Shown piece after piece: positions 1-64,000 of a stretch of DNA of 64,000 nt (its first letter is position 1; each line of letters opens with the position of its first letter). The DNA lies in the NCBI GenBank assembly GCA_963663895.2, contig CAXXRD010000004.1, positions 1-64,000 on the forward strand, in the 5' to 3' direction. Source of the DNA: Dehalococcoidia bacterium. Lineage in GTDB: Bacteria > Chloroflexota > Dehalococcoidia > Bin125. Made by a program: the position numbers and the translations under genes. The notes beneath the pieces are model-generated. The model was not told where the DNA came from. It saw only the letters and a list, made by a program, of their open reading frames with translations, and made no database searches.

Positions 1-503
1 AGCAGCGTTTCGAGCAGGGCGGCATCGTCGGTACTGGCAACGTCGGCGGCGAGCTGGGCGAGGGTAGGCGGCTCGCGCAGGAAGTAGCGCAGTAGAAGCG
101 CGCCCGCGCGCTCCCAGAAACGGATCCAAGCGGGGTAAGCCTTGGCGGCGGCGGCGGAGAGGGGAGCGATCTCCTCAGCGGTGCGCTGGGCGCTGTGCCA
201 CATGCGGAAATGCGCGCCGTCGGGGAACGGAAACAAGGCGGCAGGGTCGAGCGGGTAGATATGGAGGCCGTGATCGCGGAGAGCGAGGTCGTGAATGACT
301 TTGGGTTGCAGCATGTGGGCGATGTAGGCGCAGGTGCCGATGCGGTAGCCAGGGAAGGGCTCCTCCGTTACGGCGCCGCCGCCGACGATGGAACGGCGCT
401 CGAGAACGAGGACCTTCAGTCCGGCACGGGCCAGGTACCAGGCGGCGACGAGACCGTTGTGTCCGCCGCCGACGATCAGACAGTCGGCATCGTTGTCGGC
501 CAT
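1..503 (-). CDS. FAD/NAD(P)-dependent oxidoreductase, phytoene dehydrogenase-like family (runs off the window edge)
   Basis: Manual translation from ATG at 503: MADNDADCLIVGGGHNGLVAAWYLARAGLKVLVLERRSIVGGGAVTEE, with a GxGxxG FAD motif. The start overlaps the stop of the upstream gene (TGATG). Confidence 0.85.
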   Translation of the reverse strand, partial: MADNDADCLIVGGGHNGLVAAWYLARAGLKVLVLERRSIVGGGAVTEEPFPGYRIGTCAYIAHMLQPKVIHDLALRDHGLHIYPLDPAALFPFPDGAHFRMWHSAQRTAEEIAPLSAAAAKAYPAWIRFWERAGALLLRYFLREPPTLAQLAADVASTDDAALLETL

Positions 504-1696
504 CAGAAGAACGGTTCCTGCGGCTCAAGCCCGAGCAGCACGCGTCCGGCATCCTGCTGCAGCCGATCGGTGAGGGAGAGGTGCTGGGTGACGACGTGGA
601 CGTCCCGGAAGGCGCGCTCCAAGGGGTGGCCGCGCGCGATCGCGCTGGTGCCGGCGAGCGTATACGCGATATCGACAACCTCGGCAGAGCGCCGGCCGGC
701 GTGTACGGAGGCGAGGTGGATCAAGGCTGCCTCGCGCTGGGTCACGGCGGCGCCGCGAGCAGCAGCTTGCTGAGCAGTAGCGACGGCCTCGAAGAAGAAG
801 GCGCGTGCGGCGCGGAGCCGGCCCTCCGCCTCGGCCAGCTGCATCTGCACACGGGGATCGGCGCGCAGAGGCGTAGGAGCGAGGAAAGAAGTCTTGCGAG
901 CGATGATCGGCAGGACGGTGTCGATCGCTCCGCGAGCGATGCCGAGGGCCACGGCCGCATTGGACGGCGCCAGGACGCAGCCCAAGGGCATGCGGTAGGC
1001 CCGTGACGGGGCCGAGGGCGGCGCGCCGAGCAGGTCGAAGCTGTGCTCGGCGGGAACGAATACGTCCTCGGCGGCGAAGTCGTTGCTGCCGGTGCCGCAA
1101 AGGCCCAGCACGTCCCAGACGCCGATCACCTCGCAGCGGGCGCGCGGGAGAAGCATCATCATGACAAGAGGCTGGTCTTGCGCGTCCTTCCGCTGCTCCT
1201 CGCCGTCCCAGATAGTGCAATCGGAGACGATCCAAGCGCTGTGGCCGACGCCGCTGGCGAAGCGCCAGCGGCCGCTGACTTGGTAGCCGCCGGGACACGC
1301 CCGGGCGCGCCCGCCACTGGTGATGGAGGAGGCGATGACGACGTGCGGGTCGGCGCCAAACAGCTCGCGGGCCGCGGGCACGGCCAGCCAGCTGCCGGCC
1401 ATGCCGTTGCCGACGGCGCCAACCATGAGGCACCAACCGGCCGATCCATCTGCGACGGAGATAATCTCGACCGTCTCCATGAACTCGGGGGCGAGGGCAT
1501 CGATACCGCCCAGCGACCGGGAAACGATGAGGTTGAAGAGTCCAGCGCCGGCGATGGCGTCGACAACCGGACGGGCAAGCTGCCGCTGACGCTCGGACTG
1601 GTCAGCATGCTCGCGCGCTACCGACTGGATCCGCCGGGCGGCCGCGAGAGAGGACTCGGTATGGTCGGCATCCGGCGTGGGGGTTGAGTCCGGCAT
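503..1696 (-). CDS. Acyl-CoA dehydrogenase-fold flavin-dependent monooxygenase (HsaA/HpaH-like oxygenase component)
   Basis: Motifs DGSAGW, SGRWRFASG, WDVLGLCGTGSND and LERAFRDVHVVTQH are typical of group D flavin monooxygenases. Confidence 0.85.
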   Translation of the reverse strand: MPDSTPTPDADHTESSLAAARRIQSVAREHADQSERQRQLARPVVDAIAGAGLFNLIVSRSLGGIDALAPEFMETVEIISVADGSAGWCLMVGAVGNGMAGSWLAVPAARELFGADPHVVIASSITSGGRARACPGGYQVSGRWRFASGVGHSAWIVSDCTIWDGEEQRKDAQDQPLVMMMLLPRARCEVIGVWDVLGLCGTGSNDFAAEDVFVPAEHSFDLLGAPPSAPSRAYRMPLGCVLAPSNAAVALGIARGAIDTVLPIIARKTSFLAPTPLRADPRVQMQLAEAEGRLRAARAFFFEAVATAQQAAARGAAVTQREAALIHLASVHAGRRSAEVVDIAYTLAGTSAIARGHPLERAFRDVHVVTQHLSLTDRLQQDAGRVLLGLEPQEPFF

Positions 1697-1725
1697 CGAT
1701 CGCGTCCCGTGGCAGACTTGGGACA

Positions 1726-1741
1726 GGGAGGATACCAGGAG
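1726..1741 (+). repeat. 16-bp direct repeat, left copy (GGGAGGATACCAGGAG)
   Basis: Identical to 4899-4914. Similarity continues as CGACG vs GCGACG. Confidence 0.75.
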
Positions 1742-1826
1742 CGACGGTTTTCGCGGTCTTGCTATCCGCCGGCAGCGGGCCTACCGCGTCTGGCTACCCC
1801 TGGCTGCTAGATTTGGTAGCCCTTGA

Positions 1827-3686
<1,860 letters not shown>

Positions 3687-4017
3687 CCTCGGAAGAGCAT
3701 GTGTCGCTGACGATGGCCTGCACGGGGGGTACTCACTAGCTTCCCAAAGCCGTGCTCGGACGGGAAGGCGATAACCGCAGGGAGTCGATTGCTCACCCCT
3801 GTCAGCCTTCCCGTGGAGCCGTCCCCAGCGCCGCAGGGAGGCACGGCTGGCCCTGATTCGATGCGAATCAGGGCTTCGATGCCGTGCGTCCATGACGGGC
3901 GCGCGAAGTCAGCCCGACCAGTGCCAGAGCACACGACCATGCTAGAGCGCTGGCGCGTCGACGACCTCGCCTGCGCGCTAGTCGAGACCCAAGACTCGGT
4001 CTTCAGCTACGAACGTC

Positions 4018-4677
4018 CTAGAGGTAGTCGGCTAGGAAGCCCCGCACCCCCTTGATGAGATCGGCCACGTCGCCTTCCTTGACACGATCGAAGTGCCCGT
4101 GGTCGGCGTTGTCCCGCACCTCCGTCCAGACAGCCACCTGCTTTTGGCGAAGGCGGTCGTAGACATCCTTGTCACCGAGCTTATTGTTGAGCGCAGAGAG
4201 ATTGTCCCTCTCATTTACGGCTATGTCGTTCCTAGCGGCGAGCGACCGTAAGCCATTTTCCAGAACGGCCCCAGCGAGAGACGCGGCTGGCATCAAGTAG
4301 CCGTTATCGAGCAGATATTTAGCCTGATCGATGAAGTCGGAAAAGACTTCGGCAGCGGCCATCTGCTGGATTGTGTCCAAGTAGCCCTGCTCCACGTCGT
4401 CGAGGGCGGCGCGAAGGATACCCACTCCCTTCTCGACACTAGACTGGTATCCAGCGCTTTCCGTTTGCGATGCAAAGCTCTCCCTATAAGTATGAGTGGA
4501 ACCAAACACCTGCGTTAGGCACACAAGCGCTTGGCTTCTCCATTCCGCATATGCTTGGTCGTCCAGCGTGGAAAAGCCAATGAAACCCGGCGGATTGGGC
4601 TTGTGGGTCAGCAGTACCTCCGCTCCCTTCTTGATTAGGGCCTCGATTCGCTTGTTAACCTGCGTGGCCAGTTTCAC
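4018..4677 (-). CDS. HEPN-domain protein (DUF4145-like), putative RNase
   Basis: AASLAGAVLENGLR helix and C-terminal Rx4H motif (VRDNADHG). AGGAGAGG RBS precedes the GTG start. GC is lower than the surroundings. Confidence 0.7.
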   Translation of the reverse strand: MKLATQVNKRIEALIKKGAEVLLTHKPNPPGFIGFSTLDDQAYAEWRSQALVCLTQVFGSTHTYRESFASQTESAGYQSSVEKGVGILRAALDDVEQGYLDTIQQMAAAEVFSDFIDQAKYLLDNGYLMPAASLAGAVLENGLRSLAARNDIAVNERDNLSALNNKLGDKDVYDRLRQKQVAVWTEVRDNADHGHFDRVKEGDVADLIKGVRGFLADYL

Positions 4678-4824
4678 GCCAGCCTCTCCTAAATCTCATT
4701 CAGTACCGGCCTCGCTAGTGCCGCGTTGCGCTACTCAGCGAGAACAGGTCTGATCCTCTGCTTCATCGTAGGGGTCTCTGCCCCCTGTGTTAGGACGTAC
4801 TCGCGCCTTTGCAAAGGGGCGAGT

Positions 4825-4847
4825 TTACTGGACCGTCAGTGGACCGC
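4825..4847 (+). repeat. 23-bp repeat copy 1 (TTACTGGACCGTCAGTGGACCGC)
   Basis: Identical to 18698-18720. Internally it is a tandem TGGACCG repeat. Confidence 0.85.
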
Positions 4848-4898
4848 CGTCACCCGATTTGGCCTTCCTCCAGATAGGGGAGGCCCTCCGCGAGCTGG

Positions 4899-4914
4899 GG
4901 GAGGATACCAGGAG
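4899..4914 (+). repeat. 16-bp direct repeat, right copy
   Basis: Identical to 1726-1741. Confidence 0.75.
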
Positions 4915-5007
4915 GCGACGACCGATCCGAAGCGAACGCGGTTTCCTCTAGGCTCCCCGGTACGTAACGCGATCGGACCGCCGACAAGACCGATAATGGA
5001 GAGCGCC

Positions 5008-5919
5008 ATGCACGTAGGATTCATCGGCACGGGCAGCATCGGGGAGCCGATGGCTCGGCAGTTGCTCGCGGCCGGGCATGAGCTCGTGGTGCATGACGCG
5101 CGGCCGGAGGCGGCGGCGGCCCTGCGCGAGCTGGGCGCGGCCTGGGGCGCCGACGCGCGCGAGGTGGCAGCGGCGTGCCGAGTCGTGCTGACCTCGCTGC
5201 CGGGCCCGCCCGAGGTCGAGGCGGTGGTAACGGGCGCGAACGGACTCCTGGCCGCGACGCAGCCGGGCGACATCCACATCGACCTCAGCAGTAACTCCGT
5301 GGCGATGGTGCAGCGGCTCCATCAAGAGGAGGCGGCGCGCGGGGTGATCTACATCGACTGCCCCGTAACAGGGGGCGTGCGCCGGGCGCGGCGGGGAGCG
5401 CTGACGCTGCTGGCGAGCGGCGACCAAGAGGCGTTCGAGCGAGTGGAGCCGTTGCTGCAGGTTCTGGGCGAGCACGTGTTCTACGTGGGCGAGGCGGGCA
5501 GCGGCTGCCTGACCAAGCTGATCAACAACGCGATCGTGCTGTGCGCGGGGCAACTGGTGCAGGAGGGGTTGGTATTGGGAAGCAAGCTGGGCCTGGAACC
5601 GGGACGCCTGTACGAAATGCTGAAGGTGGGCTCGTCAGCGCCGCATATCGGGCTGATGCCGTACATGATCGGCCGCCGCTTCGCGGATCCGACCTTCACG
5701 CTCGCGCTGGCGAGCAAGGACGTGGGCTTGGCGCTCGAGGCAGCGCGCGACGCGGGCGTGCCGATGCCGGTGACCGCAGCGGCGCAGCAGACCTACCTGG
5801 CCGCCATGGGGCGGGGGTTGGGCGAGCAGTCGTTCCTGGCGACGCAGATCCCGCTCGAGCAGGGAGCCGGCGTAGAGGTGCCGCTGGTGGAGACGAATGA
5901 GGGGAGCCAACGGCTCTAG
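5008..5919 (+). CDS. NAD(P)-dependent beta-hydroxyacid dehydrogenase (3-hydroxyisobutyrate/tartronate semialdehyde reductase family)
   Basis: VGFIGTGSIG Rossmann motif, DCPVTGG, catalytic KLINN and KDVGLA. Start placed at ATG 5008 behind a GGAG RBS. Confidence 0.9.
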   Translation: MHVGFIGTGSIGEPMARQLLAAGHELVVHDARPEAAAALRELGAAWGADAREVAAACRVVLTSLPGPPEVEAVVTGANGLLAATQPGDIHIDLSSNSVAMVQRLHQEEAARGVIYIDCPVTGGVRRARRGALTLLASGDQEAFERVEPLLQVLGEHVFYVGEAGSGCLTKLINNAIVLCAGQLVQEGLVLGSKLGLEPGRLYEMLKVGSSAPHIGLMPYMIGRRFADPTFTLALASKDVGLALEAARDAGVPMPVTAAAQQTYLAAMGRGLGEQSFLATQIPLEQGAGVEVPLVETNEGSQRL

Positions 5920-5945
5920 GAGCAGGGCAAGGAAAGCGGTGCGCC

Positions 5946-7358
5946 GTGCAAGCAACGTCAGATGAGCGCTCCTTGGCGCAAGCGACGATCGAGGAGATCG
6001 GGGAACGGATCCGGCAGCGGGATCTGTCGCCGGTAGAGGTCACGCAGCTGACGCTCGATCGGATCGGGCGCCTCAACTCGACGATCAACGCCTACTACAC
6101 GGTCTTCGGCGAGCAGGCGCTGGCGCTGGCGCGCGCCGCGGAGGCCGAGATTGCGGCGGGAGTGTACCGGGGGCCGTTGCACGGGATTCCGATCGCGATC
6201 AAGGACATCTACGAGGGCGGGCGGACGACGTGCGGGAGCAAGCCACTGTCGGGGTATGTCGCGGAGCGGGAGTGCGCGGCGGTGCGGCGGCTGCGGGCAG
6301 CCGGAGCAATCGTAGTGGGGAAGACGGCGACCTACGAGTTCGCGTTCGGAGTACAGACGCGCGCGTCGCACTTCGCACCGACGCTGAACGCGTGGGACGT
6401 GCGCCGGGAGTGCGGCGGGTCGAGCAGCGGCACGGCCGGGGCGATCGCGGCGGGGCTGGCCTATGCGGGCATGGGGACATGTAGTGGCGGTTCGATCCGC
6501 TGGCCGGCGCAGTGCTGCTTCCACGTGGGCTTGAAGCCGACCTACGGACGGGTCAGCCGAGCGGGCATCTATCCGCTGGCGTGGAGCTTGGACCACCCGG
6601 GGCCGCTGGCGCGCACGGTGACCGACACCGTCTACATGTTGCAAGGGTGCGCCGGCTACGATCCCGACGATCCCGCTTCCGCGGATGTGCCCGTGCCGAA
6701 TTTCGCCTCGAAGCTGGGCCGTGCGATCAAGGGAATGCGGATCGGGGTGCTGCGCGACCTGTTCGAGGAGGGCTGTGATCCCAAGGTGCGCGCGACCTTC
6801 GAGGCGGCCTTGCCGGTCTTCGAGCGGCTGGGGGCGCGCATCGTGACGGTGCCGACGATCTCACACGCGCAGCTGACGGCGATCGCGCTGCCGCTGCTCT
6901 GGAGCGAGGCCGGCGCGATCCACCGGAGCAACCTGCGGCAGAGCGGGGGCGACTACAACCCGCATACGCGGCAGTCGCTGCTGTGGGGGCTGTTGGTGAG
7001 CGCCGGTTACAGCAACCTGGCCAACCGCGCCCGCGCGCAGGTGACGGCGGCGCTGCAACAGGCCCTGCATGCGCAGGCCGACGTTTTCGTCTTGCCGACG
7101 ACGTGCTTCCAAAGCCCGCCGCTGGTGCTCGACGATACGCCGGGGTTTGGGGCTCGGCTCGGCCGGGGAGCCTTGCACACCGCGATCTTCAACATCACGG
7201 GGGCGCCGGCGATCCAAGTGCCGTGCGGGTGGGATGCGGACGGATTACCGGTCGGGATGCAGATCAGCGCCGCCGCTTTCGACGAAGAAACGATGGTGCA
7301 GGTGGCGTACGCGTACGAACAGGAAGCGGGCTGGTTCCGCCAGCGACCCGATATCTAG
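5946..7358 (+). CDS. Amidase-signature family enzyme
   Basis: GPLHGIPIAIKD (Lys), GGSSSG, GGSIR (nucleophile Ser), GLKPTYGRVS and GLPVGMQI. Confidence 0.92.
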   Translation: MQATSDERSLAQATIEEIGERIRQRDLSPVEVTQLTLDRIGRLNSTINAYYTVFGEQALALARAAEAEIAAGVYRGPLHGIPIAIKDIYEGGRTTCGSKPLSGYVAERECAAVRRLRAAGAIVVGKTATYEFAFGVQTRASHFAPTLNAWDVRRECGGSSSGTAGAIAAGLAYAGMGTCSGGSIRWPAQCCFHVGLKPTYGRVSRAGIYPLAWSLDHPGPLARTVTDTVYMLQGCAGYDPDDPASADVPVPNFASKLGRAIKGMRIGVLRDLFEEGCDPKVRATFEAALPVFERLGARIVTVPTISHAQLTAIALPLLWSEAGAIHRSNLRQSGGDYNPHTRQSLLWGLLVSAGYSNLANRARAQVTAALQQALHAQADVFVLPTTCFQSPPLVLDDTPGFGARLGRGALHTAIFNITGAPAIQVPCGWDADGLPVGMQISAAAFDEETMVQVAYAYEQEAGWFRQRPDI

Positions 7359-7379
7359 CAAGCGGCGCCGAGGGAGCGC

Positions 7380-7952
7380 TTACTCGTCGTGGACGAAGCG
7401 GGGCGCGGTGCGGTCACGGGGGTCGGGATCGAGGCCGAGATAGCGGCGGCGGAGGTCGTCCCACAGGGTGAGACGGGTCCAGTCGGAGCTCACCGGGTGT
7501 TGGTCGTCCTCATCAAGAAGGGGGTTGGGAAGGAAGACCGTGAGCTGCTGCTCGCCCTGACCGTTAAAGAGCCGCAGGCCCCAGGAAACCGGGCGGGCAG
7601 CGGGATCGAGACGGCGGTAGAACTCGGCGCGGGCGGTGCGACGGTGGTGGGCGAGCTGGGGATCGACGGGCCGGTCGAGCCCGTGATGGGCGTCGATGCA
7701 GAGATGCAGGTGCCAGGCGTCGAAGGCCACGGTGAGATAGCCGTCGAGCATGGCGACGGTGACCGGCGCGGCCGGGGCGCGAATCTCCAGTACGGAACCC
7801 TGAATGAGAATGCCGAAGCGGATCGCGGCCCAGTGATCGCGGAAGAGCTCCGTGCACAGCGGGACCAGCGTCGTGGCGGAGGTGTCGAGGGGAAAGAGCT
7901 CGAGAGTGCCGTTGCCAGGCTCGGTCACAACGCGGCTGCTGTCGGCGCCCAT
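7380..7952 (-). CDS. Uncharacterised His-rich protein, last gene of the NHase operon (possible HemS/ChuX-like fold)
   Basis: The ATG at 7952 overlaps the upstream stop (TGATG). Motifs WHLHLCI and SWGLRLFNGQGEQQLTVFLPNP. The fold assignment is an inference. Confidence 0.7.
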   Translation of the reverse strand: MGADSSRVVTEPGNGTLELFPLDTSATTLVPLCTELFRDHWAAIRFGILIQGSVLEIRAPAAPVTVAMLDGYLTVAFDAWHLHLCIDAHHGLDRPVDPQLAHHRRTARAEFYRRLDPAARPVSWGLRLFNGQGEQQLTVFLPNPLLDEDDQHPVSSDWTRLTLWDDLRRRYLGLDPDPRDRTAPRFVHDE

Positions 7953-8806
7953 CAGAAGATCTCGTCGCGCTCGCCGAATTCGTACTCGTTGGTGCGCTCG
8001 CTGATCTCCGGATCGAGCGCCATCCCTTTCTCGGCCAGGATGTCCTCGAAAGCGGCCAACCAACAGGCGTAGTAATCGAAGGGATCCTGCCCGCGCTCCG
8101 CCTCGGCGATACGATCGATCAGGCGCTCGCGAAACTCGTCCCAGGTGTAGACGTGCCGCTCCTCCAAGGCGGCCGCCATGCCGAAGACGCGCCCGTGCCA
8201 GGGGGCGTCAAAGACGAGTTCGCCGTTCTTGCGCGGCAAGGCGGCGGCGTCCTGCCAGCGTGCGAGCGCGCGCTCGGGCGGCTCCGCGCCCGCGTTTCGA
8301 TCGTCCCCGGGGCGGGCGGCGGGCATGGGACAGGCGGCGCTCTGCACGGCCAGGCGGCGGCGCCAGTCGCGGCGATCGTCGAGGGGGAGGCCGTCGGGGC
8401 GGGCCTGCCACTGCGACGCAGTGAAGTGGAGATCCGCCAGCGGCGCGGGGGGCGGAAGGTAGGCGTCGGCGTCGAGCATGGCCTCGATGTAGTCGTACAG
8501 AGCGATGATGAGCGACTCGCTGTTGATCGACTGGAACCAAAGGGCGCGTCCGTCGAAGAGAAGCAGGGCGACGTTGGCGAGGGCGCAGGGGCCGAGGCAG
8601 CCGCCGATCGAGAGGTGGACGATGTTGCGAAAGCGGCGGCGCTCCCATTCGGCGTGGTAGAGCGCGGCCGGCACGGGGGCGAAGCCGTCGTCGGTGCGGC
8701 CGCAGCAGCAGCCGGACTCGCACACGAAGAGCATGCCGCGCATGCGGGCGACGTTGACGAGGACGCCGTCCGGGCGCGTGACCAGATTGCGGCGGCGCTG
8801 CAGCAT
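7952..8806 (-). CDS. Fusion of a Cys-rich thioredoxin-like [2Fe-2S]-ferredoxin-type domain with a nitrile hydratase accessory (P14K-like) domain
   Basis: N-terminal LFVCESGCCCG...GGCLGPCALAN. C-terminal LPRKNGELVFDAPWHGRVFGMA...WDEFRERLI...YYACWLAAFE. Confidence 0.8.
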   Translation of the reverse strand: MLQRRRNLVTRPDGVLVNVARMRGMLFVCESGCCCGRTDDGFAPVPAALYHAEWERRRFRNIVHLSIGGCLGPCALANVALLLFDGRALWFQSINSESLIIALYDYIEAMLDADAYLPPPAPLADLHFTASQWQARPDGLPLDDRRDWRRRLAVQSAACPMPAARPGDDRNAGAEPPERALARWQDAAALPRKNGELVFDAPWHGRVFGMAAALEERHVYTWDEFRERLIDRIAEAERGQDPFDYYACWLAAFEDILAEKGMALDPEISERTNEYEFGERDEIF

Positions 8807-8809
8807 CCG

Positions 8810-9409
8810 TCAGCCGACGGTAGCCGGCGCTTTCACCGGAGCGACGCCGACGAGGGCGTCGCGGGTGATGAGCGGAAGAAGCGCCTCCTCGGTGAGGTGC
8901 TCGGTCCCTGCCGGCCGCTGGGGCAGCACCATGTAACGCAACTCGGCGCTGGAGTCCCAGACACGGACCTCCCGTTGCTCGGGGATCTCCAATCCGAACT
9001 CGCGCAGGAGCGCGCGCGGCTCGATAACGGAGCGGGCACGGTAGGCGGGGGACTTGTACCAGCTGGGAGGGAGTCCCAACACGGGCCAGGGGTAGCAAGA
9101 GCACAGGGTGCAGACGACGAGGTTGTGCACGTCGTCCGTATTCTCGACCACGACCAACAGGTCGTACTTGAGGTCGAACTGCGCGAGCGCCGCCGCGGAG
9201 TCGTCCAAGAGGAGACGCTTGTAGTCCGGGTCGGTCCAGGCCTTGGCCACGGCGCGGGCGCCGACCATCGGCCCGGTGTCGTTTTCGTAACGGCTGACCA
9301 ATTGGTCGACCGCGCCGGGGGCAAGGACGCCCTTCTCCAAAAGGAGCGACTCCAACGCTCGCACGCGCGAGACGACGTACTCCTCAACGTTGGGATGGTT
9401 CTTGCCCAT
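8810..9409 (-). CDS. nthA: Nitrile hydratase alpha subunit, cobalt type
   Basis: Metal-binding motif VCTLCSCYPWPVLGLPP. Thr and Tyr at these positions mark the Co type. Confidence 0.96.
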   Translation of the reverse strand: MGKNHPNVEEYVVSRVRALESLLLEKGVLAPGAVDQLVSRYENDTGPMVGARAVAKAWTDPDYKRLLLDDSAAALAQFDLKYDLLVVVENTDDVHNLVVCTLCSCYPWPVLGLPPSWYKSPAYRARSVIEPRALLREFGLEIPEQREVRVWDSSAELRYMVLPQRPAGTEHLTEEALLPLITRDALVGVAPVKAPATVG

Positions 9410-9433
9410 CGCTGCCTCCCTGCGATCCGGCCA

Positions 9434-10129
9434 CTACCCAGCCGCCGCCGGCTCGATGTAGCTCTCCCAGAGGTCAACATAGACGGCGTCGCGGTGCGCT
9501 GCCGACTCACCCCAGAGCTCCTCCGCTTCGAAGCGGACGTTGTAGACGTGGTCGGGCTCTTCGCCGCGCCCATGGGCATTGGCGTCCGGGAAGACGAAGC
9601 AGCCCTGATGCCGGTGCACGCGGCCGCGCTTACCGCGCACGTAGCGGGCGAGGCGGGTGTGGCCGGCAGGCTGCCAATGTTTGGTGAGGACGGTGTCGCC
9701 GATCGCAAAGCGCGGCGGGGCGGAGGCTTCGCGGCGGAAGGGATGGCCGCGGCGGCGGTCCAGCGCCGGGTGGACAAACTCCGTCTCGCCGGGGGTGGCG
9801 GAGGGAGGAGTGGGGAATGCTTGCGGGTCGTCCTGGAAAGCGGCCGCGCGCCGCTCCAACTCGGCCGCGTCGATGACGCCCTTTTCAATGAGCAGGCGGT
9901 CGATGGCGGCGAGCCAGCGTTCGTAATAGGTCGCGTTGAGGTATTCGTCCGGAGACATGCGCTCGATGCTGTGGCGGAGTTCGTCGAGGTTGTAGAGGCG
10001 CTGGCCGAGGGCCGTGAGCTGGACCGCGAGGACGGTCCGCTCCCAGTCGGCATGAAAGAGCGGCTCGCGCGGGTCGTGCTCGACGCCGCCGAAGCCGTGC
10101 ATTCCGCCGAGGTCGTGGATTCCGTTCAC
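9434..10129 (-). CDS. nthB: Nitrile hydratase beta subunit
   Basis: The GTG start gives MNGIHDLGGMHGFG. DELRHSIERM and GHTRLARYVRGKRG retain both catalytic Arg residues. Ends in VYVDLWESYI. Confidence 0.95.
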   Translation of the reverse strand: MNGIHDLGGMHGFGGVEHDPREPLFHADWERTVLAVQLTALGQRLYNLDELRHSIERMSPDEYLNATYYERWLAAIDRLLIEKGVIDAAELERRAAAFQDDPQAFPTPPSATPGETEFVHPALDRRRGHPFRREASAPPRFAIGDTVLTKHWQPAGHTRLARYVRGKRGRVHRHQGCFVFPDANAHGRGEEPDHVYNVRFEAEELWGESAAHRDAVYVDLWESYIEPAAAG

Positions 10130-10286
10130 AGCAGCGCTTTCGGCGGCGGGCTGGGGAACCCGCGTGCTCGGGAAACATGGGAAGTATAGCGGCGGGGCGA
10201 GGAGCGCCGTTGACCGCGATGCGATACTGGGAAACCGCGCGGTGGAAGGGCGCGGCCGAGTGACGAGAGCACTGGAGGGCCGAGCG

Positions 10287-11099
10287 GTGACGAAGCGCAT
10301 CAAGGTAGTAGCGTGCACGGGCGAGGAGAACACGGCGAAGTACCAGATCCCGCCGGAGATCATCAGTCCAGGCTTCACGGTGGACTTCGAGACGACGCGG
10401 TTCCCGGTCTGGCCGGACAATTACGTCGACTACCGGTTGGTGCAGCTCAGCATCTTGGACGTGGCGCTGTCGGCCGAGCGAGAGGGGTTCGACGCGGTCT
10501 TCGTCTGTGACAGCACGGACCTGGGCTTGGCCGAGGTGCGAAGCGCGCTCACGATCCCCGTGGTCGGCGGCGGGCAGGCGACGCTGCAAGTGGGGCTGGC
10601 GTTGGGGCGGCGGCTGGGCATCGTCACGGTGTGGCCGTCCGATGTGCGCTTCTGGTACGACGACATGCTGCGCGAGTACGAGCTGAGCGACAAGCTGGCC
10701 GGCGTGCGACACATCACGCGCTACGACGAGCTGCAGACCCTCGGTTCAGACGAGAGCTGGCTGAAGCGCATGTGGAATCACCAAGACGACTTTCTGGCTC
10801 GCGTCGAGGAGCAGTGCCGCCTCGTCATCGACGAGGACGGAGCGGACGTGGTGATGCTCGGCTGCACCTGCATGGCGGCGATCCGGAATGCGATGCAGGA
10901 GCGGCTTGAGGTGCCGGTGCTGAGCCCGGTGCACACAGGCTATCAGTTGACCGAGCTGCTTGTGCGGCTGGGGCTGCGCCACAGCAAGAAGGCGTTCGGA
11001 CAGATGGGGCCCGTGACGCGCTCGATGATCCACCCCATGATCGAGGAGGCGGCGTCGCGGCAGACGATCATGGAGTTCGCACCCGCCGGCGGCGACTAA
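10287..11099 (+). CDS. Asp/Glu/hydantoin racemase family protein
   Basis: AEREGFDAVFVCDSTD and DGADVVMLGCTCM give the two catalytic Cys positions. GTG start behind GGAGGG. Confidence 0.85.
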   Translation: MTKRIKVVACTGEENTAKYQIPPEIISPGFTVDFETTRFPVWPDNYVDYRLVQLSILDVALSAEREGFDAVFVCDSTDLGLAEVRSALTIPVVGGGQATLQVGLALGRRLGIVTVWPSDVRFWYDDMLREYELSDKLAGVRHITRYDELQTLGSDESWLKRMWNHQDDFLARVEEQCRLVIDEDGADVVMLGCTCMAAIRNAMQERLEVPVLSPVHTGYQLTELLVRLGLRHSKKAFGQMGPVTRSMIHPMIEEAASRQTIMEFAPAGGD

Positions 11100-11217
11100 C
11101 GCTCCCCCACGCGAAACGGCACGAGGCGCCGCAACGAATCAAGCGTTCGCATCGCGGCGCTGGGATCCGTCTCTGGGATCTGGATCGAGGGGCGGGACGA
11201 TCCGTAAGGAGGACGGA

Positions 11218-11577
11218 ATGACGATCGAGACACGCTATATCTTTACGGCGGCGATGGACGTCGCGCCGGAGAAGGAAGCGTTGTTCGAGGAGCTGTACGA
11301 TAACGAGCACATCCCCCTGCTCCGCCAAGTGCCGGGCGTGCTGGCGGTGGCGCGCTTCAAGCGGGAAGAGCTGACGGTGATCATGGGCGGCCAGCGGCAG
11401 CGGATCGTCGTTGCGGACGAGCCGCGGCACAGCGCGATCTACGAGATCGAGAGCCCCGACGTGCTGGTGAGCGATGCTTGGGCGGCGGCGGTTGATCAGG
11501 GACGCTGGCCAGACGATGTGCGGCCGTTCACGTCCAACCGGCGTCCGTCGCTGCGGCGGCGCGTGAATCCCGCGTAA
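11218..11577 (+). CDS. Small dimeric alpha-beta barrel (EthD-like) protein
   Basis: FEELYDNEHIPLLRQVPGVLAVARF...AIYEIES pattern, with a strong AAGGAGG RBS. Confidence 0.7.
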   Translation: MTIETRYIFTAAMDVAPEKEALFEELYDNEHIPLLRQVPGVLAVARFKREELTVIMGGQRQRIVVADEPRHSAIYEIESPDVLVSDAWAAAVDQGRWPDDVRPFTSNRRPSLRRRVNPA

Positions 11578-11580
11578 GAG

Positions 11581-13047
11581 CTAGGCCGCCGCGATCTGGT
11601 GGAGCTTGAGGAAATTGGTAGGCATGCCCTGACCGAGCGGCAGCCCGCCGACGACCACCACGCTGTCGCCGCCGTCACAGTCCAGGGTGACGCGCGCGAT
11701 GCGGTCGACGGTGGCGAGCATGCTCTCGAGGTCGCGGGGCGGGGGGCAGCGGACGGGCTGCACGCCCCAGAGCAGGGCCGCGCGCTGCTCGACACCCGCC
11801 TCCGGCGCGAGCACAAGGACGGGCACGCTCATGCGGTCCTTGGCGATCAGGCGGCCGGTGTAGCCGCTGACCGTGAAGGCGATCACGCCACGGACCACGG
11901 GGTTCTTTTCGACGATCTGCCGGACGGCCCAGCTGATGCCGCGGGAGGGGTCGCCGGCCCATTCCTGCCCGAAGGTCGGGGAATCTCGTTCGCTTTCCTC
12001 CGCCTCCGCGCGCCGGGCGATGCGGTCCATCATCTGAACGCTCTCGAGGGGATAGGCGCCGACCGCCGTCTCCGCCGAGAGCATGAGGGCATCGGTGCCG
12101 TCCCAGACGGCGTTGGCGATGTCGCTGGCCTCGGCACGCGTGGGGCGGGCGCGGGTCACCATGCTCTCCAACATCTGCGTGGCCGTGATCACGGGGACGA
12201 TCTTGCGGCGCGCCGCCTGGATGATGCGCCTTTGCCAAACGGGGACGTTCTCCGCCCCGACCTCCACGCCCAGATCGCCGCGAGCGACCATGACGCCATC
12301 GGCAGCGGCAACGATCGGGTCCAGCTCCTCGAGGGCATGGGCGTTCTCGATCTTGGCGATGATCTCGATTCCGGATGCGCGCGCCTCAAGCTCGCGGCGC
12401 ACGAGCCCAATATCGCCGACGTTGCGTACGAACGACATCGCCAAATAGTCGAGCCCCTGCTCGACGGCGAAGGCGATATCGGCGCGGTCCTTGTCCGTGA
12501 GCGGAGGCAAACGCAGCGCCACGCCCGGCACGTTCATCCCTGCACGGCTCGTGAGCAGACCGCCACTCCGCACCTCCGTGTTGATCAGGGCGTCGCCGCT
12601 GCTGATCACTTCGAGCTCGATCTCCCCATCGCGGAGGAAGATGCGATCGCCGGGGCGAACGTCACCGGCAAGCCCTGGGTAGTCGCAACCGATGACGCCG
12701 GCGGGGAGGGGAGCAGTGGGGGCGGTGGTGAGGCGGATGGGGAGCCCGGGAGTCAATTGGACAGGCTCGGACAGCGGCCCGATGCGGATTTTGGGACCCT
12801 GCAGGTCACCGAGGATGGCGATGGGGCGGCCCGCAGCCTCCTGCGCTTCACGCACGAAGCGCACGAGCTCCTTCAAGCTCGCATGGTCGCCGTGGGAGAA
12901 GTTGAGCCGCGCCACGTCGAGGCCGGCCGCGACCAGAGCGCGGATCATTTCGGGCTGGGAGGAGGCGGGGCCGAGCGTGGCAACGATCTTGGCGCCGCGC
13001 CGGCGCGGGCTGGGCGTGGAGAGATCGGCTGCCGTCATCGCCGCCAT
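11581..13047 (-). CDS. pyk: Pyruvate kinase
   Basis: KIVATLGPAS, RLNFSHG, DLQGPKIR, MVARGDLGVE, ATQMLESM and MLSAETA. Confidence 0.97.
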   Translation of the reverse strand: MAAMTAADLSTPSPRRRGAKIVATLGPASSQPEMIRALVAAGLDVARLNFSHGDHASLKELVRFVREAQEAAGRPIAILGDLQGPKIRIGPLSEPVQLTPGLPIRLTTAPTAPLPAGVIGCDYPGLAGDVRPGDRIFLRDGEIELEVISSGDALINTEVRSGGLLTSRAGMNVPGVALRLPPLTDKDRADIAFAVEQGLDYLAMSFVRNVGDIGLVRRELEARASGIEIIAKIENAHALEELDPIVAAADGVMVARGDLGVEVGAENVPVWQRRIIQAARRKIVPVITATQMLESMVTRARPTRAEASDIANAVWDGTDALMLSAETAVGAYPLESVQMMDRIARRAEAEESERDSPTFGQEWAGDPSRGISWAVRQIVEKNPVVRGVIAFTVSGYTGRLIAKDRMSVPVLVLAPEAGVEQRAALLWGVQPVRCPPPRDLESMLATVDRIARVTLDCDGGDSVVVVGGLPLGQGMPTNFLKLHQIAAA

Positions 13048-13098
13048 CCTAGCGGGGGGCGCCGCGCGCTTTTGTCATAGAAAATCCCATGGTGACTC

Positions 13099-14064
13099 CT
13101 AGGCGATCAGAGCGATCCCGCCCACGGCGATGCCGGTACCGATCGCAACCCAGATGGTGATCTTCTCCTTGAGGAAGATGGCTCCCAAGGGCAGCCCGAA
13201 CAGCGGGGCGGTCGCGAAGAGGACGGCATTGGGCCCGGCGCCGATCTCCTGCACCGCATAGATGAAGAGAATGCCGGAGAGGCCCAGCGAGATGACGCCG
13301 GAGGCAGCGATAAAGACCACGCCACGGCGATCGACGGCCCGCCGCCGAATCGCGCTCCGAGGCATGAAGCTGATGATCAGACACCAGATCGCGGCGATGA
13401 CCGGAACGCGCACGGCATGCACCGCCACGGCGTCGAACCCCTCGGACGAGCTGCGGATCCAGACGCCTTCTTGTCCCCAAGCCAAGCCGACGCCCATGGC
13501 GAGCAGCAAGCCCACGACGAGACGCGGCGCCGTGATGCCGACGACGGGAATCCGAACCGGGGCAGTGAGGCTGTAATCCTTGACGGCCGCGGCACCGGCG
13601 GCTTCGGAGGCTGGCGTGGAAGGCAGCTTCGCCTGCGCACGTCCGTAAAGGACGACCAGATACACGCCGAGCAGGACCATGGCGGAGCCGACGGCGACCT
13701 GCCAATCGACCGATTCGCCCAGCACGATGACCGAGCCAAGGTAGGCGACCATGGTCATCAGGCCCATGATCGTGGGGAACCCGCGCGTCAGGCCGAGCAC
13801 GGCGATGGCGGCGATGAAGAGCGGCTCCCCCAGCACCATGGAGATGGTGCCGGCGCCGATGAACTGCGCCAGGTCTCCGACGCCCATGCGGGCGACATCG
13901 TCTTGCGAACCGAGCACGAAGAGGGCGATAACGAGGAAGATCGCGCCCGCGATCATGCGGATCAAGACCATGGAATAAGGGTCGAGACGGCGCGCGTAGG
14001 AGGCGACGAACGTGCTGGAAATTGCGAAGCTGGAAGCCGCGCCTAGAGAGGCGAGGACCCCCAC
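13099..14064 (-). CDS. DMT/EamA family transporter
   Basis: About 10 hydrophobic helices in two EamA repeats, ending LGAIFLKEKIT. Confidence 0.88.
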   Translation of the reverse strand: MGVLASLGAASSFAISSTFVASYARRLDPYSMVLIRMIAGAIFLVIALFVLGSQDDVARMGVGDLAQFIGAGTISMVLGEPLFIAAIAVLGLTRGFPTIMGLMTMVAYLGSVIVLGESVDWQVAVGSAMVLLGVYLVVLYGRAQAKLPSTPASEAAGAAAVKDYSLTAPVRIPVVGITAPRLVVGLLLAMGVGLAWGQEGVWIRSSSEGFDAVAVHAVRVPVIAAIWCLIISFMPRSAIRRRAVDRRGVVFIAASGVISLGLSGILFIYAVQEIGAGPNAVLFATAPLFGLPLGAIFLKEKITIWVAIGTGIAVGGIALIA

Positions 14065-14355
14065 CTAGCGCCGACGATTCGGGGAACGGCGCGATGGCGC
14101 GAGCGGCGGGAAGGTGGGTCGAGCGAACATGGCAATACGCAGCTTAGGCGACCGGAGCCCTATCCGCCTTCCTTGCCGGGCGCACCGCCAGGCCACCGAT
14201 CCGTGCGAGCGGGCGGACCTCCTCGCCGCTGGGACAAGGCGCGGCCCAGGCGATCGAGATACCCGCTTGCCCGCGCCCGGAGATCGCCTACTACAATGGC
14301 AGCCCGATCTCATAAGTGCGCCTCCCGGAGGCGGTTATAGAAGGAGCCGGCGCCG

Positions 14356-15588
14356 ATGACAGTAGGACCCCTGACGGGGATCAAGATGATCGAGTGCAGC
14401 ACCTGGGGTTTCGGACCGATCGGCGGGATGATGCTGGGCGACCTGGGCGCCGACATCATCAAGATCGAAAGTCCGACGCGCCCGGACGCCGCGCGGCACG
14501 TGCTGAACATCGCGGGTATCGACAACCGCATGCCGGGCGACCGCAGCGCGCTGTTCGCCACGGTGAATCGGAATAAGCGGTCGCTAGCCTTGGACCTGAA
14601 GACCCCCAAGGGGCAGGAGGTGTTCAAGGATCTGATCAAGGGCACGGACATCCTGCTGGAGAACTACCGCCCCGGCGTCTTCGACAAGATGGGGCTCGGC
14701 TACGACGTGCTCTCGAAGATCAACCCGGCCTTGATCTACGCCGCGACCGCGGGCTACGGCTTCAAGGGCGCCGAGGCGAACAAGCCGGCGCTGGACGCCG
14801 TCGGGCAGGCGCGCTCGGGCTTCATGTACACGATGGGAGCGCCGGGCGACCCGCCCAACTGGAACACGATGGGGGTGGCGGACGTGATGGGGGCGGGGAT
14901 GCTGGCCTATGGGATGCTGGCCGCCCTCTCGGCGCGGGAGCTGCAGGGCGGCAAGGGGCAGCGGGTGGAAGTCTCGCACATCATGGCGAACATGTGGCTC
15001 TCGTACTGGGGGATCGCCGTCTCGATGCTGAAGGGCTACGAGGACTGGCCGCGCTTCGATCGCAAGAGCGCCGGCAACCCGCTCTGGAACCTGTACGAGT
15101 GCGGCGACGGCGAGTGGATCATGCTGGGGATCGTGGAGTACGACCGGCACTGGCCGGGATTCTGCGACGTGATGGAGTTGGGCGACGTGGTGGCCGACCC
15201 GCGCTTCCAGAACCTGGAGACGCTGGCCGACGGCAACGCCCCCGAGCTCGTGGCGCTGCTCGACGAGACGTTCGCGCGAGAGAACCGTGACGTGTGGGAG
15301 GAGCGGCTGGGCCGCAACCCCGATCTGATCTTCACGCGCGTCCAGCACATCGGCGACCTGCCGAGCGACCCGGCCGTGATCGCGAACGATTACCTCGTGG
15401 ACCGCGATCACAAGCACTTCGGCAAGATCAAGATGCTCTCGCACCCGGTCAACTTGACCGAGACGCCCGCCTCGATCCACTGCGACGCGCCCGATCTGGG
15501 CGAGCATTCCGCCGAAGTGCTGAAGGAGCGTCTGGGCTACGACGACGAGCAGATCGCCGATCTAGTGATCGAAGGCGTCGTCGCCTAG
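14356..15588 (+). CDS. Class III CoA-transferase (CaiB/BaiF family)
   Basis: LGDLGADIIKIE, NRNKRSLALDLK, ENYRPG, catalytic Asp in GVADVM, and APDLGEHS. Confidence 0.93.
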   Translation: MTVGPLTGIKMIECSTWGFGPIGGMMLGDLGADIIKIESPTRPDAARHVLNIAGIDNRMPGDRSALFATVNRNKRSLALDLKTPKGQEVFKDLIKGTDILLENYRPGVFDKMGLGYDVLSKINPALIYAATAGYGFKGAEANKPALDAVGQARSGFMYTMGAPGDPPNWNTMGVADVMGAGMLAYGMLAALSARELQGGKGQRVEVSHIMANMWLSYWGIAVSMLKGYEDWPRFDRKSAGNPLWNLYECGDGEWIMLGIVEYDRHWPGFCDVMELGDVVADPRFQNLETLADGNAPELVALLDETFARENRDVWEERLGRNPDLIFTRVQHIGDLPSDPAVIANDYLVDRDHKHFGKIKMLSHPVNLTETPASIHCDAPDLGEHSAEVLKERLGYDDEQIADLVIEGVVA

Positions 15589-15645
15589 AGAGCGCGCAGC
15601 AGGCACGCCCCCTCGGGCGCGGACTCCGTGTCCGGCCCGGGCGAG

Positions 15646-16221
15646 CTAGCCCGCGTAGGTCCAGCCGGTGTAGACGGAGGTGAGGGGGTCGCCGTCGCGA
15701 AGGAGGCGGCCCTCCACGACGCGGCCCACGGCCAGGGTGTGATCGCCGACCGGTTGGAGTTGCTCCAACTCGCAGCGCAGCCAGGCCAAGGCGTCGTCCA
15801 GGATGGGGCAGCCGCGGTCGTCCAGGGTGTGGGCCACGCCGTCGAGCTTGCGGTGCAGCTGCGCGGCCGCTTGATCGCTGCGGCCCTTGATCTTGGAGCC
15901 GTCGCGGGGCTGGAGGAAGGCGGACGCCAGCTCCATCCCGTCCTCGTGCAGAAGATTCACCGTGAAAGCCTCGCTGTGGCGGACGTTGGCTAAGGTGGTG
16001 GAGTCGTTTTCGAGCGCGACGGCGATCAGGCGCGGATCGAAGGAAACCTGCATCACCCAGTCGGCGATCATGGCGTTGGGATCGCCGTCACGGGTGGAGC
16101 CGATGACGTGGATGCCGTAGGCGAGCGCGTGCATCGCTTCCCGCGTGCGGTCGGCGGCGCTGAATTCCCGCTTGGGCGGCACCTGGAAGCCGGGCGGCAG
16201 GTCGTGGAGGTCCTGTGACAT
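15646..16221 (-). CDS. Flavin reductase-like protein
   Basis: QVSFDPRLIAV, FTVNLL, GCPILDDALAWLRC and GDHTLAVGRVV. Confidence 0.88.
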   Translation of the reverse strand: MSQDLHDLPPGFQVPPKREFSAADRTREAMHALAYGIHVIGSTRDGDPNAMIADWVMQVSFDPRLIAVALENDSTTLANVRHSEAFTVNLLHEDGMELASAFLQPRDGSKIKGRSDQAAAQLHRKLDGVAHTLDDRGCPILDDALAWLRCELEQLQPVGDHTLAVGRVVEGRLLRDGDPLTSVYTGWTYAG

Positions 16222-16356
16222 CGCTGCGTTTTCCTGGCTCACAGTGTAGGCGAGGCCGTCCGGTTGCTCGCCGGATCCCACTCGCGCCGGACGACCGAGG
16301 CCGCTCGCGCGGAAATCCTCAAGGACGACTGCGACCCGCGAGCGGCGCGAGGCGCT

Positions 16357-16518
16357 ATGAACATCTCCAGCAGCAAAGTCATGGTTGTCGCCTTCACCTT
16401 CGGCGCGCCGGTGCTGGCCGGGGTGACGTGGCTGATCTGTGACGCGCCGGTCCTCGCCTGGCGCGCGATCCAGCAGAACGTGGAAAGAGAGCGGACGCGG
16501 CGGTCGCGGGAGCGCTAG
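16357..16518 (+). CDS. Small hypothetical membrane protein (53 aa)
   Basis: GAGG RBS and ATG, one hydrophobic stretch, Arg-rich tail. Confidence 0.4.
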   Translation: MNISSSKVMVVAFTFGAPVLAGVTWLICDAPVLAWRAIQQNVERERTRRSRER

Positions 16519-16752
16519 GGGCAGCTAGACCCGCGCCGCCCTTGTCTTGCACGCCCATGCGCGGCGGCGCAAAATGCTGCGGCGATTTGGTGGTTACGGC
16601 GGGTTGGGGGGCTCGAAGAGGCTGCGGGCGATGGCGATGACGGCGTCGACGTTGATCCCGCGCCGGACGGTCGGCGATCACGTGCGTCATTGAGGGGATC
16701 CACCGCAGCCGTACCAAGGGACGCGCCGTCGCTCTGTTTGAGGTGTGAGGGA

Positions 16753-18603
16753 TCAGGGGGCGGGCGCCGGTTCGCCTTTGGCCCAGCGCAGGTAGTCGCT
16801 CAGCGCCCAGCCCTCCGCGCCGTCGTCACTCCGCACGCGCAGCCAGACGCATGACTGCCCTCTCGAGCATCCGGAGTCACTGGTCGCGGTGTGAGTGCCC
16901 TCCCCGAACCAGTACCGCCTGTGAGCGCCCTCCTCGATAAAGTGCGGCCAGTGGGTTTGCTGGGATTCCACCGTCTCGACGATCGACCCGTCGGGAAGGC
17001 AGGTCACGCGCGCGGACTCCGTCAACGGCTCATCACGGATGTTCAGGCACATGCCATCTGCAACGACCTGGAGCAGCAGGCGGTCATCGAACGTCCGACG
17101 TTCGATGACCGGCGGAAGAACGGAACGCAGGATGGTGAGCGATCCGCAACAGTTGTCGTAGACAGTGAAGACCACTTCGTTGTTGGTTGCGCCCCAGCGA
17201 CTTGCCACCGAGATTCCCCAGGGACTATCGATCTCGACACCCACTGATGCGAGCACGGTGCCGGCTGCATCGGCGACGGTCAGGTTGCTCAGCAGGAAGC
17301 GCAGTGGCTCTCCCGGACCCGGCACGAACCGGCGGTTCTGCAGCGTGTTCGGCAGGGGCGACCAGCGGCCGTCCGCGGTCACGATGCGATCGCCCGCCAC
17401 GGTTCTGACAACCAAGCCCTCGCTGTGGGGGAGCCAGAGCGTATGGGGATAAATCTTAAAGAAGGATAGGGTCCGGACTCTCAATAAGTCCCAGAAGGCT
17501 CCCTTGACGCGGAACAGCGCATCGCCGGTGACCGCATCGAAGACGGAGACGGCCGTGAGCTGCGTGAGGGACCCCGTGAAAACAGCACTGACTCGCTTTG
17601 TCAGGGTGATGGCTGCGATGCGACGCCCGTCCGGCGAAAGGTAGGGCCCTTGCCATGGCTCTCCCGCCCGGATGTCGGAGGTACACGCGAAGGAGGCGTC
17701 GGAGAGGACCTGCGCAGCCCAGTCGTAGCGCACCACGCGGCATGTCGCATCCTCCCTTGTGTCCCTCCCGATCACGGCGAAGCCGTCTCCCGACGAAAAG
17801 ACGCCAACGTGGTACCCACCGGCGTCCCCGGCGGAGGACGCACCGAAGGGCGCCATGCCGACAGGCGGGCGAAACGCCGTGACCGCGCCTCTGTCCAGCC
17901 CGATGGCGTGGAAGGCCTCTCCATCGAAGAGGAGCAGGCTCCGCCCGTCGGGGCTCTCCCACGCGCGCTCGCGGCTCCATTCACCGAACCATCCACCGAC
18001 CGGTGATGGAAGCTCGAACCACGTATCCGGGGCGACCGCCTCCACCATGACAAACCGCTGAAGGTCAGTCCTGCCTCTGATCCGGCTCGCCGCTCCCGTC
18101 TCGACATTCAGGACGTAGACGCCAAGTTCCGTGATGGCCTCGCCGCGCGAGAGTTCGATGTCGGATACGATTTCGGCTTCGCGGCGGCGAGTCGTGAGAG
18201 GCGTGGGCGCGGGCGTTGCGGCCGCGGCAGAGGTCGCGACCTCAGTCACCGTTGGCGGCGCGGTCGCAGCCGGCGAGGCAATGGACGTCGCCGTCACGGG
18301 TGGGGTGAGACTCGCCGGTGCGGGCGGCTCGACGGGTCCGGTGGTCTTTGGAGCGGGTTCAGTGGGCGCGGATGCCTTCGGCAGAGAGGGCTCGACCGGT
18401 TCCGGGAGTGAGGGATCGGGCGGAGTGATCGACGGTTCCGGAGTCTCCGACGCCGATTCGGGAGTGGCTGGTGCGGGTGGCTCGCCCGGCACGACGGCTA
18501 CAGGATCATCGCCCGAGGAGCCATCGCACGCCGCCAGACTGACCGCCAGCGCCAGCCCGGCTGCAAGCGCGAGTGTCCGGCCCCACGCGCCGTATCTGGC
18601 CAT
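16753..18603 (-). CDS. Lipoprotein with Pro/Thr-rich linker, probable beta-propeller region and C-terminal SH3b-like domain
   Basis: Lipobox LAAC, SPDGR repeats, and CLNIRDEP...WLRVRSDDGAEGWALSDYL. GGGAGG RBS precedes ATG 18603. Confidence 0.7.
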   Translation of the reverse strand: MARYGAWGRTLALAAGLALAVSLAACDGSSGDDPVAVVPGEPPAPATPESASETPEPSITPPDPSLPEPVEPSLPKASAPTEPAPKTTGPVEPPAPASLTPPVTATSIASPAATAPPTVTEVATSAAAATPAPTPLTTRRREAEIVSDIELSRGEAITELGVYVLNVETGAASRIRGRTDLQRFVMVEAVAPDTWFELPSPVGGWFGEWSRERAWESPDGRSLLLFDGEAFHAIGLDRGAVTAFRPPVGMAPFGASSAGDAGGYHVGVFSSGDGFAVIGRDTREDATCRVVRYDWAAQVLSDASFACTSDIRAGEPWQGPYLSPDGRRIAAITLTKRVSAVFTGSLTQLTAVSVFDAVTGDALFRVKGAFWDLLRVRTLSFFKIYPHTLWLPHSEGLVVRTVAGDRIVTADGRWSPLPNTLQNRRFVPGPGEPLRFLLSNLTVADAAGTVLASVGVEIDSPWGISVASRWGATNNEVVFTVYDNCCGSLTILRSVLPPVIERRTFDDRLLLQVVADGMCLNIRDEPLTESARVTCLPDGSIVETVESQQTHWPHFIEEGAHRRYWFGEGTHTATSDSGCSRGQSCVWLRVRSDDGAEGWALSDYLRWAKGEPAPAP

Positions 18604-18697
18604 GCGGCGTCCCCTCCCGGTGGTCCTGTCGAGCTTAACGCTGACGCTACTTGGGGGGTTCCGCCCAGGGCCCAACATCGGGCCGCCCGCGCGCAAG

Positions 18698-18720
18698 TTA
18701 CTGGACCGTCAGTGGACCGC
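18698..18720 (+). repeat. 23-bp repeat copy 2
   Basis: Identical to 4825-4847, and 47 bp from the tRNA-Thr 3' end. Confidence 0.85.
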
Positions 18721-18767
18721 GCGCAGCCCACGAGGCCGTCGTTACGTCACATCGTATCTGGAGGGAG

Positions 18768-18842
18768 TGGAGCCGGCGGGGGGATTCGAACCCTCGACCT
18801 GCTGTTTACGAAACAGCTGCTCTACCTCTGAGCTACACCGGC
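18768..18842 (-). tRNA. tRNA-Thr(CGT)
   Basis: Cloverleaf GCCGGTG-TA-GCTC..GAGC-A-GCTGT-TTCGTAA-ACAGC..GAGGG-TTCGAAT-CCCCC-CGCCGGC-T-CCA. Confidence 0.96.
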
Positions 18843-18943
18843 CTGCTGGCACGATACAAGATGCCGGCGCCTGGGCCGACAGACCTGTGCTGGCGTTATC
18901 GCGAAGGGCGTACAGGGCCCGCAACGGCTGCAGCCGGGCGGCG

Positions 18944-19873
18944 TCAGTCCGGATCGACGAGGGGCACGATCCGGTCCTGGCTCTCGCGGCCGGGCACCTG
19001 GCTCTCGGCGTGGTAGGAGGAGCGGACGAGCGGCCCGGACTCGACGTGCGTGAAGCCGAGCGCGCGCGCCTCGTCGCGGATGGCGTCGAACTCGGCGGGC
19101 GGCAGGTAGCGGGCGACGGGCAGGTGCTTGAGGCTGGGGCGCAGGTACTGGCCGACGGTGAGCACGTCGCAGTCGACGGAGCGGAGGTCGCGCAGCACGG
19201 CGCGAATCTCGTCGCGGGTTTCGCCGAGGCCGACCATGATGCCGCTCTTGGTGACGGGCCGCGGCGACCAGGCGGCGGCGCGACGGAGCAACTCAAGGGA
19301 TTGAGCGTAGTCCGCCTTGTGGCGCACGGCGGGGTAGAGGCGCGGGACGGTCTCCGTGTTGTGGTTGAGCACCTCGGGCTGCACCGCCAGCGTGGTCGCG
19401 AGCGCCTCCCAGTTGCCCTCGAAGTCGGGGATCAGCACCTCGATGGTGGTGGCGGGCGAGAGCCGGCGGATCCAGCGGACGGTGTCCGCGAAGATGGCGG
19501 CCCCGCCGTCGGGGAGGTCGTCGCGGTTGACCGAGGTGACGACGGCGTGCTTGAGGCCCATGCGCTGGACGGCGAGGGCGACGCGCCGCGGCTCGTCGCG
19601 GTCGAGCCCGCTGGGGCGTCCGCTAGTGACCTGGCAGTAGCCGCAGGCCCGGGTACAGGTGTCGCCGAGGATCATGAACGTGGCCGTGCCGCGCCCCCAG
19701 CACTCGGCGAGGTTCGGGCAATGGGCCTCCTCGCAGACGGTGTGCAGGTCGGAGTCGCGCATGATGCCGAGGAGGCGCCGATAGGCGGGGCCCGAGGGCA
19801 CGCGCACCTTGAGCCAGTCGGGCTTGGGTCCCGCCGGATTCGGCGCCAGTGCGGATCGGCTGGGCGGCGGCAT
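18944..19873 (-). CDS. lipA: Lipoyl synthase
   Basis: [20 protein letters not shown] and RSSYHA motifs. Confidence 0.97.
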
Positions 19874-20019
19874 CGCCGTCCGATCGTAGCAGCCCAACCC
19901 CGGCCGCCGGGCGATGCGCGGGGACGCCTCCGCCGGCGCGGCCCTGCCGGGAGGCGTATCGTGGCGCTGTGTAGCGGGATCGACCGCGCGCGCGCCGGCG
20001 ACGGGGGTAGGGTGCAGTC

Positions 20020-20688
20020 ATGTTCCAGGTCACCTTGGTCTCGGGAGACGCGTCGCTGATCACGAGCCTGCGAGGGCCGCTTGTCGACGCGGGCTACGAG
20101 GTCGTCGCGCTCGCGGGCAGCGAGGAGAGCGAGCCGGATCCGGCGGCGGCCGCGGACGTGCTGGCGGTCGACTGGCGGGGGGCGTCGCTGCGGCCGGCGC
20201 CGCCCTTCGTGGAGATGCGCCGGGCCTGGCCCAGAGCCCTTCTGATCGCCGTCGTGACCAGCGATCAGCTCGCCGATCTGCCACCCAACATTGAGGACTT
20301 CGTCCTGCCCCCGCTGGCGCCGGAAGAGTTCGTGGCCCGCATTCGCCAGGCGCTCTGGCGGCGGCGCGGGGCCGGTCCCGGCGACCTGATCGTGGCCGGC
20401 GACTTGCGCCTCGACCTCACAAGCTTCCAGGTGCTGGTCGGCGGGCAGGCGATCGCCTTGACCTACATGGAGTATCAGCTGCTGCGCTACCTGATGACCC
20501 ACGCGGGGATGGTGGTGACGCGAGAGACGCTGCTCAACCGCGTGTGGGGCTACGACTACTACGGCGGCATGCGGACCGTGGACGTGCACATCCGGCGGCT
20601 GCGGGCCAAGCTGGGCTCGGTGGCGGCGCGGCAGATCGAGACCGTACGCAACGCGGGCTACCGTTTCGCCGAGGTGCCCGGTCCCTAA
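20020..20688 (+). CDS. Orphan OmpR-family response regulator with atypical receiver domain (GlnR-like)
   Basis: Winged helix VWGYDYYGGMRTVDVHIRRLRAKLG..IETVRNAGYRF. The receiver lacks the N-terminal acidic pair and the conserved Lys. Lies next to glnA. Confidence 0.85.
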   Translation: MFQVTLVSGDASLITSLRGPLVDAGYEVVALAGSEESEPDPAAAADVLAVDWRGASLRPAPPFVEMRRAWPRALLIAVVTSDQLADLPPNIEDFVLPPLAPEEFVARIRQALWRRRGAGPGDLIVAGDLRLDLTSFQVLVGGQAIALTYMEYQLLRYLMTHAGMVVTRETLLNRVWGYDYYGGMRTVDVHIRRLRAKLGSVAARQIETVRNAGYRFAEVPGP

Positions 20689-20700
20689 CGCGAGCCCGGC

Positions 20701-20723
20701 CGCGCAGGCGCAGCGCCTGCGCG
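20701..20723 (+). terminator. GC-rich hairpin after the regulator gene
   Basis: CGCGCAGGCG-CAG-CGCCTGCGCG forms a perfect 10-bp stem. No U-tract. Confidence 0.45.
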
Positions 20724-20760
20724 TATACACACGGCGGGGGTCCCGGTCCAGAGTTAATCT

Positions 20761-20784
20761 GACTGTAATACGGACTGTAATACG
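20761..20784 (+). promoter_or_regulatory. Tandem 12-bp direct repeat (GACTGTAATACG)x2 upstream of glnA; candidate regulator operator
   Basis: Perfect AT-rich tandem repeat in an intergenic region about 105 bp upstream of glnA. Confidence 0.55.
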
Positions 20785-20888
20785 GTGGTGCGGCGCAGGG
20801 ACGCGGCTATGATCGCCGGGACCCTCAATCTATTCGGGCAGTTCATATGGGCGCCGCCGCGGCGTCGGTTCAGTTGGAGGTAAGTGGG

Positions 20889-22394
20889 ATGGCACTCAAA
20901 GACATCGTCCAGCACAAGCGGATGCCTGGCTTGTCGTCGGTCGAGTGGGAGGAAAGCAAGACGGCGGTCGACGCGATCCAGCAGTTCATCGAGAGCAACG
21001 AGGTGGAGATGGTGGACATCAAGTTCACCGATCTCCTGGGCACGTGGCAGCACCTTTCTCTCACGCCCCGTGAGATGGGCGCCGCCGCCTTCCGGGAGGG
21101 GATCGGCTTCGACGGGAGCAGCATCCGCGGCTTCCAGGGGATCGAGCGATCGGACATGGTGCTGATTCCGGACGCCAGCACGGCCCTGATCGATCCCTTC
21201 ATGACGCGCCGCACGCTCCATCTGATCGCGGATATCTACGATCCGGTGACGCGGGATCGCTACGGCAAGGATCCGCGCGCGGTCGCGGAGCGCGCGGAGA
21301 ACCACCTGCGCGACAGCGGCATCGCCGACCTTTCCTGCTGGGGCCCCGAAGCCGAGTTCTTCGTGTTCGACAGCATCAGCTACGACTCCGAGCGCGACCA
21401 GGCCTTCTACCGCGTCGATTCCGTCGAGGCGGCCTGGAACACGGGTGTCGACGACAAGGAGAGTGAGAACAACAACCCCAACCTCGGCTACAAGACCGAG
21501 CACAAGGAAGGATACTTCCCCGTTCCCCCGCGGGACACGCTCCAGGACATCCGCACCGAGATGGTGCTGACGATGGAAAGCCTGGGGATCGACACGGAGG
21601 TGCACCACCACGAGGTGGCGACGGCCGGGCAGTGCGAGATCGACCTGCGCTACGACTCGCTGCGATCGATGGCGGACAAGGTGCTTTGGTACAAGTACAT
21701 CGTCCGCAACGTGGCGCGGCAGGCGGGCAAGACGGCTACGTTCATGCCCAAGCCGATCTTCGAGGACAACGGCAGCGGGATGCACGTGCACCAGTCGCTG
21801 TGGAAGGATGAGGTGCCGCTCTTCTACGACCCCGAAGGGTACGCGGGGAGCTCGGAGATGGCGCGCCATTACACCGGCGGACTGATCAAGCACGGCCCGG
21901 CGCTGATGGCCTTCTGCGCTCCCACGACAAACAGCTACAAGCGCCTGGTGCCCGGCTACGAAGCGCCGACGACTCTCGTCTACAGCGCCCGCAACCGCAG
22001 CGCCGCGATCCGGATCCCGATGTACTCGCAGTCGCCCAAGTCGAAACGGCTGGAGTTCCGCTCGCCGGACCCGACGGCCAATCCCTACCTGGCGTTCAGC
22101 GCCCTGCTGATGGCCGGCCTGGACGGGATCCGGAACCAGATCGATCCGGGCGATCCCGTGGACGACGTCGATCTGTTCGAGATCGACATGGCGGAGGCGG
22201 GGTACCCCCAGGTACCACACTCGCTGGCGGGGGCCCTCGACGCATTGGAGCGCGACCACGCCTTCCTCTTGGAAGGGGGCGTCTTCACCGAGGACCTGAT
22301 CCAGACGTGGATCGGCTACAAGCGCAGCGCGGAGGTGGACCCCATGCGGATGCGCCCGCACCCGTACGAGTTCCAGCTCTACTTCGACGTCTAA
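20889..22394 (+). CDS. glnA: Glutamine synthetase type I (beta-type insertion present)
   Basis: [45 protein letters not shown] and [16 protein letters not shown] precedes ATG 20889. Confidence 0.96.
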
Positions 22395-22471
22395 CGCGCC
22401 TCAGCAGCAACCCGAACGGCCCAAGCTCACCACTTGGGCCGTTCCCTCTCTGCGAGAGGGAGGAACCGGCG

Positions 22472-23800
22472 ATGGCACGTGAGACGACGGCGTACGTCCT
22501 GGCAACGGCGCAGGAGCACGACGTCCGCTTCATCCGTCTGTGGTTCACAGACATCCTGGGGTCCTTGAAGTCGTTCGCGATCACGGTGGACGAGTTGGAG
22601 ACGGCGCTCGACGACGGCGTCGCGTTCGACGGGTCGTCGATCGAGGGGTTCGCCCGCAGCGACGAGTCCGACATGATCGCGCGTCCAGACCCGGGGACGT
22701 TCGTGGTGCTGCCCTGGCGCCCGCACGAGGACCGGGTTGCGCGGATGATCTGCGATATCACTTGGCCGGACGGGCGCCCGTTCGAGGGCGACCCGCGCTA
22801 CGTCCTGCGCCGCACGCTGCAGCGGGCACGGGCGCTCGGCTACACCTTCTATGTGGGTCCCGAGCTGGAGTACTTCTATTTCCGGGGAGCCACCGACCCG
22901 GAGCCGCTGGATGCCGGGGGCTACTTCGATCTGACGCCGCTCGACGCGGCCAGCGATCTCCGCCGCGAGACGGTGCTGACGCTGGAAGAGATGGGGATCT
23001 CGGTCGCGTCCAGCCATCACGAGGTGGCGCCGAGCCAGCACGAGATCGGGTTGCGCCATACGGACGCGCTCACGATGGCCGACAACACGATGACGTACCG
23101 GCTGGTGGTGAAGGAGATCGCGCTCAAGCACGACGTGTACGCGTCGTTCATGCCGAAGCCGTTGTCGAACGTGAACGGGAGCGGGATGCACGCGCACCAG
23201 TCGCTCTTCCACGGCGAGGTCAACGCCTTCTTCGACGAAGACGGCCCGGCCCACCTCTCCCAGGTGGCGCAGCGGTACATCGCGGGGCTGCTGCGCCACG
23301 CGCCGGAGCTGACCTTGCTCTGCAACCAGTGGGTGAATAGCTACAAGCGGCTGCGTCCGGGGTTCGAAGCGCCCGCCTATCTGACATGGGCGAGGCGGAA
23401 TCACAGCGACCTGATTCGCATCCCAGAGGCCGCCCCCGGCCGACCCGAGGCGGCCCGCGTTGAGTACCGGGCGGCGGACCCGGCTTGTAATCCGTACTTC
23501 GCGTTCAGTGCCCTGCTGGCGGCAGGTCTGCAGGGGATTCAGCAGGAGTACCGGCTGCCGCCTGAGACCGTGGACGACGTGTCGTTGCTCGGCGAGGAGG
23601 AGCGGCGCGCTCGCAATGTCGAGCGGCTGCCGGGCACGATGGGCGAAGCGATCGATCTGTTCGCGCGGAGCGATCTGATGCGCGCCACCCTGGGCACGCA
23701 TGTGTTCGAGAGCTTCTTGCGCAACAAGCGCATTGAGTGGGACGCGTACCTCGGACAGGTGACGGATTTCGAACGGGAGCGGTATCTGCCCGTGCTCTAG
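22472..23800 (+). CDS. Second glutamine synthetase-family protein (alpha-like; possible gamma-glutamyl-amine ligase)
   Basis: FDGSSIEGF, HHEVAPSQHEI, NGSGMHAHQS, PGFEAP and RVEYR. Lacks the beta insertion. Confidence 0.9.
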   Translation: MARETTAYVLATAQEHDVRFIRLWFTDILGSLKSFAITVDELETALDDGVAFDGSSIEGFARSDESDMIARPDPGTFVVLPWRPHEDRVARMICDITWPDGRPFEGDPRYVLRRTLQRARALGYTFYVGPELEYFYFRGATDPEPLDAGGYFDLTPLDAASDLRRETVLTLEEMGISVASSHHEVAPSQHEIGLRHTDALTMADNTMTYRLVVKEIALKHDVYASFMPKPLSNVNGSGMHAHQSLFHGEVNAFFDEDGPAHLSQVAQRYIAGLLRHAPELTLLCNQWVNSYKRLRPGFEAPAYLTWARRNHSDLIRIPEAAPGRPEAARVEYRAADPACNPYFAFSALLAAGLQGIQQEYRLPPETVDDVSLLGEEERRARNVERLPGTMGEAIDLFARSDLMRATLGTHVFESFLRNKRIEWDAYLGQVTDFERERYLPVL

Positions 23801-25332
23801 GTGCCCGGGAAGAGCATCGCGGTGGAGTGCTCGATCGCCTTGAAGAGTGGGGTGGGGTAGAGGCCGACGAAGAAGACGGCGGCGGTGAGCACGGCGATCG
23901 CACCCGTCATGGGCACCGGCACATGCAAGCGACTCGCTGCAGTGTCGGCAGGCTTGTACAGATAGATCTGCTTGATCACCATCAGGTAGTAGTAGAGCGA
24001 AACAAAGGAGGCGGTGACGCCCATAGCGGCGAGCCAGAGGAAGCCGCTGTCGGCAGCTGCCTGGAAGAGGATAAATTTGGTCACGAAGCCGGCGAAGAGT
24101 GGCATCCCGGCCAGGGAGAACAGGCCGACGGCGATGGCGAGGGCAAGGAAGGGTTGCCGCTCCGCCAGTCCGCGCAGGTCGGCGATGTCGTCGCGGCCCG
24201 TGCGATTGTAGAAGGCAATGAGCGCGGCGAAGACGGCGATGTTGGTGGCGACGTAGCCCACGAGGTGCAACACGAGCGCGCTGGCGGCGGCGTGCGAGTT
24301 GGCCAGGGTATCGGCATGCAGGGCCACGATGCCCACCAGCAGGTACCCGACTTGGGCGATCGACGAGTACGCCAGCAGCCGCTTCATGTTGGTCTGCTGT
24401 AGCGCCATGAGGTTGCCCACGATCATCGTCCCGGCAGCGACGATGGCGACGAGCCAGACCCACTCGGCGCTGGCCGGCATGAAGGCCTCGGCGAAGAGCC
24501 GGAGGAAGAGCGCGAAGGCAGCGGCCTTGCCGCCCGCACTGAGGAAGGCGGTGATGGGCAGCGGCGCCCCTTGGTACGCATCCGGGGTCCACTGGTGGAA
24601 GGGAACCGCCGAGACTTTGAAGCCGAGCCCGGCGACGACCAACACCAGACCGATGATGAGGCCGGGCCGGACGTCCGCCGCCGCGGGGAGAGCGGGATCG
24701 GGGATCGCGGCGCCGAAATTGCCAAGCTGCGTTGCGATATTGCGCGCGGCCTCCACCCCGTCCGGGTCGATGGGACCGTAGGTGGTGGTGCCGGTCACCC
24801 CGTAGATCATGCTGAGGCCGTAGAGGAAGAGCGCCGACGAGAAGGCGCCGAGCAGCATGTACTTCAGGGAGGCTTCGTTAGAGAACGGGTTGAGTTTATT
24901 GAAGCCGACGAGGATGTAGAGGCTGAAGGAAAGGAGCTCCAGCGCGATGTAGGCGGTGATCAGCTCGCGGGCGCCCGCCATGAGCATCATGCCCAGCGTG
25001 GCGAAGAGGATCAGGCCGTAGTACTCGCCGTGGTTCTTGAGACGATCGGCGGCGAACTGCATGCTGGCGAGGATGGTGAAGAAGGCAATGCCCAGGAAGA
25101 AGATGCGGAAAAGTACGGTGTAGTTATCGACGGCGATGATGTTGGCGAAATCATCGTTGACGTTGATGTAGAAGACGGCGGTGAGCACGAGGAGGGCGAA
25201 GACCGCCGCCGCCGCGCCGTAGCCGAGGAACTCTTGGCGCAGCCGAGGGAAGCAGAGGGCCACGGCCACGATGAGCGTGGCGAGCCCCGCCATCACAAAC
25301 TCCGGTACGACTAGTTCGTATTCAAAGTCCAT
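23797..25332 (-). CDS. nuoN: NADH-quinone oxidoreductase subunit N
   Basis: GFKVSAVPFHQWTPDAYQGAP and KRLLAYSSIAQ. Confidence 0.95.
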   Translation of the reverse strand: MDFEYELVVPEFVMAGLATLIVAVALCFPRLRQEFLGYGAAAAVFALLVLTAVFYINVNDDFANIIAVDNYTVLFRIFFLGIAFFTILASMQFAADRLKNHGEYYGLILFATLGMMLMAGARELITAYIALELLSFSLYILVGFNKLNPFSNEASLKYMLLGAFSSALFLYGLSMIYGVTGTTTYGPIDPDGVEAARNIATQLGNFGAAIPDPALPAAADVRPGLIIGLVLVVAGLGFKVSAVPFHQWTPDAYQGAPLPITAFLSAGGKAAAFALFLRLFAEAFMPASAEWVWLVAIVAAGTMIVGNLMALQQTNMKRLLAYSSIAQVGYLLVGIVALHADTLANSHAAASALVLHLVGYVATNIAVFAALIAFYNRTGRDDIADLRGLAERQPFLALAIAVGLFSLAGMPLFAGFVTKFILFQAAADSGFLWLAAMGVTASFVSLYYYLMVIKQIYLYKPADTAASRLHVPVPMTGAIAVLTAAVFFVGLYPTPLFKAIEHSTAMLFPGT

Positions 25333-25333
25333 G

Positions 25334-26854
25334 TCAGTCGATGATCCCCGGGAGCTTATCGGCAGGGCTGCCGATCTGCTCCACCTGCGGCAGCTCGTTC
25401 ACGGAGACGGAAATGCGGTCGACAAAGGGCGCGGGCCAGACGCCCATGGCGACGATGCCGGCGATGAGGGTCACGCCGGCCAGCGCCTCGTAGGGCCGAA
25501 GGTCGCGCAGGCTTTCCCACTTGGCGTTGAAGGGACCCAGGGCGGCACGGCCCATCAGCCGCAGGATGTAGACAGCGGTGACGGCGGCGGAAAGCACGCC
25601 GATGGCGGCGAAGAGCGGGAAGGCGTCGAAGGCGCCAACGAAGATGTGGAACTCAGCGACGAAGCCGCTGAGGCCTGGTAAACCGAGCGAGGCCAAGCCC
25701 GCGATGCCGAAGAAGATCACGAAGAGCGGCATTTTACGGATGATGCCGCCGAAGGCGTGAATGTCGCGGGTGTGGGCCTGATCGTAGATGGCGCCCACCA
25801 TGGCGAAGAAGAGCGCCGTCATGACGCCGTGGCTGAACATCTGGAGAACGGCGCCGTTCACCCCGATGGTGTTCATGGTGCCGAGGCCCATGAGCACGAA
25901 GCCCATGTGGCTGACCGAGGAGTAGCCGATCACGAACTTGAGGTCGTGCTGGTGCAGGGCGGAGAAGGCGCCGTAGATGGCGGCAATCGCGCCGAGGACG
26001 AGCAGCACGGGCATCCAGAATTCCGTCCCGGCGGGGAGCAACTCGATGCCGAGGCGGACGATACCGAAAGCGCCGAGCTTCATCAGGACGCCCGCGTGCA
26101 GCATCGAAACGGCCGTAGGAGCAGCGACATGGCCGTCGGGCGACCACGTGTGGAAGGGCCAGAGACCGGCGAGGACCCCGCAGCCGATCATGAAGAAGGG
26201 GAAGAAGGTCTTGGAGAAGCCGGCATCGAACTCGACCTGTCCCAGCGCCGGCAGGTCGAAGGTGCCGAGACCGGCTTCGATGAAGACGGCGAAGATCCCG
26301 ATAAAGATCAGGACGGAGCCGCCGACCAGCACCATCATCAGCTTCATGGCGCCGTACTCTTTGTTGGTGCTGCCCCAGATGACGATCAGGAGATACATGG
26401 GCAGGACGGCGAGTTCGTAGGCGAAGAACCAGAAGAAGAGATCTTGGGCGATGTAGACGCCGAAGACGCCGGTGACGAGGAAGAGGAAGAGGAAGAAGAA
26501 GTGCTTGTTGCGGTAGTCGATCTTCCAGGAGACGAGCGCGCCCGTGAAGGCGACGATGCCGTTGAGGAGGACGAGGGGGGCGGCGATCCCGTCGACGGCG
26601 AGGTGGAGGGAGATCCCGTTCTCTCGGAGGAAGGCCACGTTTTCGAGCCAGACGTAGCGGAGGTCGAACTGGAGTCCGCCTTCTTGGTAGTCGTAAAGAG
26701 CGAAGATGTAGATGGAGTCGATGAAGGTGGCGAGCGTCGCCAGGAGCGCGATGGCGCGGACGGCGTTCTTGTACTGCGACGGCAGCAGCAGGATGGCAAG
26801 CGCGGCGCCAGCGGGGATCAGCAGCAGGAGGAGAAGGGTTTCACCCGCGTCCAC
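25334..26854 (-). CDS. nuoM: NADH-quinone oxidoreductase subunit M
   Basis: WPFHTWSPDGHVAAP, YSSVSHMG and LGLPGLSGFVAE. Confidence 0.95.
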   Translation of the reverse strand: MDAGETLLLLLLIPAGAALAILLLPSQYKNAVRAIALLATLATFIDSIYIFALYDYQEGGLQFDLRYVWLENVAFLRENGISLHLAVDGIAAPLVLLNGIVAFTGALVSWKIDYRNKHFFFLFLFLVTGVFGVYIAQDLFFWFFAYELAVLPMYLLIVIWGSTNKEYGAMKLMMVLVGGSVLIFIGIFAVFIEAGLGTFDLPALGQVEFDAGFSKTFFPFFMIGCGVLAGLWPFHTWSPDGHVAAPTAVSMLHAGVLMKLGAFGIVRLGIELLPAGTEFWMPVLLVLGAIAAIYGAFSALHQHDLKFVIGYSSVSHMGFVLMGLGTMNTIGVNGAVLQMFSHGVMTALFFAMVGAIYDQAHTRDIHAFGGIIRKMPLFVIFFGIAGLASLGLPGLSGFVAEFHIFVGAFDAFPLFAAIGVLSAAVTAVYILRLMGRAALGPFNAKWESLRDLRPYEALAGVTLIAGIVAMGVWPAPFVDRISVSVNELPQVEQIGSPADKLPGIID

Positions 26855-26902
26855 TGTTCCTCCTACTTTGTGCCGCGCCGCGCCGCTGCGGCCAGCGATT
26901 GA

Positions 26903-28834
26903 CTAGAGCCGGACGAGGAAACCCAGGGCACCGGCGGCGGCGATGCCCAGCACCATGAAGAGCGCATAGTCAGGGATGCGGCCGGTCACGTGGTATCGCA
27001 TCCAGGAAGCGCCGTAGCGCGTGAAGTCGGCAGGGCCGTTGATGCCGGTGTCGTTGACGACCACGCGGTCGAAGACGGCGACGGCGCGGCCGGCGGGAAG
27101 GACGAGGCGGTCGATGGCGGCCTGATAGAGATCGTCCATGTAGAACTTGTTCTGCACGAGCACGGTCACGGGGGGAGCAAAGGCCGCGAGACGCTGAGCG
27201 CGCTCGGCCCTGCCCCAGAACAGCCAGAAGGCAGCGCCGATGCCGGCCAGGGAAGCGACGCCGGTCGCGGCGGCGATCGTGTCGTCGAAGTGGAAGGTTT
27301 CCGGGAGAGGGAAGTAGACGTAGTTGTTGATGCCGCCGGGGAACCCGAGCGCGCGGCCGACTTGGTCGAAGGCGAAGAAGCCCACGAGCAGGGTCAAGAC
27401 GGCGAGGATCAGGAGCGGTCCCACCATCAGGAGCGGCGCTTCCCGGGCGCGCCGGATCATGGCGAGATCCTTGGGCGAGCCGAGGAAGGTGATGATCACG
27501 AGCCGGGCCATGTACAGCGCGGAGAGGAACGCGGCCAGGCCCATCAGGATGAGGACCACATCACTCTGGTAGGCGTTCACAACCACGAAGATCTCATCCT
27601 TGGAGAAGAAGCCGGCTAAAGGCGGAATGCCCGCCAGCGCAAGCGCGCCGATGGCGAAGGTGAGGGTCGTGATCGGCATGCGCCACCAGAGGCCGCCGAG
27701 CCGGCGCGCGTCCTGCTCCTCCGTCATGTGGATCACGGAGCCGGATCCGAGGAAGAGGAGCGCCTTGAAGACAGCGTGGGTAAGGAGATGGAAGATCGCC
27801 ACCCCCACGGCGCCGGCGCCGAGCGCCACGAACATGAAGCCGAGCTGGCTCACCGTGGAATAGGCGAGTACGCGCTTGATGTCCGTCTGGACGAGGGCGA
27901 GCACGCCCGCGAGCAAGGCCGTGGTCAAGCCGACGGCGGTCACGACCTGCAGCGCCCCGGGCGTCGCATCGAAGAGGGGAAGGAGCCGGGCGACGAGGTA
28001 CACGCCCGCGACCACCATGGTGGCCGCGTGGATGAGAGCGCTGACGGGCGTGGGGCCCTCCATGGCGTCCGGGAGCCACACGTGGAAGGGGAATTGGGCG
28101 CTCTTGCCCATCGCGCCGAGGAAGACCATCAAGGTCGCCAGGATGAGATAGCCATCGCTCATGACGGGGGCGAGATCGTTGGTGCGACCGGCCTGCGCGG
28201 CGGCGATGATGTCGCTGATCTGGAAGCTCCCGGTCGCGCGCCAAAGAAGAATGATGCCGATGAGGAGGCCGACATCGCCGAGGCGAGTGGTGACAAAGGC
28301 TTTCTTGGCCGCCTCCACCGCCGATCGCTTCTCGTAGTAGAACCCGATCAGCAAGAAGGAGCAGAGTCCGACGCCCTCCCAAGCGATGTAGAGGAATAGG
28401 AGATTGTCGGCGAGGACCAAGGCGAGCATCGCAGCGACGAAGAGGGAGTGCACCGCGAAGTACCACCAGTAGCGCGGTTCCGGCTTGCCGTGGTGTCGCA
28501 TGTAGGCAACCGAGTAGATCTGCACGAGGAGCGCGACCAGGGTGACGACGCCGAGCATGACGAGGGCGATCGAGTCCACGGTGAAACCGATGCGCAGCGT
28601 GAAGCCCTCAAACTGCAACCAGTTGAAGCCGACGTTGGAGAGGCCGCCCAAGCCCGCCTGGATGGAGTCGAGGTGGGCTTCCAGCACGAAGAAAAAGAGC
28701 ACGAAGCCGCTGGCGATGGCGGTGATGGAGAGCCAGTCGCCGCCGCGGGGGATCCTGTTTCCCAGGACAAAGAGCGCGATAAAGGCACAGGCGGGGATCG
28801 CGGGGATGATCCAGGCGTGGTCGAGCCAGTACAT
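26903..28834 (-). CDS. nuoL: NADH-quinone oxidoreductase subunit L
   Basis: GKSAQFPFHVWLPDAMEGPTPVSALIHAATMV. Confidence 0.97.
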   Translation of the reverse strand: MYWLDHAWIIPAIPACAFIALFVLGNRIPRGGDWLSITAIASGFVLFFFVLEAHLDSIQAGLGGLSNVGFNWLQFEGFTLRIGFTVDSIALVMLGVVTLVALLVQIYSVAYMRHHGKPEPRYWWYFAVHSLFVAAMLALVLADNLLFLYIAWEGVGLCSFLLIGFYYEKRSAVEAAKKAFVTTRLGDVGLLIGIILLWRATGSFQISDIIAAAQAGRTNDLAPVMSDGYLILATLMVFLGAMGKSAQFPFHVWLPDAMEGPTPVSALIHAATMVVAGVYLVARLLPLFDATPGALQVVTAVGLTTALLAGVLALVQTDIKRVLAYSTVSQLGFMFVALGAGAVGVAIFHLLTHAVFKALLFLGSGSVIHMTEEQDARRLGGLWWRMPITTLTFAIGALALAGIPPLAGFFSKDEIFVVVNAYQSDVVLILMGLAAFLSALYMARLVIITFLGSPKDLAMIRRAREAPLLMVGPLLILAVLTLLVGFFAFDQVGRALGFPGGINNYVYFPLPETFHFDDTIAAATGVASLAGIGAAFWLFWGRAERAQRLAAFAPPVTVLVQNKFYMDDLYQAAIDRLVLPAGRAVAVFDRVVVNDTGINGPADFTRYGASWMRYHVTGRIPDYALFMVLGIAAAGALGFLVRL

Positions 28835-28869
28835 CTAGGCGCTTGCCCTCCGTTGGCCCTGCCGCCTGC

Positions 28870-29187
28870 CTACCATTTGAGCAGGTTCACTTCGTCGACG
28901 TTGGCGGTGGCGCGGTTGCGGAAGAGGCGGACGACGATGCCGAGCGCCAGCGCGACCTCCGCCGCGGCCACCACCACGATGAAGAACGCGAAAATGATGC
29001 CCGTGAACGTGTTGTCGAACGCGACGCGGCCGTAGATCGCGAAGGCCACCATGTTGATGCTCACCGCGTTCAGCATGAGCTCGACGGACATCAGGATGTT
29101 CACCGCGTTGCGGCGGGTGAGCACGCCATAGACGCCGATCGAGAAGAGGATGGCGCTGACGACGAGGACGTGCTCAAGCGGCGGCAT
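28870..29187 (-). CDS. nuoK: NADH-quinone oxidoreductase subunit K
   Basis: LMSVELMLNA and VAAAEVALAL. Confidence 0.95.
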   Translation of the reverse strand: MPPLEHVLVVSAILFSIGVYGVLTRRNAVNILMSVELMLNAVSINMVAFAIYGRVAFDNTFTGIIFAFFIVVVAAAEVALALGIVVRLFRNRATANVDEVNLLKW

Positions 29188-29690
29188 TACTGCTCTCCTT
29201 GGTCGGGTTGGGAGAGGAGGATGGCGCCGGCCATGGCGATCACGAGGACCACGGAGATCACCTCGAAGGGCACGGCCCAGGCGCTGAAGAGCACATCGCC
29301 GATCTCCTGGAAGGGGACTGGCTCGATGTCGTCCGGGTTAGCAGTCGCCCACTCCGAGGCGACGATCCCGGCCACGAAGGCCGCCAGTAAGCCGGCGGCG
29401 ATGGTGAAGGCGATCGGGCGGTTCTTGCCGAAGAGGGCCTGAGGCCGCTCGCGGGCGCGCGTCAGCATGAGCGCAAAGAGCACCAACATGATCACGGCGC
29501 CGCCGTAGACGACTAACTGGGTAAGTGCGAGAAACTCGACCGTCAGGATCACGTAGATCCCTGCGACGGCGCCGAGGGCGAGAATGAGCGCGAGGGCGGA
29601 GTGGACGATGTTGCGGGCGAGAACTACCCCGAGGCCGCCGCCGATCATGACGAAGGCAATGCCGTAGAAGACGATTTCCGTTGCGCTCAC
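29187..29690 (-). CDS. nuoJ: NADH-quinone oxidoreductase subunit J
   Basis: QLVVYGGAVIML and PFEVISVVL. Confidence 0.93.
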   Translation of the reverse strand: MSATEIVFYGIAFVMIGGGLGVVLARNIVHSALALILALGAVAGIYVILTVEFLALTQLVVYGGAVIMLVLFALMLTRARERPQALFGKNRPIAFTIAAGLLAAFVAGIVASEWATANPDDIEPVPFQEIGDVLFSAWAVPFEVISVVLVIAMAGAILLSQPDQGEQ

Positions 29691-29700
29691 GCAGCGCTCC

Positions 29701-30909
29701 TCAGTCGCCGCCCGCCGGGTCGTGGGCGGTAATCAGCCGCGGACGCGCAGGCTGCTTGTTGAGGGAGCGCCCGGCACCGCGCGACAGCGTTCGGACGCGA
29801 CCGTAGACCAATCCGATCAAGAGCAGGAGCAGCGCCAGCGAGGTGATGCCGATGATCCACTCGCCGCCGCCGTACGCCAGGATGATGGCGTTGGCGAGCA
29901 CCTGCACGATGGAGAAGGGCAGCAGCACTTTCCAGGAGAACGCCATCAGTTGGTCGATGCGCAGCCGTGGCAGCACGGCACGCGACCAGAAGAGGACAAA
30001 GATGACCGCCGCAGTCTTGGCGATGGTGAGCAGCACCTGCAGGCCGAGGCCTACATCCTCTCCGAAGGGGAAGTTCCAGCCGCCGAGGAACACGGTTGAG
30101 CCGATCACCACGAGCAACAGTAACGCCGTGTACTCCGCCAGGAAGAAGAAGCTCCAGCGGATGCCGCTGTATTCCACGAAGTAGCCGCCGACAACCTCCG
30201 ATTCCGCGATGGGCATGTCGAAGGGGGGGCGATGGAGCTCCGCGAGGGCGCCGATCATGAAGATCGCGAAGCCCAGGGGTTGCAAGAGGAGAAAGGGAGT
30301 TGTGGTCTGCTCGAGCGCGATGACGTTGAGGTTCACGGCCCCGAAGGCACTGCCGCCATCGACCGTCAGTCGCGCCGCCACGACGAGGATCACCCCCACG
30401 CTGACGAGCAGCATCGGCAGCTCGTAGGAGATGGCCTGGGCGGCCGCCCGGACGGCTCCAAGCAGCGCGTACTTGTTGTCCGAGCCCCAGCCCGCCATCA
30501 CCACCCCCACCAAGTTCAACCCCAGCACCCCGAAGACGTAGAGAAAACCGAGCTCCAAGTCCCGCACGATCCAGGTCTCGGTCCAAGGGATGGGAATGAA
30601 GACGAGAAAGATGGGGACGAAGGCGAAGTAGGGCGCCAGCTCAAAGACCCAGCGGTCGGCCGAGGCAGGACGTACGTCTTCCTTCGTCAGCAGCTTGAGC
30701 GCGTCGGCAAGCGATTGCAGCATGCCGAAGGGACCGGTTCGTGTCGGTCCGACGCGCTGCTGGAAGCGCGCCAAGATCTTGCGCTCCAGATAGATGAGTG
30801 CGAGAGCGTTCACCGTCATCAACGCCACGATGAACACGATCCGGATCAGCGCGTCGATCCAGTCCGGCAAGCCCAGGCCAGCGAATTCACTCAGCACGAT
30901 CTCTGGCAT
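29701..30909 (-). CDS. nuoH: NADH-quinone oxidoreductase subunit H
   Basis: ERKILARFQQRVGP, AQAISYE and PFDMPIAESE. Confidence 0.96.
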   Translation of the reverse strand: MPEIVLSEFAGLGLPDWIDALIRIVFIVALMTVNALALIYLERKILARFQQRVGPTRTGPFGMLQSLADALKLLTKEDVRPASADRWVFELAPYFAFVPIFLVFIPIPWTETWIVRDLELGFLYVFGVLGLNLVGVVMAGWGSDNKYALLGAVRAAAQAISYELPMLLVSVGVILVVAARLTVDGGSAFGAVNLNVIALEQTTTPFLLLQPLGFAIFMIGALAELHRPPFDMPIAESEVVGGYFVEYSGIRWSFFFLAEYTALLLLVVIGSTVFLGGWNFPFGEDVGLGLQVLLTIAKTAAVIFVLFWSRAVLPRLRIDQLMAFSWKVLLPFSIVQVLANAIILAYGGGEWIIGITSLALLLLLIGLVYGRVRTLSRGAGRSLNKQPARPRLITAHDPAGGD

Positions 30910-31024
30910 GGTGTGTTCAGGCCCCGCCTCACCCGCCCCAGGGCGGCTCGCTCGCTGGAGGCAGGCTACTGGCTCCTACAAGGAAGAGCCAGAGCGCAAG
31001 CTCACAACGAAGAAGAATGGCATG

Positions 31025-32176
31025 TCAGCGATCGACTTCGCAGAGCACGATGTCGACGGATCCCAGGATGATCACGGCGTCGGCGATGTAGGAGCCCCGG
31101 ACCTGGTGCCGGAGCGCGCTGAGGTTGTGGAAGCTGGGACTGCGGACCTTCATCCGCCAAGGCTTGTCGGAGCCGTCCGACACCATGTAGATACCGTACT
31201 CGCCGCGCGGGTTCTCCTGGCGCATGTAGATCTCGCCCGGCGGCGGCTTTAAGACCTTGGGCAAACCCTCGGCCATGATCGGGCCGCTGGTGGGCATCTG
31301 ATCGAGCGCTTGCGCCACGATGCGAACCGACTGCCGCATCTCTTCCAGGCGCACCAGATAACGATCGTAGACGTCGCCCCGTAGACCGGTGGGCACTTCC
31401 CAGTCGAAGCGGTCATAAATCGAGTAGGGCTCGTCGACGCGGAGATCGAGCGGCACGCCAGCGGCGCGCAGCAGCGGTCCGGTGACTCCGTAGCTGATCG
31501 CGTCTTCGGCCGACATCCGGCCCACATCTCGGCAGCGCGAGATCATGATCTCGTTATTGGTCATGAGTTCGTCAATGTCGGCGATGCCGGCTTCGATCTG
31601 CCCAAGCAGCCAGCGCGCGTCCTCCACGAAGGTTGGGTAGGGTTCCCAGGCAAGACCGCCGACGCGGAAGTAGTTGTACATGAGGCGGTCTCCGCTGACG
31701 GCCTCGAAGAAGTCTTGGATGCGCTCGCGCTCTTTGAAGGCCCAGGTGAAAGCCGTGCCGAAGAAGCCGACATCGGTGCCGAAGGCGCCCAGGAACATGA
31801 AGTGCGAGAGGATGCGGTTGAGCTCGGCGAGGATGAGGCGAACGTACTCGGCGCGCTCGGGCGCTTCGATGCCGGCCAGCCGCTCGATGGCGTTGCAGTA
31901 GACCCACTCGTTGTTGAAAGCGGCAAGGTAGTCGGTCCGGTCTTGGTAACCCAATGCCCCGCGGTAGTCGAGGTTCTCGGTGAGCTTCTCACCACCACGA
32001 TGCATGTAGCCGATGTACGAGGTGACGTCTTTCACTTGCTCGCCGTCGACGGTGAGGACCATGCGGAAGACGCCGTGGGTCGAGGGATGCTGCGGACCCA
32101 TGTTGATGTTCATATCGACCGTGTCGAACTCTTCTTCGACGACGACCGGCTCGACGGTGACCTGCGCCTGCGTCAT
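31025..32176 (-). CDS. nuoD: NADH-quinone oxidoreductase subunit D
   Basis: NMGPQHPSTHGVFR, RTDY and ENPRGE. Ends DIVLCEVDR. No NiFe CxxC motifs. Confidence 0.96.
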   Translation of the reverse strand: MTQAQVTVEPVVVEEEFDTVDMNINMGPQHPSTHGVFRMVLTVDGEQVKDVTSYIGYMHRGGEKLTENLDYRGALGYQDRTDYLAAFNNEWVYCNAIERLAGIEAPERAEYVRLILAELNRILSHFMFLGAFGTDVGFFGTAFTWAFKERERIQDFFEAVSGDRLMYNYFRVGGLAWEPYPTFVEDARWLLGQIEAGIADIDELMTNNEIMISRCRDVGRMSAEDAISYGVTGPLLRAAGVPLDLRVDEPYSIYDRFDWEVPTGLRGDVYDRYLVRLEEMRQSVRIVAQALDQMPTSGPIMAEGLPKVLKPPPGEIYMRQENPRGEYGIYMVSDGSDKPWRMKVRSPSFHNLSALRHQVRGSYIADAVIILGSVDIVLCEVDR

Positions 32177-33199
32177 CTAGCCGCCTCTCTTCGCTTTCTC
32201 CGCCCGCGCCTTCGCTGCTAGCTCGCGCGCCCGCTTCACGCGCTCCGCCTGGGCGGCTTTCTTTTGGGCCAGCTCCTCGGGGGAGAGATCGGTGGCGGCC
32301 TTCTTTTCGGGGGGCGCAGGTGTGGCGGGAGCTGCGGGCTTCGTCTCCACGGGAGCTGCGGGCGCCTCCGTCTTCGCGGCGACCGGGGCGCCGCCGCCCG
32401 CCTTGGCCGCCCGCGCCGCCGCGGCGAGTGCACGTGCCTTCTTGACGCGCTCCGCCTGGGCGGCCTTCTTCTCGGCCAGCTCCTCGGGTGTCAGCTCTTG
32501 CGCCGGTTTCGTCTCGGCAGGAGCCCCCGCCGCCGCCTGTTTCTTGGCAGCGGCGATCCGCTGCGCGCGCTCGTCGTCGCCTTCGGCATCGTCTTTCCGC
32601 ACGGGCGGCGCTTCGCGCGGATGCTCCTTGGCGAAGTACTCGACGTCGACGCCCTGCTTCACCTCGACCGGCGCCAGGGGATGGCTTTTGCGCAGCACGG
32701 GGAGATCGAAGTCTTCATCAAGGAGGAGGTTGCGGGGATCCGGATGACCTTCGAATTCGATGCCGAACATTTCCCGGCATTCGCGCTCGGCCCAGTCGGC
32801 CATTCGCCAGAGGTCGGAGACCGTGGGAAGCGAGGGGTTCTCGGAGGGAACCCAGGTCTTGATGGTGATGGCGTGGCGCAGTGCGGTGGAGTAGAGGTGG
32901 TAGACCACCTCGAGGCCCTGATCGGTCCAGTCGACCGCAGTCTGGTTGCGCAGGAGGTCCATCTGCAGCTTGGGGTGCTCGCGGCTGACCCGCAGGGTCT
33001 CACGCAGCTGCGGAGCGGGAACCGTGAGCGCGACATCCCACTTCGTTTGCTCGGCCTCGACGGTGATCGAGGCGGGCAGGGCGGCGCGGTAGACGTCGGC
33101 GATGCCGCCGGGCGGCGGAGGCTCCTTGACCCGCTCAGCTTTTTCGGCGCGCCTGCTCTTCGGCGGAGCCTTGGCTTGGGGTTCCGTGCCGCTCGTCAT
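32177..33199 (-). CDS. nuoC: NADH-quinone oxidoreductase subunit C with a long Ala/Lys-rich repeat tail
   Basis: [26 protein letters not shown]...LRK. The ATG overlaps the nuoB stop. Confidence 0.9.
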
Positions 33200-33759
33200 G
33201 CGCCAGCCGCCCGGTCCTCCATGATCTTTTCTTGGAGGGCGAGAAGGCCGTCCATCAGGGACTCGGGGCGCGGGGGGCAGCCTGGCACGTACACATCGAC
33301 GGGGATGATGTTGTCGGTGCCCTGGAGCACGCGGTCGTATTGGGTGTAGGGGCCGCCGTTGGTGGCACAGGCGCCCATCGCGATGACCCACTTGGGATGG
33401 GGCATCTGCTCATAGAGAAGCTTCACGGCCGGGGCCATCTTCTTGGTGACGGTCCCGGCGACGATCATGACGTCGCTTTGGCGCGGGGAGGGCCAGGGGA
33501 CGATCCCCATGCGATCGAGGTCGTGGTTGGACATGTAGGTCGCGATCATCTCGATGGCGCAGCAGGCAAGGCCGAAGGTCATGGGCCACAGCGACGATTT
33601 CCGCGCGGCGGCAATGACCGCATCAGCGGGCACCTGCATCACGCCAGGCAGGATCTCCTTGTAGAGGACCTGTGGCCGCTCGGCATCGGAGGGAAACAGG
33701 CGCAGCGCCTCAGAGGGAGTCGAGGACGAGACTAGCTCGCCGGGATGCGCTTGGGCCAT
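33196..33759 (-). CDS. nuoB: NADH-quinone oxidoreductase subunit B
   Basis: [16 protein letters not shown] and VPGCPPRPE (N2 ligands). Confidence 0.96.
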
Positions 33760-34127
33760 TCCAGCACGCCTTTCCGCCAGGCATACCCGAGCGCGAGCAC
33801 GAGGATGCCGATGAACAGCACCATCTCCCAGAGCACGAACTGGCCCAGCGTATCGCTGAGGCCCAGGAAGGAGACAGCCCAGGGGAAGAGAAAGATGATC
33901 TCGACGTCGAAGACGAGGAAGAGGATGGCGAAGACGTAGTAGCGCACATGGACCTGGGCCCAGTTGCGGCCGATGGGAAGCATGCCGCACTCGTAGACCT
34001 GGCCCTTGAGCTTCGTGCGGCGTTTGGGCGCGAGAAGCTGGGTGACGACGAGGGCGTTGAGGACGAGAAAGGCCCCGACCGGGATGGCGATGAGTACGGC
34101 GCCATAGTTTTCGAGCAGCTGCTCCAC
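33732..34127 (-). CDS. nuoA: NADH-quinone oxidoreductase subunit A
   Basis: YECG, FLVFDVE and [10 protein letters not shown]. Confidence 0.96.
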
Positions 34128-34254
34128 GGGACCCCCGCTGGTGATCTTGGTAGTGCGACCCGGCCGCGCAGAACCCAGCCCGAGTCACCTTCGCTCTGCT
34201 GCGATCGTACGGAGGGCCTTGGGGGGTGTCAACGAAACGAACGCTCCGGGGGAA

Positions 34255-37119
34255 TTAGGGGAGCTCCGCCAGGCGGGCGCGCAGGCCATCCAAGCGCCCA
34301 ACGATCGCGGCGTAGCGCTCCTCCTCGCGCGTCACCACCGCAGCGGGAGCCTTGCTGCGGAAGCTTTGATTGGCAAGCTTGCCCTCGACTCGCCGCAAGT
34401 GGCCCTCGCTTTCCTCGATCTCGCGCGCGAGTCGCGCGCGCTCCGCCGCGAGGTCGACCAGTCCCCCCAAGGGGAAAATGATCTCCGCGCGCGCCAGGAT
34501 GCGCGTGATCACCTGGTCGCCGGGCGCTTGCGCTCGCGACGCGACGATATGGAGCGGGCGAACTCGGGCCAAGAACTCGATGACCGGCGCGCGCGCATCA
34601 AGTGCGGCGCCCTCCGCCTCACTCACGACGTAGGCCTCGATCCAGCGCGCCGCCTCGACCTGCTTCTCGGCGCGGACCGTCCGGATAGCGCGCACCACTT
34701 CCTGCAGCCCTGCGAAGGACCGCTCCGCCTCTTCATCGACCCAGCGGTCTTGGGACTGTGGGAAGGGGGCCGCGATGAGCGCCTGCGCCTCCGGCGCGGA
34801 CAGATGCCGCCGCAGCTCCTGCCAGATCGCTTCGGTGACGAAAGGCATGTAAGGGTGGAGCAGGCGCAGGGCCTGGTCAAGCACATGCATGAGAACCGGG
34901 AGCGGCGAGGCGTCCCCGGCGCGCAGCCGCACTTTGCTCGCTTCGACGTACCAGTCGAAGTACTCATTCCAGAGGAAGTCGTGGATCTGCCGGCCTGCCT
35001 CGCCGAGCTGAAAGTCGGTGAGCAAGCCGTCGACGGTCGAGGCGACCCGCTGGCAACGGGAGAGGATCCAGCGGTCTTCCGGTTGCAGGGCCCCCGCGGG
35101 ATCGGGAACGCCGATCGTCCCTTCGCCGATGGCACCCAGCACGAAGCGCGCGCCATTCCAGAGTTTGTTGGCGAAGTTGCGTCCGGCCTCAAGACGGTCC
35201 TCGGTGAGACGCATGTCGTTACCGGGGGTCGATCCGGTCGCCAGGGTGAAGCGGAGCGCGTCCATGCCATAGCGCTCGCCCGCGACGAGCGGGTCGACGG
35301 CGTTGCCGAGACTCTTGCTCATCTTGCGGCCCTGAGCGTCGCGGACGAGGCCGTGCAGGTAGACGGTTTGGAACGGCCCGACACCGTCCATGTTGTGGCA
35401 GGAGAGCATCACCATGCGCGCAACCCAGAAGAAGAGGATGTCGTAGCCGGTCTCCATGACGGCGCTGGGATAGAAGCGGCGCAGGTCGGCCGTGTCGTCC
35501 GGCCAGCCGAGCGTCGAATGGGGCCAGAGCCCACTGCTGAACCAGGTGTCGAGCACGTCCGGGTCCTGGATGAGCGGGCCCCGGCCGCACTGCTCGCAAT
35601 CCGACGGTGCGGGCGTCTCCCTGCGCACGATCGGCGTCACGCCCTCGCCGATCGCCACCTCCCGCGCCCGTTCGGCGATCACCGCGAGGTCGTGTCCAGC
35701 CGCGATCCACTCGGCGACGGGCGCCGCCGGCGCGGCTTCAAGCGCGACGGTGATGCGGTCGGCGTCGCAGCGCAAGCAGTACCAAACGGGGATACGGTGT
35801 CCCCACCAGAGCTGCCGACTGATGCACCAGGGCCGGATGTTCTCGAGCCACTGCAAGTAGACCTTGGCGAAGCGCGGCGGCACGATCCGCATGGCGCCGC
35901 TGTGGAATACCTCCGCCGCCTGGGCGGCCATCTCACCCACATCGACGAACCACTGGTCGCTGATCAGCGGCTCGACGACGGTGGCGCAGCGCTGGCAGTG
36001 GCCAACGCTGTGCAGGTGCACTTCACGCTTGAGAAGGAGCCCGGCCGCTTCCAGATCGGCCGCCGCGCGCTCGCGGGCTGCGGCGCGATCGAGGCCCGCA
36101 TAGGGGCCCGCCGCCTCGGTCATGCGGCCGTCCCAAGCAACGGCGCGGATGGCAGCGAGGGCGTGGCGCGCACCGATCTCGAAGTCGAGAGGGTCGTGGC
36201 CGGGAGTGATCTTCAGCGCGCCGGTGCCGAACTCAATCTCGACGGCGCCGTCAGCGACGACCGGCAGGGTGCGATCGAAGCCGGGGAGGGGGAGCCGGAC
36301 TTCGGTGCCGACGAGCGATGACCAGCGCTCGTCGTCGGGATGCACGGCAACCGCCACGTCCGCGACGATCGTCTCGGGCCGCGTGGTCGCGATGACAATC
36401 CCCTCGCCCCCGTCCGCAGCGGGATAGCGCACGTACCAGAGCGCGCCTTGCTCGTCCTCATAGTCGACCTCAAGGTCCGAAATCGCGGTCTGGCAGCGTG
36501 GACACCAGTTAATGATGCGATGGCCACGATAGACCTTGCCCGCTTCGTAGAGGTCGACGAAGGTCGCCCGCACGGCGCGTTGCGGCCCCTCATCCAGAGT
36601 GAAGACCATGCGCGACCAATCACAACTGGCGCCCAGAAGCCGCAGCTGCTCTTCGATACGGCCGCGGTAGCGCCCAACCCAATCCCAGACGCGCGCAATG
36701 AAGGCCTCGCGGCCGAGGTCGTGGCGTGAGAGTCCCTCGCGCGCCAGCTCCGCCTCGACCACGTTTTGGGTAGCAATCCCAGCGTGGTCGAGGCCGGGGA
36801 GCCACAGCGTGGGGTGGCCGCGCATGCGACGCCAGCGGCAGAGCACGTCCTCGATCGTGGTCGTGAGTGCGTGTCCCAAGTGCAGGGCGCCGGTCACATT
36901 GGGGGGCGGCATGATGATCGCGAAAGGGTCGCGGGCCGGATCGCCAGCGGGCTGGAAGGCGCCGCTCTCCTCCCAGAGCGCATACATGCGCCTCTCGACG
37001 GCAGTGGGCTGATAGGCCTTGGGCAGAGGGGCAGCAGCCTCGGTCACGGGCAGATCGCTCACGACATCCGTAGGTCGGACCTGGGGTTCCAGGCTATGAC
37101 GCGGGAAAAACGCGCGCAA
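34255..37119 (-). CDS. valS: Valine--tRNA ligase (true start probably slightly downstream)
   Basis: PPPNVTGALHLGH, WCISRQLWWGHRIP, KMSKS and a C-terminal coiled coil. Confidence 0.97.
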   Translation of the reverse strand: MRAFFPRHSLEPQVRPTDVVSDLPVTEAAAPLPKAYQPTAVERRMYALWEESGAFQPAGDPARDPFAIIMPPPNVTGALHLGHALTTTIEDVLCRWRRMRGHPTLWLPGLDHAGIATQNVVEAELAREGLSRHDLGREAFIARVWDWVGRYRGRIEEQLRLLGASCDWSRMVFTLDEGPQRAVRATFVDLYEAGKVYRGHRIINWCPRCQTAISDLEVDYEDEQGALWYVRYPAADGGEGIVIATTRPETIVADVAVAVHPDDERWSSLVGTEVRLPLPGFDRTLPVVADGAVEIEFGTGALKITPGHDPLDFEIGARHALAAIRAVAWDGRMTEAAGPYAGLDRAAARERAAADLEAAGLLLKREVHLHSVGHCQRCATVVEPLISDQWFVDVGEMAAQAAEVFHSGAMRIVPPRFAKVYLQWLENIRPWCISRQLWWGHRIPVWYCLRCDADRITVALEAAPAAPVAEWIAAGHDLAVIAERAREVAIGEGVTPIVRRETPAPSDCEQCGRGPLIQDPDVLDTWFSSGLWPHSTLGWPDDTADLRRFYPSAVMETGYDILFFWVARMVMLSCHNMDGVGPFQTVYLHGLVRDAQGRKMSKSLGNAVDPLVAGERYGMDALRFTLATGSTPGNDMRLTEDRLEAGRNFANKLWNGARFVLGAIGEGTIGVPDPAGALQPEDRWILSRCQRVASTVDGLLTDFQLGEAGRQIHDFLWNEYFDWYVEASKVRLRAGDASPLPVLMHVLDQALRLLHPYMPFVTEAIWQELRRHLSAPEAQALIAAPFPQSQDRWVDEEAERSFAGLQEVVRAIRTVRAEKQVEAARWIEAYVVSEAEGAALDARAPVIEFLARVRPLHIVASRAQAPGDQVITRILARAEIIFPLGGLVDLAAERARLAREIEESEGHLRRVEGKLANQSFRSKAPAAVVTREEERYAAIVGRLDGLRARLAELP

Positions 37120-37173
37120 TGAAACTGTGCAGGAAAACTATGCAGGAAGGAAGCGTGGGGGGCCAGCGAAATT

Positions 37174-37977
37174 CTAACCCGCCCGTGTCGTCACCGGATC
37201 GTGGACGACCTGCGCGTCGACGACGACGGCCTCCCGCGCCAGCTTGTCCGCGATCCGGCGCCGGCGGCGGCGCGTCTCCTCGAGCGCGTTCAACGTGCGG
37301 AGTCCGCAGCGTGTATCACTGGCGACACGAGCGGGATCCTGTGTCGCCAAACGCCGCTTGAAAAGCCAATAGGTGAACTCCTTGAGCTCGGCGAGGCTGA
37401 TACGGTCGACATCTGGCCGTTGCTGCTCACGGCGAAAGGTCGCGAGCAGCGCGCGGCGCGGCACGCCGTAGATGTGCCGGAAGGTCTCCTCATCAACGCG
37501 GCTGTCGTAGCCGGCCGCCCAGGAGCGTCGTTCCTTCTGCAGGGCTTCCTCAACAGAGAGCTGCAGCGCCTCTTCGACGCACACGCCATACACGAAATTG
37601 AGGTGGGCCCGATACTTCGTCGGGCCCAGCGCTCGTCGCAGGGCCGCCTCGTCCAACTCGACCGGCAGCTGTCCATCAGCCAGCAGCGCTTCCACTTCAT
37701 CGGGGGGGAGGAGACCGTCCGGAGCGAGTGCGTCACAGAGCCGCTCGGCGAGGCAGAGCCAGTCCAGCGCTTCGCCGCCGATGAGGTAGCGATAGTGCCG
37801 CTTCTCGACCTGCTCCTCGCCGAGATCCCAAAGCGCGGCCGTTTCCAGAAGGGCTTCCCACCAGAGACGGCCGCGCCGGATCTCTTGGCGCAAGCGCGCG
37901 ATGAGCATCTCGGGGTCGCGCGACGCCAGCGCGCCGGGCGCCGCCGTGTCGACCGCGGCTGGGGCGTGATCCGGCAT
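37174..37977 (-). CDS. Hypothetical helical protein, coupled to secA
   Basis: The ATG overlaps the secA stop. Coding-like codon usage, with YRYLIGGEALDW and YRAHLNFVYGV motifs. Confidence 0.7.
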   Translation of the reverse strand: MPDHAPAAVDTAAPGALASRDPEMLIARLRQEIRRGRLWWEALLETAALWDLGEEQVEKRHYRYLIGGEALDWLCLAERLCDALAPDGLLPPDEVEALLADGQLPVELDEAALRRALGPTKYRAHLNFVYGVCVEEALQLSVEEALQKERRSWAAGYDSRVDEETFRHIYGVPRRALLATFRREQQRPDVDRISLAELKEFTYWLFKRRLATQDPARVASDTRCGLRTLNALEETRRRRRRIADKLAREAVVVDAQVVHDPVTTRAG

Positions 37978-40715
37978 CAGGCCGCGCCGTGACACTTCTT
38001 GTGCTTCTTGCCGGAGCCGCAGGGACAGGGATCGTTGCGTCCGATCTTGGACGAAGTCACCGCGCCCGTCGTGGTACGGCGAGTGGGGGCCTGCGCCGCG
38101 ACGCCGCCGCCGCTCTCTCGCACATTGCGTACGCCCAATTCCTGGGCGACGCCGCCCGCCGCGATCGGCGAGGCGACCGCCGGGCGGGCCCGGGCAGGCG
38201 AGGCGCCGCGGGTGCGCCGGCCTTGCTCCTGCCGCTGCACCTGCAAGATCGCCTGCGTGACCTTGCTGCGGATATTGGCGGTCAGCTGGTCGAACATGTC
38301 GAACGCTTCGCGCTTGTAGGTCACGAGCGGGTCTTGCTGGCCGTAAGCCTGGAGGCCGACGCCCTGGCGCAGGGAATCGAGCTCGGTGAGGTGCTGCACC
38401 CAGAGACGGTCGATGGTTCGCAGCAGCACGAAGCGCTCAAGCCGCCGCATGACGTCGGCGCCGGCGTCGCGCTCTTTATCGTCATAGATGGCCAGGGCGT
38501 AGTCGACCAAGGCGGCGGCGAGGGCGCCGCTGCCGCGATCGTAGGCCCCACGGTCGAAGTCATCGAGCGGCATCAGCGTGGCCGCCTCAGCCCAGAAACC
38601 CTCCTCGTCGCCGGCACCCGGCCCGCCGGCACTGAAGTGCGCAGCGAGCTCCCGCAGCTCGGTTTCGATCATGTCGACGATGATCGCCTTGAGGTCTTCG
38701 CCAGCCAGGACTTTGTCCCGCTCGGCGTAGATGACCGCGCGCTGACGGTTCACCACGTCGTCGTATTCGACGAGGTGCTTGCGCGTATCGAAGTAGTGCC
38801 CTTCGACCTTCTGTTGGGCCTGCTCGATGGCCTTGCCGACCATGCCGGATTCGAGCGGCTGGCCGTCGTCCATGCCGAGCTTCGCCAGCATCCCGGGGAG
38901 CCAGTCCGGCGTAAAGCGCCGCATGATGGTGTCTTCAAACGAAACGAAGAAGCGGGAAGAGCCGGGGTCGCCCTGCCGCCCGGAACGCCCGCGCAGCTGA
39001 TTGTCAATCCGGCGTGCCTCATGGCGCTCGGTGCCGATCACATGCAGGCCGCCGCGGTCGGCGACGCCGGCGCCGAGCTTGATATCGGTGCCGCGGCCGG
39101 CCATGTTGGTGGCGATGGTGACGGCGCCGGGCTCGCCCGCGTGCAGCACGATCTGCGCCTCGCGCTCGTGCTGCTTGGCATTGAGCACTTCGTGCTTGAC
39201 GCCGCGGCGTGTCAGCATCTCCGACAGCCCTTCCGAAGTTTCCACCGCCACCGTGCCCACCAGCACAGGACGGCCCCGCCCGCTCACCTCGGCGATCTCA
39301 TCGACGACGGCCTTGAATTTGGCGCTCTCCGAACGGTAGATCACGTCGGAGTGGTCGTCGCGGATCATGGCCCGGTGGGTGGGGATAACGACCACCTCCA
39401 GCCCGTAGATTTTGTGCATCTCCTCCGCCTCGGTCGCGGCGGTGCCCGTCATACCGGCGAGCTTGCCGTAGAGGCGGAAGTAGTTCTGGTAGGTAATGGT
39501 GGCCAGGGTGACCGTTTCGCGCTGGACTTTGACGCCCTCTTTCGCCTCGATCGCTTGGTGCAGGCCTTCCGAATAGCGCCGACCCTCCATAAGGCGGCCG
39601 GTGAACTCATCGACGATCATGACCTGACCGCTGCGCACAACGTAGTCCCGGTCGCGGTGATAGACGAACTGCGCGCGGAGGGCCGCCTCCAGGAAGCGCG
39701 TAAGACGCGCATGCTCGCCAGCGAAGAGGTTGTCGATGCCGAGCGCGGCCTCGACCTTTTCGATGCCGGCCTCGGTCAGCGCGACGGTGCGCGACTTGAG
39801 CTCGACGGTGAGGTCGGCGCCTTCCCGGAGTTGGGGGGCGATGCGGGCGAAGGTTCGGTAAAGGTCCAAGCTCTCCTCGGCCTGGCCACTGATGATGAGG
39901 GGCGTGCGTGCCTCGTCGATGAGGATGTTGTCGACCTCATCGACGATCCCGTAGGCAAGGGGGCGTTGAACGCGACGCTCGGCCTCCGTGGCCATGTTGT
40001 CGCGCAAGTAGTCGAAGCCGTACTCGTTATTGGTGCCGTAGGTGATATCGGCGCCGTAGGCCTCGCTGCGCGGCACCGGGCGCAGGGAGCGCATGTCCCC
40101 CCGCTGAGCGCGCTTGGCCCGCTCCTCGGCGGTCACCTCGCCGGCCTTGCTCCTGCCGGGATCGGCGCTTTCGCTCTCCTCTTCGTCCTCGTCGGCACTG
40201 GGTTCGTAGTCCGGGTCGAAGAGGAAGGCGGCGCCGTGCTGCAAGACGCCGACGTTGAGTCCGAGACCCTGATAGATCACGCCCATCCAGCGGGCGTCGC
40301 GCTTCGCCAGGTAGTCGTTGACGGTAATGACGTGGACGCCGTCGCCCTCCAGGGCGTTGAGGTAGACGGCCAGGGTGGCGACGAGGGTTTTGCCCTCGCC
40401 GGTGCGCATCTCCGCGATCTTACCCTGGTGCAGCACGATCCCGCCGATGAGCTGGACGTCAAAATGGCGCATCTGGAGCCAGCGCTTGGAGGCCTCACGG
40501 ACGACGGCGAAGGCTTCGGTGAGGATGCCGTCGAGGTCGGCACCATCGGCGAGGCGGGCGCGGAACTCGGCGGTCTTGGCGCGCAGCTCAGCGTCGGTAT
40601 GTCGTGCAATCTCGGGCTCCCAGGCGTTGATTTCGACGGCGACCTTCTGCAGCCGGCCGATCTCGCGGCGGTTGGCGTCGCCAATGATCTTCTTGGCGCC
40701 GTCTAGCAGGCCCAT
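37977..40715 (-). CDS. secA: Preprotein translocase SecA
   Basis: [36 protein letters not shown] and the SEC-C motif [13 protein letters not shown]. Confidence 0.98.
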
Positions 40716-40865
40716 AGCATCTCCCGATGCACCCGGAGGGTCTCCCGCCTCCGCGGTGGCCGCACCGGACCGTTCCGGTGCGAACAGCCACCTTTGAGCA
40801 TAGTGCGGCGGGCGGGGTGATGGTGTTGCGAAAGTCGCTGGCTCAGGGCGGCCCCGAGGCCGCGG

Positions 40866-41900
40866 TCACTTGAAGAGCTCGCCGACCGATTGCCCGGTAT
40901 GGATGCGACGGATCGCCTCGCCCAAGAGCGGCGCAACGGAGCAAACGGTGATCTTCCTGCTCGCTGTGGGAGGAGGGGCGGGCAAGGTGTCCGTGATGAT
41001 CACCTGCTTGATCGGCGCCTCGTTGATGCGAGCGAGCGCGGGCTCAGAGAGCACCCCGTGCGTAGCGGCCGCGTAGACATCGCGGGCGCCGTTCTCTTTT
41101 AGGAGGACGGCGACACCCGCGAGCGTGCCGGCGGTGTCGATCTCATCGTCGATGATGAGCGCGTCGCGCCCGTCCACCTCGCCGATCAGGTGCAGCATCT
41201 CGGCGGAGTCATCGTTGGCTTGCCGGCGTTTCTCCGAGAGCGCCAGGGGGCTCTCCAAGAGGTGGGCGAGGTTGCGGGCGCGCTTGGCGCTGCCCAGATC
41301 GGGCGCGACGACGACGCCGTCGAAGCCCTGCGTACGAAAGTGGGTGGCGAGGAGATTGAGCGCGGTCAGCTCATCCGTGGGGACGTTGAAAAAGCCCTGA
41401 ATCTGGCCCGCATGGAGGTCGACGGTCAGGACGCGGTCCGCGCCGGCCGTCTCGATGAGGTTGGCGACGAGCCGCGCCGTGATCGGCACGCGAGGCTGAT
41501 CCTTCTTATCGGAGCGGCCGTAGGGGTAGTACGGGACGACGGCGGTGACGCGCCCCGCGCTGGCGCGGCGCACCGCGTCCAACATGATGAGCAGCTCCAT
41601 GAAGTTGTTGTTGACGGGGCGCGCGGCGGGCTGGACGACGAAGACGTCGCGCTCGCGGACGTTGTCGCCCAGCTGAACGAAGATGTTTTCGTTGGAAAAG
41701 GAGAAGACTTCGGCGTGGCCGAGGGGTTGCTCGAGATAGGCGCAGATACGCGAGGCCAAATCTGGATGCGCATTACCGGTAAAGATCGACGGCCCCTGCA
41801 GTACCAAGAAATGCGCCTCTCCCGTCCATCGGCCGGGCGCCAGTATATCCCGCGCTGCAGAGCGGGTCAGCGGGCTGGTTGACGCGTTGCCCAGCCCCAC
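40866..41900 (-). CDS. prs: Ribose-phosphate pyrophosphokinase (start uncertain, likely near 41810)
   Basis: VPYYPYGRSDKK, DLHAGQIQGFF and IIDDEIDTAGT. Confidence 0.95.
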   Translation of the reverse strand: MGLGNASTSPLTRSAARDILAPGRWTGEAHFLVLQGPSIFTGNAHPDLASRICAYLEQPLGHAEVFSFSNENIFVQLGDNVRERDVFVVQPAARPVNNNFMELLIMLDAVRRASAGRVTAVVPYYPYGRSDKKDQPRVPITARLVANLIETAGADRVLTVDLHAGQIQGFFNVPTDELTALNLLATHFRTQGFDGVVVAPDLGSAKRARNLAHLLESPLALSEKRRQANDDSAEMLHLIGEVDGRDALIIDDEIDTAGTLAGVAVLLKENGARDVYAAATHGVLSEPALARINEAPIKQVIITDTLPAPPPTASRKITVCSVAPLLGEAIRRIHTGQSVGELFK

Positions 41901-42199
41901 ATAGGCTCACATTGATTCTGTATGCCCAGCTAATCCTGCCGCCTATAACGCCACTGTCGCCAAGCACGGCGAGGGCCGTTCTGCGTGTGTGAGGAGAATC
42001 GATCTTTGATGGCTATCAGACCACTCTCCGTCACCCCAAACCACAGCGCACTCCCAAACTTTCGCCCGACTTCGCGCGCGCAGCGCCATCCCTAGCCCCT
42101 GCGTGACTGGCAGTCCTCATCAAGGCCACGCCGTGGTCCCGGCTTCGCTAAGCGCCGGAGGCCAGCCGCCAAGCATCGAGCGAGGAGGAGACGATTCCC

Positions 42200-50390
<8,191 letters not shown>

Positions 50391-50397
50391 CTCTCTC

Positions 50398-50439
50398 GTC
50401 AAAGGACTCCTGTCAAGGGACTCCCGTCCAAGGACTCCG
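50398..50439 (+). repeat. Three imperfect 14-bp tandem repeats
   Basis: GTCAAAGGACTCCT / GTCAAGGGACTCCC / GTCCAAGGACTCCG. Confidence 0.7.
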
Positions 50440-50454
50440 CAGGACAGCGGCCAC

Positions 50455-50494
50455 GAACGAGAACGGGGCCCCTGAGGGCCCCGCGTTCTCGTTC
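50455..50494. terminator. Long hairpin between convergent rpoC and groEL; probable bidirectional terminator
   Basis: GAACGAGAAC-GGGGCCC-CTGA-GGGCCCC-GC-GTTCTCGTTC. Confidence 0.75.
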
Positions 50495-50514
50495 CGCGCT
50501 CGGATCTTGGCAGG

Positions 50515-52230
<1,716 letters not shown>

Positions 52231-52536
52231 CTAGACGATCACTTTGGCGAGGACCTCGCGCTCCTCGAGCACGATCAGGTCGTCGCGTTCCACCTTGACC
52301 TCTTGACCGGTGTACTTCTTGTAGAGGATCCGGTCGCCAACCACGATGTCAAGCGGGATGCGGTCGCCGCTCTCATCGCGTTTGCCGGGGCCCACCGCGA
52401 TCACTTCCCCTTGCTGGGGTTTCTCCTTCGCGGTCTCCGGAATCACGATGCCGCTGGCGAGCACTTGCTCTTGCTGCAACGGCTGGATCACGATGCGGTC
52501 GCCCAGGGGCTCGAGTTTGAAGCTGCTATCTGCCAT
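52231..52536 (-). CDS. groS: Co-chaperonin GroES
   Basis: LEPLGDRIVI, SGIVIPETAKEKPQQGEVIAVGPG. Confidence 0.97.
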   Translation of the reverse strand: MADSSFKLEPLGDRIVIQPLQQEQVLASGIVIPETAKEKPQQGEVIAVGPGKRDESGDRIPLDIVVGDRILYKKYTGQEVKVERDDLIVLEEREVLAKVIV

Positions 52537-52609
52537 GGTTCCTCTCGGCGCTCGTTTGGTCGGCCGGTCGCGGCCGGATCTGGAGAACCCGCCTCGTCGG
52601 ACGGTGTGC

Positions 52610-52636
52610 TTGGCACTCCTCACCTCTGAGTGCCAA
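52610..52636. promoter_or_regulatory. CIRCE element (HrcA operator)
   Basis: TTGGCACTC-N9-GAGTGCCAA upstream of groES. Confidence 0.95.
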
Positions 52637-52763
52637 CCGGCATAGTATCGGCTCGCCAGGCTGGGATGCAAGAGCCGCAATGCAGCCGCCGCATCGGAAG
52701 CGCTTCGGCGGTGATCCGCCGAGAGGCCTGTGCGGAAAACACGAAAACGTGTATCGTGCAACG

Positions 52764-53153
52764 ATGCAGCGCGAGCAGGGCGACAGCCCGCAAAAAGCAA
52801 AAACGGCGCAGCGCCGTCCTCCCAAACGCAAGGATCCCAACTGGGATGCGGGCGCCATCCTACGCTTGCGACGCCATATGCGGCTCACCCAAGCCGAGCT
52901 GGCAGAGGAGCTGAACGCTCGCCAGCAAACCGTTTCGGAGTGGGAGACCGGACGTTACCGCCCCCGTGGCCCTTCGTCGCGCCTGCTCACCCTGATTGCG
53001 GAGCAGGCCGGTTTCGCGTACCGGACAAGCGGTCCGCAGCCGCCCGTGGCGCGCGCAGCCGCCGACGCCGGCCGGACCGGGGCGCTCCCGAAAAAGGAGA
53101 GCGGTTCACCTCGAGCGCAACCCGGCAAGCGCCGGCGCTTCACCCCTCGGTGA
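52764..53153 (+). CDS. XRE-family HTH protein (start uncertain)
   Basis: LRRHMRLTQAELAEELNARQQTVSEWETGRYRP. Confidence 0.85.
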   Translation: MQREQGDSPQKAKTAQRRPPKRKDPNWDAGAILRLRRHMRLTQAELAEELNARQQTVSEWETGRYRPRGPSSRLLTLIAEQAGFAYRTSGPQPPVARAAADAGRTGALPKKESGSPRAQPGKRRRFTPR

Positions 53154-53158
53154 GCGGG

Positions 53159-54403
53159 ATGCGAGCGATTGCGACCCGTCCCCAGAAGCCGTCCGGCGAG
53201 GCAGCGCTGCAGCGGATCTGGGCGGAAGGCCCGCTGCCGCAGCCGCTGCGCTGCCTGGACGGCGAGCCGCTGCGCGTGATCTTTCGCGGCCGCGCGAACG
53301 GCGGCCCGGGGCCGGACTTCCGCAACGCCATCTTCCTCAATGGAAAGCAACGCCCCGTGCGCGGCGATGTGGAGCTGCATTGCCGCCTCGCCGATTGGTG
53401 GGCCCACGGCCATGCGAGCGACCCCGCCTACCGGGCCGTGACGCTGCACGTTGTCGCAGCGGGCGGCGGCACAAACAGGGGGGCGCGACCCGCGGGCGGG
53501 CGCATCGCCGAGCTGCGGGCGATCGAACCCGGCGCCAGGCCGCCCGCCGCAGTGGAGCGGTGCTGCGCACCCGCGCTCACGCGCCAACCGCGGGCGCTCC
53601 GCGCCGCACTGACGCGGCTGGGGCGGCGGCGCCTGCGAGCGAAGGCGTTGGGGCTGCAGCGAGCGTTCCAGGGAGCGTCTCCGACGCCGGACTCCGATCG
53701 AGACCAAGTCGCCTACGAAGCGCTGCTGCACGCGTTGGGCCAAGGAGGCACGGGAACAGCGGCACTGCGCGCATTGGCTCGCTCTGCCCCCCTGGCCGAG
53801 CTGCCTGCGGCGCGACCGGGCGATGCGTCACGACTGGCAACGACCCTGCTGCGCGGCTACGAAACGGCGCGGCGCGCGCGTTGGGGCGGGGAGCCGCCGT
53901 CCCCGACCCCGGCGCGACCGGCCAATTCCATGGCGCGCCGCTTGCAGGCCGCCGCGCGCCTGATCGCGGCGGATCGCGCGATCGCCGCGCGCTTCGCAGC
54001 ACTCGCTTCGGCAGCGCCCGCCGAGGCGACACAGGAGCTGAGCACGCTCAGCGGCCTGAGCAGCGGGGCGGCCACGCAACTGCTCGTCGATGCGGCCTAC
54101 CCATTCGCGCTGGCGGCGGCAGGCGCGGCTACCGCCAAGCTGGAGCAGCGTTGGCTGACGCTGCCGGGCGCGCACTACGGACGGACCAAGACCCTGCGCG
54201 CGCAACTGACGGCGGCCGGTCTTCGGGACTGGCGCAACGGCTGCACGCAGGGCCTGCTTGCCTTGGAGCGAGGCTACTGCGGCTGTGGGGCGGCGGCGAT
54301 CTGTCCACTGCGCCCCTTCCGCGCGCAGGCACCGCGAGCGGGGGCAGCGCTGGAACAGATCGTCCAGCCGGTGCCGCCGGCCCCAAGCGCGCAGCCGCGC
54401 TAG
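53159..54403 (+). CDS. DUF2851-like protein
   Basis: GPGPDFRNA...GDVELH...WWAHGHASDPAY..VTLHVV and a C-terminal Cys cluster (QGLL..YC..ICPL). Confidence 0.75.
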   Translation: MRAIATRPQKPSGEAALQRIWAEGPLPQPLRCLDGEPLRVIFRGRANGGPGPDFRNAIFLNGKQRPVRGDVELHCRLADWWAHGHASDPAYRAVTLHVVAAGGGTNRGARPAGGRIAELRAIEPGARPPAAVERCCAPALTRQPRALRAALTRLGRRRLRAKALGLQRAFQGASPTPDSDRDQVAYEALLHALGQGGTGTAALRALARSAPLAELPAARPGDASRLATTLLRGYETARRARWGGEPPSPTPARPANSMARRLQAAARLIAADRAIAARFAALASAAPAEATQELSTLSGLSSGAATQLLVDAAYPFALAAAGAATAKLEQRWLTLPGAHYGRTKTLRAQLTAAGLRDWRNGCTQGLLALERGYCGCGAAAICPLRPFRAQAPRAGAALEQIVQPVPPAPSAQPR

Positions 54404-55461
54404 CCGGCCGTCGGGGCGGAGCGCGGGGCGGGTTTCGCGATCGAATGTGTCCCCGACGTGGAGAAGAGATCAAAGCGCAGCCCGTCAGCGCCGAGGGCGT
54501 CCCGCCGGTAGAAGGCGGCCGCGCCGATCATGGCGGCATTATCCGTGCAGAGCGCCGGTGGGGGCAGGCGCACCTCGATCCCCAACCGCTCTCCACAACG
54601 CTCCTGCAAGGCGTTTCGCAGGGCGCCGTTGGCAGCGACGCCACCGGCGGCCAGCACCGCACGGACATCGTAGGCCGCCGCCGCCGCCGCCGTTTTCGTC
54701 ACCAGCGCGTCGACCACCGCCTCTTGGAAGGCACGGGCCAGCGGACCCGGGCTCTGCGGCGGCTGCTCGCGGATCCTGTGCAGCACTGCCGTCTTGAGGC
54801 CGCTGAACGAGAAGTCGAACGTACCCGGGAGTCGCGCTCGGGGAAGCCGTCCAGCCGCGTGCCGGGCCGCGGCCGCCGTTCGCTCAATGGGCGGCCCCCC
54901 GGGAAAGGGGAGTCCGAGGAGCCGCGCCACTTTGTCGAAGGCCTCGCCCGCCGCGTCGTCGAGCGTGCCGCCCAACCGCGTGAGACGGCCGTGATTCTCC
55001 ATCAGCAGTAGCTCGCTGTGGCCGCCGCTCACCACCAGGCAGACTGCGGGGAGGGGCGGCGGCGCGCCGCCGTGCTGCGCGCGCGCGGGATCCAACCAGT
55101 TGGCGTAGATGTGGCCCTCAATATGATGCACCGGCAGGCAAGGCAGACCGCGAGCCCAGGCGATCGCCTTGGCGGCGTTCACCCCGACGAGGAGCGAGCC
55201 GCCGAGGCCAGGGCCCTGGGTGACGGCGACCGCGTCGAGGGCCATCCAGCTACAGCCCGCATCATGGAGCGTCTCTTGGAGAACGGCGGCGAGACTGCGC
55301 AGGTGCTCCCTCCCTGCGAGCTCGGGCACAACGCCGCCGTAGCGCCGATGAACTTCGATCTGTGAGGCGACGACCGATGCGCGAATCGTGCGGCCGTCCG
55401 CCACCACCGCCGCGGCGTTCTCGTCACAGGAGGTTTCGAGCGCGAGCACTTGGAAAGACAC
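54400..55461 (-). CDS. tsaD: tRNA N6-adenosine threonylcarbamoyltransferase
   Basis: LETSCDE, GGVVPE, HHIEGH, VSGGH, GEAFDK and CTDNAAMI. Confidence 0.97.
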   Translation of the reverse strand: MSFQVLALETSCDENAAAVVADGRTIRASVVASQIEVHRRYGGVVPELAGREHLRSLAAVLQETLHDAGCSWMALDAVAVTQGPGLGGSLLVGVNAAKAIAWARGLPCLPVHHIEGHIYANWLDPARAQHGGAPPPLPAVCLVVSGGHSELLLMENHGRLTRLGGTLDDAAGEAFDKVARLLGLPFPGGPPIERTAAAARHAAGRLPRARLPGTFDFSFSGLKTAVLHRIREQPPQSPGPLARAFQEAVVDALVTKTAAAAAAYDVRAVLAAGGVAANGALRNALQERCGERLGIEVRLPPPALCTDNAAMIGAAAFYRRDALGADGLRFDLFSTSGTHSIAKPAPRSAPTAG

Positions 55462-55502
55462 AGCGGCAGTGTAGCCAGCGGCTGGGGTAGACGTGCGCAG
55501 CG

Positions 55503-58500
55503 CTAGCTGGTCTGGTCGGCGGCCGAGGCCGGGAACGCAGGTAAGGCCGAGGTCAGGAGCGCGTCCGGCGTGACGTAATAGAGGCGACCGGCCGCCTCGT
55601 CCACGGCGACGCCTCGGAGTCCGGCGAGGAGGTCGTCCCGGATCTGGAGGAGTAGGTCGCCAGAGGGGTCGAAGACGACCACGCGATTATTTCCCCGGTC
55701 GACCGCGTAGATCAGACCGCTCTGGCTGCCGAGCTTCAGCGATGCCGCGAACAGGAGGGGGCGATCGAGGCCGACTTCGGTGAAGGCTTGCTCGCCGCCG
55801 CCGAAAAAGCGACGCAGGCGGCCGTCGCTGCTGGCCATGAAAATAGCGCCCGACACGACGATGGAATTCGCGCCCGCCAGCCCCGTACGCTCCAGCACCG
55901 GCATGCCGCTGACCAGCGAGCCGTCCGGGCCGGCGCCGTAGCGCCAGACGCTCCCGCCGGCGACGTCGAGGAGGTAGACCGCGGTGCCTTCCGTCGTGAC
56001 CGCGTCGACCGAACCGAGCGTGGCGGCGTCCGGCAGCCCGATGACGCTCAATCCAGCGCCGGGCGCATAGCGGAAGAGTTGGCGCTCGCTGTCGAGAATG
56101 TACAGGCCCGACTCGGTCACGGACCAATGGACGTCAACCGGAGCCGCGACGGTGGCCTCTCCCACCCGTTCCCCTTGGCGCAGCACGGTGGCCGGTTCGC
56201 CCGTCCCTTCAAGCGGCCAGGCGAAGACCCGGCCGCCGCTTTCGTCCAGCAGGTAGATCTCCGACTGCCCAATCTCCACCTCGCCCAGCGCGAATGGCGG
56301 CGCGACGAGCGCGCCCAAGTCAAGCGCGACGGCGACATCGTCTGGCCGAACGATGAGATTGATCCGCCGCAAGGCCGTTTCGATCTCGGCTTGGAGTGCG
56401 ACCGCCTCCTCGTTGGCGGGCTCCGACGCCAACGCCTCCCCCACGCTGGCGACTGCGAGTTCCAGCTCCTCGCGCACGATCTGCGGCTCCTGCGCGAGCG
56501 AGGCGGCGCGGAAGCGTAAGCGCGCCTCGGCGATCAGTCTGTCGACCTGGTTGGACTGCGACTCCCGCAGCAGGTCCGGCACCAACAGCGCCCCTCCTAT
56601 GATCAAGAGCACCCCGATCGTGCCTCCAAGCACTAACACGACGGTTGTCCAGTTCGTCCTCCAGGCGCGATCGTGGCCCGCTTCGGATCCGGGCGCGCGG
56701 CGGCGGGCGCGCAAGTTGGGGACGATGCGGCGCAGCCCAAACAAGGGGTCCACGGCAAGGGCAGCGTCGAGGTCTCGCTTTTCGGGCAGCAACACATGGG
56801 GCAGCGGACTGAAGGGGTTCGCCGGCCAAGCCACGGATTGCGCGGTTAGCGATGGCTCGATCACAAGTTCGGCGGGTTCGAAAGCATGCGCTCCCTCAAG
56901 CCAGGAAACCTGGCCCACCATCGGGTCGGCCACCGCCGCCGCAGTGGGTTGCGCCACCCTGGCGGCGGCACCGGGAAGGGACCCGCCCGCAAGGAACGGC
57001 GGAGCCGAGGGCGGCCGTTGGGGAAGCGGCAGCGGGAAGATCGGTGTGAACAGGGGGTTGGCCGCCTGGGGAGGAGTGGCCGCAGCAGCGCCCGAGCCGA
57101 GGAGACTCGCGTGCGCCGGGGGGTCGTCCCTGCCCGGCGGCGCTTCCGCGCCGGCCGGATTGGGTTCGAGGAGAGGTGGTGGGGCGAGGGCAGGATCGCC
57201 CCCGTCTTCGTCGCTTCCGGCGGGGCGGCTCCAGTCCCCCTGCTCCCGGCCGGGAGAGGAAGCATCGCTGCCCTCGCTTGGGCGCCGAGGGGCGGATGCC
57301 GGTGATCCACGCCTCGGCACCGCCCTCTCCGATGCCCCCGCAGGCACCGATCCCCTTCGCTCCCCAAGTCCGTAGGCACCTTCAGTCTCCCCCGAGACGC
57401 CGTCAGCCGACTCGCCGACTTCCTCAGGGGCCTCATCAGGGACGAGGGGAGGGCTGCCGTCGCTCTGGGGGGGGGATTCGTTGGAGGAGCGATCGGCACG
57501 GTCGTCATCCGGCGCCCCGGCGCTCGCTGAATGGTCCAGTGGCGCCGCTTCGGCACCGGCAGGGGACTCTCCAAGGCCGTCAAGCGGGGACTGGGGTTCA
57601 CTGGAGATGCCGGGCAGATGAAATTCAACGGGCTTGAACGGCGGCGGCACCAGCGCGGCCGGGTCAATGCGATCGGAGGCGGCGGACCCGGCCGCAGTGG
57701 CCGAGCCGTCCCCAAGATCGCCGAGCGACGAGGGGGCGGCTGCCTCGGCCTTCGAGACGCCGTGCCGTCTCTCCTGCCGCGCAGGGCTCGCCGTCTCGGG
57801 CTCCACCGCTTTCCAAGGGTCATCGCCAGCAATGCGATATCTCCAACCGAGGATGCGCCGCAAGCCGCCGGCGATCGCGCCCAGGACGCCGGAGTGCGCC
57901 AGGGACGCACGTGCCGGGGTTCCGCTCGAACCGCCGGACCCCGGCGGTAGCGGCGCTCCGGCAGGGGGCGGATCGCCGCCGAGCGCACCGCTCCTTTCGC
58001 TCGCAGCGGGGCGCTCGCCTTCGAGCCCGGGCGGCGGCGCGATCGGAGCGGCCGAGGCCGCTTCCCCCATCTCACGCGCGCCGCTCGGTACCGGCTCAGC
58101 CTGGATCGGCCTGGCATCCGGCAACGGCTCGTCTCCCGGCGGCGGAACGGATACGGCGACATCCACATCGCCGGGCGCCTCGGGCGCGAGGTAGGCAACG
58201 GCCGACAGCGGAGCGACCACCAGCGCCGACACGCTGGGCAGCGTGTTCAGGAACGGGTATAGGAAAGGGAGGACTTCGTCCGGCGGTATCTCCCGTAGTC
58301 GCTCCCGCACCGCGTCCGAAAAGATCGCCTGCGCCGCCCGGCTGATGAGCAGAGCGTAGCCCTCCGGACCGAGCTCCACGCGCTGGAACTCCGGATTCGC
58401 GATCTCGGCGATGCCGAGCGCGCGCGCCGCGCGTTTCTCGCGCGGCGCGTGCTGCGCGATGGCCGCGCCGTGGCGGATGTAGGCCAGGCTGGGACCAAGC

Positions 58501-58853
58501 TGGCACAAGAGCGACGCGTCCTCGCGGAGCAGCAGGCAGGAAAGGCCATAGCTGGCTCGATCCTTGGGCAAGCTGCGACGGTTCCAGTCGCGCAGCTCGG
58601 CTTGGCGAGCGCGCAGGACGCTCTGCATGGTGCCGGTGAGCGATCCCTCGGCCGTGAGGAACTCCTCGCCGATCCGGGTGACCATCTCACCGATGAAGCG
58701 CTCACTGCCGGGACGCGCGGGCTCGGCCACGATGTAGAGGCGCTCGCGTCGATTCCCGGAACCGTAGCGCTCCGCGAACGCGATCTCGGGAGATTCTTCG
58801 CTGGCTTCGCCCTTGACGATGCGGAGCTGCGCCGTCCAGAACTCTGCCGTCAT
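55503..58853 (-). CDS. Large membrane protein: PP2C-like N-terminal domain, long Pro-rich linker, one TM helix, C-terminal beta-propeller (NHL-like)
   Basis: TM segment VVLVLGGTIGVLLIIGGALLV and repeats IYLLDE, LYILDS, VYLLDV, IYAVDRGNNRVVVF. The N-domain fold is inferred. Confidence 0.65.
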   Translation of the reverse strand: MTAEFWTAQLRIVKGEASEESPEIAFAERYGSGNRRERLYIVAEPARPGSERFIGEMVTRIGEEFLTAEGSLTGTMQSVLRARQAELRDWNRRSLPKDRASYGLSCLLLREDASLLCQLGPSLAYIRHGAAIAQHAPREKRAARALGIAEIANPEFQRVELGPEGYALLISRAAQAIFSDAVRERLREIPPDEVLPFLYPFLNTLPSVSALVVAPLSAVAYLAPEAPGDVDVAVSVPPPGDEPLPDARPIQAEPVPSGAREMGEAASAAPIAPPPGLEGERPAASERSGALGGDPPPAGAPLPPGSGGSSGTPARASLAHSGVLGAIAGGLRRILGWRYRIAGDDPWKAVEPETASPARQERRHGVSKAEAAAPSSLGDLGDGSATAAGSAASDRIDPAALVPPPFKPVEFHLPGISSEPQSPLDGLGESPAGAEAAPLDHSASAGAPDDDRADRSSNESPPQSDGSPPLVPDEAPEEVGESADGVSGETEGAYGLGERRGSVPAGASERAVPRRGSPASAPRRPSEGSDASSPGREQGDWSRPAGSDEDGGDPALAPPPLLEPNPAGAEAPPGRDDPPAHASLLGSGAAAATPPQAANPLFTPIFPLPLPQRPPSAPPFLAGGSLPGAAARVAQPTAAAVADPMVGQVSWLEGAHAFEPAELVIEPSLTAQSVAWPANPFSPLPHVLLPEKRDLDAALAVDPLFGLRRIVPNLRARRRAPGSEAGHDRAWRTNWTTVVLVLGGTIGVLLIIGGALLVPDLLRESQSNQVDRLIAEARLRFRAASLAQEPQIVREELELAVASVGEALASEPANEEAVALQAEIETALRRINLIVRPDDVAVALDLGALVAPPFALGEVEIGQSEIYLLDESGGRVFAWPLEGTGEPATVLRQGERVGEATVAAPVDVHWSVTESGLYILDSERQLFRYAPGAGLSVIGLPDAATLGSVDAVTTEGTAVYLLDVAGGSVWRYGAGPDGSLVSGMPVLERTGLAGANSIVVSGAIFMASSDGRLRRFFGGGEQAFTEVGLDRPLLFAASLKLGSQSGLIYAVDRGNNRVVVFDPSGDLLLQIRDDLLAGLRGVAVDEAAGRLYYVTPDALLTSALPAFPASAADQTS

Positions 58854-58879
58854 CCGGCTCGACCCTCACCGCCGCCCCG

Positions 58880-59413
58880 TTGGGATCCCTCTCACTGTAC
58901 CATCCGAGCGGAAGGTCGATGCACCGAATCCGCGCGATCGCGGGCGCGCGGGAGACGACGCGAACCCAGGCGCGCACGGGTTGGACATCATGGCGAGGCG
59001 TGACGCATCCCCACAGTGACCCTGAAGAGCCGGATGATGCGCACGGCGTGATCGAACGCGCCGCCGCCGAGGTGGCGGATCTGCTCCGTCGCACGGCGGC
59101 AGAGATTCGTCCCTTTCCCGCGTTCCCCGGCGCGTTCTTCACAGAAGCCGTCGAAGTGGAGACGGCGGCAGCGCGCGCGCGCGATCACGGCTGCATCGTC
59201 GTGACGCGCGAGGGCGAACTCAGGGAGCTGCGGATCGGCATCGACGCGGAAGCGTTCGAGCACCCCGGGGCGCCGGATCCGGTCGCCTTGCGCAGCGAGG
59301 AGCTGGCCGCAGTCGATCTCAGCGCGGCCGACCGCCTGCTGTACGGCCTGGCAGCGCTGCGGACGCTCACCGCGCTGGCCGGATGCGGCCGCAAGGGCGA
59401 CCACAATCGCTAG
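58880..59413 (+). CDS. Hypothetical protein (start probably GTG near 59000)
   Basis: Open frame with PFPAFPGAFF and GCIVVTREGELREL. Converges on moaC. Confidence 0.6.
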   Translation: MGSLSLYHPSGRSMHRIRAIAGARETTRTQARTGWTSWRGVTHPHSDPEEPDDAHGVIERAAAEVADLLRRTAAEIRPFPAFPGAFFTEAVEVETAAARARDHGCIVVTREGELRELRIGIDAEAFEHPGAPDPVALRSEELAAVDLSAADRLLYGLAALRTLTALAGCGRKGDHNR

Positions 59414-59910
59414 GGCAGCTCGATCGCGCCCGAGCGCCCACCCCGCTTCTCGCGAAGCCGGATATCCGTGATGCGCATGCCGCGGTCGACGGCCTTGGCC
59501 ATGTCGTAGATCGTCAAGGCCGCCACGCTCACGGCCGTCAGCGCCTCCATCTCGACGCCGGTGCGGCCCCGGCATCCCACGCGCGCGCGGATCTCCACCG
59601 CACCGCCGAATCCCTCGGGCGCCTGCTCCGAGAGGCGGAGCGCGAGATCGACGTGCGTCAGGGCGAGCGGATGGCAGAGGGGAACGAGCTCATGCGTGCG
59701 CTTGGCCGCCATCACGCCCGCGATCCGGGCCGCGGCGAGGAGGTCGCCTTTCGCCAACGTGGCGTCCTTGATCTGATCGAGCGTCGACCGCTGCAGCAAG
59801 ACGCGTCCCTCGGCCACCGCCTCGCGCTCGCCCTCGTCCTTGCCGGCGACGTCCACCATGCGCAGCCGGCCCTCAGGATCGACATGGGACAGCGAGCGGG
59901 GATCCGCCAC
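59410..59910 (-). CDS. moaC: Cyclic pyranopterin monophosphate synthase
   Basis: LSHVD..MVDV, LVPLCHP, TGVEMEAL and YDMAKAVD. Confidence 0.96.
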   Translation of the reverse strand: MADPRSLSHVDPEGRLRMVDVAGKDEGEREAVAEGRVLLQRSTLDQIKDATLAKGDLLAAARIAGVMAAKRTHELVPLCHPLALTHVDLALRLSEQAPEGFGGAVEIRARVGCRGRTGVEMEALTAVSVAALTIYDMAKAVDRGMRITDIRLREKRGGRSGAIELP

Positions 59911-59912
59911 CG

Positions 59913-60941
59913 TTAGCCTCCGATGTAGGACATCTCGATGCGAGAAGGGCTCGCAGTTTGGCTCGACCGGATCTCCGAATAGCGATCTTCGCGGGTGTTC
60001 CAGGTTCGACGAACGAGCCGCGACAGCAGCGCGTCGTTGGCGCCGCCGCGCAGCGGTTGGCGCAGGTCCGTGCCGATCGACGCGAAGAGGCAAGTGTAGA
60101 GCTTCCCATCGGCCGAGAGACGCGCACGGGTACAGTCGCCGCAGAACGGCTGGGTCACCGAGGCGATGACGCCGATCTCGCCGGAGCCGTCGCGGTAGCG
60201 GTAGCGCGCCGCCACCTCTCCCCGGTAGTTGGGCTCCAGCGGCTCCAGCGGCAGCTCGGCGTCGATCCTCTCGACGATCTCCGCGGCCGGCACCACCTCG
60301 TCGAGACACCAGCCGTTGGTATGTCCCACATCCATGTACTCGATGAAGCGCAGCACATGGCCGCTGCCCTTGAAGTAGCGCGCCAGCGGCAGGATGGCCG
60401 CGTCGTTCAGGCCGCGCCGCACCACCGCGTTGACTTTGAGGGGGCGCAGACCCGCGGCCGCGGCCGCGTCGATCCCGTCCAGCACCTTTGCCACGGGGAA
60501 GTGCGCATCGGTCATCGCTTGGAAGATGTCATCGTCCAACGCATCAAGGCTAATGGTTACGCGTCGCAAACCCGCCGCCGCGAGCGGCACCGCTTGCTGC
60601 TCCAGCAGCGAGCCGTTGGTGGTGAGGGTCAGATCAACGTGCGGGATCGCCGCGAGCATCGTCACCAACGTCGGCAGCTCGCGCCGGAGAAGGGGCTCGC
60701 CGCCGGTGAGCCGAATCTTGCGAACGCCCTCCGCGACGAAGATCCGCGTCAAACGGGCGATCTCCTCGAAGCTGAGGATCTCGGAGCTGGGGAGAAACTC
60801 GAAGCCGGGGCCGAAGAGCTCGCGAGGCATACAGTAGCGACAGCGGAAGTTGCAGCGATCGGTCACCGAGATGCGCAGGTCGCGCAGGGGGCGACCGCGG
60901 GTGTCGGTCAGCGCAGGCCCCGCAGGCGATCGATCGCTCAT
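59913..60941 (-). CDS. moaA: GTP 3',8-cyclase
   Basis: CNFRCRYC and [10 protein letters not shown]...TCLF. Ends MSYIGG. Confidence 0.97.
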
Positions 60942-61564
60942 CGGCTTGGCTCCGCGAGCAAGCGCGCCAGCAGCGGCGCGGCGGCCTGCAGGGCGCGGGC
61001 CCGGTGGCTGATGCGGTTCTTCTCGTCCATGATCAGCTCAGCCATGCGTCTGCCGTCCGGCAATTCGAAGAGCGGATCGTAGCCGAAGCCATCGCTGCCT
61101 CGCTCGTCGCTTGCGATGCTGCCCGTCACGATCCCCTCCGTACACCAGACGCGCGACTGGCGCGGCAGCGCGATGGCGACCAGCGCCCGGTAGCGGGCCT
61201 TCCTGCCCTCTGCCGGGACGCCCTCCAGTGCCGCCAGGAGCCGCGCCCGGTTGGCGGCGTCCGTTGCGCCAGCTCCAGCATAACGGGCCGAATGGATGCC
61301 CGGCGCGCCTGCCAAGGCCTCGACTTCGAGGCCGGAATCGTCGGCCAGGGCGGGCAGACCGGCCGCATCGGCGAAGGCGCGCGCCTTGAGCGCCGCGTTT
61401 TCCCGGTAGGTGGCCCCGCTCTCCACCACGTGGAGGTGAGCGAGGTCTGCCTCTTCCAGCGCCACCAGCGCCCAGTCCGCGCCGATCAGCCGGCGCAGCT
61501 CGCGCAGCTTGCCGGCGTTGTGCGTTGCCAGCAGGAGCGTCCGCGCGGGTCGCCGATCGGGCAT
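60938..61564 (-). CDS. rdgB: dITP/XTP pyrophosphatase
   Basis: [22 protein letters not shown] and KNRISHR. Confidence 0.96.
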
Positions 61565-61640
61565 GGCGTGCTCTTCCCCCTTGCCGTGGCGTAGGGTACC
61601 GCTACGCTGAGCCTCCAACCGGTCACCCGTCACCGGGGAT

Positions 61641-63050
61641 GTGAGCATGGACTACCGCGCCGCCGTCGACTACTTGCTCGGATTCGCCGACTTCGAACGG
61701 TCACGCCAAGCCGATCGGGAAGCGGGCGCGTTCGCACTGGATCGGATCACCTCGCTGCTGCAGCGGCTGGATCGGCCGGAGGCAGGCCGCCTCACGGTGC
61801 ACGTCGCCGGGTCGAAGGGCAAGGGATCGGTGGCGACGATGGTCGAGTCGATCCTGCGGGCGCAGGGGCTGCGCACTGGTCTCTATACGAGCCCGCACTT
61901 GCACGATTTCACCGAGCGGATCGCGATCGATGGGGCGGCGATCAGGCAGGAGGCGTTCGCCGACCTGGTCAAGCAGCTAGAGCCCGTGGTCGCGGCGGAG
62001 CTGCGCGACGCTCCGGGCCGACTCAGCACGTTCGAGCTGCTCACCGCCATGGCCTTCCTCGCTTTTCGCGAGGCCGCAGTGGAGGCGCAAGTGATCGAGG
62101 TGGGTCTCGGCGGCCGTCTCGACAGCACCAACATCCTCGCCGAGAAGGACGTCGCCGTCATCACCGCCATCTCGGAAGAGCACGCCAGCATCCTGGGGCC
62201 CGAGCTGAGCCGCATCGCCTCGGAGAAAGCGGGGATCATCGTCCCGGGGACGAAGGCCGCGGTGCTCGGTCCGCAGCGGAGTCGCGCCGCCGCCGCGCGG
62301 GTGATCGCGCGGGCGCAAGAGGTCGGCGTACCCCTGACGCAGGTGACGGAGCGCTACCGCTGGGAGTACGCCGGTACCGACCGACACGGCCAGTGGCTGC
62401 GGATCAGGCCGAGAGACGCCGCCGCCGACCCGGCGGAAAATGGCGAAGAGAGGTCAGCCGAGAGCAACCTCTATCTACTGCCGCTGATGGGGAACCACCA
62501 GATCGAGAACGCCGCGACGGCGCTCGCCGCGATCGACGGGCTGCGGGCGCAGGGGCTGGCGATCGAGGGGCGCGCGATCCGGACAGGTCTCGCCACCGTG
62601 CGCTGGCCGGCGCGTCTGGAGTTGATCGCCGACAACCCGCGGCTCGTCATCGACGCGGCGCACAACGGCGAATCGTTCGACCGCGTGCTGGAGTCGCTGC
62701 GCAGCTATTTCCCGCATGAGCGGCTGGTGGTGGTGGTGGGCATGTTGCGCGATAAAGATCTGGCAGCCGTCGCGCAACTCCTCCACGAGCGCGCGGCGGC
62801 GCTGGTCGTGACCCAGCCGGACCATCCGCGCGCCCTAGAGGCGCCCGCACTGGCGGAGGCGTTCGCCGGATTCGAGGGAGCGATGCTGGTGGAGGCGACC
62901 GTGGCCGACGCCCTCGGCGCGGCACGGGGCCTGGCAGGGGAGCAAGACGTGATCGCCGTGCTGGGGTCGATCTTCCTGGCGGCCGAGACGCGCGCCCTCA
63001 CGCTACGGCAGCGCGGCGCGGCGCCGACCTCGGCGCGCGCGGAGTCCTAG
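61641..63050 (+). CDS. folC: Folylpolyglutamate/dihydrofolate synthase
   Basis: HVAGSKGKGS, YTSPHL, EVGLGGRLDSTN, WPARLE and DAAHN. Confidence 0.95.
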   Translation: MSMDYRAAVDYLLGFADFERSRQADREAGAFALDRITSLLQRLDRPEAGRLTVHVAGSKGKGSVATMVESILRAQGLRTGLYTSPHLHDFTERIAIDGAAIRQEAFADLVKQLEPVVAAELRDAPGRLSTFELLTAMAFLAFREAAVEAQVIEVGLGGRLDSTNILAEKDVAVITAISEEHASILGPELSRIASEKAGIIVPGTKAAVLGPQRSRAAAARVIARAQEVGVPLTQVTERYRWEYAGTDRHGQWLRIRPRDAAADPAENGEERSAESNLYLLPLMGNHQIENAATALAAIDGLRAQGLAIEGRAIRTGLATVRWPARLELIADNPRLVIDAAHNGESFDRVLESLRSYFPHERLVVVVGMLRDKDLAAVAQLLHERAAALVVTQPDHPRALEAPALAEAFAGFEGAMLVEATVADALGAARGLAGEQDVIAVLGSIFLAAETRALTLRQRGAAPTSARAES

Positions 63051-63052
63051 CC

Positions 63053-64000
63053 GTGCCGCGCAACCGCCCGCGCGTCGTGATCACGGGCATGGGCGCCATC
63101 AGCCCCCTGGGGATCAGCATCGACGCGTTCTGGGAGGCGTGTCTAGCAGGACGCAGCGGGATCGAACGGGTGCAAGGGTTCGATCCGTCGGACTTAGCGT
63201 GCCAGATCGCAGGCGAAGTGCGGAACTTCGTGCCCACGGATCACATGACCCGCAAGGACGCGCGGCGCATGGCGCGCTTCTCGCAATTCGCCGTCGCGGG
63301 AGCGGCCCAAGCCTTCGAAGACGCGGAACTGGACCTCGGCGCCGAGGACCGCACACGCATAGGGGTGCTGTTGGGCAACGGCATCGGCGGGCTTCCGAAC
63401 ATTCAGGCGGGCGTCTTACACATGCGGGAGCGGGGGGCGATGCGGCTCGACCCGCTCCTGATCCCGCGCGTCCTCCCGAACATGGCCGCCTCGAACGTCT
63501 CGATGCAATTCGGGCTGCTCGGGTATAACAGCACGATCGTGACGGCCTGCGCGGCGGGCACGCAAGCGATCGGCGAAGCGGCGGAGTTGATCCGCCGCGG
63601 GACGGCAGACGTCGTGGTCAGCGGCGGCACCGAGGCCGCCATGGTCGAGGTGATGGCGGGATCGTTCGCAGTGATGCGCGCGCTCAGCTCCCGCAACGAC
63701 GCCCCGCAGCGCGCCAGCCGTCCCTTCGACGCGGATCGGGATGGCTTCGTGCCTGCGGAGGGCGCTGGCATCCTCGTGCTCGAAAGCGAGGCGCACGCAC
63801 GGGCGCGCGGCGCTCGCATCCGCGCCGAGGTCGCCGGGTTCGGCGCGAGCGCGGACGCCTATCACTTGGTGGCTCCGGACGAGAGCGGCGACGGTCCCGT
63901 GCGTGCGGTGATCGCCGCCCTGCATGACGCGGGAATCGGCCCCGGCGAGATCGACTATGTCAATGCGCACGGCACATCGACACCGCTCAACGACGTCTCC
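63053..64000 (+). CDS. fabF: Beta-ketoacyl-ACP synthase II (runs off the window edge)
   Basis: Manual translation: RVVITGMGAISPLG...TACAAG (catalytic Cys)...SRPFDADRDGFV...NAHGTST. Confidence 0.94.
   Translation, partial: MPRNRPRVVITGMGAISPLGISIDAFWEACLAGRSGIERVQGFDPSDLACQIAGEVRNFVPTDHMTRKDARRMARFSQFAVAGAAQAFEDAELDLGAEDRTRIGVLLGNGIGGLPNIQAGVLHMRERGAMRLDPLLIPRVLPNMAASNVSMQFGLLGYNSTIVTACAAGTQAIGEAAELIRRGTADVVVSGGTEAAMVEVMAGSFAVMRALSSRNDAPQRASRPFDADRDGFVPAEGAGILVLESEAHARARGARIRAEVAGFGASADAYHLVAPDESGDGPVRAVIAALHDAGIGPGEIDYVNAHGTSTPLNDVS

Follow-up and report, generated by a model that had tools for sequence, protein, structure and literature searches.

We report that a Chloroflexota locus, lying within a 64,000-nucleotide stretch of a Dehalococcoidia genome (hereafter the window), is a working-looking cobalt-type nitrile hydratase (NHase) operon that encodes beta, alpha, an activator and a DUF7676 protein and is paired with an amidase gene. 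The activator is a conserved, naturally occurring fusion, in which a Cys-rich ferredoxin-like domain (the N-domain) precedes the NHase accessory domain. That the same N-domain also forms the N-terminus of the cobaltochelatase CobN is a new observation of this work. Our reading is that the N-domain and the DUF7676 protein (gene 4) are cobalt-handling modules of a portable kind that the NHase operon has recruited, and the fused activator and DUF7676, taken together, suggest a cobalt-handling kit that has not been described before.

The four genes lie on the minus strand in the order NHase beta, alpha, the 284-aa fusion and the 190-aa gene 4 (Table 1), as the original prediction, made from the DNA letters, had stated. 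The tight or overlapping junctions that it described were measured at 24, 3 and -1 nt. The beta stop is separated from the alpha ATG by 24 nt, with GGGAGG upstream of that ATG; the alpha TGA is followed by the fusion ATG after 3 nt; and the fusion TGA and the gene-4 ATG have one base in common (TGATG).

Table 1 Features of the NHase operon and its flanking genes in the window.
Feature	Position	Strand	Description
Amidase, convergent	5946..7358	+	PF01425, 7.6e-102
Gene 4, DUF7676 protein	7380..7952	-	190 aa; PF24724; predicted HutX/ChuX-like fold
Fusion (activator)	7952..8806	-	284 aa
Fusion C-domain	7952..8242	-	residues 189-284 plus stop; NHase accessory, P14K/NhlE-like, beta-homologous
Fusion linker	8243..8368	-	residues 147-188, variable; one Cys, C159
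Fusion N-domain	8369..8806	-	146 aa, Cys-rich, ferredoxin-like by AF2, Foldseek and profile versus PDB
NHase alpha, Co-type	8810..9409	-	199 aa; VCTLCSCY; TIGR01323, PF02979
NHase beta	9434..10129	-	231 aa, GTG start; TIGR03888, PF21006, PF02211
Asp/Glu/hydantoin-racemase-family gene, divergent	10164..11099	+	PF01177, 4.7e-28

Both structural genes exceeded their family cut-offs, with beta scoring 263.1 bits against TIGR03888 (E 2.4e-78; cut-off 152.2) and alpha 273.6 bits against TIGR01323 (E 6.9e-82; curated cut-off 249.85), in addition to a PF02979 match at 4.9e-81. In the metal motif of NHase alpha chains, Thr/Tyr (C-T-L-C-S-C-Y) marks the cobalt type and Ser/Thr the iron type. The motif was read as VCTLCSCY in the alpha translation and is unchanged in all eight aligned alphas, and we take its CTLCSCY to mean a Co-type enzyme. 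Amidases carry out the next step of nitrile degradation, and an amidase gene adjoins the operon in L001, L002 and L047 as well; the racemase-family gene is another conserved neighbour, with a matching position in L001 and L047.

The cysteines of the fusion lie at residues 29, 33, 34, 35, 70, 74, 159 and 248, in agreement with the predicted C-x3-CCC...C-x3-C pattern of the N-domain and with one further Cys in the linker, residue 159. Across 29 fusions, all six N-domain cysteines are invariant, including the GCCCG triple Cys; the linkers are 35-58 aa long and unconserved in sequence, and 28 of the 29 contain at least one Cys, often as H-x-C. Among 8000 scored candidates, 968 clusters matched the fusion at E<=1e-3, and the best 120 of these were all 276-300 aa long with 99-100% query coverage, so that at least 120 distinct clusters at 90% identity, from several sources, share the end-to-end architecture. 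A survey of the fusion in NHase operons, as the original prediction had proposed, found the beta-alpha-fusion order in five of five genome loci with a full fusion, from five independent assemblies, and L047 and L062 count further toward the fusion being real and widespread. Two domain orders occur (P0127 versus P0139, P0140 and P0151). It is therefore extremely improbable that the 284-aa protein is an assembly or lost-stop artefact of two genes: the identical architecture recurs in these clusters and assemblies, and the open frame contains the invariant inter-domain motif FTASxWQxRPDG. The lost-stop artefact that the original prediction named as its refuter is ruled out, as is a chance product, by the at least 120 full-length clusters, and the breadth of the architecture equally rules out an oddity of this one genome.

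The C-domain proved to be P14K-like as predicted, with fusion residues 199-268 scoring 77.3 bits against TIGR03889 (nitrile_acc; E 6.6e-22, cut-off 46); it also matched PF21006 (1.1e-13) and, by phmmer, the Co-NHase beta chain 3qyh_B (3e-4). The known cultured activators are indeed stand-alone, and in the plasmid collection none of 113 matching records covers at least 80% of the fusion. Swapping, metallochaperone and "redox" roles have been ascribed to the small Co-NHase activators, and we know of no redox or metal site identified in them. In the available text of PMC7193024, a redox function is proposed and a metallochaperone function reported for Co-type activators. By homology to these, the C-domain would be expected to hold alpha and to mediate cobalt insertion or subunit swapping (PMC7193024, available text). 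The route by which Co-type NHases acquire cobalt, and the way in which Co(II) and the ligand cysteines become oxidized, are still open questions in the accessible parts of PMC11672702 and PMC7193024.

For the N-domain, no Pfam or NCBIfam family matched. Its AF2 model (pLDDT 92.7) found in Foldseek top matches that were all thioredoxin-like 2Fe-2S subunits or ferredoxins (NDUFV2/NuoE/HydC, 9jn8, 1m2a), at modest E-values of 1e-3 to 1e-2 and TM of about 0.45-0.66. Searched against the PDB, the A1 profile matched A. vinelandii FeSI (5abr, E 5.1e-6) and HydB-type N-terminal 2Fe-2S domains, and C29, C35, C70 and C74 were aligned to their cluster cysteines. The fusion had no match to PF01257 at E<=10 and scored 14.5 bits against NF041613, below the cut-off of 195. 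The predicted thioredoxin-like nature of the Cys-rich domain was supported by the Foldseek fold and by the profile; the modelled fold is that of a thioredoxin-like [2Fe-2S] domain, its four putative ligand cysteines are placed by alignment, and membership of the [2Fe-2S] ferredoxin family is supported at this level. Language-model neighbours in the Atlas were DUF1636 clusters at 0.95, with DUF1636 in 18-26% of members, and 8 of 40 A1 members weakly matched PF07845 (best E 0.009), while the window N-domain gave no match to PF07845 (DUF1636). Since it falls below the DUF1636 threshold, it would be a sister group at best, and on sequence grounds we regard it as a probable distant relative. DUF1636 was linked earlier to thioredoxin-like 2Fe-2S ferredoxins (PMC4520260, available text), and it is the first gene of the Phaeobacter Cbl operon in the accessible part of bioRxiv 10.64898/2025.12.19.695462.

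Outside NHase operons, the N-domain stands in frame ahead of CobN in 20 of 21 other genome loci, with 55-60% identity between the CobN and NHase contexts. This fusion accounts for 13 of the 150 representatives listed. Most strong N-domain matches in the phylum sample fall in open frames of 1412-1575 aa, and plasmid matches lie inside annotated CobN genes of Deinococcus, Spirosoma and Granulicella plasmids. Its place at the head of CobN allows the domain to be viewed as a portable accessory of cobalt-inserting machines, and the recurrent CobN fusion supports, as an independent context, a cobalt-related role. Other partners are metal-binding domains (YHS, HMA or TRASH; P0219 and 2 of 40 A1 members), and a stand-alone copy in Dictyobacter (L025) has a ZIP transporter and a P-type ATPase as neighbours. 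Redox precedents are also found in N-domain clusters: the Herpetosiphon CobO adjoining the N-domain-CobN gene has a PF01257 domain (E 3e-5), and L086 contains an FhuF-like 2Fe-2S protein. We know of no direct demonstration that CobN receives its cobalt from CobW. The clients of COG0523 proteins include CobNST for CobW and Fe-NHase for Nha3, and the review leaves room for an intermediary between CobW and CobNST (PMC11672702, available text). In the D. deserti cob cluster the N-domain occurs together with a cobW-family gene, indicating that it does not simply stand in for CobW and is not redundant with it.

Gene 4 scored 215.5 bits against PF24724 (E 3.8e-64, cut-off 27) over profile positions 2-166 of 166. 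Its AF2 model (pLDDT 93.0) matched HutX (5exv) in Foldseek at 1.2e-5, and VIA gave Z 10.0 with 3na2 (rmsd 3.8 over 130 residues) and Z 9.7 with 5exv (rmsd 3.1 over 120 residues). The Atlas neighbours are ChuX_HutX/LFE_1968-like clusters, whereas the ChuX/HutX profile itself (PF06228) gave no match at E<=0.01. As modelled, gene 4 has the fold of heme/tetrapyrrole binders. The label "His-rich" in the original prediction was overstated, with 9 His in 190 residues (4.7%). More telling is a conserved strand, W-H81-x-H83-x-C85, together with H188: in 30 aligned homologues, H83 is the sole invariant His, C85 is also invariant, H81 is kept in 29 and H188 in 28, and many Arg and Trp residues are invariant too.

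DUF7676 occurs in eight NHase-linked loci (the window, L001, L002, L004, L047, L062, L064 and L067), whose copies do not form one supported clade, and it is missing after the fusion in two of the five genome loci (L003, L005). Elsewhere it directly follows FecCD and ABC ATPase genes in five of the seven genome regions fetched, has a gene for FecCD or an ABC ATPase within its locus in about 22 of 80 metagenome loci, and is also found after TonB receptors. In 11 of 13 loci tested, DUF7676 stands behind a cobalamin riboswitch; NicO and CobW_C are among the neighbours, and in L021 the gene lies within a corrinoid-salvage cluster with CbiZ, CobQ and CobO. A protein specific to NHase is thus ruled out, since DUF7676 belongs mostly to uptake operons under cobalamin-riboswitch control.

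As predicted, no Co transporter or CobW-type GTPase lies nearby, which held in a Pfam scan of 26 ORFs from 503 to 37119. Genome-wide (2.37 Mb, 91% complete), we found no NicO, CbiM or CobN match. In this genome, cobW-family genes occur only on contigs C2 and C1, one of them on a contig other than that of the operon. Gene 4 is the single DUF7676 copy, and a separate riboswitch-BtuF-FecCD-ABC operon is without DUF7676.

Taking the observed operon, gene identities, folds, homology, conservation, fusion partners and genomic contexts together, we infer a cofactor, a redox role and a hand-over of cobalt. The best explanation as a whole, to which we give a little less than an even chance, is a redox [2Fe-2S] module fused to the activator plus a DUF7676 cobalt feeder. 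The C-terminal half, a beta-like "self-subunit swapping" accessory protein, would hold apo-alpha. The N-domain would most likely carry a Cys4-bound [2Fe-2S] centre on C29, C35, C70 and C74 and, tethered by the flexible Cys-bearing linker, would handle the thiol and one-electron redox chemistry of maturation: before Co(II) enters, it may hold the ligand cysteines of alpha in the reduced state, and it would later accept or donate electrons while Co(II) is oxidized to Co(III) and oxygen is added to the cysteines. Gene 4 would be a HutX/ChuX-fold protein of the cytoplasm that belongs to the B12/cobalt regulon and was recruited as a cobalt supplier for this complex; its H-x-H-x-C strand and C-terminal His would probably bind a cobalt species.

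The redox module has a possible, if doubtful, competitor, in which the Cys domain binds Co(II) directly as a thiolate-rich hand-over site lacking an Fe-S cluster, a nucleotide-independent counterpart of the COG0523 CxCC site, and cobalt passes from the pool, CobW or DUF7676 through the linker Cys to alpha or the corrin site of CobN. To our knowledge, neither CobN nor the accessory protein requires electrons for metal insertion as such. With C33 and C34 invariant in the fusions and a linker Cys nearly always present, there are more conserved cysteines than a 2Fe-2S site needs; together with the YHS, HMA and TRASH fusions and the ZIP and P-type ATPase neighbours, they are explained by direct metal binding no less well than by electron transfer. 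It also suits this proposal that both fusion partners are cobalt insertases, the client pair of CobW and Nha3, that an intermediary before CobNST is allowed for (both PMC11672702, available text), and that Co-type activators are reported as metallochaperones (PMC7193024, available text). However, all four 2Fe-2S ligand positions of the homologous ferredoxins are kept and aligned, C33 is variable outside the fusions, and the close homologues with known function are all Fe-S proteins. Less plausible, indeed improbable, is a sensor or gate, with an oxygen-, redox- or Fe-S-status-sensitive cluster that switches the accessory protein or CobN, or a domain that merely stabilises them. Surface-exposed clusters of thioredoxin-like ferredoxins are labile, chelatases such as CbiX-long and ferrochelatase have Fe-S clusters of unclear role, and the interchangeable domain order suggests that precise geometry is not demanded; but the N-domain is strongly conserved across CobN and NHase contexts, the conserved linker Cys suggests active chemistry, and nothing specific favours sensing.

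Gene 4 may instead be a cytoplasmic corrinoid/tetrapyrrole binding and trafficking protein, a B12 analogue of HutX/ChuX placed beside NHase incidentally or for an unrelated need, which we consider unlikely. The fold of HutX, ChuX and HemS, the Atlas neighbours, the FecCD/ABC and TonB contexts, the riboswitches, the salvage cluster L021 and the invariant Arg and Trp residues all agree with it. The fold and the importer context, which suit a corrinoid binder, count against the cobalt feeder, since such a binder would have no evident task at a cobalt enzyme that lacks a corrin; so do the two genome loci without DUF7676 after the fusion and the lack of a single supported clade of NHase-linked copies. 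Against the corrinoid reading, DUF7676 recurs at the 3' end of eight Co-NHase operons, whether the Cys domain is present or not. The sole copy, moreover, stands in this operon although the genome has its own importer operon without one; H-x-H-x-C on one beta strand resembles a mononuclear metal site, and the NicO and CobW_C neighbours suggest ionic cobalt. Very improbable, in our judgement, is a combined cobalt-salvage route, in which a riboswitch-controlled importer would deliver a corrinoid or cobalt chelate, DUF7676, with its fold of the heme-handling HutX/ChuX/HemS proteins, would take it, the ferredoxin-like domain would supply electrons, and the released cobalt would feed the NHase activator here and CobN elsewhere. 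If true, it would be the cobalt counterpart of extracting iron from heme, and it would account for the single DUF7676 being kept in the NHase operon of a genome that gave no NicO, CbiM or CobN match.

This widespread fusion places a ferredoxin-family Cys centre on an NHase activator, and CobN carries the same centre, which makes the N-domain a concrete, separable module for testing in both systems. DUF7676 gains its first functional context, in the B12 regulon and in cobalt-enzyme operons, as does the DUF1636-like domain group. The accessory genes may also raise the heterologous yield of active Co-NHases at low cobalt.

Compared with P14K of P. putida and NhlE/NhhG of R. rhodochrous J1 (TIGR03889), the C-terminal 96 residues belong to the same family and are likewise beta-subunit-like and encoded directly after the structural genes, but the fusion adds the 146-aa Cys-rich domain and the Cys-bearing linker. 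The N-domain shares its fold with thioredoxin-like [2Fe-2S] ferredoxins (FeSI 5abr, Aquifex Fd4 1m2a, NuoE/NDUFV2, HydB/HydC N-domains; PF01257), and is homologous to them at the profile level, where the GCLGPC motif aligns along with all four ligand cysteines. It differs in a shorter first loop (C-x5-C versus C-x12-C in FeSI, by profile alignment), in the extra invariant cysteines (CCC) and in being joined to cobalt insertases rather than to respiratory or hydrogenase modules. DUF1636 (PF07845) of proteobacterial cobalamin operons is also thioredoxin-like and 2Fe-2S-ferredoxin-related (PMC4520260) and likewise tied, by gene position, to cobalt insertion into corrin (bioRxiv 10.64898/2025.12.19.695462), each as far as the available text goes; it is stand-alone, whereas the N-domain here forms fusions with CobN or with the NHase activator. 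The COG0523 proteins CobW and Nha3 offer a functional analogy only: their kinds of client, CobN chelatase and NHase alpha, match those of the N-domain, and both have a Cys-rich motif, CxCC there and GCCCG here (PMC11672702, PMC7193024, available parts), but the N-domain has neither a GTPase domain nor homology to them, and cobW (PF02492) was not found in the fusion or gene 4. Finally, gene 4 has its modelled fold in common with the cytoplasmic heme binders HutX, ChuX and HemS, and hutX/chuX and DUF7676 alike adjoin TonB-receptor or FecCD-type importer genes; unlike them, DUF7676 is a separate Pfam family with its own H-x-H-x-C motif, stands under cobalamin riboswitches instead of iron control, and has been recruited into Co-NHase operons.

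The nitrile hydratase (NHase) operon consists of four minus-strand genes (7380-10129), and their junctions are as tight or overlapping as the original prediction had stated: 24 nt with a GGGAGG Shine-Dalgarno between beta and alpha, 3 nt between alpha and the fusion gene, and a one-base overlap (TGATG) between the fusion gene and gene 4. The VCTLCSCY motif of the alpha subunit is the mark of the cobalt type. The flanking amidase and Asp/Glu-racemase-family genes are retained in the closest relatives (L001 and L047). Scanning of 7200-10500 gave no promoter-like site and three terminator-like sites (1.3 expected), none of them at a gene end, and an Rfam search of the whole window found only a tRNA, with no riboswitch ahead of the NHase operon. 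With window ORFs scanned up to 37 kb, the surroundings of the operon are ordinary chromosomal ones, and nothing about them suggests a mobile element.

Features of the NHase operon and the rest of the window
Feature	Positions	Strand or orientation	Description
NHase beta	9434-10129	minus	GTG start, 231 aa; TIGR03888 263 bits vs cut-off 152
NHase alpha	8810-9409	minus	199 aa; TIGR01323 273.6 bits vs 249.85; VCTLCSCY
Fusion	7952-8806	minus	284 aa
Gene 4	7380-7952	minus	190 aa; DUF7676 215.5 bits
Amidase	5946-7358	convergent to operon	PF01425 7.6e-102
Asp/Glu-racemase-family gene	10164-11099	divergent from operon	
tRNA	18771-18842		Rfam
ORF	1947-3686	plus	579 aa; N6/N4 DNA methylase and Mrr-type restriction endonuclease domains
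Complex I gene run	23797-34127	minus	Proton_antipo_M x3, NADHdh, 49-kDa, 30-kDa, chain 3

A homologue search with the fusion protein gave 968 clusters at E<=1e-3 among 8000 scored candidates, and the best 120 of these 968 are all 276-300 aa long, with coverage of 99-100% and identity of 57-99%. A Chloroflexota MAG (L001) encodes a protein 96% identical to that of the window. Across 29 aligned fusions, the cysteines C29, C33, C34, C35, C70 and C74, the FTASxWQxRPDGxPxDD tail motif at the end of the N-domain and the C-terminal EFEFGER are invariant. The linker of 35-58 aa is unconserved in sequence, and at least one linker Cys is present in 28 of the 29, often as H-x-C (C159 in the window). Three proteins (P0139, P0140, P0151) have the reverse order, with the accessory domain first. 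Since both orders exist and full-length homologues with their motifs are conserved, we rejected the idea that the fusion is a lost-stop artefact. Species-representative genomes contained 26 matching loci, five of which carry the whole fusion (L001-L005, Chloroflexota/Dehalococcoidia MAGs); in 5/5 it lies directly 3' of beta and alpha, the gene content of the high-GC L002-L005 being taken from tblastn with the window's proteins. None of 113 matching records from plasmids of cultured bacteria covers >=80% of the fusion: their C-half matches are free-standing genes annotated 'nitrile hydratase accessory protein' (from Rhodococcus, Parageobacillus and Streptomyces, among others), and their N-half matches lie inside annotated CobN genes. 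Where fusion homologues are named, they are called 'nitrile hydratase accessory protein' or, in JGI records, 'cobaltochelatase CobN', and the name CobN is wrong for the fusion. At L005:3259-4563 (minus; a Chloroflexi MAG), a convergent gene for an ABC-3 (ZnuB/MntB-type) metal-ion permease follows the fusion instead of DUF7676.

The two halves of the fusion were identified by profile and structure searches. Residues 190-275 form the accessory beta-like domain (TIGR03889 77.3 bits vs 46; PF21006). For residues 1-141, Pfam and NCBIfam gave nothing beyond chance-level matches at E<=10, and a single-sequence phmmer search of the fusion against the PDB returned NHase beta for the C-half and just 5abr, at E 0.34, for the N-half, so that a profile was required to reach 5abr. 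When 1.84 billion representatives were searched exhaustively with phmmer, 410 N-domain proteins were found at E<=1e-3. The profile of 40 of them (alignment A1) matches Azotobacter vinelandii FeSI (5abr) at E 5.1e-6 as well as two hydrogenase HydB N-domains, with C29, C35, C70, C74 and also the GCLGPC motif falling on the equivalent ferredoxin cysteines. AlphaFold2 with A1 modelled the N-domain at pLDDT 92.7 and pTM 0.84, and in a Foldseek search of the PDB thioredoxin-like [2Fe-2S] modules fill the top ranks at modest E-values (1e-3 to 1e-2), including NDUFV2/NuoE, HydC/HydB, Aquifex Fd4 (1m2a, TMt 0.62) and 9jn8 (TMt 0.66), the Rhodobacter capsulatus thioredoxin-like ferredoxin. In a protein-language-model atlas the N-domain lies beside DUF1636 clusters (0.95), and 8/40 A1 members weakly match PF07845. 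PMC4520260 relates DUF1636 to thioredoxin-like 2Fe-2S ferredoxins. According to a preprint (bioRxiv 10.64898/2025.12.19.695462), a cobalamin operon of Phaeobacter under riboswitch control begins with a DUF1636 gene, described there as 'potentially involved in cobalt insertion'. The original prediction of a Cys-rich thioredoxin-like domain is thus supported by Foldseek, the FeSI profile match and the kinship to DUF1636, the searches giving TIGR03889 for the C-half and, for the N-half, a thioredoxin-like [2Fe-2S] fold outside any Pfam or NCBIfam family. The N-domain is at best a sister of the DUF1636 group, which is known but uncharacterised.

The same domain occurs on the cobaltochelatase subunit CobN. 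Pfam annotation of 34 representatives placed it at the N-terminus of full-length CobN in P0141 (1484 aa) and P0160 (1449 aa), with CobN fragments, accessory fusions in both orders and, once, YHS+HMA as other settings, and often alone. Local BLAST classes for the 150 listed of the 410 representatives comprised 13 Ndom-CobN, 6 Ndom-P14K (one of which is preceded by an alpha piece), 3 P14K-Ndom (one preceded by a beta piece) and 128 showing the domain only, many of which are fragments, making 'alone' an upper bound. Individual architectures include alpha fragment-Ndom-P14K (P0169, 443 aa) and beta-like-P14K-Ndom (P0139, 408 aa), both of which may be merged gene calls, and Ndom-YHS-HMA (P0219, 282 aa). 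Among the genome loci matching only the N-half, 20/21 have the N-domain in frame with CobN and some 110 codons ahead of it; they come from four Herpetosiphon genomes (three named species) and from Caldilineaceae, Roseilinea, Thermoflexus and a Bryobacteraceae MAG. Only L025:4822-6456 (Dictyobacter aurantiacus) departs from this, with the N-domain as a separate protein of 152 aa adjoining a ZIP transporter, with a P-type ATPase 3.7 kb upstream and no CobN or NHase genes. CobN-borne and NHase-borne N-domains share 52-59% identity in 19/20 loci and 63% in L006. A phylum sample had the N-domain in 59/401 genomes, its strong matches mostly in open frames of 1412-1575 aa. On plasmid 2 of Deinococcus deserti the Ndom-CobN gene belongs to a de novo cob cluster and has a cobW-family gene (PF02492 2.3e-43) and a 'nickel transporter' immediately upstream of it, which argues that the N-domain is not merely a CobW replacement. 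In Herpetosiphon aurantiacus (CP000875) a 378-aa CobO adenosyltransferase gene stands just upstream of Ndom-CobN (L009:4850-5986). This enzyme requires an electron donor, as is established for CobA/flavodoxin, and it has a PF01257-like N-terminal thioredoxin-like 2Fe-2S domain (E 3e-5; 24.4 bits vs cut-off 24.8).

Gene 4 encodes a DUF7676 protein with 30 homologues compared at 53-76% identity. H83 and C85 are invariant among them, H81 is kept in 29/30 and H188 in 28/30, and many Arg and Trp are invariant too. In the model (pLDDT 93.0), H81, H83 and C85 share one beta strand (residues 81-85). The protein shares its fold with HutX, ChuX and HemS, which bind heme in the cytoplasm (Foldseek; 5exv 1.2e-5), with VIA Z scores of 10.0 for 3na2, 9.7 for 5exv, 9.1 for 2ph0 and 8.3 for 3fm2 and of <=5.3 for the next unrelated rows; its atlas neighbours are consistent with this.

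Contexts of DUF7676 were counted in samples and by BLAST with few queries. It is present in 10/401 genomes of the phylum sample. In 5/7 inspected regions the genes directly before it encode a FecCD permease and an ABC ATPase, and two of these five have CobN/ChlID nearby. At L021 the gene order is BtuF-like, FecCD, ABC, DUF7676, CobQ, CbiZ, CobO, Ndom-CobN, CbiB, aminotransferase. Metagenome loci (80) include four NHase operons, two with the Cys domain (L047, L062) and two with a plain accessory protein (L064, L067), and about 22 with FecCD/ABC genes; the rest have no neighbour recognised by the limited set of BLAST queries. A Pfam scan of 43 ORFs from 16 loci found a TonB-dependent receptor immediately upstream in seven, with NicO, CobW_C, CbiZ and PduO-type adenosyltransferase genes as other neighbours. 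A cobalamin riboswitch is present in 11/13 DUF7676 loci tested, and the window has none. DUF7676 closes the Co-NHase operon in eight loci (the window, L001, L002, L004, L047, L062, L064, L067) whereas L003 and L005 lack it behind the fusion. In its tree, 5/8 NHase-linked copies group at 85/85 with no supported single clade, and a single origin of these copies is, on this tree, neither shown nor excluded.

The source genome, that of a Chloroflexota bacterium (2.37 Mb, 5 contigs, 91% complete), has a single DUF7676 copy and no CobN, NicO, CbiM or CobO match. Elsewhere in this genome (L162, G000:C1:744915-748800), a near-threshold cobalamin riboswitch (31.0 vs 31.5 bits) precedes an operon of BtuF-like, FecCD and ABC ATPase genes; DUF7676 is not in it, and a 375-aa ORF without Pfam match fills the slot held by DUF7676 in relatives. 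Three other loci (L105:5590-6195, L115:5614-6231, L107:3690-4307), laid out as cobalamin riboswitch, TonB receptor and DUF7676, continue directly 3' with a protein of about 205 aa without Pfam match. It has a multi-pass membrane look, judged by eye, and a conserved 'ACA(V/T)P' Cys within the first hydrophobic stretch, and we regard it as a candidate for the inner-membrane transporter in this uptake route. A small ORF with FC..GC and ECLGEC motifs (L107:2516-3025; P0397) lies between the TonB receptor and DUF7676 and may represent a further thioredoxin-like ferredoxin that partners DUF7676 (weak PF01257 match, E 0.012); its match to A1 (hhalign probability 26%, E 7e-4) is too weak to claim kinship to the Cys domain. 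In a corrinoid-salvage cluster with FecCD-ABC...DUF7676, a FhuF-like protein with a 2Fe-2S C-terminal motif (FhuF_C 3.2e-5) is encoded between CbiZ and a PduO-type adenosyltransferase (L086:3395-4279).

Two accessory modules of the NHase operon, the Cys domain and DUF7676, also occur in cobalamin/cobalt loci. Going by its homology to the chaperones of self-subunit swapping (PMC7193024), the accessory half would hold apo-alpha as a beta surrogate, and the tethered ferredoxin-like domain would act on the cobalt site. We tentatively favour a [2Fe-2S] redox role for this domain, because none of the four ligand positions seen in proven Fe-S homologues is lost, because it coexists with CobW, because 2Fe-2S domains have been recruited by sister enzymes of the same clusters, and because the redox side of Co-NHase maturation, in which Co(II) becomes Co(III) and Cys is oxygenated, is unexplained. 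For the Co-type activator a 'redox function' has been put forward, and reviews find the details lacking (PMC7193024, PMC11672702). Nearly as good, and possible rather than probable, is a reading in which the N-domain would be a direct Co(II) hand-over site, to which the extra invariant Cys of the fusions, the conserved linker Cys, the N-domain fusions to metal-binding domains and the fact that both fusion partners are insertases all point.

For gene 4 we favour a cobalt-supplying role via its predicted H-x-H-x-C/His site. The main rival, that it would bind corrinoids, appears less likely to us, and the boldest reading, a joint function in which the N-domain and DUF7676 would free cobalt from imported corrinoids, seems very improbable. 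Complex prediction for the fusion and alpha with DUF7676 as partner scored 0.00 in two runs, made without controls, which speaks neither for nor against an association.

In the literature searched, mostly by titles and abstract openings and with most subscription journals outside, we found no fused NHase activator (including the accessible part of PMC11672702), no Cys domain shared by CobN and NHase (including PMC8305020), no report of DUF7676 in B12-regulon and NHase contexts or even naming it, and nothing linking the thioredoxin-like ferredoxin of R. capsulatus with cobalamin. NHase, its accessory protein and the ferredoxin fold all belong to known kinds, and the main new point is that one N-domain is common to CobN and the NHase activator.
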